This document shows, piece after piece, positions 1 to 64,000 of a stretch of 64,000 nucleotides of DNA. Position numbers and translations under genes: made by a program. The notes beneath the pieces are model-generated. The model was not told where the DNA came from. It made no database searches and saw only the letters and a program-made list of their open reading frames with translations. Location: the IMG/VR virus record IMGVR_UViG_3300012953_000015, positions 79,013 through 143,012 of that record. One strand, 5' to 3'. This DNA comes from a virus. Positions within the stretch are counted from its first letter, which is position 1, and each line of letters begins with the position of its first letter.

Positions 1-2
1 CT

Positions 3-3000
3 CGAGCAGGTCTTTATCTTAAGGTCCTTGGGGCTGGAGACGGAAAAGCTAGGTTAGACTCTTTTACTTCTGCAAATGCTAAAGGTGAAAGACAGCAAGC
101 CGGTTCAGTTTTGAATGCTGGTTTCATTGTTGGAGAAAGGCAAGTTGATCCAGGGACTGGTCGATTAGCTCATAACCCATATGCTGGTAGCAACGTCGCT
201 CCTGTACAAGCTGTCGGTAAGATTACATTTGGTGGAGTCGGAACAGCTGGTCACATGATTACCCTTACTTCAACTGGCGGAGTCGTAAAGACATATAAGT
301 TTGTTAATGAAGCAACTTCAGAGACGGGTAACTTAGATGGAACCGCAGTCAAAGTTTCGATCCAGGGAGGCGGCGATGCAGCCTCGATGGCTGACCAACT
401 CCAAGACGCGATCAATAATGCGACAAACGGACATGGTTCAGAAGCAGCTGCAACTCGCTTAGTAGCCTCTGCCGTTGATGGAGAAGATGCTCAAGTTGCA
501 TTAACACAAGCCGCTGGTCAAGCTGGTAATATTAAAATTAGATCACATCAGGCCGCCGTTACTGGTACAGCAGCTGCTAATGTTACCATAACTACAGATT
601 TTACCGCTGGAGTTGATGGTCAAGGTGCTCCTGGACAAACTCATGTTCTTGGCTGCTTAATGAGGGAAGTTGCTCACGCTAAAGCGAAGACAACTATTAC
701 AGTTTCTACTCACGGCTCAGCTCTTGCTCCAGCTGGTGGTGACTTCACTAAAATCGTCGGTAAAGGAATTACCTTAACTTCTACTGACGGAACAACGAAG
801 CAGTATGTTATTGTTGATAACGCTACAGCCGATAAAGATCCAGTAGCTGGAGGAAATCAAGCTTTCGTTACAGGCGATTTAATTGAAGCAGCTGATGTTT
901 TAGGAACAGCCGTTACAGTTACATCTACTGATTCGCGAATCGGCGCAGTTGCAGTTGCTATTCCAAACGTAACGTCATCCACCCAGCAGACTTTATTAGC
1001 TCAATTGCTTACTGCTATTAATAGTAGCAATGGCCATAATGCCGGTACAAGCGCAGCAAACTCTACTAAGATAAAAGCGCTTAATGCAGTAAACGGAACT
1101 CTTACTCTAGATCAAGTCAAGTTTGGTCGATCGGGAAACACTGATGTAGTTACCGATATTACATTGTCGGTAGTTACTGTTGGTACTGCTTTCACTGGTG
1201 GTCTCGGAGAGCTTATTTTCCAAGAATCAGGTGTTGGTCTAGATGCAGCAACTCCAGCGACAGGAGTTAAATTCGCTCCAGTTGCAAGAGGCATATTAAT
1301 GTTTGCTTCAGGCGTTGTTCCTTCGATGTCGTCTTCAAGAGCTTCGGTATCAAATAACACTGCAATCGGTCAAAGAGCTTCTGAAGATTCAAAGAAAGCT
1401 ACTGCGACAATTACATTGAACGGCGAGATTGCTGCCGGTAAAAAATTCATCTTAGTCGATGCCGCTGGAGTGACTCAAACTTACACTGCTGGTGCTAACG
1501 ATCCTGCAAACGGTGCCTTCGATAGAGATGGTGGCAATACCGTTAATGCGGCTTCGATTGCAGGGTGTATTAACCAGGGTGGCGGTCGAACAATTGGAAT
1601 AACTGCAGTAGCCACCGGTGCTGTTATCAAGTTGACGCAAGATGCTGCAGGGGTCGCAGGAAATACTGTCATCTTAAGCGATTTAGATACAGCTACGGTA
1701 TCAGGCGCTTCAGGAACTACTCTACCAGGATTCTTCTCTGGTGGCACAACATCAGTAGCAAGAGTTTCTGCAAATTCTTCTAGGACTTTCGGAACACTTG
1801 AAGGACTAGATAATGGTGGATCAGCTCTTGGTGCAATTGATGTAAAAGACAGCAAACAAGAATTTGTCATGCTTCTTAACGGCCACAAACCAACTGGAGC
1901 GTATCCAAATGCCCTTACAGCTTCATTTGATCCGCAAGCAACAAATTACTTTGCTAATATACTCAATACAAACCCAGAAGCTTTACAGGAAGCTGGACAC
2001 CTTCTTTATACTCACTATGATGTCTTCAGTTCTTATGCTATCCCAGCTGGTACAGACAATCCTTATTTATCTGCTGCAGAGCGAGCTGCGAATAGCGGAA
2101 AATCTGGGCTAACTAACAATACTCAAGAACTAAGAGAAGTTGGATTCTTGATGAGATCACAGTGGGATAGAAATGTTTCAGCTGTTGCATATCCAAGCTT
2201 AGAAGATTTCTCAGACCGTTTCAGAACTGCAGTTTCTCCAACTATAAGATCACAGAAGTTCGGTGGAGAATCTCAAGATTTATTTAAGGTTCACTCTTTA
2301 GATGATGGATCAGGCGGAAATGCTGAATATAAGATTACTATAGAGAATATCAAGCGTTCTCAAAGCGAAAAAGATAGGTATGGACAGTTTGATTTGGTTG
2401 TTAGAGATTTCAATGACAACGATAGAGAACCAGTTGCTTTAGAAAGATTCTCAGCTCTTTCATTAAACCCTCAATCTGATCGATATATCTGCAGGATTAT
2501 TGGCGATTATAGATTGTTTTATGATTTTGATAAGCGCCCAGGTTCACAAAAGGTTTCATTGACAGGAAAGCACCCTAATGTATCTAATTACATCAGGATT
2601 GAAGCCTCTACTGCTGTTGATGAGAAGACAATCGACCCGACTGCCCTTCCGTTTGGGTTTAGGGGAGTTCCTAGATTATCTATCAATGGAGAGGTTTCTG
2701 GTATGTCTCTCTTTTCCGATCCGGATACTTCTAGTGCTTCTTCTATCATTGATTCTACTAACAAAGCTCATGTCAACTTCAGGTTACCTCCAGTTCCTTT
2801 GAGAAGGCATGTAGGCGTTGGCGTTATACCAAAGAGAAGATCAAATTCAGCTTTCTGTTGGGGAATCCAGTTTGAAGCTGACGATGCGTACTCAGAATCA
2901 AATAAGAACTCTGGTCACGCTTCGATGATGCCTTCACTCACCAAATATCTTCCGGATTATGTAACTAACGCCATGAAGCTGCTTGTGAGAAATGATGCTA

Positions 3001-4235
3001 CGTCTGATAGCAACAATAACAACGAATTTAGCCTCGAAAATATTCAAGTTATTACAAATGCTTCCGATAAGCCTGATTCAAAAGAGTGGGCAGCAGCTTT
3101 ATACAGGAGAGGTGGAACTGTTTCGAAAGCTATTGTTGATGTTGATGGAAACCCAGCTGCTACGTCTAGGATGTTAAATTCTACTACTGATTTAGATTTA
3201 GGTTCTGTTAGAAGATTCCTTAAATTTACTACATATGTTCAGGGTGGATTTGATGGTGTCAATATTTTCGATAGACAAAAAGCAGCACTTTCAGATGTAG
3301 CTGTTAAGAGAGAAATAGATTATCCTGAAGACCAAGGAGGCAAAGCTGGTTCCACTGCGGCAACTTATCTTAAAGCTATAGATGTTTTAGCTGAGAAGAG
3401 CGATGTAGACATTCAGCTTTTAGCGATACCGGGAATAAGACAAACTCTCGTAACTGATAAAGCTATTGAAGCGGTCGAAGACAGGTTCGATGCTATGTAT
3501 CTAATGGATACTATAGTTTACGATTCTGATAACTTGCCAATCACTGGTTCAGATCAGAAAGTAAGCGTGACAAACACAGTTAGCAGATTTAGCAACAGAG
3601 TCTTGGATACAAGTTTTGCAGCTGCGTATTTTCCAGACGTTATATTGCAAGATCCTAGTACAGGAACAAATGTTCAAGCTCCTCCCTCAGTAGCAGTTTT
3701 AGGAGCTTTTTCTCTTAATGACCAGCTAGCTCACCCATGGTTTGCTCCTGCTGGTTTTACAAGAGGCGCTATGGCTAATGTTTTAGAAACTCAAGTTAAA
3801 CTAAATCGAGACAACCTCGATGCTCTTTACGATGCAGATATAAATCCTATTACTTCTTTCCCACATTCTGAAGGAGTTATAGTTTTTGGTCAGAAAACTT
3901 TGCTGAGGACTCAAAGTTCTCTTGATAGAGTTAATGTTCGTAGGCTTCTTATAGAAATAAGAAGAAGAGTAAGGGCTGTTGCAAATAATTTTATATTTGA
4001 GCCAAACAGAGAAGAAACTTTGGCGAGGTTCTCAGCGTCGGTCAACCCAATACTGCGACAGATTCAGCAGCAGCAGGGTGTCGATAGGTTCCTCGTTAGA
4101 ATTGATACTTCTACAACGACTCAAACCGATGTAGAAAATAATACATTAAGGGGCAAGATATTCTTGCAACCAACACGTTCAGTTGAATTTATTTCACTTG
4201 ACTTTGTTATTACAAATGCAGGTGCAGAAATCTAA
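3..4235 (+). CDS. Contractile tail sheath protein (5'-truncated by window edge)
   Basis: Frame is open from nt 3 (RAGLYLKVLGAGDG...), so the TTG at 111 is not the true start. C-terminal sheath motifs PWFAPAGFTRG, INPI, FGQKTL, SLDRVNVRRLL, FEPN, EFISLDF. Confidence 0.95.
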   Translation, partial: RAGLYLKVLGAGDGKARLDSFTSANAKGERQQAGSVLNAGFIVGERQVDPGTGRLAHNPYAGSNVAPVQAVGKITFGGVGTAGHMITLTSTGGVVKTYKFVNEATSETGNLDGTAVKVSIQGGGDAASMADQLQDAINNATNGHGSEAAATRLVASAVDGEDAQVALTQAAGQAGNIKIRSHQAAVTGTAAANVTITTDFTAGVDGQGAPGQTHVLGCLMREVAHAKAKTTITVSTHGSALAPAGGDFTKIVGKGITLTSTDGTTKQYVIVDNATADKDPVAGGNQAFVTGDLIEAADVLGTAVTVTSTDSRIGAVAVAIPNVTSSTQQTLLAQLLTAINSSNGHNAGTSAANSTKIKALNAVNGTLTLDQVKFGRSGNTDVVTDITLSVVTVGTAFTGGLGELIFQESGVGLDAATPATGVKFAPVARGILMFASGVVPSMSSSRASVSNNTAIGQRASEDSKKATATITLNGEIAAGKKFILVDAAGVTQTYTAGANDPANGAFDRDGGNTVNAASIAGCINQGGGRTIGITAVATGAVIKLTQDAAGVAGNTVILSDLDTATVSGASGTTLPGFFSGGTTSVARVSANSSRTFGTLEGLDNGGSALGAIDVKDSKQEFVMLLNGHKPTGAYPNALTASFDPQATNYFANILNTNPEALQEAGHLLYTHYDVFSSYAIPAGTDNPYLSAAERAANSGKSGLTNNTQELREVGFLMRSQWDRNVSAVAYPSLEDFSDRFRTAVSPTIRSQKFGGESQDLFKVHSLDDGSGGNAEYKITIENIKRSQSEKDRYGQFDLVVRDFNDNDREPVALERFSALSLNPQSDRYICRIIGDYRLFYDFDKRPGSQKVSLTGKHPNVSNYIRIEASTAVDEKTIDPTALPFGFRGVPRLSINGEVSGMSLFSDPDTSSASSIIDSTNKAHVNFRLPPVPLRRHVGVGVIPKRRSNSAFCWGIQFEADDAYSESNKNSGHASMMPSLTKYLPDYVTNAMKLLVRNDATSDSNNNNEFSLENIQVITNASDKPDSKEWAAALYRRGGTVSKAIVDVDGNPAATSRMLNSTTDLDLGSVRRFLKFTTYVQGGFDGVNIFDRQKAALSDVAVKREIDYPEDQGGKAGSTAATYLKAIDVLAEKSDVDIQLLAIPGIRQTLVTDKAIEAVEDRFDAMYLMDTIVYDSDNLPITGSDQKVSVTNTVSRFSNRVLDTSFAAAYFPDVILQDPSTGTNVQAPPSVAVLGAFSLNDQLAHPWFAPAGFTRGAMANVLETQVKLNRDNLDALYDADINPITSFPHSEGVIVFGQKTLLRTQSSLDRVNVRRLLIEIRRRVRAVANNFIFEPNREETLARFSASVNPILRQIQQQQGVDRFLVRIDTSTTTQTDVENNTLRGKIFLQPTRSVEFISLDFVITNAGAEI
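210..1745 (+). repeat. Three diverged repeated domains inserted in the sheath (about 210-611, 684-1202, 1398-1745)
   Basis: Each has the pattern AxxxIT...(I/F)xLx...G..xxY...(A/C)IN...LxQ...GxxGN...F(T/S)xG. Confidence 0.75.
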
Positions 4236-4243
4236 TATAGAGT

Positions 4244-4251
4244 ATATTTAA
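4244..4251 (+). promoter_or_regulatory. Putative late-promoter motif ATATTTAA upstream of the tube gene
   Basis: Member of a recurrent MTADTTA motif upstream of structural and hypothetical genes. Confidence 0.5.
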
Positions 4252-4271
4252 AAGGAGATTAGGAGAAAAAA

Positions 4272-4760
4272 ATGGCCGAAACACTAAATGTCTCAAGCAT
4301 GTTACCGAACAAGTTCGAACCTAAAAGAAAGTTTAGATGGGTCTTCGCAATTGAAGGTGTCGATGCTTACTTAATCAAAACTGCCGCAAGGCCTACGATG
4401 AACACGACGGGTATTGAAATACCTTTTATGAATTCGCATAGGTATATTGCTGGTAAGACAAAGTTTGACCCGATCGCTGTAACTTTACACGATCCAATTG
4501 CACCGTCTGGAGCACAGCAAGTTATGGAATGGGTGAGAACACATTTCGAATCAGTATCAGGTAGAGCTGGTTATGCTGATTTCTATAAGCGAGATTGCCA
4601 ACTCAAGCTTTTAGATCCTGTTGGGACTGTCGTTGAACTTTGGGATATCAAAGGTTGCTTCCTTGAATCAGCTGGGTTTGGTGACTTAGATTATGGAACT
4701 GAAGATCCTGCTGAGATTTCATTATCAATCAGATTTGATAATTGCGTACTGCAGTACTAG
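4272..4760 (+). CDS. Tail tube protein (T4 gp19-like)
   Basis: Follows sheath; FEPKRKFRW, GYADFYKRD, LLDPVGTVVELW, GDLDY; AGGAG Shine-Dalgarno. Confidence 0.92.
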   Translation: MAETLNVSSMLPNKFEPKRKFRWVFAIEGVDAYLIKTAARPTMNTTGIEIPFMNSHRYIAGKTKFDPIAVTLHDPIAPSGAQQVMEWVRTHFESVSGRAGYADFYKRDCQLKLLDPVGTVVELWDIKGCFLESAGFGDLDYGTEDPAEISLSIRFDNCVLQY

Positions 4761-4788
4761 ATACTAAAATAAGATAATCTTCTTTTGC

Positions 4789-4825
4789 AAAAATCAAGAA
4801 GTCTTTTAGACTTCTTGATTTTTTT
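4789..4825 (+). terminator. Intrinsic terminator, likely bidirectional
   Basis: Perfect inverted repeat AAAAATCAAGAAGTCT-TTT-AGACTTCTTGATTTTT ending in a T tract, just after the tube gene. Confidence 0.9.
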
Positions 4826-4888
4826 GTTTACTCTGCGAAAATATCAAATAAATTTTATTCTTAAGGCCATTTAATTAAGAGGTATTTT

Positions 4889-5746
4889 ATGAGCGAAAAC
4901 GAAAACACCCGTGGAGAACTGTTCGGGCATGGTTCTAGTCATGCAAAATCTCAAGGGATTGCAACAAGCAATGTAATGAAAGATGATTTTGGTTTTGAAG
5001 TTCCAATTGAATCTGTCCCACTTCCATCTAAAGGACTAGTTTATGACGCTGACAGTCCTCTTCACGGACAAGAAACTTTAGAGATTAAAGCTATGACAGC
5101 TAAAGATGAAGATATCTTAACATCTAGGGCTCTTATTAAAAAAGGTACGGTTATAACTCACCTTCTCAAGTCATGTTTAATAGACAAAACAATAAACCCC
5201 GAAGAAATGCTGTCGGGTGACAGAAACGCAATCATGACGGCTCTAAGGGTGACTGGTTACGGTCCGGAGTATGAAGTTGAAGTAGACTGCCCTGCTTGTG
5301 GCGAGAGATCTAAACAAGCTTTCGATCTTACCGACATGCCTATCAATTCTTTGATGGTAGATCCAGTCTCTTCAGGCGCTAACGTTTTTGAGTTCGTATT
5401 ACCAACCACTGGTTTACCTGTAAGGTTTAAATTTCTAACCGGTGAAGACGAGCAAGAAATTATGACTTTAGCCGAAAGAAGAAAAAAGAAAGGTTTTACA
5501 GCTGATAACGTAGTTACTCAGAGGTTAAGTTACTCTATACAAGAGATTAATGGAATAAAAGACAAAAATAAGATAAACATGTTTATTAAAAACATGCCTG
5601 CTCGAGATTCTCTAGAATTAAGAAGGTTTATTGACAAAAACGAGCCAGGTATCGATCTTTCCGGTTGGTTAGAATGTCCTCACTGTCAAGAAACATCGGA
5701 GGTTAAGTTGCCCATTGGGGCCTCGTTTTTTTGGCCTGACACCTGA
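4889..5746 (+). CDS. Baseplate hub assembly / tail assembly chaperone (T4 gp26-like)
   Basis: VPLPSKG, MTAKDEDIL, two CPxC motifs, C-terminal FFWP; lies between tube and tape measure. Confidence 0.75.
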   Translation: MSENENTRGELFGHGSSHAKSQGIATSNVMKDDFGFEVPIESVPLPSKGLVYDADSPLHGQETLEIKAMTAKDEDILTSRALIKKGTVITHLLKSCLIDKTINPEEMLSGDRNAIMTALRVTGYGPEYEVEVDCPACGERSKQAFDLTDMPINSLMVDPVSSGANVFEFVLPTTGLPVRFKFLTGEDEQEIMTLAERRKKKGFTADNVVTQRLSYSIQEINGIKDKNKINMFIKNMPARDSLELRRFIDKNEPGIDLSGWLECPHCQETSEVKLPIGASFFWPDT

Positions 5747-6002
5747 TTATAAAGAAGTCTTTTTAGATCAAATATTTTTGTTAATGTATTATATGGGATT
5801 CGGTTATAGAGAATGCTATATGTTACCAGTTTGGCAAAGGATATGGTTTATAAAAAGAATAAATAAAGAAATATCTAGGACCGCTGACAATAATAATGGT
5901 AATGCCGCAACTAGAGGAGCTCATCATAACGATCCCTCCTCTAGGGCATTAATGGGACGCCAACGTGCACATGTTCCAGCAAAATTGAGAAGATTTACAT
6001 AA
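5715..6002 (+). CDS. Second tail-chaperone segment (gp51-like); possibly translated as a frameshift extension of the upstream gene
   Basis: Overlaps the upstream ORF across a T7 run; IFLLMYYMGFGYRECYMLPVWQRIWF resembles the short chaperone/gp51-type domain. Confidence 0.65.
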   Translation: MGPRFFGLTPDYKEVFLDQIFLLMYYMGFGYRECYMLPVWQRIWFIKRINKEISRTADNNNGNAATRGAHHNDPSSRALMGRQRAHVPAKLRRFT

Positions 6003-6010
6003 TTAATATT

Positions 6011-6268
6011 ATGCTTAACGAAATAAAATGGAAAGATTTTTTTGCTGATTGCGCTTTATACATCATGAGCGAGCAGGATACATTTAAATTAAATGGCGAA
6101 AAAGAAATCGTAAATGTCATTGCAGAAAACATTTCAGTTTCTAGAAAGCTTTATAACTCTCTTTGTTCTGAGGCTACGGATATAGAGGAAATTAAGACTA
6201 TTATAATTAAAAAGAAAAGAGCATCGAAGATGTTCTTTGAGTCTACCGGCATCCAGTGGCCTTTTTAA
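6011..6268 (+). CDS. Hypothetical protein
   Basis: 85-aa ORF filling the gap before the tape measure; ATAATTAA directly upstream. Confidence 0.6.
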   Translation: MLNEIKWKDFFADCALYIMSEQDTFKLNGEKEIVNVIAENISVSRKLYNSLCSEATDIEEIKTIIIKKKRASKMFFESTGIQWPF

Positions 6269-6288
6269 GCTGTTGAGAAATCCTCCAG

Positions 6289-6301
6289 CGTAATAATTAT
6301 T
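6289..6301 (+). promoter_or_regulatory. Putative late promoter (CGTAATAATTATT)
   Basis: Identical 13-mer at 20248-20260; both copies are intergenic and upstream of a gene start. Confidence 0.6.
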
Positions 6302-6328
6302 GCTGATGGCTGACTTTGAGGTTTAATA

Positions 6329-9300
6329 ATGGCTGATACATCTGATTTAGGCAAGCAAGCCGAACTACTATCACAGATAAATAGCCTTCTTGCACAAAGG
6401 TGCGATCTTGAAGCTAAAATAGCCAACTCCTGTGGCAAGCAAGGCGCAATGGCCGGCGAAATGGCTGCTGCAACTAACGCTTCTGCTCAAGGACTTAAAG
6501 ACCTCGGAGGAGGTTGGTCTGAAGTTAATAGCGCTTTAGATGAGGGTTCTAGAAAACAGAAAGATATCAACAAACAATCTAAAGGTTTTCTAAAAGGAAT
6601 GCTTAGCAAATCCAAAGGAATCGTTGGAGCTGCTGCTGGTTTCGGTGTTTTCACTAAAGGTTTAAAGTTTGCAGCCCAAGGCCTTAAGGGCGTTGCTATG
6701 GCCGGCAAATCTATGATAAAAGGCGTTTTCAACATCTCGAAAGCGATATTGAAAATACCATTCAAGATATTTGGCGGGTTGATCGGCATGGCGAATAAGA
6801 ACGCCGGTGCCGGAACAGCATTAAGACAAGCATATGAAGACGTGCGCAAAGAGTTTGGATCTTTTTCGGAAGGTCCAGCTAAAAACGTTATCGCTGGTTT
6901 TAATGACATGCGAAGTTCAGCAGGCAATCTAGCTGGAACAGGTTTGTCAGCATCTAGAGTTTTTGGATACGGGCCTGAAGGCATGGCTAAGATGATGGGT
7001 GCTGTTGCAGACATCGCTAAAGGTCTGGGCCCAGCTATAAACTTACTTGGCGATGAGTTTGGCAAAGTTGCTGAACAAGCTGTCATGTTCTCCAAAGGGT
7101 TAGGTTTGTCCGGGGAACAAATGGGTAAGCTTATGAAGGATGCAAAACTTTCAGGTAAATCCCAAACTGACATGATGACTGAAGTTGGAAGCATGTCGCT
7201 TCAAATGGCTGACAAGTTTGGATTAAGTTCTAAAGACATCGGTCGTGATATAGCTGACATGAAATCAGATTTTGTGTCTTTCGGTAACGTATCTACAGCA
7301 GAAATGGGAGCTGCTTCTGCTTATGCTAGATCTCTTGGCATGGATATGAAAGATCTCAAGGGCGTCGTCGATAAATTCGATGATTTTGAGGGAGCAGCTG
7401 AAAGCGTTGGACAATTGAATCAGGCTTTTGGTATTCAGCTAGACACTATGAAGATGATGAATGCTGAAAACCCTGCCGAAAGAATTGACATGATGCGAAA
7501 AGCTTTCTTCGCGGCCGGCAAGTCTATTGAGAACATGACGCGCCAAGAAAAGAAGCTTATGATGCAACAAACCGGCTTGACTGAGTCTGCTCTCAAGAGC
7601 GCTTTTGCTGCTGAAAACCAAGGGGTAGCATACGAAGACTTCGCAGACGCTGCAGCTGAGTCTGAAGAAAATCAATTGTCGCAAGAAGAAGTCATGCTTA
7701 AGTTAGCAAAAGCGATTGAAAAAATCAGTGCTGCTGGCCCAGGGTTTACCGGCATGTTTGACGCATTCAGCAAGGGCTTTATGAAAGCCGTCATGTACGA
7801 CGATGACATGAAAGATCTTTTCAGAACAATCAGACAGATGCTTAGAGCGGTTTTTAAGTTAGGAAAAGTTTTTGGAACCTTTTTTGTCGCGCTTTTAAAA
7901 GGCTCTGGGGTAATTAAAGCTCTTAAAGAATTTTTCAACCCCAAAATTATTTCAACTTTTACCAAGACAATAACTCCCATGTTGAAGGGTTTAGCGAATT
8001 TCTTAACTACTGGTAAAGGTAATCCAGAAAAGCTTTTTGATACATTTTTTGGCGCCTTAGATAAAATGTTCAGCGCTCGTGGAACAGCCGGCAAAAAAGT
8101 TGCTACTGCATTTGGAAGATTGATAGAGATGTTAGCAACTCTGTTTGCGAAGCTAGCTGAATGGGCAAAACCAAAAATTATTCCCTATTTGAAAGGTTTG
8201 ATTACAGGGGTTCAGAAATTCTTTTCCGGTTCTGGAATAGGTGCCGGAATAGCAGATGCCCTTGGAAAATTGATGGTTGGTGCATTTGTAAGCGCTTTTA
8301 AATTCGTATTTTCAGCAGCAGGCCAAGGCATAAAAGCTCTTAAGAAAACATTTAAAGCATGGTATGATAAAGACGCTCCTAACGCCATCCGCGCAGCCTC
8401 GACCGGAGCTAACTTATTGGGCGTAGGTACTAGAATTATGGGTAAGTTCGGTATGGCCCTTAACCCATATGCTGCTCTGGCCATGGCAGCCTCATCCTTT
8501 TCCAAAGGCTTTGAAAACATGGACAAAGCTGTTGACAAAGGCATAACAGGAGTAAATAGAACCCTTTCAGTTGGGGCAGCTTCTTATTTAGAGTTGCTTA
8601 CCTTTGGATTAATGCCCGATCACATATCTGCCAAACTAGGGAATTTTGTCGGACAGTTGCTCGATGTCCTAGACGGATTTTTTAAAAAAATTGGATTAGG
8701 GTCGTTTTTTGATGGGTTTAAGCAAGAAGTAGCTGGCGTCATCCAAATATTCAAAGGCATTGGAGATATAGTTAGAGGACTTTTTTCTGGAGACGCGGCA
8801 AAAGTTCAAGAAGGTTTAGAGAGCCTTATGAGCGGTATTTTCGATACGATCGTAGGTAGAGTAAAAATGATTGGTACTGTACTGTTACAACTTGTAACTC
8901 GAGTACTTCCTTGGGTCGGTAAGCTTTTGATGAAAATACTCGGAACAGTGGTTAAATGGGTAGTCACTGAGTTACCAAAAGCTATAATTGGGGCTTTTGT
9001 GTTTGTCGGGAAAAAATTGGTTAAAGGCGGCCAGAATTTGATGAGCTTTTTCACTGATAAGAAATTCCGCGGAAAGGTATGGAAACAAGCAAAAGACTTC
9101 GCGGGGTCTATAGTGATGGGTTTGATAAACGGAATAAAGGACTTTATTGTTTACCTTGCAGAGTGGTTGGCCGAGATATGGGTTACATTTGCAGACTTTT
9201 GGGACATTAATTCCCCATCTGGAAAAATGATGCAAGCCGGGCAAGATCTTGTTGACGGAATAATGGAGACTTTTGCTGCCCTTCCCCAATTGATTCTTAA

Positions 9301-10873
9301 CGTCGCAAGGGAGGCTTGGGATTCTATCAAGGGCGCTTTCGCCGGAGTTGCAGCTTGGGGTGCAGGCTTAGTAAAGTCCATGTTTGCACCGTTCGCGACT
9401 ATGGCGTCAACAATCGGAGGCTATGCCGAGGATGCTTGGGCAGCCGTTAAAAATGCTTTTAATGGCGTTAAAAAGTTTTTTGATTCTGTCGGTAAGGCTA
9501 TCATCAATGGCGTCATGGCACCGATCAGGGCTATCAAGCGCAAAATCAGACAGGTGTTTGACGCATTACCTGACGTAATAAAAGATAGACTCGTCATGCG
9601 CTCACCATCGAAAGTGTTCGCGGAAATTGGTCAAGGCATGAGCGACGGAATGACTCAACAATTTGATAAAGAAGCAATTAGCGGTGTGGGTAAAACGATG
9701 GATGCAACGGTGAAGACAGCTCAAGATGGTTTAAAAGGAGGAAACTATAACACGGGCATCGGCGAAGCTATTGTTAGTGAGATAAAATCTCTCGGTCCCA
9801 TGTTGGCTGCTGCTTCTATGGCTGCTATAGTAGAGATGGGAGAGTCTTTTAAAGATGGCTCGAAGTATATCGGCGCACTTTTTACTGGTTTGTTCACCGG
9901 TGAAATAGGCAACCTCTTAGGCTCAGTTTTTGGAAGTATTCCTGGAAAGATAACCTCCCTGATCTCGGGTGTCTTCCCCATATTGAAAGATGCTTTTGCG
10001 ACAATGGGCAAGCTTGTGTACAAGGGCATGAGTTTCTTTATGAAAATGTTCAAGGGAGATAGCATAGTTGACGTTTTCTCCAAGATAATGAATACAGTCG
10101 GCGCAGTTGCTAAAAGGGTTTTACAGCTTGTCACAAAACAAATGATGAAGTTATCAAAAGTGATTGGAATCATGGGCAAAAAAGGCATGGGAATGTCTAA
10201 ACTCAGTATTTTCTCGAGGCAAAACAAAAACATTTTTAAGTCTCTTGCGATAATGTTTAGGGACATGGTGAAAGTTTTAAGGAGGATAAAATTCGCTGTT
10301 GTTCATGACCTTTTAGAGTCTACTCTTTACTCAGTTCAGATGATTGATAAAACTTTCAAGGTAGTTTCGAGACTTAAGCCATCAGACTTAAGTAAAGCCC
10401 CAATGTTTAAAGCAGATTTTAGACAGAAAGTCCTTGACGGTTACGATCGATTAGGAGAAATGCTGGCTGATATTGGATATATAACTGCGGAACATCTAGG
10501 CAATTTCGACAATCGTCCGACTGAAGCTATGTTTAAAGCAGTCATGGAGACGTCTAGACTTTCCAAGGTTATTAAACAACAATTTGCAGGTGGTTCCGGA
10601 ACCGTTGTAAGGGTAGTTGAAGATTTAGTAGACACTTATAACAAAACGTATGAAGCTTTAGAAGATGCCGCGAATCAACCAGCAAACTTGGCAATAAAGT
10701 TGGATAACTTTGCTTCAAAGGTAGGCATCAACAGAGATACATTCACAGTTAAAAATGAAAAGCTTAATTTCGAAGTTAATGTAGCAGTAGTTCTGAACGT
10801 TGATGAGTTAGGAAAGACTTTGACGAATAGAAAGATTATGGGTGCTAGGACCTTGAAGAAAGCATTAGGATAG
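6329..10873 (+). CDS. Tail tape measure protein
   Basis: 1514 aa, Ala/Gly/Lys-rich helical pattern, periodic W/F region, position after the chaperones. Confidence 0.88.
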   Translation: MADTSDLGKQAELLSQINSLLAQRCDLEAKIANSCGKQGAMAGEMAAATNASAQGLKDLGGGWSEVNSALDEGSRKQKDINKQSKGFLKGMLSKSKGIVGAAAGFGVFTKGLKFAAQGLKGVAMAGKSMIKGVFNISKAILKIPFKIFGGLIGMANKNAGAGTALRQAYEDVRKEFGSFSEGPAKNVIAGFNDMRSSAGNLAGTGLSASRVFGYGPEGMAKMMGAVADIAKGLGPAINLLGDEFGKVAEQAVMFSKGLGLSGEQMGKLMKDAKLSGKSQTDMMTEVGSMSLQMADKFGLSSKDIGRDIADMKSDFVSFGNVSTAEMGAASAYARSLGMDMKDLKGVVDKFDDFEGAAESVGQLNQAFGIQLDTMKMMNAENPAERIDMMRKAFFAAGKSIENMTRQEKKLMMQQTGLTESALKSAFAAENQGVAYEDFADAAAESEENQLSQEEVMLKLAKAIEKISAAGPGFTGMFDAFSKGFMKAVMYDDDMKDLFRTIRQMLRAVFKLGKVFGTFFVALLKGSGVIKALKEFFNPKIISTFTKTITPMLKGLANFLTTGKGNPEKLFDTFFGALDKMFSARGTAGKKVATAFGRLIEMLATLFAKLAEWAKPKIIPYLKGLITGVQKFFSGSGIGAGIADALGKLMVGAFVSAFKFVFSAAGQGIKALKKTFKAWYDKDAPNAIRAASTGANLLGVGTRIMGKFGMALNPYAALAMAASSFSKGFENMDKAVDKGITGVNRTLSVGAASYLELLTFGLMPDHISAKLGNFVGQLLDVLDGFFKKIGLGSFFDGFKQEVAGVIQIFKGIGDIVRGLFSGDAAKVQEGLESLMSGIFDTIVGRVKMIGTVLLQLVTRVLPWVGKLLMKILGTVVKWVVTELPKAIIGAFVFVGKKLVKGGQNLMSFFTDKKFRGKVWKQAKDFAGSIVMGLINGIKDFIVYLAEWLAEIWVTFADFWDINSPSGKMMQAGQDLVDGIMETFAALPQLILNVAREAWDSIKGAFAGVAAWGAGLVKSMFAPFATMASTIGGYAEDAWAAVKNAFNGVKKFFDSVGKAIINGVMAPIRAIKRKIRQVFDALPDVIKDRLVMRSPSKVFAEIGQGMSDGMTQQFDKEAISGVGKTMDATVKTAQDGLKGGNYNTGIGEAIVSEIKSLGPMLAAASMAAIVEMGESFKDGSKYIGALFTGLFTGEIGNLLGSVFGSIPGKITSLISGVFPILKDAFATMGKLVYKGMSFFMKMFKGDSIVDVFSKIMNTVGAVAKRVLQLVTKQMMKLSKVIGIMGKKGMGMSKLSIFSRQNKNIFKSLAIMFRDMVKVLRRIKFAVVHDLLESTLYSVQMIDKTFKVVSRLKPSDLSKAPMFKADFRQKVLDGYDRLGEMLADIGYITAEHLGNFDNRPTEAMFKAVMETSRLSKVIKQQFAGGSGTVVRVVEDLVDTYNKTYEALEDAANQPANLAIKLDNFASKVGINRDTFTVKNEKLNFEVNVAVVLNVDELGKTLTNRKIMGARTLKKALG

Positions 10874-10883
10874 GAGATTGATC

Positions 10884-11072
10884 ATGAGTGAAAACAACAA
10901 AAAAGATCTCGATGATCTAGATATCGATAAAGTTAAAGAGATATACAATAACATTGTAGAAGATTTTCCTTTTGAAAAATATGAAAAATTAGTAGAAGCT
11001 TTAAAAGAAGTTATGTCAGACCCTAGAATGAAGAAAGAAGTGAAATTATATTTCAAGGAGAACCCTAAGTAA
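10884..11072 (+). CDS. Hypothetical protein
   Basis: Short ORF with AGGAG SD; its stop overlaps the next ATG (TAATG). Confidence 0.55.
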   Translation: MSENNKKDLDDLDIDKVKEIYNNIVEDFPFEKYEKLVEALKEVMSDPRMKKEVKLYFKENPK

Positions 11073-14000
11073 TGTCTGATGAGAAAAAAATATACCCTAA
11101 AGGTTCTGGCGATTTCAATAATCACAATCCCCCTAACAACGGAAGGGTTTTAACTGATCAAGATGATATTGCTGATTCTACTAAAGCTACCCTAAAACAA
11201 TATTTGAGCAATTTAACAGAGAAGAACAATTATCCCGTTTCAGCCAAAATAGTTACCGACTCTTCAACAAACACTTTAAAAAGTCAAGATTCAGAGGTAG
11301 ATTATTCTGAAAATGTAGAAGAAAAAGTTAATGAATTACGATACGATACAAACGATTCTCAGTTTATTGATTTAAACGAAGATACAGAAGAAGCAAAGTA
11401 TTTAAGGGAAATATCAGATTCTGGAAAATTTACTGATTTAAACAATCCTGAGACCACTTTAAAAAGCTTTTTCGACAAGAATCAAAGAGGTCAAGGACAT
11501 AATTTATTAAGATCTTTTAAGCATTCTAGAGATTATTTAATTGAGACTTCTGGCGTCGCTCCTTTGACCGATCCTACAGGAAGAGATAAAGGGGAATTAT
11601 ACAAAACCCCTCCTAATGCTCCTGAAGTTCAAAAAAGGATTTCTGAAGTTTTGAAAACAAATCGATTCTCTCCTTCAGAAGAATCTCCTTATATAAGAGA
11701 AAATGCATATTCTAACCCATCCGCGGCTTTTGGTTCCATCCAGCCTAAATTGGGAGTTTATACTACAAATTCCCCGCTAGGAGATTTAGCTATAACAGAT
11801 TTAAGAAAAGTTGCTGCTTCCTTAATGTTAAAACAAACCGGTCACGCTAATGGCAATTCTGATCCTTTCGACGAAAATATGTTTACTGTAATACCCGGTC
11901 CGGACCCCTTAGGCTTTGATCCACGAGTCGACGTTGATCAAATGTTAGCTAGGAACGCTTTTAAAGGTTCTTCTAGACGAGGCCGAACTCAAGTAGATAT
12001 AGGTCTAGATGATGAAGCCGGGGACGGTTTTATGGGAGGAAAAAATCCTCTAGACGGAGATGGAGAATTTATTTCAATAACTGATGGAAGATCTTTTGGC
12101 GCTGCAAACTCGTATCTTGAAACGTTTACTGGTAACCCTTTAGCAGCAATAACTTTTATCCTACAAGGACTCTTAACAGTTTTTGTAACTGGAATTGTTA
12201 TAGGGATATTCCTTAATTTATTGATGGACAATGTTAATCCAGAGAGGGCTGAAGGTCGTGATCCAAGCACGCTTCCTTTTTCAAGATACACAGACTCTCC
12301 AGCTGCTATGTTATCTGGTCTAGGAGTCCCTCATCTAACTCATCCAATTATTACGTGCATCGCTTATGGATTAGCAGCATTTTTTCGTATAGAACCTCCA
12401 GACGAAGATTTAGGAAACTTTGTAACTTTGACTGCTTGGTTTGCTAAATCAGCTGTCCTTAATATAGTTGAATTTGTTCCTAGGCTGATGGAATCTCAAG
12501 GTTTCTTTGTTTCGATTATAAGAAGCGTCATGAGAGATAATTCATCTATTTTAGACATTGATCCTGTAGCTATTCTAGCCGATGTTGCTTTGTCAACGAT
12601 TACTGGAGGAATTAGAGGATTATTAAAAAGTTTAGTTAGAGTGTTTTCAGGATTAGCATCATTCAGGTTTTTTATGGCCTGCGCGGTAGTTGGAGAAAAA
12701 TGTTTGTTAGATGAGATAAGAGATTTTTCCGGAATAAGGCTTCTTGATAACATACCAGATAATGGCCCTTCAAGAGCGGTGAAATCAAGAGTGAATAAAA
12801 CTACAAATGCTCTTGTTTGGAGACACCGAAGCGCTCCAGCTATGTTGAACTTACCAGCTTCCATTCTGGCCGCTAAAGCCGATACAAAAACCGGTAAAGA
12901 TGCAATGATAGCTGCAGCTTCTTTGGTAGGGGACGCTGAAGGTGAGAATTTTAGAAGAAGCATGTCTATCAGGAGCAAGAATCGCTTCACAGCCGAAGAA
13001 GTTAAAAAATTCGAAGACGATTTAGAATCAGAGTATATGCCGTTTTATTTTCATGATTTAAGAACAAACGAGATTATATCTTTCCACGCTTTTGTTGATA
13101 GCATAACGGACTCATTCACAGCCCAATATCAAGACACTCCAGCTTATGGAAGAGTAGATCCTGTGAAGATTTATAAGAGTACGACTCGAGCGATTAATCT
13201 TTCTTTTAATTTGATATCAACTTCACAAGAAGATTTTGATTCAATGTGGTTCAGCGTCAACAAACTTACACAAATGGTTTACCCTCAATGGTCTAAAGGT
13301 AGAAAAGTATCTGATGCTACTAATAAATTTATTATGCCGTTTTCTCAAATACCAACTGCTAGTCCGATGATAAGGATAAGGTTAGGAGACTTTGTTAGAT
13401 CGAATGGTACGAAATTTGCTTTAGCTAGACTTTTTGGTGCAGGCCAAGGAACAGATATTTTTTCTTACGGTGAAGGCAAATCCGGAGCAGACATCGAGGA
13501 AAAGTCTCAAAAATCCTTAGACGATTTTAAGAAAATATCAGCGCAGTCTTTTAATACGAAAGATGAGAAGAAAGCTTTTGCTGAAAAACAAGTGGTTATT
13601 TTAAAAAGATCTACTTCTCATGGTTATACTACTTACGAAGATTCTGATATGGGTTTTCTTGCTTCTTTAGTTAGCCCTACCTCACTTCCTACTCAAACAT
13701 GGACCCGCGCAGATGCTCTAGTAAAAATTGAAGAAATTCAAGACCGTCCAGACTCTCCCCAAGGAAGAGAAGTAGACTTAGGAAAGTTAAAAGATGAATC
13801 TGCACTTTCTAAGAAACCATACCAATACAAGGTTTCATTTGTTAACGATAAAGATCCTGCTAACCCAAATCAGGACACCAAAAATTATATGCTTGTATTA
13901 GCTACAGATTTAAAAGTGATAAAAGAGCAAAAACCTAAGCAAGAAGATGTTCAACTTGACATGGATTTAGAAAAATCATCTCAAGCTTTTTTCGCATCTA

Positions 14001-14368
14001 AAAATAATTCTATAATGAAAGCTTTTGAATCTACTCGCGGTAGAGGGTTAGCCGGTTTTATTACCAGCATGAATTTTGATTATTCTCAATCAACATATGA
14101 GGTCGGATCTTTGACGAGAAGAGCTCCCATGTTTTTGAAAGTTACCATGACTTTTGCTCCGATTCATGACATTCCACCAGGTATGGATGCTGATGGTGGC
14201 AATAGAGCTCCTATATATCCAGTTGGAGCAATATCTGCGCATTTAGCTGGAGACGAGTTGGCTAACAGTCCGCAGTTTGGAACTTTGAATAAACCAGACG
14301 GGGTAAAGGATAAATTTACAGCTGCTCATACAAAATTAGCAGAAATAAATAAGGATAAAAAGAAATGA
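11072..14368 (+). CDS. Baseplate/tail-tube-initiator-like protein with hydrophobic central region
   Basis: C-terminal tube-like domain (PFYFHDLRTNEIISFHAF...YGRVDPVKIYKSTTRAINLSF); located between tape measure and LysM protein. Confidence 0.6.
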   Translation: MSDEKKIYPKGSGDFNNHNPPNNGRVLTDQDDIADSTKATLKQYLSNLTEKNNYPVSAKIVTDSSTNTLKSQDSEVDYSENVEEKVNELRYDTNDSQFIDLNEDTEEAKYLREISDSGKFTDLNNPETTLKSFFDKNQRGQGHNLLRSFKHSRDYLIETSGVAPLTDPTGRDKGELYKTPPNAPEVQKRISEVLKTNRFSPSEESPYIRENAYSNPSAAFGSIQPKLGVYTTNSPLGDLAITDLRKVAASLMLKQTGHANGNSDPFDENMFTVIPGPDPLGFDPRVDVDQMLARNAFKGSSRRGRTQVDIGLDDEAGDGFMGGKNPLDGDGEFISITDGRSFGAANSYLETFTGNPLAAITFILQGLLTVFVTGIVIGIFLNLLMDNVNPERAEGRDPSTLPFSRYTDSPAAMLSGLGVPHLTHPIITCIAYGLAAFFRIEPPDEDLGNFVTLTAWFAKSAVLNIVEFVPRLMESQGFFVSIIRSVMRDNSSILDIDPVAILADVALSTITGGIRGLLKSLVRVFSGLASFRFFMACAVVGEKCLLDEIRDFSGIRLLDNIPDNGPSRAVKSRVNKTTNALVWRHRSAPAMLNLPASILAAKADTKTGKDAMIAAASLVGDAEGENFRRSMSIRSKNRFTAEEVKKFEDDLESEYMPFYFHDLRTNEIISFHAFVDSITDSFTAQYQDTPAYGRVDPVKIYKSTTRAINLSFNLISTSQEDFDSMWFSVNKLTQMVYPQWSKGRKVSDATNKFIMPFSQIPTASPMIRIRLGDFVRSNGTKFALARLFGAGQGTDIFSYGEGKSGADIEEKSQKSLDDFKKISAQSFNTKDEKKAFAEKQVVILKRSTSHGYTTYEDSDMGFLASLVSPTSLPTQTWTRADALVKIEEIQDRPDSPQGREVDLGKLKDESALSKKPYQYKVSFVNDKDPANPNQDTKNYMLVLATDLKVIKEQKPKQEDVQLDMDLEKSSQAFFASKNNSIMKAFESTRGRGLAGFITSMNFDYSQSTYEVGSLTRRAPMFLKVTMTFAPIHDIPPGMDADGGNRAPIYPVGAISAHLAGDELANSPQFGTLNKPDGVKDKFTAAHTKLAEINKDKKK

Positions 14369-14652
14369 GAAGATACGCAACAGCGCCGCTTCTTTCAGGT
14401 GGAACTTTTTACGGAACTTTCGTTCCAGGTAAAATATTAAGAGAAGCAGCGCAATCCGGTCAGATCTCAGTTAGGCAAGATTTTCTGAGAGAAGGTGAGA
14501 GGCTGGACACTATTGCTGGTTCTATGTATGGAGATGCTAGATTATGGTGGGTAATAGCCGGTTGTAGCGGTATAGGTTGGTCTCTGCAAGTACCTGCAGG
14601 AACTTCTTTGTTAATACCTACTGATTTAGCTGAAGTAGCTACCTTGGTGTGA
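14365..14652 (+). CDS. LysM-like baseplate wedge protein (gp53/gpX-like)
   Basis: GERLDTIAGSMYGDARLWWVIA...GTSLLIP. Confidence 0.8.
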   Translation: MRRYATAPLLSGGTFYGTFVPGKILREAAQSGQISVRQDFLREGERLDTIAGSMYGDARLWWVIAGCSGIGWSLQVPAGTSLLIPTDLAEVATLV

Positions 14653-14653
14653 T

Positions 14654-17600
14654 ATGACTAAAAGAATGGAACCAACGAAACTTGATCTAGCAATAGACGA
14701 TTTAAAATCATATTTCGCAATAACAACCCAATCAGATTTTTTTAACGTAATGATTAGTGCTCAAGGAATTGAAGATCCAGCAGCTAAGATGAAAACGCTT
14801 GGTGCAGCTCAAGAAAAGTTTCAAAAAAGCCAATTTAGTAATTTAACTAAACCAAACGAAAAAGAAAAAGATAGAGGAATTTCAAAGATAATAAATATGC
14901 TTCAATCGCAGCAGGCTGCCTTTTTCGCGCATGAAATAATTTCAGAAATGAGTCAATATATGACGGGCGATAGCGCGGCTGCTAACGCTAAAGAATTAAA
15001 AAAAATAATAACTGTTGTTTATGAAAATACTGATAAAGAATTCTTAAAATTTGGTAAAGAAAACCCAGGTAGAAAGACATCTATTAAAGAATTAACGCGT
15101 AACCTTAATGTTCCTACAAAGAATAAAAACCCTGAAGAACTGTTGATAAATAAAGCGACAACTAAGCCCACTAAGAAACAGCCAGCTTTATCAGCTTTTG
15201 TAGTTAGGAGTAATTCTTTAAATCCAGCTACTAGAAATTCGTCTGCGCCTGAGTTATTTTTTAGTTCTATTCCTAATATCGAGATGTCTAGATGCGTTCC
15301 TTTTTTAGATATTACTGTTATACCTTCCTCCCCAGCTTTAGACGACAAAGGCCGGCCTCAAACAGTTTCTATTACTCAGTTTTTGTTAGGCAATGCTACT
15401 ATCGACGGTTCAGCTAGCAAATCTATTGCTAAAGCTCACGACGTAAATGTAAGAAAAAACATATTCAAGTCACAATCAGAATCGGGAAAAGACACACGTT
15501 CTAAGGCATCTGCTGGCATGGAAATATTTACTTCACCTCAAACAATGGTTAATGCTGATGAATCTTATACTGTAGATTCACCAACCAACAGGCAAACTTC
15601 CGTGATTGATAGGTTTCGGCCTCTAATGAGTATAAAAGGGTTTAAAGTAAATTTAGTTCCTTCTGCTGGTCTTATGACTTATAAGAATGCAGAACTAACT
15701 GTTGTTCTGCATGATCGATCTAGACTAGCAGAAGTTACTGAATTGATAAAACCCGATCTTTATGGTAAAACTGAACTTTTGATTACTTACGGATGGTCTC
15801 ATCCAGACGGAAATGTTCCAGGTAACGTTTACGGGAGGTTTTTAGATTCTTTAAAATGCACAGAAAAATATGGAATAGTTAATTCAAATTATACTTTCGA
15901 TCCTGTAGGTCAGGTTAATATCAATATAAAGCTATCTTTAAAAGGTACACCAGCTCTAGATTTGTCAGATATAACTTCAGATTCTGATGCTGATAACGCA
16001 TTGAAAGGAGTTAAAAAATTAGCCACTGCAGTAAGAGCTGCAAGGAAAAAACTCGGCTCTGTAAAAAAGAAAAAAGGAGCTAAGTCAGTATCAAGCGCTT
16101 CAGTTCTAGGGAAGTTATCAGATACTTCTCGTGCTATGAGATTAACTCCAGAAGCTGAAGAGAATCTTGACGAATATATAACTAAGGCATCAACTAGTAC
16201 GAATCCAGATGTGAAATTGCTAGTAGCTGCTTTGAAAAAAATGAAGACTGCAGTATCTGAAGCACAGGAAACCATGGCAACATTATCTGCTAATAAAGTA
16301 GAAAAATTACAATTTAATAGAAAAAATGAGCCTGATACTTTCTCGATGGTTTCTGTAAGGAAAAAAGGCCAAAAGAAGAAGAAGAACGCTAGCAAGCTAT
16401 CAAAAACTGAACAAGAAGCTATAATCGATCCTTTTATGGTAGGCTTAAATGGTACTAAGGGAGAAAATTCATACCTCAAAATTGAAAAAGATGATTCTCG
16501 TTATGTATCTCTTGGAAGCTTGCTTCTTCAGTATGTTGGGTATCCTCTTACTAGGACTGGACAGTTTGATGAAGTCCAATTTATTTTTTATTCTTTCAAT
16601 GAATATGCTTCGTATGTTAGAGGCATACCAATTTGCTCTTTTCCTATATACTTTCCAGACTTTGAAAAAGAGTTTAAAGCAGTCACAAAAACTTCTACAA
16701 AAATGTCTTTGAATCAGTTTCTTAAGTTTCTAACTTCAAAGTTCGTCTCGAGCCAATCCTCTAGGGCTTATGGCCTTAGAGACGAACTTTATGAAGAAGA
16801 TAAAAAAACTGGAAAGCAAGTGCTTAAAGAAAAATATAAAGAAGCAACTATAGTAAAAGGAGAAAAAGATTTAAGGCTAGAAGACGCTTATGGCGAAGTT
16901 GCAGTTTTAAACTTTAAAGTTCCTAGAATACAAATGCACGCTGAGTGTTTAGATGGTAAAACAGGAGATCAGTCGATATACAGAGTTCATATTTTTGATT
17001 CTAACGCTTCTTCGCATGCTACCTTTGCTGAGATATTAAAAGCTAGCGAAGATGACAAGATAACTCCTTTAACCGCTGGGCTAGGAAAAGCTTGCGTAAA
17101 TGATAAAGAGCATAAGTCAGAAGCAGAAGCTAATTCAGGTTTTCAAGATGAATTTATGAAGGTTATAAACCAAGCTATTAAATCAGGTGTCATACAAACT
17201 ATGCCAACTCAAAAAACAGAATTAACCAAAGCAGACTTAGAAGCTGTGGGAGACAAGAAGCTGCACTTTAGGGTTGTTCAAAATTTCGATAAAGTAAAAC
17301 AGATGATTACGAGAAATATGCCTTCCATTACTTACGGTACGCAAAATTCAAACTTGATTCAAGCTAATCTAGGTTCAATGAATGTTGCAGCTTTAACGAA
17401 TATTAACTTAAGAAGATCAGGCATGGGGGCTGGAAACACTGCGCTAGGCTTAAGAGACTCAGGCCTTCCTCTTCAAATAGCTCCAATGAAGCTTGATGTA
17501 ATGGCTATGGGCATGCCACTGATCGTAATAGGACAACAATTTTTTATTGACTTTGGAACTGGTACCAGCGCTGATAACATATATGTAGTCTCTAAAGTAT

Positions 17601-17725
17601 CTCACGATATTGCTGATGGTAAATTCCAGTCTCAGTTCTCTTTTACCCCGCTAAATTCTTATGGTCAATATACCAATATTGGTAACGTCATCGATCAAGC
17701 AGTAGCAGAACTTACAAGCGATTGA
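14654..17725 (+). CDS. Probable baseplate hub protein (gp27/gpD-like)
   Basis: Position after LysM gene; ITYGWS motif; C-terminal GMP...GQQFF...YVVSKVSHDIADGKF typical of hub proteins. Confidence 0.55.
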   Translation: MTKRMEPTKLDLAIDDLKSYFAITTQSDFFNVMISAQGIEDPAAKMKTLGAAQEKFQKSQFSNLTKPNEKEKDRGISKIINMLQSQQAAFFAHEIISEMSQYMTGDSAAANAKELKKIITVVYENTDKEFLKFGKENPGRKTSIKELTRNLNVPTKNKNPEELLINKATTKPTKKQPALSAFVVRSNSLNPATRNSSAPELFFSSIPNIEMSRCVPFLDITVIPSSPALDDKGRPQTVSITQFLLGNATIDGSASKSIAKAHDVNVRKNIFKSQSESGKDTRSKASAGMEIFTSPQTMVNADESYTVDSPTNRQTSVIDRFRPLMSIKGFKVNLVPSAGLMTYKNAELTVVLHDRSRLAEVTELIKPDLYGKTELLITYGWSHPDGNVPGNVYGRFLDSLKCTEKYGIVNSNYTFDPVGQVNINIKLSLKGTPALDLSDITSDSDADNALKGVKKLATAVRAARKKLGSVKKKKGAKSVSSASVLGKLSDTSRAMRLTPEAEENLDEYITKASTSTNPDVKLLVAALKKMKTAVSEAQETMATLSANKVEKLQFNRKNEPDTFSMVSVRKKGQKKKKNASKLSKTEQEAIIDPFMVGLNGTKGENSYLKIEKDDSRYVSLGSLLLQYVGYPLTRTGQFDEVQFIFYSFNEYASYVRGIPICSFPIYFPDFEKEFKAVTKTSTKMSLNQFLKFLTSKFVSSQSSRAYGLRDELYEEDKKTGKQVLKEKYKEATIVKGEKDLRLEDAYGEVAVLNFKVPRIQMHAECLDGKTGDQSIYRVHIFDSNASSHATFAEILKASEDDKITPLTAGLGKACVNDKEHKSEAEANSGFQDEFMKVINQAIKSGVIQTMPTQKTELTKADLEAVGDKKLHFRVVQNFDKVKQMITRNMPSITYGTQNSNLIQANLGSMNVAALTNINLRRSGMGAGNTALGLRDSGLPLQIAPMKLDVMAMGMPLIVIGQQFFIDFGTGTSADNIYVVSKVSHDIADGKFQSQFSFTPLNSYGQYTNIGNVIDQAVAELTSD

Positions 17726-17753
17726 TGAAAAATCAAAATATCTTTTTTAAGAT
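17725..17753 (+). promoter_or_regulatory. Sigma70-like promoter ATGAAA-N17-TAAGAT
   Basis: Same architecture at 20516, 42744, 46367 and 53583; ATG lies 5 nt after the -10 box. Confidence 0.6.
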
Positions 17754-17758
17754 TAATA

Positions 17759-18940
17759 ATGAAGATATTTTTTGACAAATTACATCTCCCTGTTCAAAGA
17801 AACATGGTAGTGAGCAATAATCAAATAGTTTTTACAGATGAAAAATCAAAAAAATGTGATCTATACTTTGGCCAGCAAGAACACAATCACCTGAATTCTT
17901 ATTTAAGCCTTTTTGAAGAAAATTCTTTTGAAGTCATAACAAAGAAATATTTTAACATCATAAAAGAGCTTAAGATTAAAAACCCAAACTGGAAATTTCT
18001 TTTAAAAGAAAGTGAATATGCTGAAATAAAAAGTAGTTTTAAGAAAAAATTATCTAGTTTGATTGAAACTATGTCTAATATAGAGTATAGCCAATATTTT
18101 TCTGAAGGTAATTATGTTCTGAATAATTTAGAAAATATCGTTGTTGATGTTGATCTTTTAAAACAAAAGATAAAAAAAGAAGAAAATCCTACTTTAAGAA
18201 GTATAATATCTAGTTTTTTACCAAAATCGGGGAATACATGCTCAGAGATAGAATTTAATCGATTAAAAACGACAACTGGAAGATTAGTTGTTTCTAAAGG
18301 GCCCCAGATTTTACTTCTGCCAAAAGATATGCGAAGAACAATAGTTTCAAGATACGGAAAAGAAGGAAGTGTTCTATGGGTTGATTTCGTTTCTCTAGAA
18401 CCTAGGTTTACGAAACTGTTATCATCTAATTCTTCCGAGGTAGATATATATTCTGACATTCTAAAAAAATCAGGTTTAAATTGTTCAAGAAAGAAAATAA
18501 AATTAGCAGTGTTAGCGACTCTTTTTGGCGCAGGGATGAAGAAATTAATTGAAATACTAGACGAAGATGCTTTTGAAGTAAGAAAGTCAATCAAGAAATA
18601 TTTTAATTTAGATGAAGTTCTAGGCAGGGTTGGGGATTTTAAAAGAGGAAAAATAAAAAATTACTTTGGCAGAAATATTTTCTTAAAGAATTCTACTTCT
18701 AATGTAGCTTTAAATAATTACATACAAAGCTCTTGCGTTGATATTTCGCTGATAGGTTTTTCTTCTCTTTTGAAGGATTCTAATTTACCAAAATCGGTAA
18801 AACCTATCGCTGTAGTTCATGATGCTCTTGTTGTTGATATCAAAAATAGTGATTTACAAGCGTTAGAAGAGATAATTAATAAAGGAATCAACATTAACAA
18901 GTTGGGTAAATTTTATTTGGGGTTTGAATCTTATGAATAG
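17759..18940 (+). CDS. Stand-alone family A DNA polymerase domain
   Basis: TTGRL; motif A VDFVSLEPR; motif B RKKIKLAVLATLFG; NNYIQS; motif C VVHDA; only 393 aa. Confidence 0.8.
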   Translation: MKIFFDKLHLPVQRNMVVSNNQIVFTDEKSKKCDLYFGQQEHNHLNSYLSLFEENSFEVITKKYFNIIKELKIKNPNWKFLLKESEYAEIKSSFKKKLSSLIETMSNIEYSQYFSEGNYVLNNLENIVVDVDLLKQKIKKEENPTLRSIISSFLPKSGNTCSEIEFNRLKTTTGRLVVSKGPQILLLPKDMRRTIVSRYGKEGSVLWVDFVSLEPRFTKLLSSNSSEVDIYSDILKKSGLNCSRKKIKLAVLATLFGAGMKKLIEILDEDAFEVRKSIKKYFNLDEVLGRVGDFKRGKIKNYFGRNIFLKNSTSNVALNNYIQSSCVDISLIGFSSLLKDSNLPKSVKPIAVVHDALVVDIKNSDLQALEEIINKGININKLGKFYLGFESYE

Positions 18941-19436
18941 CGTATTTCAAGAAATAGTTTTAGATATTTTATCTGAAGAAAAAACTGATAGAAAAGAAAG
19001 AAAAAGAAAAAAATCAGTAGGTATAGAAGCTTCGACAGGATCGGGTAGGTTTTCCGCCGGTGTTACTGAAGCTGGAGCTTTAGCTAGTGATGATCCTGGG
19101 AAGCTTATGGACAATTTAAAAATCACTAGCGCAGGTGGAAAAGACGATATAGAAAAAATAGAGTCTGTTCTAAGGCAAGCATTTACTGGTGCAGATGCGA
19201 TGAAACAAGTTTATACTTCTTTGTCTAGAGCTAGCAGTGGTGGTAAGTCAGGTTTAAGGGTTGGGATAAGCGTTATAAAAATGAGAGAAGGCATAAAGTA
19301 TCTTTATCATACTTTGACTGGTGCTAATAACGCTGGCGTCCTAAACTTAAAAACTTTGGTTCAAATTGAAAATGCTGGAGATTCTATTATAATATATAGT
19401 GGTAAAAAAAATACCTGGGAGAAATATGAAGCTTAA
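18933..19436 (+). CDS. Hypothetical protein
   Basis: Long ORF overlapping both neighbours; N-terminal IVLDILSE. Confidence 0.65.
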   Translation: MNSVFQEIVLDILSEEKTDRKERKRKKSVGIEASTGSGRFSAGVTEAGALASDDPGKLMDNLKITSAGGKDDIEKIESVLRQAFTGADAMKQVYTSLSRASSGGKSGLRVGISVIKMREGIKYLYHTLTGANNAGVLNLKTLVQIENAGDSIIIYSGKKNTWEKYEA

Positions 19437-20238
19437 ATTTGATTCTCAAGATAAAGAAATAAAAATCAAAAGATTAGAAAACAATATTGATTTAGATGAA
19501 TCTAAAAAGGATATGTCAGTAATCTTTTGTAATTTGATTACAACATCTATATCGCCAGAAGGTGGAGATTTAATTAGGCTTAACTTGAAATTATGTTATG
19601 TCAATGAGAGAGGTAATTTTTCAAAAATTAGAAAGACTATTTCTTTTTTCCAAGATCCAAAAAGAAATTTGACTGAAGAAGAATCTAAATTTGTAGATTT
19701 TGAATTAAGAGAAATAGAAGGAAAAGAAATCGATTGGGGTTTAGTAGAGAATCTTTTCTCTCAAACTGATGTAATTATTTCTCACAATTCTTCTTTCGTC
19801 CGGCCTTGGATTAGAAAGTACATAGAAGACGATGAAAATATATGGGCTTGCACTTTAGAGAACATAGATTGGAATCGATTAAATTTTCCAGGAAGAAGCC
19901 TAGAGGTACTTTCCATTTTTTCTGGTTTCTTTTATGATTTTTCATCCTCGCAAAACTCTTTAGACGCTGCAATTAAATGCATCTACGAAAATGATCAAGT
20001 TTCTAGCATATTAGAAAAATCTCTTAAACCAGATTTACAACTATATGCTGCTAACGCACCAATAGAATACAAAGATAGCCTAAAGCAAAACAACTATCGC
20101 TGGAATCCAGAGTTTAAGTGCTGGTGGAAGCCTGTTGATCCTGAACAATCTGAAGAAGAAAAACTATGGTTGATAAACAATATTCCCTCAGTAGAGCCTC
20201 AAATATTTGAGGTAGATCCTAAATTTAGGTTTATCTAA
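19426..20238 (+). CDS. DnaQ/epsilon-like 3'-5' exonuclease homologue, catalytically degenerate
   Basis: HNSSFVRPW, WACT, FFYD and C-terminal APIEYKDSLKQNNYRWN match the family layout; DEDDh acidic residues are replaced. Confidence 0.6.
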   Translation: MKLKFDSQDKEIKIKRLENNIDLDESKKDMSVIFCNLITTSISPEGGDLIRLNLKLCYVNERGNFSKIRKTISFFQDPKRNLTEEESKFVDFELREIEGKEIDWGLVENLFSQTDVIISHNSSFVRPWIRKYIEDDENIWACTLENIDWNRLNFPGRSLEVLSIFSGFFYDFSSSQNSLDAAIKCIYENDQVSSILEKSLKPDLQLYAANAPIEYKDSLKQNNYRWNPEFKCWWKPVDPEQSEEEKLWLINNIPSVEPQIFEVDPKFRFI

Positions 20239-20263
20239 TAAAATTTACGTAATAATTATTATT

Positions 20264-20512
20264 ATGAAGAATTTTGCAACATTAAGAAAATATATCCGAA
20301 TAATCCTTGAAAATAAAGATGTCATTGGCGAACCAGACTTGACTAACAAGGAAGAGAGAGACAAAGAAATCCAAAACAAGAAGAAAAAACAAAAGCCAGA
20401 CGAAGCTTCTGTCGCCGCTGGCATGCCTGGAGTATCTACCCCTTTGGGCACTGGTTCAACATATCCTTCCAAGATTATTAAGAAAAATAAGAAAAGAAGA
20501 AAAACTAAGTAA
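20264..20512 (+). CDS. Hypothetical basic protein, possible virion protein
   Basis: N-terminal LRKYIRIILE; late-type motif immediately upstream. Confidence 0.65.
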   Translation: MKNFATLRKYIRIILENKDVIGEPDLTNKEERDKEIQNKKKKQKPDEASVAAGMPGVSTPLGTGSTYPSKIIKKNKKRRKTK

Positions 20513-20515
20513 TAC

Positions 20516-20544
20516 CTGAAAATCGCATCATAGATCCATATAAT
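20516..20544 (+). promoter_or_regulatory. Sigma70-like promoter CTGAAA-N17-TATAAT
   Basis: Perfect -10 box, 17-nt spacer, upstream of the SSB-RecA operon. Confidence 0.7.
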
Positions 20545-20591
20545 CATAATACAGTTAGCAAGTTGCCAATTTAAAAAATATGGAGGTAAAT

Positions 20592-21377
20592 ATGGCAGTC
20601 GATTTTGATGCAATCCGACGCAAGCTTAACCAGCTTAGCGGTCAAGGAAATAAGAGAAATGCAATGTGGCGTCCTCAAGAGGGCGAAGAAGTAACCGTAA
20701 GACTTCTATCGTTTAAGAACGAAGATGGTCTTCCTTTTGTTGAGAGGTGGTTCTATTACAATATTGGAAATAATCCAGGTCTATTAGCACCTTACCAGTT
20801 CGGGAAGGAAGATCCAATTCAAGATTTAATTAACAAGCTTAGAGATGAAGCAACTAAAGAATCTTATGAATTGGCGAAGAAGCTTTACCCTAAGCCCCGT
20901 TATTATGCCCCAGTAGTTGTCAGGGGAGAAGAAGATAAAGGTGTTAGGGTCTGGTCCTTTGGGAAGATGGTGTACCAATCTCTATTGAATATTATGCTTG
21001 ATGAAGATTATGGAGATATTACAGACGTTTCAGAGGGTCGAGATGTTAAGGTGATTTGTACAAAAGCCCCGGGCAGAATGTGGGCAACAACTGAGGTCCG
21101 CCCGAGAGGTAAAAACAGTAAACTAACAGAAGACTCTAATCGAGCTAAAGAATGGACATCAAGCATCCCAAGTTTAGATGATATGTACTCTCTAAAGTCT
21201 AGCGAAGAATTAGAGAAGATTGTTAACGACTGGTTGAGCGGAGACCTTGAAGAATCGAACGAAGAATCAGTAACTACTAGTAGAAACTTCGAAAAAGAAA
21301 CGTCAACGCCAAAATCTACAGACAAGAAATTTTCAAGTCTAGATGATGCATTTGCAGATTTAGAAAACGATTTCTAG
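20592..21377 (+). CDS. Single-stranded DNA-binding protein (T4 gp32-like)
   Basis: WRP, VRLL, DPI, RYYAPVVVRGEE, DYGDITD, acidic tail; GGAGGT SD before ATG 20592. Confidence 0.85.
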   Translation: MAVDFDAIRRKLNQLSGQGNKRNAMWRPQEGEEVTVRLLSFKNEDGLPFVERWFYYNIGNNPGLLAPYQFGKEDPIQDLINKLRDEATKESYELAKKLYPKPRYYAPVVVRGEEDKGVRVWSFGKMVYQSLLNIMLDEDYGDITDVSEGRDVKVICTKAPGRMWATTEVRPRGKNSKLTEDSNRAKEWTSSIPSLDDMYSLKSSEELEKIVNDWLSGDLEESNEESVTTSRNFEKETSTPKSTDKKFSSLDDAFADLENDF

Positions 21378-21392
21378 AGGAGTTTAGTATTA

Positions 21393-22586
21393 ATGGCAAA
21401 AAGAAAATCAAAAAATCAGACCGATGATTTTACTAGCGATCTAATATCATCTTTGAATAAAGAGCATGGTTCTAAGGTTGCTTATAATTTGCATACTGAT
21501 TCATCACCAACACATGTAAAGAGGTGGGTCAGTACCGGTTCTAAGCAGCTTGATTATCTTATTTCTAATAAGAGAGATGGCGGTTTGCCAGAGGGGAGGA
21601 TCGTTGAAATATTCGGTCCTCCCTCTATCGGAAAATCTCACATAGCTATTCAAATTGCTAGATCAACCCAGCAACTTGGTGGCATTGTTGTTTACATTGA
21701 TACTGAAAATGCAACTAGTGTTGAGAATTTAGCTTTACTTGGAGTAGACATTACTAAAAGATTTGTCTACGTTGATACGCATTGTACAGAAGAAGTTCTT
21801 TCTATTGCTGAATCTACTATTTTAAAAGCTAAAGCAATGGATAAAGATGTTCCTATCACGATAATCTGGGATTCTGTCGCTGCTTCTTCGCCAAAGGCAG
21901 AGTTGGTAGGCGATTATGATCAGAATTCTATCGGCCTACAGGCTAGGGCAATCTCGAAAGGTATGAGAAAAATCACTGGAGTTATAGGACAGACTAACAC
22001 TCTGTTGATTTGTCTAAACCAGATTAGGACAAATATCGGCGTCATGTATGGAGATCCAACAACGACTCCTGGCGGCAAGGCGATACCTTTTCATTCTTCT
22101 GTAAGAATAAAGCTTGGTGCTGGTCAAAAGATTGAAAATAAAAAGAAAGAAGTCATAGGAATCAATGTTTCTGCGAAAACTATAAAAAACAAAGTAGCTC
22201 CACCTTTCAGGTCGTGTAATTTTGAAATACATTTTGGAAAAGGAATACAAGAGTTTGAGCAAGTTTTTGATGAATTAAGAAAATTTGGTTCTGCTGAAAT
22301 TTCTGGAAATAAAGTTGAGCTAGCTGGAACTGGAGCTTGGAAAACTCTTTTAGTTTCAAGCTTGAAAACAGGCGAAGTAACTATAGAGAAGAAATTCTAT
22401 AAAGCAGATTTCGGTGACGTTTGGTCTAACCCTGAATACAGAACTTATATTGACGATCTTTTAGAAGCTGCTATGGTAAGAAAAATGTCTAATCCTGAAA
22501 ATTTAGATATTGATGCTGAATCTTATGAAGAAGTTAGATCTATTTCTATGGAAATGTCTGACGAGTTTATGGAACTTGATACGTGA
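21393..22586 (+). CDS. recA: RecA/UvsX recombinase
   Basis: GGLPEGRIVEIFGPPSIGKS, YIDTE, WDSVAA, NQIR, TTPGGKA. Confidence 0.95.
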   Translation: MAKRKSKNQTDDFTSDLISSLNKEHGSKVAYNLHTDSSPTHVKRWVSTGSKQLDYLISNKRDGGLPEGRIVEIFGPPSIGKSHIAIQIARSTQQLGGIVVYIDTENATSVENLALLGVDITKRFVYVDTHCTEEVLSIAESTILKAKAMDKDVPITIIWDSVAASSPKAELVGDYDQNSIGLQARAISKGMRKITGVIGQTNTLLICLNQIRTNIGVMYGDPTTTPGGKAIPFHSSVRIKLGAGQKIENKKKEVIGINVSAKTIKNKVAPPFRSCNFEIHFGKGIQEFEQVFDELRKFGSAEISGNKVELAGTGAWKTLLVSSLKTGEVTIEKKFYKADFGDVWSNPEYRTYIDDLLEAAMVRKMSNPENLDIDAESYEEVRSISMEMSDEFMELDT

Positions 22587-23536
22587 AACAAGAAGAGAAG
22601 CCTTTCCTTTTAATTGACTCTCTAAATCTTTTTACAAGACATTTTATTGCAAACCCGACGATGTCAATCAATGGAGACCATATTGGTGGTATCGTCGGGT
22701 TTTTAAAAGCTATACAGCTTCTTTGCGAACGTTTTTACCCAGAAGATGTTTTTGTTGTTTGGGAAGGAGGAGGTTCCCCTAGAAGAAGAAATATAGAATC
22801 TTCTTACAAAGATTCTCGTCGTCCTAAAAAACTTAATCGTTACTACGAAGATGATATACCCGACACTAAAGAAAATAGAAATTGGCAAATATCAAAACTT
22901 ATAAAACTTTTAAACTATGCAGGAATTAAGCAATTATATGTAGCTGATTGCGAAGCCGATGACGTGATAGGATACTTATGTAATGATGTCTTTAAAGAAA
23001 AGAAAAAGATCATAATATCATCTGATAAAGATCTATATCAACTGATAAATAAAAAAACGTTGCAGTGGTCTCCCGGGCAAAAGAAGATAATATCAAGAGA
23101 GAAAGTTAAAGAAAAATTTGGAGTGTATCCAGAAAATTTTTGTTTAGTTAGAAGTTTTGTTGGAGATCCTTCTGATAACATCCGAGGAATAAAAGGAGCT
23201 GGTTTCAAAAGCATCGTTAAAAGATTTCCGGAAATTAATGATAACAATTTAGTTATCGATGAATTAATTAAACTAGCAGAAGAAAAAAATAAGTCAAGCA
23301 AACTTAAAATTTACGAGGAAATCAGCAAAAATCCTGATGTTCCTAAAAAGAATTGGAAACTTATGTACCTAGGCTTGAGGAATATTTCTGCTTTCCAAAT
23401 TAGTAAAATAGACTCTTTTTTAGAGTCGAAAAAAAATAAAAAAAATAAATTATCATTTATGAGAGAACAATTACACATCGGCGTAAATAATTTTGATATT
23501 GAGAGATTCTTTTTATCAATTAGGAATTTGAAATAA
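22583..23536 (+). CDS. 5'-3' exonuclease / flap endonuclease (PolI N-terminal, T4 RNase H-like)
   Basis: LIDSLN, YKDSR, EADDVIG, SSDKDL, GDPSDNIRGIKG. Confidence 0.92.
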   Translation: MKQEEKPFLLIDSLNLFTRHFIANPTMSINGDHIGGIVGFLKAIQLLCERFYPEDVFVVWEGGGSPRRRNIESSYKDSRRPKKLNRYYEDDIPDTKENRNWQISKLIKLLNYAGIKQLYVADCEADDVIGYLCNDVFKEKKKIIISSDKDLYQLINKKTLQWSPGQKKIISREKVKEKFGVYPENFCLVRSFVGDPSDNIRGIKGAGFKSIVKRFPEINDNNLVIDELIKLAEEKNKSSKLKIYEEISKNPDVPKKNWKLMYLGLRNISAFQISKIDSFLESKKNKKNKLSFMREQLHIGVNNFDIERFFLSIRNLK

Positions 23537-24942
23537 TGGAAGAAACAAAATACGAAGGCAATGTTCTAGGTAACATTCCATCTGGTCAGTTTTCAAAGTA
23601 CAACAAACAATTTCAAGAAAAAATATTTCAATCTTTAATGTCTGACAATGCATGGGCATGTCAGATGATCGAAGTGATGAGGGCTGATTTTTTTGAAATT
23701 GTTTATTTAAAATTTCTGTGTGAAAAGTATTTCAACTACTACTTTAAATACAAATGTTTTCCAACCTCTCAACTTTTAGTTTCGATCATTAAAGAATCAT
23801 TCGAGGAAGAAAGTGATGATTTATTAAAGAATCAAGTAATAGAGTTTTTACATAGGGTGAAGAAAAATCCCCACCCTGGAGATTTAGCTTATGTTAAAGA
23901 AAAAATTTTAGATTTTTGTAAGAGGCAAGCATTTAAAGAAGCTTTAGAAAAATCCGTTGAGCTTATTTCAGAGGATAAATTTGATCATGTTTTAACCCTT
24001 ATGAAGAATGCAGTATCTATAGGATTACCAAACACTGCAGGCCATGATTTTTTTGAAGATATTGAAGCTAGATTTATTAAAATAAACAGAGCAGTATGCC
24101 CTTCGGGTATACCTCAGCTAGATGCACCGGATATTTTAAATGGTGGACTTGGTCGAGGAGAAATCGGAATTGTTACAGCGAATACCGGCGTTGGTAAGTC
24201 TCATTGGCTAGTTGCCATGGGCGCAAACGCAATGAGGGTTGGTAAGAATGTTCTTCATTATACTTTTGAATTAACTGAACAAGCTGTTGGTTTAAGGTAC
24301 GATTCAAATCTTTGCAACATTAATTCTTCCGAAGTGATTAACCAAAAAGATAGAGTTATTGATTTTTATGAAAAAAATTCTGATTTAGGAAGATTGATTA
24401 TAAAAGAATATCCTACCAATTCTGCTTCTGTAGTGACAATTCGGAATCATATTGACAAATTGCTGTTACGAGGATTCAAACCAAATGTTTTAATAATTGA
24501 TTATGCTGATATAATGAGATCTACAAGAGCTTATGATTCGCTGAGGCATGAACTTAAATTGATATATGAAGAATTAAGAAATTTAGCGATGGAAATGAAT
24601 ATTCCTATTTGGACTGCTTCCCAAGCAAATCGCGATTCTTCAAATTCAGAAATTGTTGGATTAGAAAACATGTCTGAAGCTTATGGCAAAGCTATGGTAG
24701 CCGATTTCGTTGTAACTTTATCAAGAAAGCCGATGGAAAAAGCTACAGGTTCTGGCAGACTATTTGTCGCTAAAAATCGTGCTGGAAAAGACGGAATTGT
24801 TTTTCCAATTCAAATTGATACTAGCATGTCTAAGATAGAAGTTTTAAACGAAGAAGTACAAACGCTAGCTGAAGCTAATCAGAGCGATCAAAAAGAGCTG
24901 AAAGAGACTCTTAAGAAAAAGTGGGATGAACTGAAAAGGTAA
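23536..24942 (+). CDS. DnaB-like replicative helicase (gp41-like)
   Basis: Walker A ANTGVGKS, IIDYAD, WTASQANR, KNRAG. Confidence 0.93.
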   Translation: MEETKYEGNVLGNIPSGQFSKYNKQFQEKIFQSLMSDNAWACQMIEVMRADFFEIVYLKFLCEKYFNYYFKYKCFPTSQLLVSIIKESFEEESDDLLKNQVIEFLHRVKKNPHPGDLAYVKEKILDFCKRQAFKEALEKSVELISEDKFDHVLTLMKNAVSIGLPNTAGHDFFEDIEARFIKINRAVCPSGIPQLDAPDILNGGLGRGEIGIVTANTGVGKSHWLVAMGANAMRVGKNVLHYTFELTEQAVGLRYDSNLCNINSSEVINQKDRVIDFYEKNSDLGRLIIKEYPTNSASVVTIRNHIDKLLLRGFKPNVLIIDYADIMRSTRAYDSLRHELKLIYEELRNLAMEMNIPIWTASQANRDSSNSEIVGLENMSEAYGKAMVADFVVTLSRKPMEKATGSGRLFVAKNRAGKDGIVFPIQIDTSMSKIEVLNEEVQTLAEANQSDQKELKETLKKKWDELKR

Positions 24943-24947
24943 TTAAA

Positions 24948-27413
24948 ATGTATACGTTTGATCAAGTAATGAAAGCAAGCACCAAGTATTTTGGTGGAGA
25001 TGAATTAGCAGCCAGCGTATTTGCGACTAAATATGCTTTAGTTTCTAAGAACGGAAGTTATCTAGAGCAAACTCCAGATGATATGCACAAGAGAATTGCA
25101 TCAGAATTTGCTAGAATTGAATCAAAGTATGACAATCCAATGAGTGAAGAAGAGATTTATTCTCTGCTTAAGGACTTTAAATTTGTAGTCCCTCAAGGTT
25201 CTCCTATGTCGGGAATCGGAAACAATGGCCAAATTCAATCTTTGTCCAACTGTTTTGTTGTAGAATCTCCCCACGATTCTTACGGTGGTATTTTAAAGAC
25301 CGATCAAGAGCAAGTACAGATTATGAAGAGAAGAGGGGGCGTAGGTTTTGATATTTCTTCTATTCGCCCGAAAGGTTTAAACACATCAAATGCAGCTAAA
25401 ACCACCGACGGCATCGGTGTTTTTATGGAGAGGTTTTCGAACAGTTGCAGAGAGGTAGCTCAAGGTGGCAGAAGAGGGGCTTTGATGTTAACGATCAGTG
25501 TTCATCATCCAGACATCGAAACGTTTGTTAACATCAAAAGAGACCTCTCAAAAGTAACCGGAGCTAACATATCAATAAGGCTGTCAGATGAATTTATGAC
25601 GGCAGTGGAAAAGAGCGAAGATTTTGAATTAAGGTTTCCCGTAGAGGGAAATGGAGAGAAGATAGTTTCTAAATTAGTTGATGCTTCTGAACTTTGGGAC
25701 CAGATTATAGAATCTGCTCACAGTTCTGCTGAGCCTGGATTACTTTTTTGGGATAATGTTTTAAATTTCACTCCAGCTCAAGCTTATGAAGATGATGGCT
25801 TTAATACAGTCAGTACAAACCCTTGCAGCGAAATTACTCTGTCAGCATACGACAGTTGTCGACTTTTACTTTTGAATTTAACTTCTTTTGTTAAAAATCC
25901 ATTTTCCGAAAAGCCATCTTTTGATTACGAACTTTTTAATATTTACACTCAAAAAGCTCAGCGTTTGATGGATGATTTGATTGATTTAGAAATGGAGTGT
26001 GTCGACAAAATTATTTCTAAAGTAGAGTCTGATCCAGAGCCAGAACCCGTTAAAAGAAGCGAGCTCGAACTCTGGAAAAAGATTAAAAAAGCTGCTCAGA
26101 ATGGCAGAAGGACTGGTTTAGGAGTAACTGGTTTAGGAGATACTTTAGCTATGATGAACTTGATTTACGGTAGTCAAGAAAGCGTTTCTGAAACCGAAAA
26201 GATTTACCAAACTCTTTGTTTGTCTTCTTACGAATCTTCCTGCAAGCTAGCGAAAGAGAGAGGTTCTTTTCCAGTTTATGATTTCGATAAAGAAAAAAAT
26301 CACCCATTTATTCAAAGAATATTTGAAGCCAGTCCAGAAATTAGAGAAATGCATTCTAAATTTGGTCGAAGAAATATAGCTATAACAACTACTGCACCAT
26401 GCGGAAGTGTTTCTATGCTGACCCAGACAACTTCTGGAATCGAGCCGGCTTTCATGTTGAAATACACTAGAAGAAAGAAAGTTAATCCTAACGACCCTAC
26501 AGCTACGATAGACTTTATTGATGATCTCGGAGATAAGTGGCAAGAATTTATAGTTTATCATCACGGTTTTGAAAGTTGGATGAATAAAACTGGGTTGAAT
26601 GAAGCAGAAGATAGTCCATATCATTTAGCAACTGCTAATGAGATCAACTGGGAATCAGCTGTAGACGTTCAAGCGGCTGCTCAACGATGGGTTTGCCATG
26701 CGATAAGTAAAACAATCAACCTGCCTAACGATGTCTCAATAGAAGATGTTAAAAAAGTATATTGGAGAGGGTGGAAGCAAGGATTAAAAGGAGTAACTGT
26801 ATATCGCGATGGATGCAGGTCTGGAGTTTTAGTAAGCACTGAACAAAAACAGAACGATTCTTTTGATACAGTCAATGCTCCAAAGCGTCCAGAAACTCTT
26901 GTTTGCGAAATTCACAGGGCTCAAATCAAAGGAGAAGCTTGGACAATTCTCGTTGGCATGATGGATGGTCGTCCTTATGAAGTTCTAGGCGGAAAGTCGG
27001 AATTCATTGAGATACCTTCAACTTACAATGAAGGAAAAATATCTAAAAGAAAAAGAAAAACTATGCCTTCTAAATATGACTTGCATTTTGGAGAAAATGG
27101 AAGTGAAGTGGTCGTGAAAGACATAGTGAAAGTTTTTGACAATCCAGATTATGCCGGTTTTACTAGGGTGATATCTCTGGCTCTGAGGCACGGAGCCCCA
27201 ATACAATATATCGTAGAACAATTGCAAAAAGATAGAGATGCTCATTTGTTTTCTTTTGCAAGAGTTGTATCTAGGGTGTTAAAAAAATATATAAATGATG
27301 GAACAATTCCAGGTGGTAGTAAAGTTTGCCCCGAATGTGGAGCTGAAGATTCTCTAAAATATCAAGAGGGTTGTGTAGCGTGTACGGCTTGCGGATATTC
27401 CAAATGTTCTTAA
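24948..27413 (+). CDS. nrdJ: Class II (adenosylcobalamin-dependent) ribonucleotide reductase
   Basis: SNCFV, QGGRRGA, TNPCSEI, TSGIEP, ISKTIN, GVTVYRDG; C-terminal TSCPD-like domain and Zn ribbon; no beta-subunit gene adjacent. Confidence 0.9.
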   Translation: MYTFDQVMKASTKYFGGDELAASVFATKYALVSKNGSYLEQTPDDMHKRIASEFARIESKYDNPMSEEEIYSLLKDFKFVVPQGSPMSGIGNNGQIQSLSNCFVVESPHDSYGGILKTDQEQVQIMKRRGGVGFDISSIRPKGLNTSNAAKTTDGIGVFMERFSNSCREVAQGGRRGALMLTISVHHPDIETFVNIKRDLSKVTGANISIRLSDEFMTAVEKSEDFELRFPVEGNGEKIVSKLVDASELWDQIIESAHSSAEPGLLFWDNVLNFTPAQAYEDDGFNTVSTNPCSEITLSAYDSCRLLLLNLTSFVKNPFSEKPSFDYELFNIYTQKAQRLMDDLIDLEMECVDKIISKVESDPEPEPVKRSELELWKKIKKAAQNGRRTGLGVTGLGDTLAMMNLIYGSQESVSETEKIYQTLCLSSYESSCKLAKERGSFPVYDFDKEKNHPFIQRIFEASPEIREMHSKFGRRNIAITTTAPCGSVSMLTQTTSGIEPAFMLKYTRRKKVNPNDPTATIDFIDDLGDKWQEFIVYHHGFESWMNKTGLNEAEDSPYHLATANEINWESAVDVQAAAQRWVCHAISKTINLPNDVSIEDVKKVYWRGWKQGLKGVTVYRDGCRSGVLVSTEQKQNDSFDTVNAPKRPETLVCEIHRAQIKGEAWTILVGMMDGRPYEVLGGKSEFIEIPSTYNEGKISKRKRKTMPSKYDLHFGENGSEVVVKDIVKVFDNPDYAGFTRVISLALRHGAPIQYIVEQLQKDRDAHLFSFARVVSRVLKKYINDGTIPGGSKVCPECGAEDSLKYQEGCVACTACGYSKCS

Positions 27414-27426
27414 GGAGAAAACAAAA

Positions 27427-28029
27427 TTGAAATGGACAACAAAAGTATCGCCTTTGATCAAAGAAGTAGAAATGAGAAACAACCCAGTTATTGTGAGGGT
27501 TAATAAATTTGATGAAGAATCGGCCAAAAAGTTTGATCAAGACATTGCTCGTGCTCATAATTCTGGCCAAAAAGTAATCCCTGTTGTGATCGATTCCTAT
27601 GGGGGTCAAGTTTATAGTTTAATGTCAATGATTTCAGCTATCAAACATTCAGAGATTCCTATCGCAACTATCGTAGAAGGAAAAGCTATGAGTTGCGGCG
27701 CGATTTTATTCTCTTTTGGAGAAGAAGGTCTTAGATTTATGGACCCATATGCAACTGTTATGATACATGATGTTAGCTCTATGGATTTTGGTAAAGTAGA
27801 AGAGTTGAAAGCTGGAGCAGCAGAAGCGGATAGATTAAACAAAAAGATCTATACAATGATGGCTAGAAACTGTGGAAAAAAAGATGATTATTTTATGAAG
27901 ATTGTCGATAAGAAAAAGCACGCAGACTGGTTTTTAGAAGCAGATGAAGCAAAAAAGCATGGTCTAGCTAATCAATTAAGAGTTCCTAAGATCACTATAG
28001 AAGTAAAGGTTGACATAGAGCTAGAATAA
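27427..28029 (+). CDS. clpP: ClpP-family protease
   Basis: IDSYGG, AMSCG (Ser nucleophile), MIHD, DWFL. Confidence 0.85.
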   Translation: MKWTTKVSPLIKEVEMRNNPVIVRVNKFDEESAKKFDQDIARAHNSGQKVIPVVIDSYGGQVYSLMSMISAIKHSEIPIATIVEGKAMSCGAILFSFGEEGLRFMDPYATVMIHDVSSMDFGKVEELKAGAAEADRLNKKIYTMMARNCGKKDDYFMKIVDKKKHADWFLEADEAKKHGLANQLRVPKITIEVKVDIELE

Positions 28030-28745
28030 TGTGGGTTTGCTATTTCAAAAACGCAGGTGACAGTAGCAGTATTTATCGCTACAGAACAGAGTATATTTCT
28101 CCCTCTTATATTAAAGAAAAAAAGAGTTACAATATAGAATCGATTGATTTTGAAGGAGAGAAATTTAACCCTTTGAAAATATATCAACAAAGCGATAAAG
28201 AAATAATTTGTATAGTTGGAGAAAATTTTAAAGATAACTTTTTAGTAGATAATTTTTTATTTCCAACAATTGAGATTACTTTAAGACTCTGCTTAGATTC
28301 TGAAGAAGAAATTGATAGTAAATATTCAGAAGAAGGATACCCTCTTTGCGATTCAACGCATTATCAAATCTCAAGGGATCTAGCTAATTCTTTGAGGCAA
28401 GTGGGAATAAAAGTAGTCGGATATAAACAAATGCAAGAAAAATATCTTCAAATTAAAATATCGGCAGATACTATGCAAGAGTGCATCATCGATGCTGAGT
28501 TTTGTAGATTTTTTTCAACAGCTATTTTTAGAAATGTTCTTGGAAAATTTGTTACGCCAAGAAAGAAATTGAATGGTTCAATAAAAGTTACTTTTGGAAA
28601 GAAAGATAAATTAGAAAAAATTAAAAATGAAAATTTAGTAGAAAAAATAAGCTACAGCGAAGATAGTATTGAGTTATCTTTTGACAAGCCAGACTTGAAT
28701 ATTTTAAGGAAAATACCCGAAGTTTTATCTCTTGAAAATGCATAG
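28029..28745 (+). CDS. Hypothetical protein
   Basis: 238-aa ORF translationally coupled to clpP. Confidence 0.6.
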   Translation: MWVCYFKNAGDSSSIYRYRTEYISPSYIKEKKSYNIESIDFEGEKFNPLKIYQQSDKEIICIVGENFKDNFLVDNFLFPTIEITLRLCLDSEEEIDSKYSEEGYPLCDSTHYQISRDLANSLRQVGIKVVGYKQMQEKYLQIKISADTMQECIIDAEFCRFFSTAIFRNVLGKFVTPRKKLNGSIKVTFGKKDKLEKIKNENLVEKISYSEDSIELSFDKPDLNILRKIPEVLSLENA

Positions 28746-28750
28746 TTATT
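28741..28750 (+). promoter_or_regulatory. Putative late promoter (CATAGTTATT)
   Basis: Identical 10-mer at 59018-59027, also upstream of a gene start. Confidence 0.5.
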
Positions 28751-28753
28751 ATC

Positions 28754-28969
28754 ATGGGAAAATACGATCATTTAGAAGCTATGAGAACTAAACTTGCAGC
28801 TAGGATGCGTAGCAAGAAAATAGGATCAGCTTTAGCTAATCTTTGGGTTGAATTTGACCAATGCTTAAAAGATTTTAAGCCTGACTGTAAAGAGAATGAA
28901 GAAGTAATTGCCAAGTTAAAAAGCATTCAGGCTAAAATCAGAGAAACTATGGGGGTTGAAGGAAATTAG
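28754..28969 (+). CDS. Hypothetical protein
   Basis: 71-aa ORF after late-type motif. Confidence 0.55.
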   Translation: MGKYDHLEAMRTKLAARMRSKKIGSALANLWVEFDQCLKDFKPDCKENEEVIAKLKSIQAKIRETMGVEGN

Positions 28970-28970
28970 T

Positions 28971-29291
28971 ATGTCTGAGAATGGTTGGGCAGAATACTCA
29001 AAACTAGTCCTAAAAGAGCTAGAAACTCTTTCAACAGGGATTGAGTCTCTTAAGGATGAGATGCATGATATCAAGCAGGATATCGCTCTTCTCCGAGATA
29101 GAGAGGATAGAGTGACAGAGCTAAGGCAATGGAAAGAAAAAATAGATGAAATTGCTTCCCCAACTCAGCTTCAAACTCTTACAAACGAAGTTAAAGAATT
29201 AAAGATCTTTAAGACAAAAGCAATCACAATATTCGCAGTAGTTCAATTTTTCATGGTTTTCATTTCATGGGCAATGAAATTTGTAAGATAA
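28971..29291 (+). CDS. Coiled-coil protein with C-terminal transmembrane helix
   Basis: Heptad pattern then AITIFAVVQFFMVFISWAM. Confidence 0.65.
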   Translation: MSENGWAEYSKLVLKELETLSTGIESLKDEMHDIKQDIALLRDREDRVTELRQWKEKIDEIASPTQLQTLTNEVKELKIFKTKAITIFAVVQFFMVFISWAMKFVR

Positions 29292-29292
29292 A

Positions 29293-30045
29293 ATGAAAAA
29301 ATTTACAACTAGGTACATTAGTTACGCCGATGGAAATTATTCTGATTGGCAAAAACAAATGGTAATTCATATCAAAAAAAATAAGATATTTGACTCAACT
29401 GTTACTTATAATAGGGAATGGTTGACAAGCACAGATTTCTATAAAAATAATCAAAAAATACTTGATATGAAAAGAGGCGCTGGTTACTGGCTTTGGAAAC
29501 CTTACATCATTTTAGAGAACTTAAAACTTCTCGGAGATAATGAAATATTAGTTTATATGGACGTTGGCGATCGTCCAGAAAAAGGTTTTTATAACTTTCT
29601 AGAAAATTGGTTTAGTGAAAAAGATATTCTTTTAACTACGGGCGGAAATAACAGTCGTAGAATGTGTAAAAGAGACGCTTTAGTTTTAATGAATTGTGAT
29701 GAAGAAAAATATTGGGATGCTCCGCAAGTTGAAGCCGGCTTTGTAGCTTTAAGAAAAACAGACTTTAACCTGAAGTTTGTTGAACTTTGGTTAGAATTAT
29801 GTAAAGATGAAAGGATTCTAACCGATATACCTAACGTTTGTGGAAAAGATAATTTTCCAGATTTTATAGAGCATCGTCACGATCAAAGTGTTCTCTCTTT
29901 ACTGAAAACACGATTTGATATTTCTACAACTAATGATTTTGCTAGAAGCGATAAACCTAGGTTTGTTTTTTGGAATGTTAACGAACCAACCAAAAATATT
30001 AAAGTTGGTGTCTCTATGTTAGGTGCAGCTAGAAAATTAAGTTAA
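29293..30045 (+). CDS. Putative glycosyltransferase (GT-A-like)
   Basis: GAGYWLWKPYII, YMDVG, EHRHDQSVLS. Confidence 0.7.
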   Translation: MKKFTTRYISYADGNYSDWQKQMVIHIKKNKIFDSTVTYNREWLTSTDFYKNNQKILDMKRGAGYWLWKPYIILENLKLLGDNEILVYMDVGDRPEKGFYNFLENWFSEKDILLTTGGNNSRRMCKRDALVLMNCDEEKYWDAPQVEAGFVALRKTDFNLKFVELWLELCKDERILTDIPNVCGKDNFPDFIEHRHDQSVLSLLKTRFDISTTNDFARSDKPRFVFWNVNEPTKNIKVGVSMLGAARKLS

Positions 30046-30341
30046 TGATATATTGTTTTGATCTAGACAACACCCTCTGCAATACAAAAGAAAATTTTTA
30101 TGAAGATTCTACTCCAATTGTTGAAAGAATTGAAGCTGTCAATAAGTTGCATGAAGCTGGTCACATAATAGTAATAGACACAGCAAGAGGAAGCGTCAGC
30201 GGAAAAAAATGGTGGAGATTCACTATTGAACAACTGAATTCCTGGGGTTTAAAATTTCACACCTTAAGAACTGGGGTAAAATTTCCTGCTGACATCTTTG
30301 TCGACGACAAAGGCTTTAACGATAAAGTCTTCTTTCCATAA
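30045..30341 (+). CDS. HAD-family phosphatase (BcbF/capsule phosphatase-like)
   Basis: FDLDNTL, TARG, K...DIFVDDK. Confidence 0.85.
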   Translation: MIYCFDLDNTLCNTKENFYEDSTPIVERIEAVNKLHEAGHIIVIDTARGSVSGKKWWRFTIEQLNSWGLKFHTLRTGVKFPADIFVDDKGFNDKVFFP

Positions 30342-30366
30342 TTTCAACATTAGAAAAGGTAACTGA

Positions 30367-30843
30367 ATGTCTGACGATATCAAGAAAAAAGAGTATGAAA
30401 AAGCTATAAATCAAAAATTGTCTAAGTACGATATAAACCCGTTTATTTTAAACGACAAAAATCAAGTTTTACTTCAACAAAGGATATCCACTGTTATATT
30501 TGGCGGAAAATGGATAATGCCGGGTGGCAAAGTTTTTGATTTAGAGAGAATAGAATCAGCTTTAAAGAGAATGACAAAATTAAAAACTAATGCTGATATA
30601 ATTTTTTACAACAAAGAATTAAACAGTTCTTTGATCGGGGTTTACGACGATCCATATAGAGACCCTAGAGAACATGTTGTTGGAATTACTTTTGCATGTA
30701 AATATGTTGGGGGTGATTTAATCCCAGGCGGAAATAGTTCAAAAGTTCAATTTTTTGATATGGAAGATGCTTTAAAACTAGATTTAGGTTTTGGTCATGA
30801 TTACATGATTAAGCACGCATATGAAAAGCTAGGAATCTCATGA
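30367..30843 (+). CDS. Nudix-fold protein with degenerate Nudix box
   Basis: WIMPGGKVFDLERIESALKRMTKLKT; RDPREHVV. Confidence 0.75.
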   Translation: MSDDIKKKEYEKAINQKLSKYDINPFILNDKNQVLLQQRISTVIFGGKWIMPGGKVFDLERIESALKRMTKLKTNADIIFYNKELNSSLIGVYDDPYRDPREHVVGITFACKYVGGDLIPGGNSSKVQFFDMEDALKLDLGFGHDYMIKHAYEKLGIS

Positions 30844-32024
30844 TATCTGAATTTTTTAAAAATGTTATTGCTAGGACAATTGACAAATTTTGGCTAAATT
30901 CATATAAGCATTACGATTTTTTTGAAAAGTCTCAATGGTGGTCTGAAGAAGAATTTAGAAAATTTCAGCTAGATTCATTAAAAAAACTAGGAAGCAAAAT
31001 AGATCTTCAAATTGAATCTTGGGATGATTTTGAAAGACTTCCGTTTATGTCAAAAACAGAATTAAGAAATTTCGAAAAGCCTACTGATAAACCTTACCAC
31101 GTTCATAATACTTCTGGCTCGACCGGTTATCCACTTTCTATTTATCTTACTCATGAAAATTGGGGAATGAAGGAGGGAATGTTTCTTCGTCATTGGGAAT
31201 GGATGGGAAGAAAGAAAGAAGATCTAGTTTTAAGATTAATTTCAGGAGAACCAAAATTTTCTAAATTTGATCGGTTAAGGAATGTAAAACCGATGAATTT
31301 TAGAGACTTAAATGATGATAAGATAGACTGGATAATTGATAATCAACCGAAGTTTATACATTGTACTGTATTTACCGCTAGGCAAGTTGTTCAATTACTA
31401 AAAAACAGAGATAGATTAGAAGTTCTAAAAGATATTACTCTTTGGTGGACAAACGAAAACACAGGACCACATTATGAAGAGATGTCTAAATATTTTAAGG
31501 ATATCTATCATGGATATGGTTTAGCTGAATTGACTCCAGTCGCAACTCAATGCGAATTTGGTGAACTTCATATTATTGAAGAGATGGCTATTGTAGAAGA
31601 AATTGATGGCAAAATAGTCGTCACTAACCCATTCAACGAAGCAATGCCAATTATCAGGTATCAAACAGGCGATACTGGTAAAATTGTTAGTTCATCTTGC
31701 CGTTGCGGTAGAAAATCAAGAATCATAAAAGATCTCAAGGGTAAAGGCGTAGATTTTTATGCTGGTCCTGAATTTAAAATTCCGATCGATTGGTTAGTTG
31801 TAAGTCCGATTTCTAAAAAATATATAGATTTTATCGACACCTGGAGAGCAGAAGTAAAAGTTAGCAAAAAGATCTTAGAGCTTTCTGTAAAATGGAAATC
31901 TAAAGAAGTTTCCAAAATGGAGTGGTATGCTGATTGGCTAAAAGAAGAATACGATCTCAATCTTATAATTAAAGATTATACCGGCGATTTTCCGGATAAA
32001 CAATTATTAAGGGTTTTAGATTGA
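30840..32024 (+). CDS. CapK / phenylacetate-CoA ligase family adenylating enzyme
   Basis: TSGSTG, YGLAE, IRYQTGD, CRCGR. Confidence 0.85.
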   Translation: MISEFFKNVIARTIDKFWLNSYKHYDFFEKSQWWSEEEFRKFQLDSLKKLGSKIDLQIESWDDFERLPFMSKTELRNFEKPTDKPYHVHNTSGSTGYPLSIYLTHENWGMKEGMFLRHWEWMGRKKEDLVLRLISGEPKFSKFDRLRNVKPMNFRDLNDDKIDWIIDNQPKFIHCTVFTARQVVQLLKNRDRLEVLKDITLWWTNENTGPHYEEMSKYFKDIYHGYGLAELTPVATQCEFGELHIIEEMAIVEEIDGKIVVTNPFNEAMPIIRYQTGDTGKIVSSSCRCGRKSRIIKDLKGKGVDFYAGPEFKIPIDWLVVSPISKKYIDFIDTWRAEVKVSKKILELSVKWKSKEVSKMEWYADWLKEEYDLNLIIKDYTGDFPDKQLLRVLD

Positions 32025-32656
32025 AAAAAGAAGACTGCTTGTTTGAGATAACTTATTTAAGACATGAAGAGGAAATAGTTAAAAGTCGAGCAAAATCAAT
32101 TGCTCAAACCCGGATTGATATCGGGAAGAGACTAGGGAAAAAATTTCCAATCGACGCTGATTATGTTATCCCAATGCCCGAAACAGCAGTCTTCAATGCA
32201 ATCGGATATCATCTAGAAACAGGAATACCTTATTGTTTGGGAGTGTATAAAACTCGACCAAAGATAAAAACTCTCTTTATCGATGATAGAGAAGTTACTT
32301 TAAAAGAGACTATGATAACAGTACCTCAAATCATAGAGGGAAAAAGAATTGTTATAGTAGATGAAACAGTTATCAGCGGTCTTACTTTAAAAGTTAATAT
32401 TGAAAAAATAAGAAAGCACAACCCAAAAGAAATTCACTTAAGGCTAGTGATAGCTCCAATGACTAGGACATGTCCATCTTCAGATTTTGGCGAAGATTGG
32501 GTTTTTGCTATAAATGAAAACAATAATTTAGCCGAATTTTTTGGAGTTGACTCTATAGAGTGGCTGTCTCCTGAAGATTACGAAGATTTTGTAAATTGCT
32601 CTTATTGCTTTGGGGGAAAGTGTGACAACAGTAAAATGGTTAAAACTAAATTTTGA
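32021..32656 (+). CDS. PurF-like phosphoribosyltransferase domain lacking the glutaminase domain
   Basis: CLFEITY, VIPMPETA, IVIVDETVISGLT, EIHLR, CSYCFGG. Confidence 0.8.
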   Translation: MKKEDCLFEITYLRHEEEIVKSRAKSIAQTRIDIGKRLGKKFPIDADYVIPMPETAVFNAIGYHLETGIPYCLGVYKTRPKIKTLFIDDREVTLKETMITVPQIIEGKRIVIVDETVISGLTLKVNIEKIRKHNPKEIHLRLVIAPMTRTCPSSDFGEDWVFAINENNNLAEFFGVDSIEWLSPEDYEDFVNCSYCFGGKCDNSKMVKTKF

Positions 32657-33710
32657 TGAAGAGGATGTCTCTTCTGTTACTGATTTATTAAATTCTCAAT
32701 CTACGATTTGTGGATTTTCCGAAGTAGTAGATCAATTCGAAGAAGCATGCAGCGCTTATTTCGGTGTTAAACATGCGCTAGCTTGTGCTAATGGCACTGT
32801 AGCTATATTCATAGCATGCGAAGCTTTACAACGATTTTATGATAAAAAGTTCAATTACGGAGTTCCAACTTGGAGTTATATAGCTCCAGCTAATGTCGCT
32901 GACTACGTTGGGGAGTTAACGTTAATAGATTCTGAAATAAACTCTCACAATGTAGAAGTTAACAACGTAGATCTCGGTGTTGTAGATGCTTTAATTCCTG
33001 TTGACATGGCAGGCATTCCTGTTGATTATGATTCTATAAAAAAATTAAACATTCCCGTAGTAGCTGATTGCGCTGAGTCACTTGGATCTAAGTACAAAGG
33101 GGAACATTCATGTTCGTTAAGTTTAGTGTCGACAACAAGCTTTCAGGATGCTAAGATAATAACAACTGGCGAAGGTGGGATGGTTTTCACAAATAACGAT
33201 GAAATTGCTAAAATTTGTAAACTTTTAATCAACCAAGGATATGGACCAAGCGGTTACGATATGCATGATCATATTGCTAAAGGTTTTAACTTCAGGATGT
33301 CAGCGCTACAAGCTGCTTTAGGAATATCACAACTGAAAAAGATAGAAAAGTTTTTATCACTTAGAGAAAATACTGCTTCTATCTATAGGGAAAAACTCAA
33401 CAAGTTAGTTGAGTTTCCAATCATTAGTGAAGATGTTATTTCAAACAATTACTCTTTCTTAATAATGTTGGACAGTAAGACAGAACGAGATAAGTTAAAA
33501 AACTTTCTTGCAAGCAAAAACATTCAAAGCAAATTATGGAAGCCAATCCATCTGTATGGTCTTTTCAAAGATCAGGGGAGTTTCACAAATGCAGAGTATA
33601 TTTTCGACCACCATTTGAGATTACCAATTCATAACAATATGAGAGATGAAGAAACTGAGTTAGTTTGTAGAGAGATAAAAAAATGTTTGGAGGTAATTAG
33701 AAATGATTGA
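32610..33710 (+). CDS. DegT/DnrJ/EryC1/StrS PLP-dependent sugar aminotransferase
   Basis: NGTVA, DCAESLG, SFQDAKIITTGEGG, GFNFRMS; start may be GTG 32622. Confidence 0.92.
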   Translation: MGESVTTVKWLKLNFDEEDVSSVTDLLNSQSTICGFSEVVDQFEEACSAYFGVKHALACANGTVAIFIACEALQRFYDKKFNYGVPTWSYIAPANVADYVGELTLIDSEINSHNVEVNNVDLGVVDALIPVDMAGIPVDYDSIKKLNIPVVADCAESLGSKYKGEHSCSLSLVSTTSFQDAKIITTGEGGMVFTNNDEIAKICKLLINQGYGPSGYDMHDHIAKGFNFRMSALQAALGISQLKKIEKFLSLRENTASIYREKLNKLVEFPIISEDVISNNYSFLIMLDSKTERDKLKNFLASKNIQSKLWKPIHLYGLFKDQGSFTNAEYIFDHHLRLPIHNNMRDEETELVCREIKKCLEVIRND

Positions 33711-34080
33711 TCGAGATAATGATATCGAAGTTGTCTGTGATTTAGATCACACCCTATATCGCCACCCATTGATAACTAGAACACTTTTTAAGATTTCTTC
33801 TTTTTTTCATAAATTAGCTTTAAAATTTGTTGTTATAGACGAATCTGTTCTAGAACAAATAAGAGGTAAGAAAATAGTGATCATGACCGGGCGAGACGCT
33901 GTTCATGATAAAAAAACTATAACTAAAAACTTAGAAAGAGATGGTATACACTACGAGCAGTTACGTATGTGCCCTCGTTTTGACTTAGTTTTAGATTGGA
34001 AAATAGATTATATTAAAAAAATGAAAGAAAAAAATCAAGACCTTGTTTGGTTAGATGATGATAAACCTGCAAGCTTTTAG
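33703..34080 (+). CDS. HAD-like phosphatase
   Basis: CDLDHTL, MTGR, K...LDDD. Confidence 0.7.
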   Translation: MIDRDNDIEVVCDLDHTLYRHPLITRTLFKISSFFHKLALKFVVIDESVLEQIRGKKIVIMTGRDAVHDKKTITKNLERDGIHYEQLRMCPRFDLVLDWKIDYIKKMKEKNQDLVWLDDDKPASF

Positions 34081-34090
34081 TGGAGAAAAA

Positions 34091-35320
34091 ATGAAAATAT
34101 CATTTATTGGTTTAGGAAAATTAGGATTACCTTTAGCATGCTGTTTAGCTGCATCTGGTAGAAAGATCCTCTGTGTTGATAAGAATGAGCACGTTTTAGA
34201 TACTTTAAAAAGGGGACAGCTCCCATTTTTTGAACCAGGTTTAGAAGACTTATTAAAGAAAGCTGATAAAAATTTAATAGGATTTACAGATTCTTACTCT
34301 AAAGCTATCGAAGAGACAGATGTTAGTTTAATACTGGTAAATACTCAGCTAGGCGATGATGGATATGCTTCAGATTTTGTAGAAGCAGCATTATCAGATA
34401 TTGCAATTAATCTTAGAGATAGTGATAAGCCTTACCATACAATTGTTTTATCTTCCACTGTTTTACCAGGAACTATAAAAGATAAACTTATCCCTTTGGT
34501 AGAAAATATATCTAACCGAAAGTATAAAGAAGGTTTTGGTTTTTCTTACGTTCCAGATTTTGTCAGATTAGGGATGGTTATAGAAGATTTTAAAAATCCG
34601 GAGTTTTTTTTGATAGGTTCTAATTGCAAAAAAGATTATAAGATTACTAAGAAAATTTTTAAAGATCTTCACGAAAACAAGCCTCCACATTACAGTCTAA
34701 CTTTAGAAGAAGTAGAAGTTGCAAAGGTAGCTTTAAACGCTTTCATAGTTAATAAAATTACTTTTGCAAATTTCTTAGGCCAACTTTGCGATGAGCTTGA
34801 AAATGTAAATGTTCATAATATAACAGAAACTATAGGTAATGACAAAAGGATATCTCCTTTCTTTTTTAGCTCTGGAGCTCCTTATGGAGGTACTTGCTTT
34901 CCTCGGGACACTTGGGCGTTTATACGCTTCGCAAAAGATAGAGGTAAAGAAGCGAAAAACTTAATCTTCGCAGAAGAAGTTAATGAAATGGTTTATCAAG
35001 ATATCTTTAAAAAAGTTTCAAAGTATAAAAAAGTTGGCATTTTAGGAGTATCTTTTAAACCAAATTCTCCAGTAACAATTGGATCTCCATCTGCTAGACT
35101 AATCAAAGAGCTTAAGAGGGATGGAAAAGAGGTTTATACGTATGATCCAATCCCGGAAGTTTACAGCAATCTTCGATTAGACGTCAATGAATGTTCTTCA
35201 ATCGAAGATTGTTTAGAGAAATCTGAAGTAGTTGCCATAATGCATTATGACGAAAGGTATAAAAAAGTATCAGATTCGAGTTCGAAAATTATTGATGTTT
35301 GGGGAAATGGAAGAAAGTAG
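34091..35320 (+). CDS. UDP-glucose/GDP-mannose 6-dehydrogenase family
   Basis: GLGKLG, STVLPGT, GGTCFPRD, GVSFKP; GGAG SD before ATG 34091. Confidence 0.92.
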   Translation: MKISFIGLGKLGLPLACCLAASGRKILCVDKNEHVLDTLKRGQLPFFEPGLEDLLKKADKNLIGFTDSYSKAIEETDVSLILVNTQLGDDGYASDFVEAALSDIAINLRDSDKPYHTIVLSSTVLPGTIKDKLIPLVENISNRKYKEGFGFSYVPDFVRLGMVIEDFKNPEFFLIGSNCKKDYKITKKIFKDLHENKPPHYSLTLEEVEVAKVALNAFIVNKITFANFLGQLCDELENVNVHNITETIGNDKRISPFFFSSGAPYGGTCFPRDTWAFIRFAKDRGKEAKNLIFAEEVNEMVYQDIFKKVSKYKKVGILGVSFKPNSPVTIGSPSARLIKELKRDGKEVYTYDPIPEVYSNLRLDVNECSSIEDCLEKSEVVAIMHYDERYKKVSDSSSKIIDVWGNGRK

Positions 35321-35326
35321 GAGAGT

Positions 35327-36172
35327 ATGCACAGTATTATTTTAACTATTCACAATGGAGAAAGATGCCCGTTTGGAGGAAAATTTCTGTTAGAAAGAGT
35401 TTTAGAAGGAATCATAGAAAATACAGTTGGTGATTACGAGCTATTATGTATGCTAGACGGCTGTACAGATAATTCGAAAAAAATTGTTGAAAGATATATT
35501 CAGGATTTCAATCATCTAAAAATTCGTCCAATTGTAACTCCTGATATATTTGAACTGCGGACTAATAACGTGGGTTTTAAAGCGTCTAAAGGAAAATATG
35601 TAATTGTCGTTCAGGATGACCAGATCGTTACTGAGAAGGGATGGAACGCTAGAATGCAAGAACCATTTGATTTCTTTGATGACGTATTTGCAGTGACTGC
35701 TAGGACTGCTCATAATTGGATAATTAATCCAAGTAGCATAGATTTGGGAAATGATAACGTAGACGAGACAAGGTTTTGTGATATTTTCGAATCTGCGGAT
35801 GTTACTAGCGGATATCCAGCAAGCAATATCAACATCGATAGGAATACATTTGCAGTAAGGGGAACTGTTAACCGTGGACCTCTGATGATGGATTTAGAAG
35901 ACTTAAAGGCTGTAAATTATTTAGATGATAAATTTGCTCCTTGCGATATGGATGATCATGATCTAATGTTTAGAGTTCATAAGCAGCTTGGAAAAGTTTG
36001 TGGCTTATATCGCGTTGGAGTTGAGTCTGATCATAGATGGAGTGGTTCAATGCAAAAAGGTCCACCGACCTGGGGATATCGTTCTCATTTTAAAAATTGC
36101 CGAATATTTTACGATAGAAATAAAGATATTCTTTTACAAAGAAGAATAGTAGAAAACAGGAGATTAAAATGA
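35327..36172 (+). CDS. Glycosyltransferase family 2
   Basis: LDGCTDNS, QDD, DDHDL. Confidence 0.85.
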   Translation: MHSIILTIHNGERCPFGGKFLLERVLEGIIENTVGDYELLCMLDGCTDNSKKIVERYIQDFNHLKIRPIVTPDIFELRTNNVGFKASKGKYVIVVQDDQIVTEKGWNARMQEPFDFFDDVFAVTARTAHNWIINPSSIDLGNDNVDETRFCDIFESADVTSGYPASNINIDRNTFAVRGTVNRGPLMMDLEDLKAVNYLDDKFAPCDMDDHDLMFRVHKQLGKVCGLYRVGVESDHRWSGSMQKGPPTWGYRSHFKNCRIFYDRNKDILLQRRIVENRRLK

Positions 36173-36864
36173 TTGATTTAGAACGTAAGTTTTTATTCAT
36201 TCACATAGGAAATTCTGCCGGCACTAGCATAGAGAAATCTTTATCTAATGAAACCACTTACTTTACCCCTTTTGGCAAACGACCTGGCGGAGCTCATTGG
36301 ACTTATTGGAAGAAAAAAGAGTGGTTTAAAGAATCCGAAAATACCTACACCAAGAATTTGGATTTTACTTTTGAAGATTTATATAAATTTGTAATTGTTA
36401 GAAACCCTTGGGATAGGATGGTTTCTAAATACATGCATGAATCGCAAAACGTTGAAGTTTTCACCCAACATGTTTCTGATGGTTTGAAAGGTGGTCCGGA
36501 TTTTATTAGTTTCTTAATGCATATTAAGGAAAATAACGTGCAAGATCAAGATCTTCATCTTTCGCCAAGTTTAGATTGGTTTCCACCAGAAGAAATGGAT
36601 AAAATAATTATTTTTGACAATCTTCAAAAAGGTTTTCAAGAAGCAACGAAAGAGATTGGTTTAGAAAAAGCGTTAGAAGATATTCACCCAGGACTTACTA
36701 ATGGCTCTTGGAAAAAACCTGATAGAAATCTTGATAGTTTTGGAAACCCAAGAAAACATTACAGTCTTTATTATAACGATGAATGTATAGAGTACGTCAG
36801 GGAACGTTTTAAGAAAGACATTGATTATTTCAACTTTGAATTTGATGATAAGAGGCAGAGATGA
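36169..36864 (+). CDS. Sulfotransferase family 2-like protein
   Basis: FIHIGNSAGTSI, VRNPWDRMVS, KDIDYFNF. Confidence 0.8.
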   Translation: MIDLERKFLFIHIGNSAGTSIEKSLSNETTYFTPFGKRPGGAHWTYWKKKEWFKESENTYTKNLDFTFEDLYKFVIVRNPWDRMVSKYMHESQNVEVFTQHVSDGLKGGPDFISFLMHIKENNVQDQDLHLSPSLDWFPPEEMDKIIIFDNLQKGFQEATKEIGLEKALEDIHPGLTNGSWKKPDRNLDSFGNPRKHYSLYYNDECIEYVRERFKKDIDYFNFEFDDKRQR

Positions 36865-37226
36865 AAAATACTACAGAAATACCCATAAAATTTGTTCCTA
36901 AAGGGTGGGGCTTTGAAAAGTGGATAGTAAACTGCGAAGAATACTGCGGTAAACTGTTATATTTTGCTAAAGGTAAAATGTGTTCTTGGCATTATCATGA
37001 ATTAAAAGATGAAGTTTTCTACATCCAGAGTGGAAAAATTCTAGTAAAGTATTCTGATGAAGACGACATTACGAAAGCAAAAGAGAAAATACTCGGTCCA
37101 GGAGATAACTTTCACGTGTATAGGGGGTTGAGGCATAGAATGATAGCATTGCAAGATACAGAGCTTTTTGAGTTTTCTACTCAGCACTTCGATTCAGATA
37201 GCTATAGAATCGAGAAAGGAGATTAA
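36861..37226 (+). CDS. Cupin-domain sugar isomerase-like protein
   Basis: VPKGWG, SWHYHELKDEVF, HRMIA, EFST. Confidence 0.85.
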   Translation: MKNTTEIPIKFVPKGWGFEKWIVNCEEYCGKLLYFAKGKMCSWHYHELKDEVFYIQSGKILVKYSDEDDITKAKEKILGPGDNFHVYRGLRHRMIALQDTELFEFSTQHFDSDSYRIEKGD

Positions 37227-37227
37227 T

Positions 37228-37980
37228 TTGAGTCACATATGTATATCTTCGTATTTTGGAGGATTAGGAGATTCCTTACAGTTTTCAACTTTACCTGAAC
37301 TTTTTACAGAAGCTGGAAGAGACGTTTTCGTCTGGGATAAAGCGTACTTTAGAAATCCCGAAGTAAAAGAGTTAGTCTGGGATTGTAACCCTTTTATAAA
37401 AGGAACTGCTCCAGGGGTTTGGAATGCTGGCGATCTTCCCGGATTACACAAGCCTGTACATGAAAATTGTATATCTAATTGGGAAATTCTTCATGGTTTT
37501 GAACCCACAAATATCTATCCTAAAATATACTATGATATAGAATATCAAAGTGGTTACGAAGATGTTGTGTTAGTAGATTTCTCAAGTATAACTCACAAAT
37601 ATGATAAAGAAAAAATAGAAAATGCTTTCAAAAAAATAAGAGAAAGTGAATTTTCTGGTAAAAAAGTTGTACAAGTTGCTTTTAAGAAAGATTTAAATAA
37701 AAAAGGAGCTCCCCCGGGAAGATCTAACGATGGAAATTTTCATTTCTACGATATTTGCAAAGATAAAATAGAGATCAACTCTCTTTTCGAGTACTGCAAC
37801 TTAATTGGTTCTTGTCACGGGATGATAACTACTTATAGCGGCGCTAGCCCTTTAAGCTCTGCTTTAAAGAGGCAAAATAAAAATTTAAGAAGTATTTGTA
37901 TAATACCAGAAGAGCAATATGAAAATGATAAGAAAAGATCTATTTTCATATTTGATAATATTGAATACAATTTAATTTAA
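37228..37980 (+). CDS. Putative GT-B (GT9/GT11-like) glycosyltransferase
   Basis: N-terminal GGLGDSL; C-terminal MITTYSGA; AAGGAG SD before TTG 37228. Confidence 0.5.
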   Translation: MSHICISSYFGGLGDSLQFSTLPELFTEAGRDVFVWDKAYFRNPEVKELVWDCNPFIKGTAPGVWNAGDLPGLHKPVHENCISNWEILHGFEPTNIYPKIYYDIEYQSGYEDVVLVDFSSITHKYDKEKIENAFKKIRESEFSGKKVVQVAFKKDLNKKGAPPGRSNDGNFHFYDICKDKIEINSLFEYCNLIGSCHGMITTYSGASPLSSALKRQNKNLRSICIIPEEQYENDKKRSIFIFDNIEYNLI

Positions 37981-37991
37981 AAGGGAGTTAA

Positions 37992-38966
37992 ATGAAATAT
38001 CTAATAACTGGAATAACTGGTTTTGCTGGGCCTCATCTTGCTAACCTTCTTCATTCTCATGGCCATGAGGTGTATGGTTTAGTTAGGTGTAGCAACGGAA
38101 CAGAAAACGATATAAGAGATGTAGTACCAGATGAAGTTTTTAACGAAATTGGTTTCTTATACGCTGATCTTCAAAACTTTAGAGCAATCAGCAACGTAAT
38201 GAGGAATAATCGTTTTGATGGTGTTTTTCATTTAGCTGCGCAATCTCACCCACCGACAAGCTTTCTAGACCCGGTAGGTACCTTTGAGTGTAACGTTATG
38301 GGAAGTATAAACCTTATACAAGCTATAGAAGATAATCAACCAGATTGTCGATTAATGTTTTGTTCTACTTCTGAAGTTTATGGTAACGTTGGAGCTGATG
38401 GAAGAAAGATAGTTGAAGATGACGTTATTTTTCCAGCTAACCCTTATGGAGCTTCTAAAGCAGCGATAGACCTTTATATGCAGGAAAGAATGCACAATGG
38501 AAAAATCAAAGGTTTTGTAACAAGAGCTTTCTCTCACACGGGAACCCGAAGGGGAAAAAACTTTTCTATATCTTCAGATGCATATCAAGTAGCTAGAATG
38601 ATCAAAGGATATCAAGATAAAGTTTTGTTAGTTGGAAACTTGGATTCTGTAAGAGTCGTAATTGATGTTAAAGATACAGTTAATTCTTATTATCTTGCTA
38701 TGATAAATGAAGACTGCATGGGTAAAGTTTTTAACGTTTGTGGCGACGATCCAAAAAGAATGCAGTTTTTTAGTGATAAACTGATTGAACTTTCCGGGTT
38801 AAAAGGGGTGACCAAGAAAGTTCATCCTCCTTTTTATCGACCAATTGATATACATTATCAACACGGAGATTCTAGTAAGATCTCAAATTTAACTGGTTGG
38901 AAAGTCAAAAGAGATATTGAAGACACTCTATCAGACTTGATAAAGTATTGGGTAGACAAAATCTAA
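37992..38966 (+). CDS. GDP-mannose 4,6-dehydratase / Rmd-like SDR
   Basis: ITGITGFAG, HLAAQS, STSEVYG, PYGASK, GNLDS, RPIDI. Confidence 0.9.
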   Translation: MKYLITGITGFAGPHLANLLHSHGHEVYGLVRCSNGTENDIRDVVPDEVFNEIGFLYADLQNFRAISNVMRNNRFDGVFHLAAQSHPPTSFLDPVGTFECNVMGSINLIQAIEDNQPDCRLMFCSTSEVYGNVGADGRKIVEDDVIFPANPYGASKAAIDLYMQERMHNGKIKGFVTRAFSHTGTRRGKNFSISSDAYQVARMIKGYQDKVLLVGNLDSVRVVIDVKDTVNSYYLAMINEDCMGKVFNVCGDDPKRMQFFSDKLIELSGLKGVTKKVHPPFYRPIDIHYQHGDSSKISNLTGWKVKRDIEDTLSDLIKYWVDKI

Positions 38967-39358
38967 TGATCACGGTTTTTACTCCTGGTTGTTTTGATAT
39001 ACTTCACCATGGTCATATAGAACTTTTTAAATATTGTCGTTCGATTGGTGATGAAGTTATAGTTGGTTTAAATAGTGATGATAGCATAAGAAAGATTAAA
39101 GGTTCTAACAGGCCCATTAACAACTTAAAAAGCAGAATTTCTGTTTTAAACTCTATAAAATATATTGACAAAGTGATTGTTTTTGAAGAAGAAGATCCAT
39201 ATAATTTGATAAAAAATATCAACCCAGATATTATGGTTAAAGGTGGAGACTACAAAGCAGAAGACGTCATTGGAAAAGATTTATGCGAAGTTAGGATATT
39301 TAGTTACATCGATGGCTACTCAACAACAAAATCAATACAACGTTTTAATTCTAGGTGA
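38966..39358 (+). CDS. D-glycero-manno-heptose 1-phosphate adenylyltransferase-like (HldE/RfaE domain II)
   Basis: GCFDILHHGH, VGLNSDDS, KGSNRPIN, VKGGDY, YSTT. Confidence 0.9.
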   Translation: MITVFTPGCFDILHHGHIELFKYCRSIGDEVIVGLNSDDSIRKIKGSNRPINNLKSRISVLNSIKYIDKVIVFEEEDPYNLIKNINPDIMVKGGDYKAEDVIGKDLCEVRIFSYIDGYSTTKSIQRFNSR

Positions 39359-40082
39359 TGTTTGTAAAGACATATACATTTTCGGAGAATGTTTAAGACT
39401 AAGTCCGGAAGCTCCAGTTCCCGTCTTAGATCAGAAGTTAGTAGAAGAACGTTTCGGTATGGTTGCTAATGTAAGAAGCAACTTTGAAAATATGTCTCCA
39501 AATTCAGAAATATCTTATTTAACTCACGATTCGAACTTATCCGTGAAAACAAGATTTGTAGATTCGAGATCGGGTCAACAAATTATGCGTCACGACGTTT
39601 CTCAAAAGATACCAGAATTAGGTTTAGAAAAGATTAAAAATAAAAAGTATGACGCTATCATTATATCAGACTACAATAAAGGTTTTATAAGTAATAAAAC
39701 TGTTGAATTTTTAAAAGATCTTAAGTCTCCAATATTCGTAGATACGAAGAAAAGAAATTTAAGTAGCTACTCAGGTTGCTATGTTAAAGTCAACGAATTT
39801 GAAGATAAAAAAGCTTACAATAAAAAAGGGTGTGAATTAATTGTGACCCTAGGATCAAAAGGCGCTCTATACAATGGGGTTAAGTACCCAACCGATATAG
39901 TTGAGGTTCACGATGCATGTGGAGCTGGTGATGTTTTTTTAGCTAGCTTAGTATCTCGTTGGTTAGAAACTAGAGATTTAGACGTTTCTATAAAAACTGC
40001 GAATAAATGTGCTAGTTATAGCGTTACCAAAGTTGGTTCTTACTCTTTGACTTTAGAAGAATATGAAAAACTAAAAGTTTAA
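39312..40082 (+). CDS. Heptose-7-phosphate kinase-like PfkB kinase (HldE/RfaE domain I)
   Basis: RLSPEAPVPV, KTRF, SDYNKG, VHDACGAGDVF. Confidence 0.88.
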   Translation: MATQQQNQYNVLILGDVCKDIYIFGECLRLSPEAPVPVLDQKLVEERFGMVANVRSNFENMSPNSEISYLTHDSNLSVKTRFVDSRSGQQIMRHDVSQKIPELGLEKIKNKKYDAIIISDYNKGFISNKTVEFLKDLKSPIFVDTKKRNLSSYSGCYVKVNEFEDKKAYNKKGCELIVTLGSKGALYNGVKYPTDIVEVHDACGAGDVFLASLVSRWLETRDLDVSIKTANKCASYSVTKVGSYSLTLEEYEKLKV

Positions 40083-40085
40083 ATT

Positions 40086-40114
40086 TTGTAGTTTTCTTAA
40101 AACACTCATATTAT
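40086..40114 (+). promoter_or_regulatory. Possible sigma70-like promoter TTGTAG-N17-TATTAT
   Basis: Intergenic, 17-nt spacer, upstream of fpg. Confidence 0.45.
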
Positions 40115-40142
40115 TAATAAATAATGAAATAGGAGTGTCAAA

Positions 40143-40949
40143 ATGCCTGAAGGGCCAGAATGCAGAAGGTGTGCTCTCTCCTTTGGAGATTATGCTGGAG
40201 GCGAGAAATTAACTGAAATAAACATAATATCAGGTCGTTATCTTAAAAAGCCCCTCTCGGGTCTCAAAGATCTGAAAAGAGATTTACCCTTGATTCTACA
40301 AGGAGTAGGAGTACACGGCAAGTTTATATATGCTATCTTCGAAAATAAGTTTAACTTATGGTCAACTCTAGGAATGACCGGTGCTTGGCAAAAAGTTAAA
40401 ACAGACCATTCGAGGGTTGAGTTAGTTTTTGAGAGTGGTAAAGTTATTTATTTTAACGATATGAGAAACTTTGGCACTTTAAAATATTGTAGAGATCCAA
40501 AGCTTTTAGCTTCTAAGTTAGAATCTCTCGGTCCTGACATGTTAGCTGAAGATATTGATAATAGCTCTTTTATATCTCAGATGAGAAAAAATAATCAACA
40601 TAACATAACTAAAATCCTCATGGATCAATCAGTAATTTCAGGCGTTGGAAACTACATAAAAGCAGAAGCTCTCTGGTTGGCTAGGTTAAGCCCGCATAGA
40701 AAAGTTTCAGATATATCTGATTCTAGCTTGAAAATTTTAAATAAAGCGATAAAATCTGTTATGAGAGAATCATTCACATCTGGAGGAGCTACGATAAGAT
40801 CTTATAAAGATTTTTTCGGAGAATCTGGAGATTACAGTAACAGGTTTATGGTTTATAATCAAAAATCAGATCCAGATGGTAATGAAGTAATTAAAGAGAA
40901 AACTCCAGATGGAAGAACTACCCACTGGGTACCAGAAATACAGAGGTAA
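40143..40949 (+). CDS. mutM: Fpg/Nei DNA glycosylase, zincless-finger type
   Basis: N-terminal MPEGPE, LGMTG, DMRNFG, LGPD, H2TH SGVGNYIKAE; C-terminal GRTTHWVP with no CxxC pairs. Confidence 0.92.
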   Translation: MPEGPECRRCALSFGDYAGGEKLTEINIISGRYLKKPLSGLKDLKRDLPLILQGVGVHGKFIYAIFENKFNLWSTLGMTGAWQKVKTDHSRVELVFESGKVIYFNDMRNFGTLKYCRDPKLLASKLESLGPDMLAEDIDNSSFISQMRKNNQHNITKILMDQSVISGVGNYIKAEALWLARLSPHRKVSDISDSSLKILNKAIKSVMRESFTSGGATIRSYKDFFGESGDYSNRFMVYNQKSDPDGNEVIKEKTPDGRTTHWVPEIQR

Positions 40950-40951
40950 CT

Positions 40952-41173
40952 ATGAATGAATTTAGGCTTAGTGATGAAGTCATCGGTAATGTTGCAAAGC
41001 TAGTGCAAATTGCAATTTTAACTGGAACAGATATTGTAGACAATATGAGGATGATGAAGTTGACAGATGATGGAGATGGAAACTTAATTTTAGAAGAAAA
41101 TTTTAAAGCTAGTTTTGATAGTAATATCAAAGGTATGCTAGAAGCTGCAGAAAATTCACAAGAAGAGTCTTAG
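40952..41173 (+). CDS. Hypothetical protein
   Basis: 73-aa ORF with GAGG SD. Confidence 0.65.
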   Translation: MNEFRLSDEVIGNVAKLVQIAILTGTDIVDNMRMMKLTDDGDGNLILEENFKASFDSNIKGMLEAAENSQEES

Positions 41174-41198
41174 AAGTTTTTAATTTCCTATTTATTAC

Positions 41199-41840
41199 AT
41201 GGGAAAAAACAATCAAATAAGAACTGTAAAAAGAGAACTTAGAAGAGCGAAAGCCGATCTTGCTTCTCTTTCTGCTTATCTAGGTGAGTGCGAGGAAATT
41301 TTAATTGAATATGAAAGAGACTGGGCAAAAGTTTTGTCTGCTTTCGTTCACAAAAAAGATTCTTCGAACGATTCAAGTGGGGTAGTTGACTCAAATAGAT
41401 TTTCAGCTTCAGGGCTAAGCGATGAAGAAAATGAAGCTATAAAAAATGTTCCTGAATGGTTAAAGAAAATATTCAGAAAAATTGCTCAAAAAACACACCC
41501 GGATAAAACTAGCGATGATGTTTTAAACGAAATGTATCAAGAAGCTTTAGAATGTATAGAAAAAGAAGATATTCAAGAGATTTTCAATATGTGCGATATT
41601 TTAAACATCGATTATGATATAGATCCTGAATACGAACTGAAAATAAATAGAGAAAAACAAGAAAATATAAAAGGTCGGCTTTCTGAAATAGATAAGTCTC
41701 CAGCTTGGATATGGGGCGAGTCTTATAGCAGCTTAGCTTTTAGAACAAATTTTTTAATGAGTTTGCTTCCTCATTACGGGGTGAAAATTACAAAAGAAGA
41801 AATTGAAAAGACCGTAATTGATTTGAGTGAAAATGAATGA
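41199..41840 (+). CDS. J-domain-containing protein
   Basis: KKIFRKIAQKTHPDK (HPD motif in helix II-III context). Confidence 0.65.
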   Translation: MGKNNQIRTVKRELRRAKADLASLSAYLGECEEILIEYERDWAKVLSAFVHKKDSSNDSSGVVDSNRFSASGLSDEENEAIKNVPEWLKKIFRKIAQKTHPDKTSDDVLNEMYQEALECIEKEDIQEIFNMCDILNIDYDIDPEYELKINREKQENIKGRLSEIDKSPAWIWGESYSSLAFRTNFLMSLLPHYGVKITKEEIEKTVIDLSENE

Positions 41841-42735
41841 AATAGATATCTACATCCCTGTTTTTAATAATTTATTTTGCGTAGAATATCAAATAAAAAC
41901 CTTAAAAGCTTTTTGTAAGCATGATAATTTCAACATAATTATCGTCGATAATAACTTAGAGTTTCATCCAGAAAATTCTAGAAAAGTTAAAGAAATTTGC
42001 TTAGAAAATAATGTTGAATATTTTTTTAATGATGACCAAATTATTAGAAATATGAGATCTATAGAAGGCAGGTGGTCATCACTTCAACACGGCCAAACCT
42101 TCAATTACATTTTCGATAAAATGATAAAAAAGAGAAAACCAACTTATTTCGGTTTTTTAGATGCTGATTGCTTTGCTTCGAAGCCCTTTCATTTAGAAGA
42201 GTATCTAGACAATCTAGGCATGTACGGAAAAGTAGTTCCCACACACATTGATGAAGGGCAGCACTTGACAAAAGCCGGGAATTACGCTTGGAACATTCAC
42301 GTAGTTTGTAATTTTTTTAGATTTGATTTTGTTGCTAACAAGAGTTTAAATTTTATGGCTGGAGGAGATTATTTACTTCAAAAGCTTGGGATAAGGTTAG
42401 ACACCGGTGGGATGAACTATGAGGTTCTGTACAAGCATTTAGACAAAAGGGAATACATTCTCCCGGAAGAGCATTTTTATTATTACAAAGACTTATCTTT
42501 GCTTGATCCAAATTCAGATAGCCCTACTAATGTTTTATATGAGTTAATAGATAGCAATTGGTTCCACATGGTTCATTCTCCAGGCGGAGACACTCCGCAC
42601 TTAAACCCAAAAGTATCTTACGCTAAAGGATTTTTAGATCACGCTATGATTTCGTACGGAGAATCAGGCGCTGATGTAAGAAAAGATTTTGTTCCAACCT
42701 ATAGAGATCCAAACAGGCATTTTACTTTTAATTGA
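41833..42735 (+). CDS. Putative glycosyltransferase (GT2-like)
   Basis: IPVFNN, IIVDN, FLDAD (DxD), LDTGG. Confidence 0.7.
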   Translation: MNEIDIYIPVFNNLFCVEYQIKTLKAFCKHDNFNIIIVDNNLEFHPENSRKVKEICLENNVEYFFNDDQIIRNMRSIEGRWSSLQHGQTFNYIFDKMIKKRKPTYFGFLDADCFASKPFHLEEYLDNLGMYGKVVPTHIDEGQHLTKAGNYAWNIHVVCNFFRFDFVANKSLNFMAGGDYLLQKLGIRLDTGGMNYEVLYKHLDKREYILPEEHFYYYKDLSLLDPNSDSPTNVLYELIDSNWFHMVHSPGGDTPHLNPKVSYAKGFLDHAMISYGESGADVRKDFVPTYRDPNRHFTFN

Positions 42736-42743
42736 TTAAAATC

Positions 42744-42772
42744 ATGAATTTTCACTGATATTTTGTTAAGAT
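42744..42772 (+). promoter_or_regulatory. Sigma70-like promoter ATGAAT-N17-TAAGAT
   Basis: Matches the recurrent motif; upstream of dnaE. Confidence 0.6.
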
Positions 42773-42803
42773 TATATAGCGTCAAATAACAAGGTGTCTT
42801 TTA

Positions 42804-45800
42804 ATGAGTTCAATAATTACCCCTCCAAAGAAATTTGTATCACTTCATTCCCACGATGGATTTAGCACTTTCGATGGCCTAGGATATCCTCAGGAACATA
42901 TCGATTTCGTAATCGAGAATGGAATGGACAGTTGGTGTCTGACTAATCACGGCCACATGAACAGCTTTGCCCATGCTTTTCTTCATGCCGAAAAGATCAA
43001 CAAACGTGGAGGAAACTTTAAATTTGTTCCAGGTTGCGAAATGTATGTTCATCCGGATTTAGATATATGGAATCTTGATTATGAACTAGCAAAAGCAGCA
43101 AAAAAAGGCGATAAAGAATCTATTTCTAAACTTAGGGAACAAAGAGAAAGAATCAGAACTCCTTTATTCGCTAAAGTTGACGGCGACGATGAAACAGTCG
43201 AATTATCCACGGATCAAGGAAACCTGACTATAGAAAACGAAGAAGAATCTAAGTCAGCTAAGTTCTATGATCCAGTTAAAAGAAGACATCATTTAGTGGT
43301 TTTACCGAAGACTTCAATTGGCCTTCAGCGCCTCTTTCAATTAGTTTCTAGAGGATACTTAGAAGGTTTTTATAGGTTTCCTAGAGTTGATTACAAAATG
43401 CTTAGAGAAGCCGCTGAAGGCGGTCATCTAATGATTTCTTCTGCGTGCTTAGGAGGACCTTTAAGCTACGAGGTTTTCAAGCATCTCCAAGAGGTGGAGT
43501 TTGATAATTTAAGCTACAAACTTCTAAATGATCCTTCAATAATGAAGAAAGTTCAAGAAGGCATATCTAACTCTTTTGATGCAATGGCTTATGCGGTCGG
43601 AACTAAGAATGTTAAACTAGAATTGCAGTTTAATAAACTTCCAGCCCAACACTTAGTCAATCGTGCTATAATGAAGTTTGCTGATGATCATAACCTTAGA
43701 GAGCAATTGGTAGTGACTTGTGATTCTCATTATGCTCACCCTGAACACTGGCGCGAAAGAGAAATTTACAAGAAGCTTGGTTGGCTTAACTTTAAAGACT
43801 TCGACCCAGATTCTTTACCTAAATCTAGGGAAGAATTATCTTGTGAACTTTATCCTAAGAATTCAGAACAAGTCTGGGATTCTTTTGAGAAAACAACAGA
43901 GGGCATGGATTTTTACGATCCTCAAATAATTTCAGATGCTATCAACCGGACTTATGATATAGTCCATGAAGAAATTGGAGAAATCAATCCAGACCGAGAA
44001 ATGAAGCTTCCCTCATATGTCATACCAAAGGGGAAGACAGCAAGCCGAGCTCTTTTAGATTTTTGTAAAAAAGGAATGATTGAAAGAAATCTCCACGAAG
44101 ATTCTGAATATATTGAAAGGCTTAAGGCTGAATTTACTGTCATTAAAGACAAAAACTTTGCTGAATATTTCTTGACAATGAAAGCGATACTAGATATCGC
44201 GCGCGAAAAAATGCTTATTGGTCCAGGTCGTGGCTCAGGTGCAGGTAGTTTAGTTAATTATGTTTTAGGAATAACTGACGTTGATCCAGTAAAGAATGGC
44301 CTCTTATTTGAAAGGTTTTTATCCCCAGAAAGAAATGAGATGCCTGACATCGATTCTGACGTTTCCGATAGAGATGAATTGATAACTCTTTTGAGGGATA
44401 ATTTTGGTGAATCTAATGTAGTGCCAATTTCCAACTACAATACTTTCAAATTAAAGTCTTTAGTCAAAGATGTTTCTAGGTTTTATCGAGTTCCTTTTGA
44501 AGAGGCTAATAAGGCTTTAGCTCCTTTAGAGGTAGACGTCAAGCGTGGTAGAAAGAATGATGCTGAGTCTGACGACTCGTTTGATATCAAAATTGGAGAA
44601 GCTATAAAATATTCAGAATCTTTAAGGAATTATCTTAAGAAGTATCCTGAAATTTTTGAACCTCTAAAAGTTTTGTTTAAGCAGAACAAAGCGCTAGGAA
44701 GACACGCAGGTGGCGTGATTATTTCTGAAAGAATCGCGGAAAGAATGCCGATCATTCTAGCTCGTGGAGAACCACAAACTCCATGGGTCGAAGGGATGAA
44801 TTACAAGCACTTAGAAGAGTTCGGTTGGATTAAGTTTGATTTGCTTGGTTTAGAAACATTAAGAATTATAGAAAAAACTATCAACCTTATCTTAACTAAG
44901 CAGGGAGCAGAAAACCCAAGCTTCTCTCAAATAAAAGAATGGTTTGATAGAAACATGTCTACGAACACTATTGATTTTAACGATCAAAAAGTTTATAAAA
45001 ATGTTTATCACGCCGGTAAGTGGGCTGCAATCTTCCAATGTACTCAAAGAGGTGCTCAAGCCCTTTTCAAACGCGCAAAGCCAGAATCTATAGTTGATAT
45101 AGCTACCTTGACGTCTATATACCGTCCTGGTCCTCTAAGCGCAAAAGTTGATAAGCTTTATATTGGAGCAAAGAAAAATCCTGAATCTGTTGTTTATGGT
45201 CATCCGCTCATCAAAGAGTGTTTAGAAGAGACTTATGGATGTATCATCTTTCAAGAGCAAGTCATGAACCTGTGTCATGTCGTTGCTGGCATTCCAAAAG
45301 ACGAATGCAACGCGATGAGAAAGATGATGAAGCCAGTAGGTTCAGGTAACGAAAATATAGACAAAGCTAGAGCTCTAAAGGAAAAGTTCATTTCAGGTTC
45401 TATCGCCAATGGCGTTGAAAAGCATGTTGCTGAAGACTTATACGAAAAGATTCTATATTTTGCTGGTTATGGTTTTAATAAGTCTCATGCTGTTTCTTAT
45501 GCTATCAACTCTTATTATTGCGCATGGCTAATGACTTACTACGAGCAAGAGTGGATCACAGCTTATTTAGAAGCTGTTTCTTCTAACCCTAATAAACTTT
45601 CTAAAGCTTTAAGCGAAGTCAAAAAGATGGGATATACAACAACTAAAGTTGATATTAACAAGGCTGGAAAAAACTGGACAGCTGTTAGTGAAAAAGTTTT
45701 GATGCCGTCTTTCTTTTCTTGCAAAGGTATTGGCGAAGCTGCGATAGAAGAGATACTATCCAATAGACCATATACAAGCATCGATAATTTGCTCTGGCAT

Positions 45801-46394
45801 GAAGACGGAAAATGGAAGCATTCTAAACTTAACAAAAAGACTTTGGAATCTCTTTTGAAAATTAGAGCTTTGGACTCTCTTGATTGGCAAAATTACTTTC
45901 AATCTTACAAACAGTTCTTTGACTGTGTAAGTGAAAACTGGCCGGCCTTAAGAAAGAGCACAAAAAAGAATCCGTATCAGGGCAAAGATAATCTCTTAGA
46001 GTTGATATTGGATTATCCAGAAGATGATTGGAACATTAAGGAAAATATGGAGTTTGAGGAATCTCTGCTAGGAACTATAAACATTAATAACTTGATTCCA
46101 GCTAAACTCTCTGAAAGGTTTGAGAAATTAGAAATTCAACCAATGGAAGAATGGAACTCAAAAAACCTTTATTGGTTTGTTGCTGTCAAGGTTAACAAAA
46201 AGAAGACTAAGAATGGCAAGCCTTATTTCTTACTAGATGCTTTAGGATCTAATGGGGAGAAAAACAGAATGTTCTGTTGGGGCACTAAGGAAGATTCTGT
46301 TCTAAACCCATATTCTCTTTGTGTTGCTGAGTTAGATAAATCTGATTTTGGATTTTCTACTACTTTTAGAAAAGTCAAAGTGTTTGAGGTATAA
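42804..46394 (+). CDS. dnaE: DNA polymerase III alpha subunit (family C)
   Basis: PHP domain HSHDGFSTFDG, TNHG, GCEMY, DSHY; GPGRGSGAGS, MPDIDSD, HAGG, KFDLLGL, YGFNKSHA. Confidence 0.97.
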   Translation: MSSIITPPKKFVSLHSHDGFSTFDGLGYPQEHIDFVIENGMDSWCLTNHGHMNSFAHAFLHAEKINKRGGNFKFVPGCEMYVHPDLDIWNLDYELAKAAKKGDKESISKLREQRERIRTPLFAKVDGDDETVELSTDQGNLTIENEEESKSAKFYDPVKRRHHLVVLPKTSIGLQRLFQLVSRGYLEGFYRFPRVDYKMLREAAEGGHLMISSACLGGPLSYEVFKHLQEVEFDNLSYKLLNDPSIMKKVQEGISNSFDAMAYAVGTKNVKLELQFNKLPAQHLVNRAIMKFADDHNLREQLVVTCDSHYAHPEHWREREIYKKLGWLNFKDFDPDSLPKSREELSCELYPKNSEQVWDSFEKTTEGMDFYDPQIISDAINRTYDIVHEEIGEINPDREMKLPSYVIPKGKTASRALLDFCKKGMIERNLHEDSEYIERLKAEFTVIKDKNFAEYFLTMKAILDIAREKMLIGPGRGSGAGSLVNYVLGITDVDPVKNGLLFERFLSPERNEMPDIDSDVSDRDELITLLRDNFGESNVVPISNYNTFKLKSLVKDVSRFYRVPFEEANKALAPLEVDVKRGRKNDAESDDSFDIKIGEAIKYSESLRNYLKKYPEIFEPLKVLFKQNKALGRHAGGVIISERIAERMPIILARGEPQTPWVEGMNYKHLEEFGWIKFDLLGLETLRIIEKTINLILTKQGAENPSFSQIKEWFDRNMSTNTIDFNDQKVYKNVYHAGKWAAIFQCTQRGAQALFKRAKPESIVDIATLTSIYRPGPLSAKVDKLYIGAKKNPESVVYGHPLIKECLEETYGCIIFQEQVMNLCHVVAGIPKDECNAMRKMMKPVGSGNENIDKARALKEKFISGSIANGVEKHVAEDLYEKILYFAGYGFNKSHAVSYAINSYYCAWLMTYYEQEWITAYLEAVSSNPNKLSKALSEVKKMGYTTTKVDINKAGKNWTAVSEKVLMPSFFSCKGIGEAAIEEILSNRPYTSIDNLLWHEDGKWKHSKLNKKTLESLLKIRALDSLDWQNYFQSYKQFFDCVSENWPALRKSTKKNPYQGKDNLLELILDYPEDDWNIKENMEFEESLLGTININNLIPAKLSERFEKLEIQPMEEWNSKNLYWFVAVKVNKKKTKNGKPYFLLDALGSNGEKNRMFCWGTKEDSVLNPYSLCVAELDKSDFGFSTTFRKVKVFEV

Positions 46395-46395
46395 T
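46367..46395 (+). promoter_or_regulatory. Sigma70-like promoter TAGAAA-N17-TATAAT, probably leaderless
   Basis: TATAAT 46390-46395 is 5 nt before ATG 46401, at the head of the modification operon. Confidence 0.55.
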
Positions 46396-46400
46396 ATATC

Positions 46401-47222
46401 ATGAAAAAATTTAACTCTATGAACGAACTTTTAGTTCACTACTGCGAAACGCTTCTTTCTGCAAAAGAAGTTTCTGCAAGAAATTCTAAACAGAAAGAAA
46501 TTATTTTTGAAAATTTTGAACTAACTAACCCTGCTAACATTGAAATAAGCTTAACGGGAAGAAAATTTAATAAAAACTACGCAATAGCGGAATGGCTATG
46601 GTACATTTCTGCTAACCCATCTTCTAGAAATATTGGAAAATTAGCTAAGATTTGGAATATCATTTCAGACAACAATCAAGAAGTTGAATCTAACTACGGC
46701 GTTTATTTAAAACCGCAGTGGAATTGGGTTAAGAATGAAATTATCAAAGATTTAGACACCCGACGTGCTACTTTCGTAATCAATCAACCACATCATAAGT
46801 ACAAAAACTCAAGTGATTATCCGTGCACTCAGTATATACAATTTTTTGTTAGAGAAAACAAGCTTCATATTGGCATAAACATGAGATCTAATGATTTAAT
46901 CTATGGATTGTGTAATGATGTTTTTACTTTTTCTTTATTCCAACAAATGATGTTGAACGAATTAAATCAATCTGGGTTGAATTTAGAGCTTGGTAGCTAC
47001 TTTCATTTTGCCGGAAGTTTACACATTTATGAGCATCACTACGAAATGGCAAAAAATATCTGTAATTCTATTGACAAACCAATAAATTCTTGTAGATTAA
47101 ATCAGGCAATAAATTGGTGTTTTATTGATGAAAATTTTCCATTCCCTGTTGCAGATATTGAAAAAAACGAAATATACGAATATGTTGAAAGACATTCAGG
47201 AGAAATTTTTAATAATGGATGA
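46401..47222 (+). CDS. Thymidylate-synthase-fold enzyme of dCMP hydroxymethylase type (T4 gp42-like)
   Basis: AEWLWY, SNYG, catalytic PCT, MRSNDLIYGLCND (Asp at the dUMP/dCMP specificity position, Asn in ThyA), GSLHIY. Confidence 0.8.
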   Translation: MKKFNSMNELLVHYCETLLSAKEVSARNSKQKEIIFENFELTNPANIEISLTGRKFNKNYAIAEWLWYISANPSSRNIGKLAKIWNIISDNNQEVESNYGVYLKPQWNWVKNEIIKDLDTRRATFVINQPHHKYKNSSDYPCTQYIQFFVRENKLHIGINMRSNDLIYGLCNDVFTFSLFQQMMLNELNQSGLNLELGSYFHFAGSLHIYEHHYEMAKNICNSIDKPINSCRLNQAINWCFIDENFPFPVADIEKNEIYEYVERHSGEIFNNG

Positions 47223-47493
47223 AAGAAGTATACTCGAGCGCGCTAATGAAATTGTGAATCAACGCTCAGAAGAGAAAGAAAGAGAATATGGCCCTTTTAG
47301 CGAAGGTATGAAAAGGGCTGCTAGCATAGCGTCTGGAATGACTGGTAAAGACTTTACTGCTCACGATATGTACGTTGCTTTAGTATCCTTGAAGCTCAGT
47401 CGCCAAAGTTATCATTTTAAGGATGATAATTTGTTAGATGCAGTCGCTTATTTGGGAGCTTGGCATAACTACATTAAGGAAGGTGGGCAATGA
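47215..47493 (+). CDS. DUF6378-like all-alpha protein (putative dNTP pyrophosphohydrolase)
   Basis: ILERANEIV...R...EYG, LKLSR, DNLLDAVAY. Confidence 0.7.
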   Translation: MDERSILERANEIVNQRSEEKEREYGPFSEGMKRAASIASGMTGKDFTAHDMYVALVSLKLSRQSYHFKDDNLLDAVAYLGAWHNYIKEGGQ

Positions 47494-47927
47494 AAATTTC
47501 TAAAGTTAGAGACGTGAAAACCCCCACACGTGGAACTGATAAGTCTGCCGGTATAGATTTTTTTGTTCCTGATGATTTTGAGGAAACTCCTCTTTCTCCT
47601 GGTCAAAGCGCCTGTATACCTAGCGGTATCAAAGCTAACGTACCTGAAGGATATGCTCTAGTTGTTTTCAATAAGAGTGGAGTTGCTTTAAAAAGAAATC
47701 TTTCTGTTGGTGCTTGCGTAATAGATGAAGATTATCAAGGCGAAATACATCTCCATGTTTATAATTTTGGTAATAAGGTAGAAACAGTTTCTAGCGGAGA
47801 AAAACTAGTTCAAATGATTCTTTTGCCAGTGTTTTACGACGTATTAGATGTGGTAGATGTTCAAGATTTGTTTTCTGAAGAAACTTCTAGAGGAGAAGGT
47901 GGTTTTGGAAGTACGGGAGTTTCGTAA
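47490..47927 (+). CDS. dut: Trimeric dUTPase
   Basis: SAGIDF, NKSG, VIDEDYQGEI, LVQ, RGEGGFGSTG. Confidence 0.92.
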   Translation: MKISKVRDVKTPTRGTDKSAGIDFFVPDDFEETPLSPGQSACIPSGIKANVPEGYALVVFNKSGVALKRNLSVGACVIDEDYQGEIHLHVYNFGNKVETVSSGEKLVQMILLPVFYDVLDVVDVQDLFSEETSRGEGGFGSTGVS

Positions 47928-49015
47928 TGGTAGAGACTAGAACTTTAGTTGTAGATGTCGACGACACTATTTCTACCCATGTTAATCGTGATTACGAAAA
48001 CGCAATCCCGCACACGAAAATTATAAATAAGATAAACAAAATGTACGATTCAGGTTGGAAGATTGTATATTTTACAGCGCGCGGACAAGTTTCTTGTAAC
48101 GGGGATTTAGAACTAATTAATCAGCTTAGAAGGCCGGTTCTTGAATCTTGGATGGAGAAGCATGGAGTGAAGTATCACGAGCTAATGTTTGGAAAACCTA
48201 TAGGTGTCTATTACATCGATGATAAAGCGATGCGTCCTGAAGAATTTATGGACTTGGAATATGAAGTTTTGAAAGGCGGCTCCGGAGGATCTATAGAGAA
48301 AGTTGGCGATCGGATTATTAAAAAAGCTAATAACGCTAAAGACCAATTTCGGTGGTATAAGTCGGCCGCTAGTTTATGCCACGTTCCTAAAATTAACACC
48401 TATTACGGTGATACTTTAGATATGGAATACCTTGAAGGATCTAATTTAAACGACGTTTGTGCTAAGGAACACATAGATTATTTAGTCGATTTGTTGACGA
48501 GGTTTAGTGATATAAAAGTTTCTAATAATAGCTGGCAAACCATGATAGATAGAGTTAAAGATCACATCTCTTTAAACGCTGTAAGAAATGAAAGAGAAAT
48601 TATAAAACTTTTAGAAAGTCAGCAAGTTAGAGATTTTATGGATAGTCAAGCTAGTTTTTCACACGGCGATCTTACATTAGAAAACTGCATCCTTATGGAT
48701 GATAAGGTCTATCTTATAGATCCTAATTGCCCCGACAACATTTACAGTTCTTGGGTAATGGATATCGGAAAACTGTATCAATCTTTGCATTATTCTTATG
48801 AAGAGAATTTCTCTGGATTCAAAACAAACGTTGATAAAGAAGAGCTTTTCGGTCATTTATATAGAAAATTTAACGAGAATTTTTCTAGATATTTTTTACT
48901 TTGTGAAATGATTCACTACATTCGAATGATTAAATACAAGCCAGATGATCAAAAAAGTCTTGTAAGGAAAAGAATTCAAGACATTTTTAAGGAAGTGAAA
49001 ATTGTTTTTAGATAA
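47927..49015 (+). CDS. Fusion of BcbF-like HAD phosphatase and APH/choline-kinase-like phosphotransferase
   Basis: N-terminal VDVDDTI, FTARG, GKP, YIDDK; C-terminal GGSGG, HGDLTLEN, LIDP. Confidence 0.8.
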   Translation: MVETRTLVVDVDDTISTHVNRDYENAIPHTKIINKINKMYDSGWKIVYFTARGQVSCNGDLELINQLRRPVLESWMEKHGVKYHELMFGKPIGVYYIDDKAMRPEEFMDLEYEVLKGGSGGSIEKVGDRIIKKANNAKDQFRWYKSAASLCHVPKINTYYGDTLDMEYLEGSNLNDVCAKEHIDYLVDLLTRFSDIKVSNNSWQTMIDRVKDHISLNAVRNEREIIKLLESQQVRDFMDSQASFSHGDLTLENCILMDDKVYLIDPNCPDNIYSSWVMDIGKLYQSLHYSYEENFSGFKTNVDKEELFGHLYRKFNENFSRYFLLCEMIHYIRMIKYKPDDQKSLVRKRIQDIFKEVKIVFR

Positions 49016-49457
49016 GAAAGAATTAGCTGAAAAATTGGGGAGAGATCCAACTGTTGGGTTTACTTGTTCTACTTTCGATCTTTTCCATTCTGGTCACGTC
49101 GTAATGTTGCAAGAGGGTAAATCACTTTGTGATTATCTCGTAGTGGGATTGCTAACCGACCCTACTATTGATCGCCCAGAAACTAAAAACAAACCGGTCC
49201 AAAGCGTGATGGAGAGGTACTTGCAACTAGCTGCGTGTAAATACGTTGACGAAATTATACCTTTTGAATCTGAGCAAGATTTAGTTGACTTGATCTTAAC
49301 GATTAATCCCGACATAAGAATAGTCGGGGAAGAGTATAAGGGATCTGATCACACCGGCGTCGGTTTGTGTCCTATTCATTATAATAAGAGAAGGCATTCT
49401 TTCTCTACCACGCAACTAAGAGAGAGAGTTTTAAAATCAAGGGAGAAAAGCGAATGA
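49002..49457 (+). CDS. TagD-like cytidylyl/nucleotidyltransferase (HxGH family)
   Basis: STFDLFHSGH, KYVDEIIP, FSTTQLR. Confidence 0.9.
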   Translation: MFLDKKELAEKLGRDPTVGFTCSTFDLFHSGHVVMLQEGKSLCDYLVVGLLTDPTIDRPETKNKPVQSVMERYLQLAACKYVDEIIPFESEQDLVDLILTINPDIRIVGEEYKGSDHTGVGLCPIHYNKRRHSFSTTQLRERVLKSREKSE

Positions 49458-50851
49458 AGATTGCAATGATTTTCGGCAAAGGCCTAGACGGGTGTGGGGT
49501 CCAGAGAGGGGCTGTAGAGATTGCTACTTGGGCTCAAAGAAACGATGTTAAATTTGACATATATTATATGAAGGGTAGAAGCTTCGCACGTGCTAAAGGC
49601 CACTCGATGCCAACTGAACCGATAGAGTTTAAGCATTCAGAGATACCTTCACTAGTAGAAAGATTAAATTCAGATTACGATATTGTAATTTTAAATTCAT
49701 ATCCGTCTTCTAAGCACGATCCGCAAGCTATAATGTCGTTTTATGAAAATTTAGTTAAGAAGATTGAAGAGCCAGTTTTAGTTGGGATGATGCATGAGAT
49801 AAAGAAAGCTAATATCGATGCTATTCCAATGATATTACCGATACTAAATTACTGCGATATCGTTTACAATTTTTCTGAAAAGACATTCTTTTCTAACGAA
49901 TTTTCTTCTTATTTTTCTTCCAAGATTCTAGGCGAGAGAACTAAAAGATTTAAGATGTGGATAGATCTTAATGAGATGAAGAAAAACTATAGAGATGTAT
50001 ATAGTTTAAAAGACAAAGACAAAAAGTTGATGTATGTCGGTCGTTGGACTTCTATGAAAGATCCGAGAAGGGTTCTCGATTTATACCCTACTATGAAAGA
50101 AAAAGACCCAAACTTTAGGCTGGCTTTACACGGGATAGAAAGATCAATTGGCGCTAAGTTTGATATTATAGATCATCCAAACTCAGTTTACGATTTAAAT
50201 TTCAATGGGTATGACTGGGACGTAGATGGTGTTCCAACATTCGGTCCATACGATTACGCTGATGGCATGGAGCTAATATCTAAATCTTTGTTTGCTTGCT
50301 CTTTTTACCGTTTACCTAAAGAACCTCACAATTACGGAGATAGGATGGAATATACTCAAATAGAGATCATTGGGTGTGGAACAATTCCTGTTTTTGACAA
50401 GCACTATGGAGAGCACAATATAGATTCTAACGGGAATAGGTATATTGACAATGATTACCTAGCTGTTTGGTCTTCTCGTGATGATTTAGGGGAAACTGCT
50501 GATAAACTAATATCTATTGCTGATAGCCCCTCTGAACAAAAGAAATACAGGGATTCAAGTTTTGATTTTATCGATCGAGAATTCAACGCAGACAATGTTC
50601 TTCCCGAGATGTTTGACTACATTTTGAAGACAGGAAAAGATAACAATAAATTTTCTAATGACAGAGATTTGCTTACTCATCTCTTCCGTGACGACCGAGC
50701 TTTCAACGATTATCTCGAGATACTTGAACAAGGTAAAGTTCCAGCTGTCGGCATTAAACAAGTAACTAATCAATCATTATGTTTCTTTGAGAAGAAAGCT
50801 CGCAGAGAATTTGCTTGCTACAAACAAAAAAGGGTTAGGAGAAAGAAATGA
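49454..50851 (+). CDS. DNA alpha-glucosyltransferase homologue (T4 AGT-like, GT-B)
   Basis: GLDGCGV, ILNSYP, VGRWTSMK, GIERS, MEYTQIEIIGCGTIPVF are collinear with T4 AGT motifs as recalled (GLEGCGV, INSVP, IGRTTTWK, GLERS, LEYTHLELGACGTIPVF). Confidence 0.85.
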   Translation: MKIAMIFGKGLDGCGVQRGAVEIATWAQRNDVKFDIYYMKGRSFARAKGHSMPTEPIEFKHSEIPSLVERLNSDYDIVILNSYPSSKHDPQAIMSFYENLVKKIEEPVLVGMMHEIKKANIDAIPMILPILNYCDIVYNFSEKTFFSNEFSSYFSSKILGERTKRFKMWIDLNEMKKNYRDVYSLKDKDKKLMYVGRWTSMKDPRRVLDLYPTMKEKDPNFRLALHGIERSIGAKFDIIDHPNSVYDLNFNGYDWDVDGVPTFGPYDYADGMELISKSLFACSFYRLPKEPHNYGDRMEYTQIEIIGCGTIPVFDKHYGEHNIDSNGNRYIDNDYLAVWSSRDDLGETADKLISIADSPSEQKKYRDSSFDFIDREFNADNVLPEMFDYILKTGKDNNKFSNDRDLLTHLFRDDRAFNDYLEILEQGKVPAVGIKQVTNQSLCFFEKKARREFACYKQKRVRRKK

Positions 50852-52005
50852 GTGATATTTCTTGGGCAACTATGATTCCTCTTATTGGAGGATCTGCTAT
50901 AGGATGCAGCCAAGCTACTGAAAATTTGCCAAAGTTTCACTTAAGTTTTAAGGCTTTTGAGCAAAACGAAAACCACTTGACTAGCTATTGGCCAGATATT
51001 CAGAGAATCGATTTGGATGAAGTTGCTCTTCCGCAAGCCCGGCTTGATTTCGTCAATTCTGTCTGCCCGTGCGCAGGATTAAGCCAATTAAACACAAGCC
51101 AAGATCAGTCTACGAGAGATAGCAAGAATGCTTGGATGATGAAAACTTCTAGAATCGTTCTAGAACAAGTTCGGCCTAGAGTTTATTGGGGGGAAAACGC
51201 TCCCGCTCTCTATACTAAATCGGGAGAATCAGTCAGAGAACAGTTGAAGGAAATAGCAGCAGATACCGGCTATTCATTTTCAGTATATAGAACTTCTACC
51301 TTTAAACATGGCATACCACAAAAGCGTTTAAGAACTTTTTATTTTTTCTGGGATTCAAAGACTGCTCCAATCATGAATTGGTACGACAGGAAAAGAGACA
51401 ACCTAATAGAGTACCTGAAAAAGATACCCTCGGATTCTAAGCAGCAGGACGTTTATAATTTGAACGATATTTTTACTAAATTTCCATCTTACGCCTTTTT
51501 GCTTGAAAAGCACGAGTTAGACCACAAAGCTTTTATAGAAAAATTTGGTTCTGGACCAGCTCACTCAGTGCATCAGTTTATTGTAAGGAACGATCTTATT
51601 GATGAGTGTTTAGAGTGGTTAAATGACAAGAATCCAGAGCACAAAGAAGTTAGGAAATTTGAGCATATTAAGAATAAGCTTTCGATGGGAAAGAGTTTCT
51701 TAGATCATTCACCAGCTTTTTACAACGACTGTACTAACGCTATAGTCGGCAGAACCTTACAGATGATTATGCACCCGGAGCAACCTCGAGGCATGAGTCA
51801 TAGAGAAATTATGCACCTTATGGGACTCCCAAATGATTTCAATTTACAGACCAAAAGATTAAACGACGTTGCTCAAAATGTTCCAACTTGCACTGCAAGA
51901 GACATGACATACGAAGTTATGAAATATCTAAAAGGGCAGTTAGAAAATTCTGGTCACGTAAATTATAAACAAGATAACATTAAAAATGTTTCGGGTGAAT
52001 TATGA
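50848..52005 (+). CDS. C5-cytosine DNA methyltransferase-like protein with divergent SAM motif
   Basis: Motif IV CPCAGLS, VI GENAP, VIII GIPQKRLR, IX REIMHLMGLP, X AQNVP; motif I reads IPLIGG instead of FxGxGG. Confidence 0.8.
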   Translation: MSDISWATMIPLIGGSAIGCSQATENLPKFHLSFKAFEQNENHLTSYWPDIQRIDLDEVALPQARLDFVNSVCPCAGLSQLNTSQDQSTRDSKNAWMMKTSRIVLEQVRPRVYWGENAPALYTKSGESVREQLKEIAADTGYSFSVYRTSTFKHGIPQKRLRTFYFFWDSKTAPIMNWYDRKRDNLIEYLKKIPSDSKQQDVYNLNDIFTKFPSYAFLLEKHELDHKAFIEKFGSGPAHSVHQFIVRNDLIDECLEWLNDKNPEHKEVRKFEHIKNKLSMGKSFLDHSPAFYNDCTNAIVGRTLQMIMHPEQPRGMSHREIMHLMGLPNDFNLQTKRLNDVAQNVPTCTARDMTYEVMKYLKGQLENSGHVNYKQDNIKNVSGEL

Positions 52006-53012
52006 AAGTTTTAGTGACAGGTGGTTTAGGGTTCATTGGTTCTAACTTAGTTAGAAAATTACTTGAAAAAAATTATTCTGTAGATGTAATAGATGATATG
52101 TCTAACGGGAGTTTAGACTCTTTACATGGTTTAGATTTTAGAACTGTTCCTGTCAACTTTTTGCTAAAATACGAGCATGAGAAAGAGGAAGAAGATAACA
52201 AGAATTTGTTAGTTATAACAGGGGATTTTGCTCACAGGTATGTACTGGGAAGGATCGCTGATAAAAAATATGATTTTGTTTTTCATCTTGCTGCTCTTCC
52301 AAGAGTAGAGTACTCAGTTGAAAACCCTATAGAAACTTCTGATATCAATGTTATGCGTAGCATAAAGTTACTGACCGCGTGCGTAAAAAATATAAAAAGA
52401 TTTATTTTCAGTAGCTCTTCAGCAATATATGGAAACGTAGAAGATAATTTTCCGTCTCGTGAGAGTGGTTCTGTCAAACCTAGTTCTCCATACGGCTTAC
52501 AAAAGAAAGTTGTTGAAGATTACTGCAAACTTTTCTATTGTCTTTACGGGTTGGATTCTGTTAGTTTAAGGTACTTCAACGTTTATGGACCCGGCCAGTT
52601 AGGCGACAGCCCTTACTCTACTGCAGTTTCTGCTTGGATAAACAAATTAGTAGAGAAGAAACCGCTTCGAAGTGATGGAGATGGAACACAGTCTAGAGAT
52701 TTAATTTTCGTTGACGATATTTGCGCTGCAAATATCTTATGCGCAGAATTTAAAGGTAGCTTAGAGGGAGATGTTTACAACGTAGGTACCGGTAAAGCTT
52801 TATCTAACAACCAAATTTTAGAAATGTTAGAAAAACATTGCGGTAGATACCAAGTGATAAACGCGCCGGAGAGAAAGGGAGACGTGAAGCATACCCTTTC
52901 TGATGTTGCTAAAATAAAAGAAAAATTATTTTTTATCCCAGAAATAAATTTCGAAGAAGGTTTAATTAAAACGCTGGAATGGTGGGGGCTTAAAAATGAA
53001 GAGCAATCCTAG
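52002..53012 (+). CDS. NAD-dependent NDP-sugar epimerase/dehydratase
   Basis: TGGLGFIG, SSSAIYG, YGLQK, RYFNVYG, GDGTQSRD. Confidence 0.92.
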   Translation: MKVLVTGGLGFIGSNLVRKLLEKNYSVDVIDDMSNGSLDSLHGLDFRTVPVNFLLKYEHEKEEEDNKNLLVITGDFAHRYVLGRIADKKYDFVFHLAALPRVEYSVENPIETSDINVMRSIKLLTACVKNIKRFIFSSSSAIYGNVEDNFPSRESGSVKPSSPYGLQKKVVEDYCKLFYCLYGLDSVSLRYFNVYGPGQLGDSPYSTAVSAWINKLVEKKPLRSDGDGTQSRDLIFVDDICAANILCAEFKGSLEGDVYNVGTGKALSNNQILEMLEKHCGRYQVINAPERKGDVKHTLSDVAKIKEKLFFIPEINFEEGLIKTLEWWGLKNEEQS

Positions 53013-53586
53013 ATTTGAGATATTCACCGGCCCCATGTTCGGAGGAAAGACGACAAGGCTATTATCTTCTTTAGAGAGGTACACATATCAAAATAAGAAT
53101 GTGTTACTTTTTAAGCCTAGGATAGACACAAGGTATTCTGATTCATCTATAGTCACTCACTCTGGGATAAGTTGGAGTGGTAATAAAAATTCGTTTAGTA
53201 AAGTCATAAGGGTAGAAACGAGTGAAGAACTGTTTTCTCTTTTTGAAAACTACAATCAAAAGTTTGATGTAGATGTAGTTGCTTTAGACGAAGCTTTCAT
53301 GATTGAAAATGTTTCTGAGTCTTTAATAAAGATTTATAAAATGGGAAAAACAATCTTAGTTTCTAGTTTACAACTTTCTTCGGGAGGGACTCCCTATAAT
53401 GAAATGAGCAAGATCATGCCTTGGGCTACAAGCGTACAAATATGTCCAGCTGTTTGTTCTGTCTGCGGCGAAGACGCTTACTATACTAGCAAGAGCTCTG
53501 GTAAAGATCATGACTCTATAGAAGTAGGTGGCTCTGAAATGTATCAACCGCGGTGTTTTCAACATTTCATAAACGAGATATCCTGA
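52996..53586 (+). CDS. tdk: Thymidine kinase (TK1 type)
   Basis: GPMFGGKT, FKPRIDTRY, LDEA, CSVCG, YQPRC. Confidence 0.92.
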   Translation: MKSNPRFEIFTGPMFGGKTTRLLSSLERYTYQNKNVLLFKPRIDTRYSDSSIVTHSGISWSGNKNSFSKVIRVETSEELFSLFENYNQKFDVDVVALDEAFMIENVSESLIKIYKMGKTILVSSLQLSSGGTPYNEMSKIMPWATSVQICPAVCSVCGEDAYYTSKSSGKDHDSIEVGGSEMYQPRCFQHFINEIS

Positions 53587-53611
53587 ATAATTATAATTCG
53601 ACTTTTATAAT
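53583..53611 (+). promoter_or_regulatory. Sigma70-like promoter CTGAAT-N17-TATAAT
   Basis: Perfect -10 box with the recurrent -35 box. Confidence 0.65.
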
Positions 53612-53639
53612 ATGGAAGTGTGCTTAATAAAGAAAGAGT

Positions 53640-54500
53640 ATGATAATGGTTGAACCAAATTCTGTAAATGTAGTGATATATCACGCAGATTGCACTGATG
53701 GTTTCGGCGCAGCGTATTCAGCGTGGAAACAATTGGGAAATAGAGCTGAATATCACGCCGCTAAACACGGACAAACTCCACCTGACGTAAAAGATAAAAT
53801 TGTTGCTATATTAGATTTTTCTTTTGATAATGCAACAACTAAGAGAATGATTGAAGACGCCGAAGGTCTTATCGTTATAGATCATCACAAATCTGCTATG
53901 GTTGAACTCCACGATATCTCGAACACTCATTTTGATATGACTAAAAGTGGTGCGATGTTATCCTGGGAATTTTTCCATCCCGGAAAAGAACCTCCTAAGT
54001 TCGTGTCTTATATTCAGGATAGAGATTTGTGGAAATGGGAATTACCGTATTCAAAAGAGTTTGCTGCTGCTTTTGATATGATTCCTTTCGAATTTGAAGA
54101 GTTCGAAAAGTTTGAAGACGATTCAGTGTTTGATGATGCAGTCAAAAGAGGATCATATATTCTTGCGTATTCAAAGACTGTTGTGAAAAAAGTTTGTGAA
54201 AAAGCAGTTATCCGTTACTTTGAAGATAAAAAGATTATGATAGTAAACGCGTCTCACTGGATGTCAGAGATAGGAGCGAGACTATCTCCTGATTGTGATT
54301 TCGCAGTTATTTGGTATTTTGACCACGATGATGGTATTACCAAAGTAAGTTTACGCTCTTTTCATGACAACGTTGACGTGAGTGAGTTTGCCAAAAAATT
54401 CGGTGGTGGTGGTCATAAAAAGGCAGCCGGCTTCACTTTAGCCAAAGATCAGCATATAGCAGATATATTCTCGTTAGAACCAACAAAAGCTGAACAGTAA
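53640..54500 (+). CDS. DHH/DHHA1 phosphoesterase
   Basis: YHADCTDG, IDHHKS, DRDLW, SLRS, GGGGHKKAAGF. Confidence 0.9.
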   Translation: MIMVEPNSVNVVIYHADCTDGFGAAYSAWKQLGNRAEYHAAKHGQTPPDVKDKIVAILDFSFDNATTKRMIEDAEGLIVIDHHKSAMVELHDISNTHFDMTKSGAMLSWEFFHPGKEPPKFVSYIQDRDLWKWELPYSKEFAAAFDMIPFEFEEFEKFEDDSVFDDAVKRGSYILAYSKTVVKKVCEKAVIRYFEDKKIMIVNASHWMSEIGARLSPDCDFAVIWYFDHDDGITKVSLRSFHDNVDVSEFAKKFGGGGHKKAAGFTLAKDQHIADIFSLEPTKAEQ

Positions 54501-54527
54501 GCATATTTATTGTTGTTTGGAGAAGTT

Positions 54528-56621
54528 ATGCAAAAAAATAATTCAGAAATACTGTACGAAATATCTTTAAAACTTTTAAATAAAGAAAATTTAGTTGAAA
54601 ATATATTAGGAGAATCTACACTAGTTCCTCTTCTTTTAGAAGATATAGAAGATAAAGACGTAGAAAATTTAAGAAAAGCAGTTAATCAATCTCTAAAAGC
54701 AGTATCAACAAATCAAAAACTAGCAATTGATCAAAAACTAAAATCTGTTTCTGATTATTTTGGTAAAATCAAGTCTTCTCTAGAAAAAGCTTCTGCTCTC
54801 GTTGCGCAAATTGACTTAGAAGACGATTCAGGCATTATGGGAAAAGCAAAGTCTCTTTTTGGCAAAAAGGTCTCTACCCCTAGGGCTATGCAAGCGGTAA
54901 TAGATTTACAAAACAAATCCAATGTTGCTGCTAAAACTATGGCTAACGCCTTTTCTTTGATTACTAAAAACTTGGATAGTTTAAAAGTTTCAGATGATAG
55001 AAAACTTTCTGATTTGACTGACGATCAAGACGGAGTCAGCGCAGAAAAAATCAAAACTGGAATCTCAAAAGCTTTTAACGCTGCAAAACCTAAGGGTTTT
55101 ATGGCTAAGCTTGGAAGCTTGATGGGAAAGCTGAAGCTCCCAAACATACCTGGCGCTGAAGACATCGGGGATTTCCCCACAGATGAAGCTGCATCCGAGC
55201 TTTTGAATTTAACCTTCGGAGAATTTAAACGAACTGGAGAAGATGCTGAAAAAAGCGCAACTGCAGCAGAAGATTCCAAAGTTCCAGCTGACGTTATAAA
55301 GGATGTTAACACAGAGGCGAAACCAGAAAAAAGTTCCGAACTTCCTCCTGAAGCAAAAAAAGCAGAAAAAAGACCAGATTTCAACGCGGAAGATTTAATT
55401 AGATTATTAGCTCTTGCAAAATCTCCTGTTGCTAAAGCATTGAAAGACATGCCTAAAGAAGAGCAACAAGCTGCTGTAGAAGATCAAGTTGATAAAATAG
55501 CTTCTGGAGAAATTAGCCCAGAAAAAGCAGTTTCCGAAGTAGAAGATGAAGTAAAGAATTCTCCAAAGTGGTCTGAAATATCAAAATCTTTTCTAGATAG
55601 TCTTCCTGAAGAAGAAAAAGAAGTTGGAAAAAGCTTAGCGTCTGTCCTTAAAGGTGATGAAGATTTCAAAAAGAAGATTGGTTCATCTATCAATATGTCA
55701 GAGTCTTTTGATTACTCTAAAATACCGATGTCTATTTTACTAAAAGAAAAAGTATCTTTTGAAGATATCATGACTGCAGCTGACGATGTAATAAAAGACA
55801 AGCAAAAAGCAAAAAGTTCAGCTATTGGGTTAGCTAGTAAGATAAAAGATGCCGGAGTAGACGTTTCAAACATACCAGAAAAAGAAACAGAGGAGAAAGT
55901 TGAAATGAAGACTGGTGAGATTTACAATTATAAAACTAACAAAGGGAAAGAAACTACTGTAAAGATAGTTCAAGTCTTCGATGACGGAGATGTATTAGTT
56001 AATTCCTCTGATGGAAAAGGCGGTTTTAAGAAAAATAAATTTAGGTTTAAATCTAGCAAGCTTGGAGAGAAAGTTGAAGGATCTTCTCCTACTGAAAGTG
56101 AAGGAGGAGCGGGAGGGTCTGGAAGTCCAGAGTCTGAATCAGATCCTACAGCAAAGATTAAAGCGGTTGCTTCAGCTGCTAGTTCTAGCCCTATGTCTCC
56201 TAAAGATGCTATCTCTAAAGCTCTCACCGATTGGGAATCAGGACTTTCTGCTTCAAGCCAAAAATCTTTGAAAGCTAAAAACAGAGGCGGAAAATTAAAA
56301 GATGCTGTCTTCACTGGTATTGACAAAGGGAAAAAAGCGGTCGAAAGAGCTGTTGCAAAAGCAGTTAAAGATTGGAGATCTGAAAATGAAGAAGTTTTGA
56401 TTAAATCTAAAAGGTTTGCAAAGAAAAATTTTGATTCTCTCCAGCAAATGATACCAGCCCTAGCAGCGCAAGTTTTATCTCAGGCGAAAGAAAACCGCCA
56501 AAGAAAGTTAACGACTGTAGAAATTAAAAACTTTGTTTATAATAGATTAGAAGAAAAATTTAATGTTTCAAACAGGCTATTTGAAACTTGGCAGAAAAAT
56601 GCAGGTTTATTAAAAGGTTAA
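54528..56621 (+). CDS. Large hypothetical protein, probable virion protein
   Basis: ATATTTAT at 54503 and GGAG SD before ATG 54528; Lys/Glu/Ala-rich; several LLxE sites. Confidence 0.7.
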   Translation: MQKNNSEILYEISLKLLNKENLVENILGESTLVPLLLEDIEDKDVENLRKAVNQSLKAVSTNQKLAIDQKLKSVSDYFGKIKSSLEKASALVAQIDLEDDSGIMGKAKSLFGKKVSTPRAMQAVIDLQNKSNVAAKTMANAFSLITKNLDSLKVSDDRKLSDLTDDQDGVSAEKIKTGISKAFNAAKPKGFMAKLGSLMGKLKLPNIPGAEDIGDFPTDEAASELLNLTFGEFKRTGEDAEKSATAAEDSKVPADVIKDVNTEAKPEKSSELPPEAKKAEKRPDFNAEDLIRLLALAKSPVAKALKDMPKEEQQAAVEDQVDKIASGEISPEKAVSEVEDEVKNSPKWSEISKSFLDSLPEEEKEVGKSLASVLKGDEDFKKKIGSSINMSESFDYSKIPMSILLKEKVSFEDIMTAADDVIKDKQKAKSSAIGLASKIKDAGVDVSNIPEKETEEKVEMKTGEIYNYKTNKGKETTVKIVQVFDDGDVLVNSSDGKGGFKKNKFRFKSSKLGEKVEGSSPTESEGGAGGSGSPESESDPTAKIKAVASAASSSPMSPKDAISKALTDWESGLSASSQKSLKAKNRGGKLKDAVFTGIDKGKKAVERAVAKAVKDWRSENEEVLIKSKRFAKKNFDSLQQMIPALAAQVLSQAKENRQRKLTTVEIKNFVYNRLEEKFNVSNRLFETWQKNAGLLKG

Positions 56622-56622
56622 G

Positions 56623-57063
56623 ATGAAAGAAAACATTAGGCCATCTTGGGATAATGTGTGGGCAAATGTTGCTAGAGAAATTTCTAAAAGATCTTACGAT
56701 CCACGCTACCAAGTAGGAGCAATAGTTGTAACTCACGACAATACTCAGGTTTTATCAGTAGGTTATAATGGAAATTACGCTGGTGGACCTAATAAGGTAG
56801 AATCGGATATTCCTGGCCAATCTGGCTTTATTCACGCAGAGATAAACTGTTTGTTAAAAATGGATTATAATAATCCGAAAAGAAAAATAATGTACTTAAC
56901 CCTCAGTCCTTGCCGGCAGTGTGCAAAAGCTATTGTAAATGCAGGTATATCAGAGGTTGTATATTTAGAGAAGTACAGGGATGTTTCAAGTATAAAAATT
57001 TTAGAAGAAGCAGGTGTCACTTGTCGTGAATATTTAGACTTAGCGGAGGATTTAAATGAGTAA
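56623..57063 (+). CDS. dCMP deaminase
   Basis: VGA, GYNG, HAEIN, SPCRQC. Confidence 0.92.
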   Translation: MKENIRPSWDNVWANVAREISKRSYDPRYQVGAIVVTHDNTQVLSVGYNGNYAGGPNKVESDIPGQSGFIHAEINCLLKMDYNNPKRKIMYLTLSPCRQCAKAIVNAGISEVVYLEKYRDVSSIKILEEAGVTCREYLDLAEDLNE

Positions 57064-57421
57064 AGCTGAAAATTTTTTAAAAGCGCTACTATTGAAAGAG
57101 TACGAAGATAGACTAAAAAACTTTTCTTTACTAAAAGAATCTTCAATTATGGATAAAGACGGAAATGTAGTTTTAGAGCCTAATTTAAAAGTTAGACACA
57201 AAGAATCGGGTTTTGAATATACTATTAAAAGAGTTTTAAATGATGAAGGAAGAGTTCAGATTATATTAAGGACCCCAGATTCTCCAAGATTTCAACCTTC
57301 TTCTATTCCTAACCAAGTGATAGCTGGAAAAACTGAAAAAGAAGAATTACCAGCTCAGGATTTAGGCGATGAATTCGCAATTAATCGTGAAGAATTTGAA
57401 AAAAACTATGAGGTTGATTGA
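57056..57421 (+). CDS. Hypothetical protein
   Basis: GGAGG SD; ATATTTAG at 57030. Confidence 0.7.
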   Translation: MSKAENFLKALLLKEYEDRLKNFSLLKESSIMDKDGNVVLEPNLKVRHKESGFEYTIKRVLNDEGRVQIILRTPDSPRFQPSSIPNQVIAGKTEKEELPAQDLGDEFAINREEFEKNYEVD

Positions 57422-57423
57422 TA

Positions 57424-58101
57424 ATGGAATCTTTAGAAAGAAAAATAATATCTGAAATTAGAAAATCTCTTGGTAAAGAAGTGAATGAAAACTATGTCAC
57501 ACAAGCCAAGAAATACGATTTAAATACTGAGCTTTTAGGAGAAAAGTCCAAAGCAGCTCATCAAAAAATACTAGAAGCTCATGTAGAGAAATTGAATGAA
57601 ATTTCTGCTTTTTTAGATTCCGCGGAAAGAGACTTAGCGGACGTTAATAATTCTAAGATAAGATCTTTAAAGCAAGATGAAGTTTATAATTTGAATGCTT
57701 CTTTTTTACATGCTTTTTATTTCGAAAACATTGGTGACACTAACTCAGTTATTAGCATGGATTCTTTGTCTTTTATGCGTCTAGAAAGAGATTTTGGTTC
57801 ATTTGATGCTTGGCAAAAAGACTTTATAGCGTGTGCTCTAAGCTCTAGGAGTGGTTGGGCAGTAACAGTATATAATTTCTTTTTAAATCGCTACATGAAC
57901 ATCTGCGTAGATTTACACAGTAGTCATGTTCCTATCGGATGCTACCCGATAATTGTTTTAGATTGTTGGGAACACGCTTATTATAAAGACTATGTCGATA
58001 ATATTAAGTCTTACGTTTTCGCTATGATGAAAGAGCTTAAATGGTCAACTATAGAATCTAGGATTAAAAAAGTCGAATCAATGGTTAAGGTTTCAAAATG
58101 A
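57424..58101 (+). CDS. Fe/Mn superoxide dismutase with N-terminal extension
   Basis: AHQKI, LHAFYFENI, DFGSFDAW, SGW, signature DCWEHAYY. Confidence 0.85.
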   Translation: MESLERKIISEIRKSLGKEVNENYVTQAKKYDLNTELLGEKSKAAHQKILEAHVEKLNEISAFLDSAERDLADVNNSKIRSLKQDEVYNLNASFLHAFYFENIGDTNSVISMDSLSFMRLERDFGSFDAWQKDFIACALSSRSGWAVTVYNFFLNRYMNICVDLHSSHVPIGCYPIIVLDCWEHAYYKDYVDNIKSYVFAMMKELKWSTIESRIKKVESMVKVSK

Positions 58102-58739
58102 ATAGGGATGATATAAAAGAATTTCTTGAACTAGCAGCTGGTTATGCAAAAAGTAGCAGGATGTTGGCTGAAGCAGAAGAAGATGAAGATGATCTTTTCG
58201 CCGATGATGATGAAGAGGGCGGCGATGAAGAAGAAGACAAAGAAGGTGATGAAGGCGAAGGCGAAGGCGAAGAAGAGGAAGAGGAAGAGGAAGTTAAAGT
58301 CACTAAAGACGATGAAGTAGAACTTTCTAAAAGCCTCGACGATTCTTTGAATGCTATTTTTGTTGACATAGAATCTGATGCTTTAAAAAGTGCAGTAGTC
58401 CAGCAAGATGAAAATATTAGAAGATACTCTTTAAAAACAGCGCTCCTAAACGAAGACTTAGCAACTGAAGATTCTATCGATTTAGAAAAGTTTTCGGCAG
58501 AAACTGCGAGACTAATTAAGAATTCTGATGTTTTATTAGACGTTCCCTCAATTATACTCTCTAAAGCGAGGGATTATCTAGTTAGCAAATATCAACCAGA
58601 AGTTGAGAAGAAGTTTTTAGATATTATGCAGACTAGGTTTAACGTAGATTCTAGATCTGAAGAAGAAAAGCAGGATGCTTCTGACGAGATTAAAGCTCCA
58701 ATCGCTATCGGAGCAGGTGGGGAAGGTGGCGGAGGTTGA
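58098..58739 (+). CDS. Highly acidic hypothetical protein
   Basis: Long D/E tract; coupled overlaps with both neighbours. Confidence 0.7.
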   Translation: MNRDDIKEFLELAAGYAKSSRMLAEAEEDEDDLFADDDEEGGDEEEDKEGDEGEGEGEEEEEEEEVKVTKDDEVELSKSLDDSLNAIFVDIESDALKSAVVQQDENIRRYSLKTALLNEDLATEDSIDLEKFSAETARLIKNSDVLLDVPSIILSKARDYLVSKYQPEVEKKFLDIMQTRFNVDSRSEEEKQDASDEIKAPIAIGAGGEGGGG

Positions 58740-58999
58740 ATAGAAAATCTGTGCATATTAACCTAAATGAAGGAGTTCATACAGAATTTAGGATACTTGC
58801 TTTTCAAAACAAGCTATCTATGCAGGAAATAATATCTTCGTTAGTCACTAAATTAGTTGATAAAGATCCTTACCTAGAGTCTTTAGTAAAAGAATTAAAA
58901 AATAACAAAAAATCCAAAGAATTAGAAAGTTTGACCAATATAGAATCTTTCGATGTCTTTGATGAAATCAACAAACAATCTCCTTTCGATAAAAAATAA
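58736..58999 (+). CDS. Ribbon-helix-helix-like DNA-binding protein
   Basis: SVHINL strand then VHTEFRILA...LSMQEIISSLV helices. Confidence 0.55.
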   Translation: MNRKSVHINLNEGVHTEFRILAFQNKLSMQEIISSLVTKLVDKDPYLESLVKELKNNKKSKELESLTNIESFDVFDEINKQSPFDKK

Positions 59000-59042
59000 A
59001 ACTGTTTAGAATAGATCCATAGTTATTGCTAGGAGGTTTATT

Positions 59043-59243
59043 ATGACACAAATGGCAAAGGCTTTCGCTGACAAGCATCTCGAGAGGTTTATTTCTAGAA
59101 AATTTTTAGCGTGGATTACAGCTACGACTCTTTGTTTTGTTGGAACTGTAACAAGCGGAGATTGGGTTGCAGTAACTTTGGCCTATATTGGTTCACAAGC
59201 CCTGGTAGATTTAGCTGTACAATGGAAGCATGGTAAGAAATAG
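59043..59243 (+). CDS. Putative holin
   Basis: 66 aa, ISRKFL followed by two hydrophobic segments, basic C-terminus; AGGAGG SD. Confidence 0.55.
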   Translation: MTQMAKAFADKHLERFISRKFLAWITATTLCFVGTVTSGDWVAVTLAYIGSQALVDLAVQWKHGKK

Positions 59244-59244
59244 A

Positions 59245-59604
59245 ATGGAAACACTTAAAAAATATTGGAAATTTTTAGTAGGTGGTTTAGTAACTTTGTT
59301 TAGTGTTTTGCTCCTGTTCAGGAAGAAAGATGATGTTCCTGAAGTTATAGAAAAAACGACTGAAAGCGGAAACAGCGCTTTTAAAAATATACTCAAGAAA
59401 AATTCTGAAGCTAAAGAAGATCTTCAAAAACTAGATTTAGATCATAAAGAAAAAATTCAAAAAATTGAAAAAATATATCAAGAAAATAAAGTTAGAATGA
59501 ACTCTCATTTAAGAAGAAAGATTAAAAAAGCTATTGAAAGCGGAGATGAAAAAAGGGCAACTCAACTTTTGTCTAATCTTACTGGAATTAAAAATCTAGA
59601 TTAA
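59245..59604 (+). CDS. N-terminally anchored coiled-coil membrane protein (i-spanin-like)
   Basis: KKYWK-FLVGGLVTLFSVLLLF-RKK then coiled coil; follows the holin-like gene. Confidence 0.5.
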   Translation: METLKKYWKFLVGGLVTLFSVLLLFRKKDDVPEVIEKTTESGNSAFKNILKKNSEAKEDLQKLDLDHKEKIQKIEKIYQENKVRMNSHLRRKIKKAIESGDEKRATQLLSNLTGIKNLD

Positions 59605-59633
59605 CTTTTTCGAAAAAAATATATTATTCTAGT

Positions 59634-60077
59634 ATGCTTAAAAAAATAATTTCTATTATAGTTTTATTGTGTTTTCTACCTGCTACAATATATGCTGAAG
59701 AAGCTGTCATGAAGACACTAGAAGAAGGGCAGAAAGCTCCTTTCAGTGGAACTTTGTTGAATAAAACAGCTGTCGCTGATTTGATGATTAAACTTAATTC
59801 TTCTGAAAAAGAATTCCAGTTAAGGTTGAAGAAAGAAGTCGATATCAAAGAAGCAAGTTTTAATTTCCAGCTAGAAAAATTAAAAATAGCTCACAGTTTC
59901 GAGATTGAAGTTTATAAATCACAAGTTCAATTTTTAAACGAGCAAGTAGATCTTTCAGTCAAACAACTAAAAAAGAATAGTTTTAACTCTGATCTCTGGT
60001 TTGCTGGAGGTTTTATAGCTGGAGCTTTGCTAGTTTTAGGGATAAGTTATATTACAATTAAAATTGGTAATGAGTAA
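59634..60077 (+). CDS. Exported coiled-coil protein with C-terminal transmembrane helix
   Basis: Signal peptide MLKKIISIIVLLCFLPATIYA; C-terminal WFAGGFIAGALLVLGISYI. Confidence 0.6.
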   Translation: MLKKIISIIVLLCFLPATIYAEEAVMKTLEEGQKAPFSGTLLNKTAVADLMIKLNSSEKEFQLRLKKEVDIKEASFNFQLEKLKIAHSFEIEVYKSQVQFLNEQVDLSVKQLKKNSFNSDLWFAGGFIAGALLVLGISYITIKIGNE

Positions 60078-60116
60078 ATTAATAGAGCATGTTCATAATT
60101 AATACGGGGGTGTAGT

Positions 60117-61253
60117 ATGAAATATAATAAATTACGTCAATATATAGAGTCGATTCTTTTTGAAACCACTTACCTTGCAAGATCAACAGAAGATTACAGG
60201 GCAGGTCAATTTAGCGATAAAAAGAAAGAGCTTCCTTTAGAGCCTGATGATCACGTTTCGTTAAACTCAGTTGTTTCTAGGCCTCCCGTAGAAGATGACA
60301 ACTATTCTCCTAAGACGCCTTCGGATCTATCTGCTGCAGTTAGAGCTCTTTCTGATTTGATGGATAATGATGAAATCGCGGCTGCTTATGCAGAGATAAA
60401 AAATGTCTTAAAGCCAGGAAACATTGAAGAGAACAGGCTTTTTGAAATAGATTTTGAAGATTTAGAATCTCTTGACACCAGCGATATTCCGGATGACATT
60501 AAAAAAGATTTTGAAGATCAACCTAGCAAAAGCAAATCTAATTCTTTTCAAGCTTCTAAATCTTCCGGTGAAGCTAGTTTACAAGACGTTATAGATTCTG
60601 GAATTCTTCCAGATGATGTCAAATCGATTTCGGGTGCAAAATCTTATGAAGGAAAAGCAAAAAGAAGCTTAGCTATGAGATCTGTTTTTGGATCAGCAGA
60701 AATAGAGAAAGCGCAGAGATGGGCATTAGATATTTGGGTTGGCGCTTTAAAAGCAGACAACAGGATTGACGATGAGCAAGCTAAAGGGTTCTTACAGAAT
60801 GCTCGCGGTGCAATGGATGCCCCGGGGTTCAAATCATTTTTTGAATTAGGTTTTTTCTCTCCAGCGGTAAAACCCTTAAGGAACGCTAGGAATAAAGAGT
60901 TAAAAAAAGAAATGTCATCAATAAACGTACCTCCTCAATTAGAAAACATGATTTTTAGTCAAACTGTTGGACTTTCCCCTTTTAACGAGAGGAAAATTAG
61001 ATTAAAATTAAATAAAGAATTTCCCGATATGAATTTGAACGAAATGGATGAAGAAGTACAAAAAATGAAGAATTTCGTTAAAGGAAATATGAAAAAGTAT
61101 CAGCAAGATTATTTCAAAGGAGTTGATTTGTTGTCCGCTGTTAAACAAGCTTGGAACAAAAAGTCTGTTGATGAAAAAATCGATGTAACTTATGCAGCAA
61201 TGGATGATACAGTTGATTTTGAAGAAAAGGCTCAAAAATCAGGTCTAAGATGA
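60117..61253 (+). CDS. Hypothetical protein, possible virion protein
   Basis: N-terminal LRQYIESILFE; ATAATTAA at 60095. Confidence 0.7.
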   Translation: MKYNKLRQYIESILFETTYLARSTEDYRAGQFSDKKKELPLEPDDHVSLNSVVSRPPVEDDNYSPKTPSDLSAAVRALSDLMDNDEIAAAYAEIKNVLKPGNIEENRLFEIDFEDLESLDTSDIPDDIKKDFEDQPSKSKSNSFQASKSSGEASLQDVIDSGILPDDVKSISGAKSYEGKAKRSLAMRSVFGSAEIEKAQRWALDIWVGALKADNRIDDEQAKGFLQNARGAMDAPGFKSFFELGFFSPAVKPLRNARNKELKKEMSSINVPPQLENMIFSQTVGLSPFNERKIRLKLNKEFPDMNLNEMDEEVQKMKNFVKGNMKKYQQDYFKGVDLLSAVKQAWNKKSVDEKIDVTYAAMDDTVDFEEKAQKSGLR

Positions 61254-61624
61254 AATTATCAGCATTAATGAATCAAAATTCAAGTTTTCTCGAGAAGCCT
61301 TCTTTTTTAAATGAATCTATAAGAGAGAAAACTAGAGAAACGCCAATAAAAGTTAGTTATAATCCGACTTGGAAAAAAGAAAAAGAAAAATTTAATAAGT
61401 CCTTTTCTTTTAGTTCAAGAGAAGAATTAAAATCTTTCTGCAATTATGTTCTTGACTTCGAAGTTAATTCTGGAATGCTGTTTGATATGCGTGTATATTC
61501 TAGAAAAAACAGCGTAGATTTGTCTCTATCTTCCTTCCAGTTTGGAAATAAAACAAAGCGCGCTTTATCCAAAATAGATTCAATCAGTAAAGATATTAAA
61601 GAGAGTTTTAAAAAATATGAATAA
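61250..61624 (+). CDS. Pterin-4a-carbinolamine dehydratase-like fold, degenerate
   Basis: W...FNKSFSFSS...KSFCNYVLDFE...VDLSL...ID pattern resembles PCD; the HHP motif is absent. Confidence 0.4.
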   Translation: MKLSALMNQNSSFLEKPSFLNESIREKTRETPIKVSYNPTWKKEKEKFNKSFSFSSREELKSFCNYVLDFEVNSGMLFDMRVYSRKNSVDLSLSSFQFGNKTKRALSKIDSISKDIKESFKKYE

Positions 61625-61988
61625 TCATGTTGATAACGAATTCAATAGAATACTTTCTAATCCTGAAAACGAGATAATATCTGAATCTTTAAAAGAGAAA
61701 CTTAAACCCCAAAAACAGCAAAGCGGATTTATGTTTACTTTTGAAGGCGATCTTTATGAATCTTATTTAGATTCATTTTCTAGAGATAAAGATTTTTTTT
61801 CTATATCTCTAGTTGTTTCTAACGAGGTTGTCTTTAAGATTTTATCTGAAGAAGATTTTGTTTTATCAAGTAAAATGATTGAATTTTCGATTTCGAGTTC
61901 TGACATGCATGAAATAAGTTCTTTTAAAATTGATGGAAATAGTTATATTTTAAATATTGTAGTTTGCAACGAGGATAAAAATAAATGA
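61617..61988 (+). CDS. Hypothetical protein
   Basis: Coupled ORF in the operon. Confidence 0.6.
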   Translation: MNNHVDNEFNRILSNPENEIISESLKEKLKPQKQQSGFMFTFEGDLYESYLDSFSRDKDFFSISLVVSNEVVFKILSEEDFVLSSKMIEFSISSSDMHEISSFKIDGNSYILNIVVCNEDKNK

Positions 61989-62806
61989 TCGATCAAAAAT
62001 TGATACAAGAATCCGTTCTTCTTTCTTGCAAGAATTTATTAAAAGAAATGAATGATGTGGCTGATCAAGAAAAAGAAAAGCAAGAAGATATCGCTAAAGG
62101 GATAGATAAAGCTGGATCTAGAAAACCAAAATCTGTGAAAGATTCAGATAAAAATAATCCTGAAGTAGACGAAGAAGAAAAATCTATTTTAAAAGGTGAA
62201 GAAGAAGAAGATAAAGAAAGCGATAAGTTTTCGTATGATGCTCCTAAATCTGTTCCTAAAAATGTCAAATTCCAAGATATAGTAGACCAGTTAAATTCGG
62301 TTAGATCTGGAGCTAGTTTAAAAGATGACGAAGTTAAAAAAGGTTTACTTCAATATTATGAAAATTTAGAAAGTGATGAAAAGAAAGATCTTTTTTCTAT
62401 GTTATCTGGTTTTGCTACTATTATGAATAAAGCTGGAGATCCTGAAAACGCTTTGAATCCTAGCGATGCTGACGAGAAAGATCAGCCGCAAAAACAAAAA
62501 TTGGCTAAATTATCTAATAAAAAAGGGTCTGAATCTTCCCCGATAGTTGTAGGAGAAGTAGCTAATAAATTTAGTGAGTACGCTCTTGTAGCTGAATCTA
62601 ATGATAAGAAACACCGGTGTGTCAGTGGTAAACTAGTTGCTTTTGGCTCAGATAGATCAGTCACTGATATAAACTCTAGGATTGAAGATGCTTTAGATTC
62701 TAGGGACAATTGTTCTAGAGGGACAGAAAAAAGATCTCATTATAACGGGTTGCTTAAATATTTGAGGATGCAATTGAGGGCAGCTCAAAAAATAAATGGG
62801 AAATAA
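61985..62806 (+). CDS. Hypothetical protein
   Basis: 273-aa charged ORF with GAGG SD. Confidence 0.7.
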   Translation: MIDQKLIQESVLLSCKNLLKEMNDVADQEKEKQEDIAKGIDKAGSRKPKSVKDSDKNNPEVDEEEKSILKGEEEEDKESDKFSYDAPKSVPKNVKFQDIVDQLNSVRSGASLKDDEVKKGLLQYYENLESDEKKDLFSMLSGFATIMNKAGDPENALNPSDADEKDQPQKQKLAKLSNKKGSESSPIVVGEVANKFSEYALVAESNDKKHRCVSGKLVAFGSDRSVTDINSRIEDALDSRDNCSRGTEKRSHYNGLLKYLRMQLRAAQKINGK

Positions 62807-63380
62807 TTTTCTTGATTTAGTTTTAAACTCTCTAGAAAATAGGGAACAAGTAAAATACTATATAAGCGGTCAAAAGCTTAAATTAGAATACAAAGATAAT
62901 AAATACTGTATTTCTAGTCAGAATAAAAAGACTCAAGTTTCAATTAAAAAACAATATAAAAATTCTCTTATCGCTGTTTTGTTTTGTTTGAAAATGCCCA
63001 CTTTAAACCCAAGATCCATTGTCGTGAATTTTATTCTAAACAACGAATTAAGAGCGATTCAAGTAACTGATATTTTTTCTAGAAACAGGATTGTAAAAAC
63101 AGAAAAGATTACCAAAAGTTACTTAAAAAACTTTCCAGTTGTAGAGTACGGAAATATTACTTTGTTTTCTAGAATAGCTGATTTTAATTATGAATATTTC
63201 AATAAATTGGATTTTAACGAAATATGCGACAAAGATACTATTAATAGTGTTTTATGCGATGTTCTTTTTGACAAATGCAAATACGTTTCAGAAAGAAAAG
63301 TTTTCAAAGCAAATTTAGCCGAGATAGGTGATAAATATAAAATTGGAAATTCTGATGGAAGAATACACAGAGTATATTGA
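62796..63380 (+). CDS. Hypothetical protein
   Basis: 194-aa ORF overlapping neighbours. Confidence 0.55.
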   Translation: MGNNFLDLVLNSLENREQVKYYISGQKLKLEYKDNKYCISSQNKKTQVSIKKQYKNSLIAVLFCLKMPTLNPRSIVVNFILNNELRAIQVTDIFSRNRIVKTEKITKSYLKNFPVVEYGNITLFSRIADFNYEYFNKLDFNEICDKDTINSVLCDVLFDKCKYVSERKVFKANLAEIGDKYKIGNSDGRIHRVY

Positions 63381-63594
63381 TTTTGCTTCAAAAGTACTTA
63401 GGGAAAACAGCGAATGGATGAACTTTAAGAAAATAATGCTTCAAACTATTCCTCCGAGAATGAGAAAAAAGTTTAGCACTAGGCATCCAAAAACTAAGAA
63501 ACAGTCCTTAAATGAGTTTGAGAAGAGAATGATAGATATTTATTTTAGTAAGACAGGCATAAAGCTTACATTGGGAGAAAAAAATGAACGATGA
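63355..63594 (+). CDS. Hypothetical protein
   Basis: ATG at 63355, overlaps the next start. Confidence 0.55.
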   Translation: MEEYTEYIDFASKVLRENSEWMNFKKIMLQTIPPRMRKKFSTRHPKTKKQSLNEFEKRMIDIYFSKTGIKLTLGEKNER

Positions 63595-64000
63595 AATGAT
63601 TGCAAAGATCTTTATCAAAGAATCGACACAAACTTTAAATGAATATAATATTCCAGTAATTTCCAATAGCGAAGCTTACAGCGCTTTTATAGAACCATTT
63701 GTCAATGTTTTTAAAGTCGCTAAAATGGCTTTTAAAGATATTGGGGTTGGTTTGCTTTATAACTTGAGGCTTTTATTTACTTTTGATGTTACAAAGAGAA
63801 AGAGACTACTTGAAGGATACGAACAAAAGATGGATCTCTATTCTCAAGAATGGAAATCTACAATGGATTCACTAGGTACTACTGCAGACGAAAAAATGGT
63901 TTTGTTTTTAGCTAATCCGCTAGGAGTCGTCGGATTAGCTGCAGCCAAAGCTGGGGTAGAAGTAGGAGAGTTCGTTAATGACACTTTTAGAGAGCAGAGA
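63584..64000 (+). CDS. Hypothetical protein, 3'-truncated by window edge (not in supplied ORF track)
   Basis: GGAG SD, ATG 63584, open to the end (MNDEMIAKIFIKESTQTLNE...). Confidence 0.75.
   Translation, partial: MNDEMIAKIFIKESTQTLNEYNIPVISNSEAYSAFIEPFVNVFKVAKMAFKDIGVGLLYNLRLLFTFDVTKRKRLLEGYEQKMDLYSQEWKSTMDSLGTTADEKMVLFLANPLGVVGLAAAKAGVEVGEFVNDTFREQR

Follow-up and report, generated by a model that had tools for sequence, protein, structure and literature searches.

The window, a stretch of 64,000 nt from an uncultured marine jumbo phage whose available genome of 143 kb is 52% complete, comprises a run of nine genes between positions 46401 and 53586 (Table 1). All nine open reading frames are real and lie on the plus strand, and the first of them, encoding a TS homologue, starts 6 nt past the end of dnaE. 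Within the run, each gene shares 1-17 nt with the one that follows; overlap is ordinary in this arm of the genome, where it was found for 32 of 49 gene pairs. The nine-gene run directly after dnaE and the gene identities described in an earlier note were confirmed by the ORF coordinates and by profile and structure matches.

Table 1. Features of the locus and of its neighbours, with positions in the window.
Feature	Position	Strand	Basis
DnaE (DNA polymerase III alpha), likely replicase; context gene	42804..46394	+	PHP/Pol3 alpha domains in near-identical relatives; synteny
Candidate sigma-70 promoter	46367..46395	+	10/12 match; not above chance
dCMP 5-hydroxymethylase, T4 gp42 type (predicted)	46401..47222	+	active-site residues D139, C142, D165, D173
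DUF6378, four-helix protein; candidate MazG-like dCTPase	47215..47493	+	profile match; weak fold search
Trimeric dUTPase, scaffold gene	47490..47927	+	profile match
HAD sugar-bisphosphate phosphatase (residues 1-113) + APH-like sugar-phosphate kinase fusion (predicted)	47927..49015	+	TIGR01689; HGD, IDP motifs
HIGH-family nucleotidyltransferase (TagD/RfaE-II-like), predicted NDP-sugar pyrophosphorylase	49002..49457	+	profile and structure matches
DNA glycosyltransferase (predicted), T4 AGT (GT72) family, phage G subfamily	49454..50851	+	PF11440; T4 AGT match
C5-cytosine methyltransferase of phage family (predicted)	50848..52005	+	PL[IV]GG motif I, QN motif X; PC, EN, RxR intact
GalE/WbpP-like NDP-sugar 4-epimerase, lineage scaffold	52002..53012	+	profile and structure likeness, neighbourhood counts
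Thymidine kinase, scaffold gene	52996..53586	+	profile match, neighbourhood counts
DHH phosphoesterase, conserved downstream neighbour	53640..54500	+	profile match, synteny
dCMP deaminase	56623..57063	+	co-conserved with TS/AGT cluster in 9/22 groups

A single promoter in front of the run, as proposed earlier, was not shown. The candidate site matches in 10 of 12 positions, and 40 sites of this type were found in the promoter scan compared to 46 ± 7 expected by chance. Its -10 hexamer TATAAT contains the dnaE stop codon, and the site would yield a leaderless or near-leaderless mRNA. A leaderless transcript is also suggested by a -10-like hexamer that near as well as remoter relatives have 5-6 nt ahead of the TS start. 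Since no terminator-like site was found after the thymidine kinase gene and the genes for a DHH phosphoesterase and a dCMP deaminase follow in conserved order, the transcription unit probably extends past thymidine kinase. Apart from the operon, the window bears a glycosylation island that includes a HAD and a nucleotidyltransferase gene of its own.

For the DUF6378 protein, the most likely start is the ATG at 47215 and not 47125, resulting in 92 aa and matching the lengths of its homologues. The protein comprises four helices with invariant acidic residues. Its best relevant fold match, 2p06 (Z 6.4, rmsd 4.0, 76 aligned), is weak and within the background, and Foldseek returned zero significant matches. 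In line with the earlier note, no hmdCMP kinase was found in the window. Neither a thymidylate kinase nor a T4-type dNMP kinase nor a PRA-PH-type dCTPase was detected in the available 52% of the genome, and the complete sister genome likewise gave no match to thymidylate kinase, dNMP kinase, TET or PRA-PH. TET was also searched for in the operon, in the available part of the genome and in three near-complete genomes, with no match.

Enzymes predicted to act on cytosine

The TS homologue belongs to PF00303, and its best PDB match is T4 gp42 (E 1e-18). According to published residue rules, a catalytic Cys, N177D for dCMP, L143D/E for hydroxymethyl transfer and a retained D169 define this type of enzyme (PMC13326640). 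The operon enzyme comprises D139, C142, D165 and D173, corresponding to L143D, C146, D169 and N177D in the E. coli numbering, and Asp was present at positions 143, 169 and 177 in all 45 complete neighbouring TS homologues. With all residue criteria in agreement, the enzyme is most likely a T4 gp42-type dCMP hydroxymethylase, as had been proposed. A 5-hydroxy-dCMP synthase of the RB69 gp48 type was rejected, since it needs D169N while D165 (= D169) is kept here. The same holds true for ThyA, which needs N177, and for a dCMP methylase, both requiring a hydrophobic residue at 143; Asp occupies both positions.

The glycosyltransferase scored 43.1 bits against PF11440 (cut-off 25) and showed full-length homology to T4 AGT (PDB 1xv5, E 6e-20). 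It carries the marks of the GT72 family (conserved G-C-G, Arg, Lys, E-Y-T and Glu), which supports its predicted role in glycosylation. R197, K202, E299 and E304 are kept, while I116 and F140 stand in place of T4 His116 and His140, which we take to be involved in glucose binding. His116 was replaced by Ile or Leu and His140 by Phe or Tyr in all 36 AGTs encoded beside a sugar module, whereas His116 was kept in 12 of 12 on the T-even side. Since the change is confined to a single clade (SH-aLRT 93 in a quick tree), it counts as one event. To our knowledge, the T4 AGT family has so far been treated as glucose-only; the altered residues, together with the linked sugar module, suggest that the donor sugar of this subfamily is probably not glucose.

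In the methyltransferase-fold protein the catalytic motifs IV (PC), VI (EN) and VIII (QxRxR) are invariant or nearly so among 39-46 homologues, and Foldseek gave E values of about 1e-12 to M.HaeIII and M.HhaI. In place of the canonical SAM-binding motifs I (FxGxG) and X (GN), the family has PL[IV]GG and QN throughout, gp080 of cyanophage S-TIM5 included. The oligonucleotide bias showed no GpC/CpG methylation signature (rho of 1.15 for GC and 0.82 for CG), and palindromes are not avoided overall, with low amounts of GGATCC, GAATTC and GATC. Both are uninformative on base modification.

Predicted sugar-activation module and its neighbourhood

The HAD domain of the fusion protein belongs to the RB69 gp51/AfhF family, has 1xpj and 9iqw among its matches and shares 40-46% identity with the HAD enzyme of the Mosigvirus (RB69/HY126) clusters. 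The profile of the kinase domain matches the nucleotidyltransferase-kinase of Mosigvirus (E 1e-8). In RB69/HY126, a kinase, a HAD phosphatase and a nucleotidyltransferase make UDP-arabinose (PMC13326640). In the metavirome contig 53, a HAD-APH protein, a CTP-transferase and a GT-B enzyme lead to heptosyl- and di-heptosyl-mC, all three genes being required (Pyle et al., bioRxiv 10.1101/2023.12.21.572611). The combination follows the logic of both systems, so that the earlier view of it as distinct from known pathways is not supported. A phage-made donor, probably non-glucose, is supported.

For the nucleotidyltransferase, NCBIfam ranked the heptose adenylyltransferase domain (78 bits) above TagD (59 bits), while among solved structures ethanolamine-phosphate and glycerol-3-phosphate cytidylyltransferases are its nearest relatives. 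A sugar isomerase (SIS/SIS_2) was not found in the cluster or in the available 52% of the genome. One module-bearing phage has a GmhA-like gene, but at a distance of 40 kb and within another glycan island, so it was discarded as evidence for heptose.

The co-conservation of the genes was determined in 22 AGT neighbourhood groups, each covering 12 kb of context or more. The HAD, kinase and nucleotidyltransferase genes adjoin the AGT gene in 15 groups; TS was found nearby in 15 and the methyltransferase in 13, which supports the expected co-conservation. Two unrelated nucleotidyltransferase families occupy the same slot. The sugar module is tied to the AGT clade with Ile-Leu/Phe-Tyr and is absent beside T-even-like AGTs. 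Contrary to the earlier proposal, the donor route probably does without the epimerase, which is near AGT in only 5 of the 22 groups and whose likeness to GalE/WbpP exceeds that to ADP-heptose 6-epimerase. Since sister phages without the AGT module retain epimerase, thymidine kinase and dUTPase while carrying an inositol module instead, these three genes are a nucleotide/sugar scaffold of the lineage and not core.

Proposed pathway and alternatives

We consider a T4-like pre-replicative glycosyl-hmC pathway with its own sugar activation to be the probable function of the operon, judging from sequence and analogy. Following validated active-site rules, the TS homologue would convert dCMP to 5-hydroxymethyl-dCMP, which a host or unrecognised kinase would carry to 5-hydroxymethyl-dCTP for incorporation by DnaE. 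As in RB69/HY126 and contig 53, a host sugar-phosphate would receive a phosphate at its anomeric carbon from the APH-like domain and lose the terminal one to the HAD domain, after which the nucleotidyltransferase would form the NDP-sugar. Finally, the AGT-family enzyme would move the sugar, with retention, onto hmC in DNA, giving a shield from restriction. By our judgement, not by measurement, the sugar is quite possibly a heptose; a pentose such as ribose or arabinose is rather doubtful, as is a hexose including glucose or another sugar, and a polyol is improbable. Since neither a dNMP kinase nor a T4-type dCTPase was found even in the complete sister genome, hmC substitution may be partial, and the C5-MTase would methylate the leftover cytosines; this is the weakest step. 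Some of the sugar genes could serve other acceptors, given that glycosylation genes also form an island elsewhere and that 52% of the genome is available.

In an ordinary alpha-glucosylation, AGT would draw on the UDP-glucose of the host like its T4 counterpart, with the HAD-kinase and nucleotidyltransferase just replenishing the donor or working on another glycan. This would fit the clear T4 AGT homology with its conserved diphosphate- and sugar-binding Arg, Lys, Glu and Glu, and the island with its own HAD and nucleotidyltransferase. However, the donor module is linked to this AGT clade and missing beside T-even-like AGTs, contig 53 required all three genes and UDP-glucose is already supplied by the host, so that this explanation appears unlikely. 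Even less can be said for a CDP-polyol donor (glycerol or ribitol phosphate) joined to hmC as a phosphodiester. Although the closest solved nucleotidyltransferase relatives would agree with it, the kinase and phosphatase pair is the signature of a phosphate shift to the anomeric carbon, AGT is a retaining glycosyltransferase and the NCBIfam ranking favours heptose; the polyol considered in the earlier note is thus disfavoured.

With respect to the base, the C5-MTase-fold protein might be a tailoring enzyme, transferring some group other than methyl from a SAM analogue or acting cofactor-free on hmC or C, which would create a second, new C5 base. Its altered motifs I and X beside invariant catalytic residues, its occurrence with several different hypermodification modules, sometimes in tandem duplication, and the solved C5-carboxymethyltransferase 8yf3 among its structural neighbours (not the best one) point in this direction. 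Yet the family has hundreds of members, the top structural matches are ordinary C5-MTases and S-TIM5 gp080 shows the same motifs without an adjacent glycosyltransferase, which makes tailoring improbable. The DNA of S-TIM5 is reportedly C5-methylated. It is hardly credible that the TS homologue makes dTMP in the ordinary way or hydroxymethylates dUMP, together with dUTPase, thymidine kinase and dCMP deaminase, while cytosine stays unmodified. These three genes are indeed adjacent, and no other TS or ThyX was found in the available 143 kb (52% of the genome), but Asp at the 177 and 143 positions contradicts it. Since phage G encodes a second, canonical ThyA and the complete sister genome ThyX, dTMP would be supplied otherwise.

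Glycosyl-hmC with a self-activated sugar is a known strategy, and the AGT subfamily with its sugar module is what differs. We tentatively suggest that this widespread subfamily, present in marine T4-like phages, the jumbo lineage and phage G, was re-purposed for a phage-activated non-glucose sugar, leading to a chemically undescribed alpha-glycosyl-hmC. With hmC perhaps partial and the co-inherited atypical C5-MTase modifying the leftover C, a two-layer cytosine code copied by DnaE could result. Whether a phage evades a given type IV restriction enzyme, glycosylase or CRISPR effector depends on the identity and linkage of its sugar. A large module-linked branch with a changed pocket would widen the T4 AGT family and supply new hmC-labelling enzymes. 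Within a fixed TS-MTase scaffold, the locus appears to exchange its cassette, which can be the sugar module, an inositol module or missing altogether, making it a clear case of modular evolution in base modification.

Comparison with known systems

With T4, the operon shares a gp42-type hydroxymethylase, an AGT homologue and dCMP deaminase. T4 differs in the use of host UDP-glucose, a family B polymerase, gp1 and gp56, and in an AGT with His116/His140 without donor module or linked C5-MTase. Contig 53 likewise combines a HAD-APH fusion, a cytidylyltransferase-like enzyme and a GT-B in one run, but makes hmC on DNA by C5-MTase and TET, whereas the operon encodes a predicted dCMP hydroxymethylase and TET was not found. 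Its GT53 (429 aa, CAZy GT4), structurally closest to BshA/BGT, seems to lie outside the AGT family, with no AGT entry among the structural matches listed, so heptose does not carry over automatically.

RB69, HY126 and DLP3 (AfhE/AfhF) show an APH-like kinase, a homologous HAD enzyme, a nucleotidyltransferase and a TS homologue acting on dCMP. Compared to the predicted hmC, their base is an arabinosylated 5-hydroxyC (D169N). They have an arabinose-5-P isomerase, which is missing among the nine genes, a MurU-type transferase fused to the kinase in place of the HIGH-type enzyme, dNMP kinases and unrelated arabinosyltransferases.

Clusters of TS, sugar module and GT adjoin DnaE in the cultured phages G, Enterococcus 9183 and Agathobaculum AB434P2. 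In Bacillus (Lysinibacillus) phage G (gp301-gp329), AGT is 45.5% identical over its full length and present in two copies, as noted before (PMC13216743). The TS with the same three Asp, kinase, HAD, nucleotidyltransferase, the same MTase family, dCMP deaminase and DnaE are also found, while the separate kinase, another HAD subfamily, an RmlA-type transferase and a nucleotide kinase differ. Our literature search found no report on the base chemistry of phage G; as this phage has been cultured for decades and has the same core, the sugar could be read directly from its DNA. Enterococcus 9183 and VPE25 and Agathobaculum AB434P2 combine DnaE and an hmC-type TS with HAD, kinase, nucleotidyltransferase and a GT, but the GT is of another GT-B family, a nucleotide kinase is present and no linked C5-MTase occurs in the regions read. 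The DNA of VPE25 was experimentally found to be cytosine-modified and is probably glycosylated (PMC4999554).

The operon and its phage

Family searches of the nine ORFs bore out the gene labels of the earlier note, and its proposed operon consists of real and co-conserved genes whose neighbours overlap by 1-17 nt. Such overlap is usual here, being seen in 32 of the 49 gene pairs of this arm. The single promoter claimed for the operon is statistically weak, with 40 such sites found against 46 expected, and the TATAAT of the candidate includes the dnaE stop. A -10-like hexamer located 5-6 nt upstream of the TS start codon was seen in close and distant relatives. Since no terminator-like site was found 3' of TK, and DHH and dCMP deaminase genes continue downstream in all close relatives, the nine-gene boundary is arbitrary.

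The window makes up the final 64 kb of a linear viral contig that is 143 kb long and has an estimated completeness of 52%. Because near-identical relatives occur in Tara and other metagenomes on contigs of up to 275 kb, and a sister phage with the same gene scaffold has a complete genome of 293 kb, the source is a jumbo phage of marine origin that has DnaE as its replicase. Over the whole contig, CCGG is commoner than expected (1.5-fold), while GGATCC (0.32), GAATTC (0.58) and GATC (0.82) are rarer.

Positions of features in the window and in compared loci
Feature	Position	Remark
PolA-like protein	window 17759-18940	393 aa, DNA polymerase A domain; present besides DnaE
Glycosylation island	window 29293-40082	separate from the operon
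Second 1xpj-type HAD	window 30045-30341	within the island
DnaE replicase	window 42804-46394	
Nine-gene operon	window 46401-53586 (+)	DUF6378 probably starts at 47215
S-TIM5 gp076	L161:10906-11742	annotated thymidylate synthase
GR1 AGT homologue	L006:11980-13359	divergent
Phage G gp315	L005:25928-26923	inside the modification cluster
AB434P2 gene cluster	L248:769-4500	cultured gut phage

Probable hydroxymethylcytosine synthesis and the C5-MTase

The closest solved relative of the window TS is T4 dCMP hydroxymethylase (E 1.4e-18), with MilA and true ThyA ranking behind. According to published rules, selection of dCMP goes with N177D and the hydroxymethyl product with an acidic residue at 143, while D169N marks 5-hydroxy-dCMP synthases (Lee et al. 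2026, PMC13326640). The window TS has Asp at 143, 169 and 177, and the same trio was present in all 45 complete TS motifs near homologues of the T4 alpha-glucosyltransferase (AGT), phage G gp319 included. The dTMP is supplied by other enzymes, as phage G encodes a canonical ThyA in addition to its hmC-type TS, and the complete sister genome encodes ThyX. No TET was found in the four genomes searched. From the TS residues, the separate dTMP source and the lack of TET we infer, with good support, that hmC is formed at the nucleotide level. In cyanophage S-TIM5, gp076 carries Asp at position 177 and Cys at position 143, a pattern that would be expected of a dCMP methylase and could bear on where the methylated cytosine of that phage comes from.

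The MTase family has an invariant catalytic PC, EN and RxR, with PL[IV]GG as motif I and QN as motif X; the structure model is confident (pLDDT 92) and matches C5-MTases. The family accompanies many hmC-hypermodification clusters and is duplicated in some, and it might act as a tailoring enzyme, which we consider improbable; S-TIM5 gp080 shows the same variant motifs with no GT adjoining. The simplest reading is a partial hmC substitution with the remaining C methylated by the MTase, since neither a dNMP kinase nor a PRA-PH-type dCTPase was found in either the available 52%-complete genome or that of the complete sister phage, and incorporation in E. coli is only low when a TS homologue acts by itself (PMC13326640). 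DUF6378 is a candidate for the missing dCTPase, with fold-search scores within background.

The predicted sugar-donor module and its AGT

The N-terminal HAD of the HAD-kinase fusion matches PDB 1xpj (E 9e-19) and 9iqw, and shares 40-46% identity with the small HAD of Mosigvirus and Acinetobacter phage arabinosylation clusters; RB69 gp51, a predicted arabinose-bisphosphate phosphatase, was also matched to 1xpj. The C-terminal domain resembles APH and keeps the HGD and IDP motifs intact. A profile built from its family matches the Mosigvirus nucleotidyltransferase-kinase (E 1e-8); in pairwise comparison, identity is only 20%. In RB69, DLP3 and HY126, arabinose-5-P is converted to UDP-arabinose by a kinase, a HAD and a nucleotidyltransferase (PMC13326640). 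In contig 53, a metavirome cluster, a HAD-APH fusion, a cytidylyltransferase-like enzyme and a GT-B enzyme are all required for mono- and di-heptosyl-mC (Pyle et al., bioRxiv 10.1101/2023.12.21.572611). Since the window has the same three-gene architecture and RB69-type donor logic is known, the earlier view that the combination lacks precedent cannot be maintained. Across AGT-linked loci, the nucleotidyltransferase is of HIGH or RmlA/MurU type and the module domains are fused variously, a variation which argues for selection on module function.

The window AGT is a full-length homologue of T4 AGT with 45.5% identity to Bacillus phage G gp306, and at least 166 relatives occur in metagenomes. 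About 150 AGT-anchored loci were compared and grouped at 60% identity, and counts were made in the 22 groups whose context reached 12 kb or more. The full set of HAD, kinase and nucleotidyltransferase was present in 15 of the 22, TS likewise in 15, MTase in 13, dCMP deaminase in nine, epimerase in five, DUF6378 in four, and TK and dUTPase in one each. In a quick ML tree, with module status assigned by group, the 36 rows of module-linked AGTs fall on a single branch (SH-aLRT 93). At the T-even positions His116 and His140, presumably glucose contacts, all 36 carry Ile/Leu and Phe/Tyr, while His116 is kept in 12 of 12 T-even-side rows, all without module; the replacement is a single evolutionary event. 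GT53, the contig-53 glycosyltransferase, is described as GT4-like with 429 aa, and the structural hits listed for it include no AGT entry. Judged from this description, it probably belongs to another family, so heptose for the window AGT would be an analogy, not a result. Seven loci (L118, L119, L122, L130, L190, L206, L210) have another GT-B-like gene after the AGT, together with two C5-MTase paralogues in tandem. Near the AGT homologue of Geobacillus phage GR1 lie ThyX and DnaE, and neither a TS homologue nor a sugar module occurs within 12 kb of it.

A search starting from the MTase yielded sister phages with the order dnaE-TS-DUF6378-dUTPase-[module]-MTase-epimerase-TK-DHH-deaminase. In sisters L165-L171, inositol-1-phosphate synthase, a 5hmdU-kinase-like protein, an FkbM methyltransferase and a small HAD-like gene replace HAD-kinase, nucleotidyltransferase and AGT between dUTPase and MTase, and other phages have MTase and TS adjoining dnaE and no module; in loci L193, L200 and L208 none lies between dnaE and MTase. 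The locus is a swappable cassette. Since sisters keep epimerase, TK and dUTPase with another module, and the epimerase is relocated or absent in more distant AGT-module relatives and changes faster than the module genes (56-58% versus 84-89%), these three genes say nothing on donor identity. The separate glycosylation island also encodes NUDIX, PRTase, DegT aminotransferase, UDP-glucose dehydrogenase, GT2, cupin, GDP-mannose dehydratase, HldE-like nucleotidyltransferase and PfkB kinase; several of the close relatives lack it at the corresponding position (L244, L247).

Cultured parallels

Within about 30 kb, phage G encodes the MTase, two AGTs, nucleotidyltransferase, HAD, kinase, nucleotide kinase, deaminase, hmC-type TS and DnaE; in its gp315, a nucleotide kinase is joined to a domain of the uracil-DNA-glycosylase superfamily. 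Enterococcus phage 9183 and Agathobaculum phage AB434P2 combine DnaE-type polymerases, hmC-type TS and a sugar module as here, whereas their GT-B differs. AB434P2 and locus L243 carry a nucleotide kinase, a HAD-APH fusion, a HIGH nucleotidyltransferase, a GT-B of about 330 aa and an hmC-type TS wrongly annotated as dUMP hydroxymethylase, and AB434P2 would serve well as a second system in which to test the contig-53-type module. The DNA of the related phage VPE25 is bisulfite-resistant and cut by PvuRts1I (PMC4999554). A modified-C pathway beside DnaE thus has precedents.

The component parts are already known, and the product can be tested directly in phage G. Altogether, the operon is best read as a variant of glycosyl-hmC synthesis, with a T4-type base, RB69/contig-53-type donor logic and a distinct AGT branch.

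Follow-up and report, generated by a model that had tools for sequence, protein, structure and literature searches.

A phage C5-methyltransferase-fold family with an altered SAM pocket, linked to hydroxymethylcytosine genes and present in marine animals

Introduction

Canonical DNA cytosine C5-methyltransferases (C5-MTases; PF00145), among them M.HhaI, M.HaeIII and the catalytic domain of DNMT1, share one fold, motifs I to X in the same order, and a catalytic Cys, a Glu and two Arg. In work by Liutkeviciute et al. from 2009, such enzymes reportedly converted cytosine to hydroxymethylcytosine (hmC) and hmC to cytosine in vitro when SAM was left out. T-even phages make glucosyl-hmC by a pre-replicative pathway comprising gp42, gp1, gp56 and an alpha-glucosyltransferase. 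A post-replicative phage pathway to hmC combines a C5-MT with a TET dioxygenase and a glycosyltransferase (PMC8256090). CmoX of Synechococcus phage S-B43 (PDB 8YF3) is a C5-carboxymethyltransferase that acts in DNA hypermodification, and the position held by Asn304 in HhaI and Arg350 in CmoX governs which group is transferred (PMC12783734).

The present work concerns a C5-MTase-like ORF and its family, designated PLIGG, in a 64,000-nt stretch of viral DNA (the window, which is the whole stretch analysed). The ORF shares with the T-even pathway a cluster that holds both an hmdCMP-synthase signature and a DNA alpha-glucosyltransferase (AGT) homologue, and with the C5-MT/TET pathway the presence of a C5-MTase-fold gene among glycosyltransferases in a cytosine hypermodification cluster. 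In contrast to the C5-MT/TET pathway, the hmC of PLIGG phages comes from a pre-replicative synthase; in one animal member the PLIGG domain is joined to TET. T-even phages differ in lacking a PLIGG-family member (tblastn over 50,697 phage records), and the phage studied here has its own NDP-sugar supply genes.

Results

The ORF at 50848-52005 and its gene cluster

The viral record that contains the window is 143 kb long and 52% complete, and it carries DnaE and structural-type genes. The genes surrounding the ORF are arranged as follows.

46401-47222, plus strand: thymidylate-synthase (TS) homologue with the dCMP hydroxymethylase signature D143, D169, D177
47125-47493, plus strand: DUF6378 protein, candidate dNTP pyrophosphatase with a putative dCTPase role
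47490-47927, plus strand: dUTPase
47927-49015, plus strand: HAD phosphatase fused to an APH-like kinase, candidate for sugar-phosphate supply
49002-49457, plus strand: nucleotidyltransferase (CTP_transf_like), candidate for NDP-sugar synthesis
49454-50851, plus strand: AGT homologue, translationally coupled (PF11440, E 3.9e-11; phrog_2888, E 1.5e-98)
50848-52005, plus strand: C5-MTase-fold enzyme of the PLIGG family, 385 aa (from the ORF, Pfam, AlphaFold model and structural alignment)
52002-53012, plus strand: NAD-dependent NDP-sugar epimerase, coupled to the stop of the C5-MTase-like gene
52996-53586, plus strand: thymidine kinase
56623-57063, plus strand: dCMP deaminase, a recurrent partner of the cluster

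The ATG of the C5-MTase-like ORF (50848-50850) overlaps the AGT stop (50849-50851), as the initial annotation had recorded, and at the 3' end its stop runs into the epimerase start (52002-52005); these 4-nt overlaps couple it to the genes on both sides. The gp42-type neighbour that had been proposed is borne out by the synthase, which has D143, D169 and D177, the signature of a hydroxymethylase rather than a hydroxylase or methylase (PMC13326640). The cluster thus holds two features of T-even-type pre-replicative hmC synthesis, this synthase and a DNA glycosyltransferase. DUF6378 and DUF1599 proteins are no more than candidate dCTPases. A dNMP kinase was found neither in the 52%-complete genome itself nor in its close relative G033; one is present in genome G013, and phage G and S-TIM5 have kinase-like ORFs. 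Elsewhere in the window, at 29293-40082, a second cluster resembles sugar-handling genes, with glycosyltransferase-, dehydrogenase-, dehydratase- and kinase-like N-termini. A promoter and terminator scan gave results at chance level.

The ORF is the sole PF00145 match in its viral record. Its Pfam DNA_methylase match (E 1.8e-18) is above the cut-off, and its score of 43 bits against TIGR00675 is below the cut-off of 100.65 bits. The AlphaFold model (pLDDT 91) aligned with DNMT1, CmoX, M.HaeIII and M.HhaI, all at Z 23-24.5, and its best viral fold match was gp301 of Bacillus phage G. A Rossmann-type catalytic domain and motifs I-X in order are present, and the model indicates that the protein is a member of the PF00145 superfamily with an intact C5-MTase fold, at 11-15% identity to the canonical enzymes in structural alignments.

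An intact catalytic set beside an altered SAM pocket

Conservation was assessed in an alignment of 170 phage-type and 26 animal-type members, and the motifs were located as follows.

50875-50892, plus strand: rebuilt motif I, I10-G15, with Leu12 at the canonical first Gly (alignment)
50944-50949, plus strand: motif II, with Ser33 in place of the ribose-binding Glu and the aromatic residue 34 retained (register inferred from the strand end and alignment)
51067-51075, plus strand: motif IV, Pro74-Cys75 (catalytic nucleophile), followed by Ala76 at the HhaI Gln82 position (alignment)
51193-51198, plus strand: motif VI, Glu116-Asn117 (alignment)
51319-51333, plus strand: motif VIII, Gln158-x-Arg160-x-Arg162 (alignment)
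51871-51885, plus strand: motif X, A342-P346, with Gln343 at the HhaI Asn304 / CmoX Arg350 position (profile alignment)

The initial annotation described an altered SAM pocket beside intact catalytic PC, ENx and QxRxR motifs, and the alignment agrees: P74-C75, E116-N117 and Q158-x-R160-x-R162 are conserved at 97-100% among the 170 phage-type members, save P74 (81%). Motif I reads IPLIGG, not FxGxGG, as it had been given; since P11 and L12 are each at 94% in the same 170 members, the change is a family trait rather than drift or a sequencing error. The motif II change was absent from that annotation. Ser33, at the end of strand 2 and at the canonical acidic ribose-binding site, is conserved at 86% of phage-type members (register by alignment and secondary structure). 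For motif X, the loss of the canonical residue stands, but the reading of GN changed to QN was one residue off. Anchored on Val-Pro, G-N-A-V-P of HaeIII and G-R-M-V-P of CmoX correspond to A342-Q343-N344-V345-P346, so that the canonical Asn is replaced by Gln343, the Gly by a small residue (here Ala342) and the following Ser/Ala by Asn344. Profile alignments to HaeIII and CmoX, together with a canonical enzyme of Nostoc phage N1, place Gln343, not Asn344, at the HhaI Asn304 site; this corrected register is new here, and Gln343 is conserved at 98% of phage-type members. The motif I Gly, the motif II Glu and the motif X Asn, three SAM contacts of the canonical enzymes, are swapped alike in most of the 170 phage-type and 26 animal-type members.

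The SAM side nevertheless retains both motif I glycines, the aromatic residue at 34 and an Asp near motif III (registers of motifs II and III by alignment and secondary structure). Given these and the Rossmann core, an altered mode of SAM binding may persist. The protein shares its fold, and probably its first step, with C5-MTases, yet it fails the three sequence tests for a canonical SAM site.

The cofactor-side half also has further invariant residues, P11, N40 (91% of phage-type members), N94 and N344. These residues are among the points in favour of a group transferase with another donor or acceptor, which would take some group other than methyl from a SAM analogue or small sulfonium compound and attach it to C5, or would substitute or reduce the hmC hydroxyl via an exocyclic methylene intermediate. 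Ala76 replaces HhaI Gln82, and change at that position has been used to enlarge engineered MTase pockets. The fixed Gln of the PLIGG family also recalls CmoX, a phage C5-MTase fold that uses carboxy-SAM through a donor change at the Asn304 position (PMC12783734). CmoX, however, keeps the SAM-site Phe, Glu and Asp as well as Arg350, whereas the window protein has Gln343, lacks the Glu and is 14% identical; Gln343 rather than Arg at this position ruled out membership of the CmoX group. CmoA and CmoY are absent from the annotated recurrent neighbours of PLIGG-family loci, which hold no conserved donor-making gene, and the near-identical phage and animal pockets would require a donor common to both cell types. 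We consider a group transferase unlikely.

Phage members accompany hmC genes

The protein had 903 homologues (436 clusters at E < 1e-30), and the PLIGG family has hundreds of phage members; this number and the fixed motif changes ruled out a sequencing error or decayed pseudogene. In 8 of 8 genomes or records tested, the sole PF00145 gene was the PLIGG-family member. The family occurs on only 16 contigs of GTDB genomes, environmental or MAG assemblies that mostly have phage-type hmC neighbours, and family-level tblastn matches among the 50,697 phage records were confined to XG4, four TIM5-like cyanophage records and phage G.

A neighbourhood survey covered 101 loci, many of them close relatives, and its counts are of non-independent events. 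Recurrent neighbours were a TS homologue (54 loci), an epimerase (46) and a dCMP deaminase (42), and the transferases comprised AGT (28), a second GT-B-like family (30), HMUDK_hel (16) and three smaller families. A synthase or DNA transferase was nearby in 56 of the 60 loci of at least 15 kb. The signature D143/D169/D177 was present in all 53 readable neighbouring TS homologues, and where the synthase was not adjacent it often lay elsewhere on long contigs, again with the hmdCMP signature. Coupling to the hmC pathway, which the initial annotation had suggested, is thus upheld in general, but not its AGT-specific form: AGT as an obligate partner was ruled out by its presence in only 28 loci, other glycosyltransferases or an amino-acid:DNA-transferase-like gene standing in its place. 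As to a constant co-occurrence of IPLIGG homologues with AGT and gp42, which that annotation had proposed as a check, AGT is variable and the animal copies described below have neither gene nearby. Phage homologues without gp42-like or transferase genes were not common. A TET/JBP dioxygenase was matched in none of 5 genomes, a weak test in which the control was also silent in all.

The PLIGG-family gene often lies directly downstream of an hmC-decorating transferase, whatever its type, and one phage protein of 889 aa (P0314) has HMUDK_hel fused to a PLIGG-family MTase domain. Such coupling, with this one fusion, would fit a subunit without catalysis of its own, a base-flipper or scaffold by which hmC is offered to the neighbouring transferase. 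The 97-100% conservation of Cys75, Glu116, Arg160 and Arg162, the variation of the partner among unrelated folds, and animal copies that keep all of these residues without such a partner make this reading very improbable.

Other arrangements were also observed. In close relatives (L007-L010; L112:7136-10011), AGT is replaced by HMUDK_hel (amino-acid:DNA-transferase-like), a myo-inositol-1-phosphate synthase and a small HAD-like gene; beside an hmdCMP-type synthase, this set suggests a possible inositol-linked modification of hmC. Two loci hold divergent PLIGG-family paralogues in tandem (L032:9968-12400; L034:9977-12400). T4-like clusters (L061:6340-6726; L061:8697-9695) have a small UDG-superfamily protein, and sometimes a UDP-galactopyranose mutase, beside the synthase and PLIGG gene.

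Cultured members and a possible 5mC writer

S-TIM5 gp080 (29% identity) and phage G gp301 (24% identity), both annotated as DNA methylases, belong to the PLIGG family, and gp301 appears to retain the motif II Glu. The literature searched contained no biochemical characterisation of either. Phage G has two AGTs beside the PLIGG gene, and its hmdCMP-type synthase lies at a distance of some 13 kb. The S-TIM5 gene is solitary locally and is not clustered with the AGT of that phage (L090:6754-8034), whose genome also encodes a dCMP-type ThyA homologue (L001:6781-7617), a separate ThyX, a dCMP deaminase and a dNMP-kinase-like ORF (record 104638-105201). This genome-level completion of the gene set is new here, and the AGT and dCMP-type synthase ruled out S-TIM5 as a homologue without hmC partners. 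The ThyA homologue has Asp177, but Cys rather than Asp at position 143.

The PLIGG gene is the only C5-MTase-fold gene of S-TIM5. Sabehi et al. are said to have found, in 2012, that S-TIM5 cytosines after purines are all methylated (purine-C protected). A context-specific pattern implies a DNA-level enzyme, for which the PLIGG gene is the obvious candidate, and this argues that the family is active on DNA. The pattern leaves the chemistry unfixed, because 5mC at purine-C, hmC at purine-C followed by AGT, and removal at pyrimidine-C look alike by bisulfite. In view of the dCMP-type TS homologue, the AGT and the dNMP-kinase-like ORF of S-TIM5, the reported methylation may be hmC or glucosyl-hmC.

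The S-TIM5 pattern is among the evidence for a close rival to the explanation favoured below, in which the enzyme would be a SAM-dependent 5mC writer of low specificity (e.g. for purine-C) with a remodelled working pocket. In phages it would act on cytosines that escape hmC substitution; substitution may be partial, given that the close relative G033 yielded no recognisable dNMP kinase. GpC is the preferred site of phage C5-MTs that are paired with TET (PMC8256090). Against such a writer, all three pocket changes are near invariant (Leu12 at the motif I Gly, no Glu to bind ribose, and Gln343 at the Asn304 site), and bisulfite-type evidence cannot separate 5mC from hmC or glucosyl-hmC. It also leaves unexplained the hmdCMP-synthase link and the coupling or fusion to hydroxyl-dependent transferases; 5mC offers hmC-decorating transferases no hydroxyl. 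The further hmC genes of S-TIM5 speak against it as well. We regard a 5mC writer as a real possibility.

Composition tests do not separate the candidate chemistries. No purine-C or pyrimidine-C dinucleotide signature was found in the phage's own genome or in S-TIM5, and avoidance of 6-mer palindromes by C context was inconsistent (p = 0.49 own genome, 0.20 S-TIM5, 0.05 G033, 0.76 G013, 0.52 phage G). As separate observations, CCGG is over-represented in the whole genome G000 (ratio 1.52, z 13.6), in which GGATCC (0.31), GAATTC (0.58) and GATC are depleted, and GGCGCC, ACCGGT and GACGTC are strongly avoided in phage G 1-200000 (L171-L180) despite its hmC gene set.

Animal copies with zinc-finger, CXXC and TET fusions

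Several of the best profile matches were proteins of 600-1460 aa. Their PLIGG domains share 41-48% identity with the window protein, and Cys/His zinc fingers or a CXXC finger (Pfam E 6.6e-7) are attached to them. An 18-kb contig carries one copy together with fragmented PDI, HYOU1, endonuclease and C1q genes, and the linkage of this copy to the endonuclease gene is kept in a second, synonymously saturated copy. Other copies are on single-gene contigs, whose source samples are presumably marine metatranscriptomes. Synonymous sites are near or at saturation with dN of 0.06-0.42, and CpG is depleted (o/e 0.2-0.75). The animal clade is expressed and under purifying selection, and occurs in intron-containing marine animal contigs. 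By gene content the host is an animal. It may be a copepod, judging from the plankton source, the best named HYOU1 match (arthropod, 45%) and the style of the zinc fingers, which we take to be copepod-like. Two types of gene were located.

L114:574-3270 (also L116, L117, L144): spliced animal-type TET-fusion gene with a compact TET domain and an intron at about 3034-3090
L118:8566-10893, L119:8610-10490, L125:2889-5465: intron-free PLIGG domains with zinc-finger tails, in several divergent groups, on marine animal genomic contigs

The TET fusion, P0269 (cluster of 47), is a more distant member at 34%, in which a C2H2 finger and a PLIGG domain, its catalytic motifs all present, are combined with a TET-like domain (E 1.5e-12 to human TET2). 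A 57-nt GT-AG intron, at the same position in four contigs, precedes the last exon, which supplies the third iron ligand and the 2-oxoglutarate Arg (E 3.4e-9); with this exon the TET domain has all catalytic residues (HxD, His, Arg). No spliced transcript was present among the proteins retrieved. This member branches apart and may represent a second acquisition.

Ten animal sequences formed one clade (98/97) inside phage sequences (99/98 with L012, 100/98 with P0069), and the same nesting was obtained with FastTree on 179 rows and IQ-TREE on 37 chosen rows. This nesting points to phage-to-animal transfer, which is very probable and far better supported than the chemistry. The animal copies retain all catalytic residues, with no gp42, AGT or coupled transferase nearby, and the enzyme is therefore independent of these partners. 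A family confined to viruses was ruled out by these copies. The animal clade with its CXXC and TET fusions is new here, and the literature searched contained no description of a phage-derived DNA methyltransferase family in marine animals.

The possibility of a 5mC writer extends to these copies, which would be acquired de novo methyltransferases, the TET fusion forming hmC in two steps, like the phage pairs of C5-MT and TET. The CXXC and zinc-finger fusions suit a writer, and the C5-MTases that eukaryotes are known to have acquired write methyl marks. DNMT3 is lacking in the copepods that have been sampled (PMC8821070).

Discussion

We tentatively favour, as the best explanation of these sequences, an active enzyme that flips cytosine out and changes its C5 state as a finishing step of the hmC pathway, by SAM-independent interconversion of C and hmC. 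It is placed first because the fixed loss of three SAM contacts, the hmdCMP-synthase link, the transferase coupling and the TET fusion all share hmC. From known C5-MTase chemistry, the cytosine would be flipped out and held by Glu116 and Arg160/Arg162, and Cys75 would add to C6 and activate C5; the conserved residues suggest such a covalent C6 adduct. As a writer, the enzyme would draw on free formaldehyde or methylene-THF to place a one-carbon unit of formaldehyde oxidation level onto cytosines missed pre-replicatively, and the neighbouring transferase could then decorate the new hmC. As an eraser, it would strip the hydroxymethyl group from hmC left undecorated. Animal copies would direct the same chemistry by zinc fingers or CXXC, coupled to TET in one gene.

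Against C/hmC interconversion stand the retained Rossmann core, motif I GG, aromatic residue after motif II and Asp near motif III, the Cys143 of the S-TIM5 synthase and the purine-C methylation attributed to that phage. The methyl-writing role of C5-MTases transferred to eukaryotes also counts against it, as does the literature searched, in which there was no natural SAM-independent C5-MTase-fold enzyme. A search for papers on dehydroxymethylating phage MTases likewise found none.

It is possible, and we advance it with reserve, that a SAM-independent C5-MTase-fold enzyme writes or erases hydroxymethyl groups on DNA cytosine in hundreds of hmC phages and was domesticated by marine animals, in which the TET fusion could provide a direct demethylation route without excision, or a new mark. 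S-TIM5 is a cultured phage with the full gene set, and the question would be cheap to settle. If the enzyme is SAM-dependent, three 'universal' SAM contacts are dispensable and marine animals gain a phage-derived DNA methyltransferase family. If it is SAM-independent, it would be a natural enzyme whose job is a known in vitro side reaction of C5-MTases. It would then also serve to map or edit hmC, and would allow a test of direct hmC-to-C conversion, which has long been debated as a route of active demethylation. The PLIGG-family enzyme may thus be a way of writing or erasing a cytosine mark.
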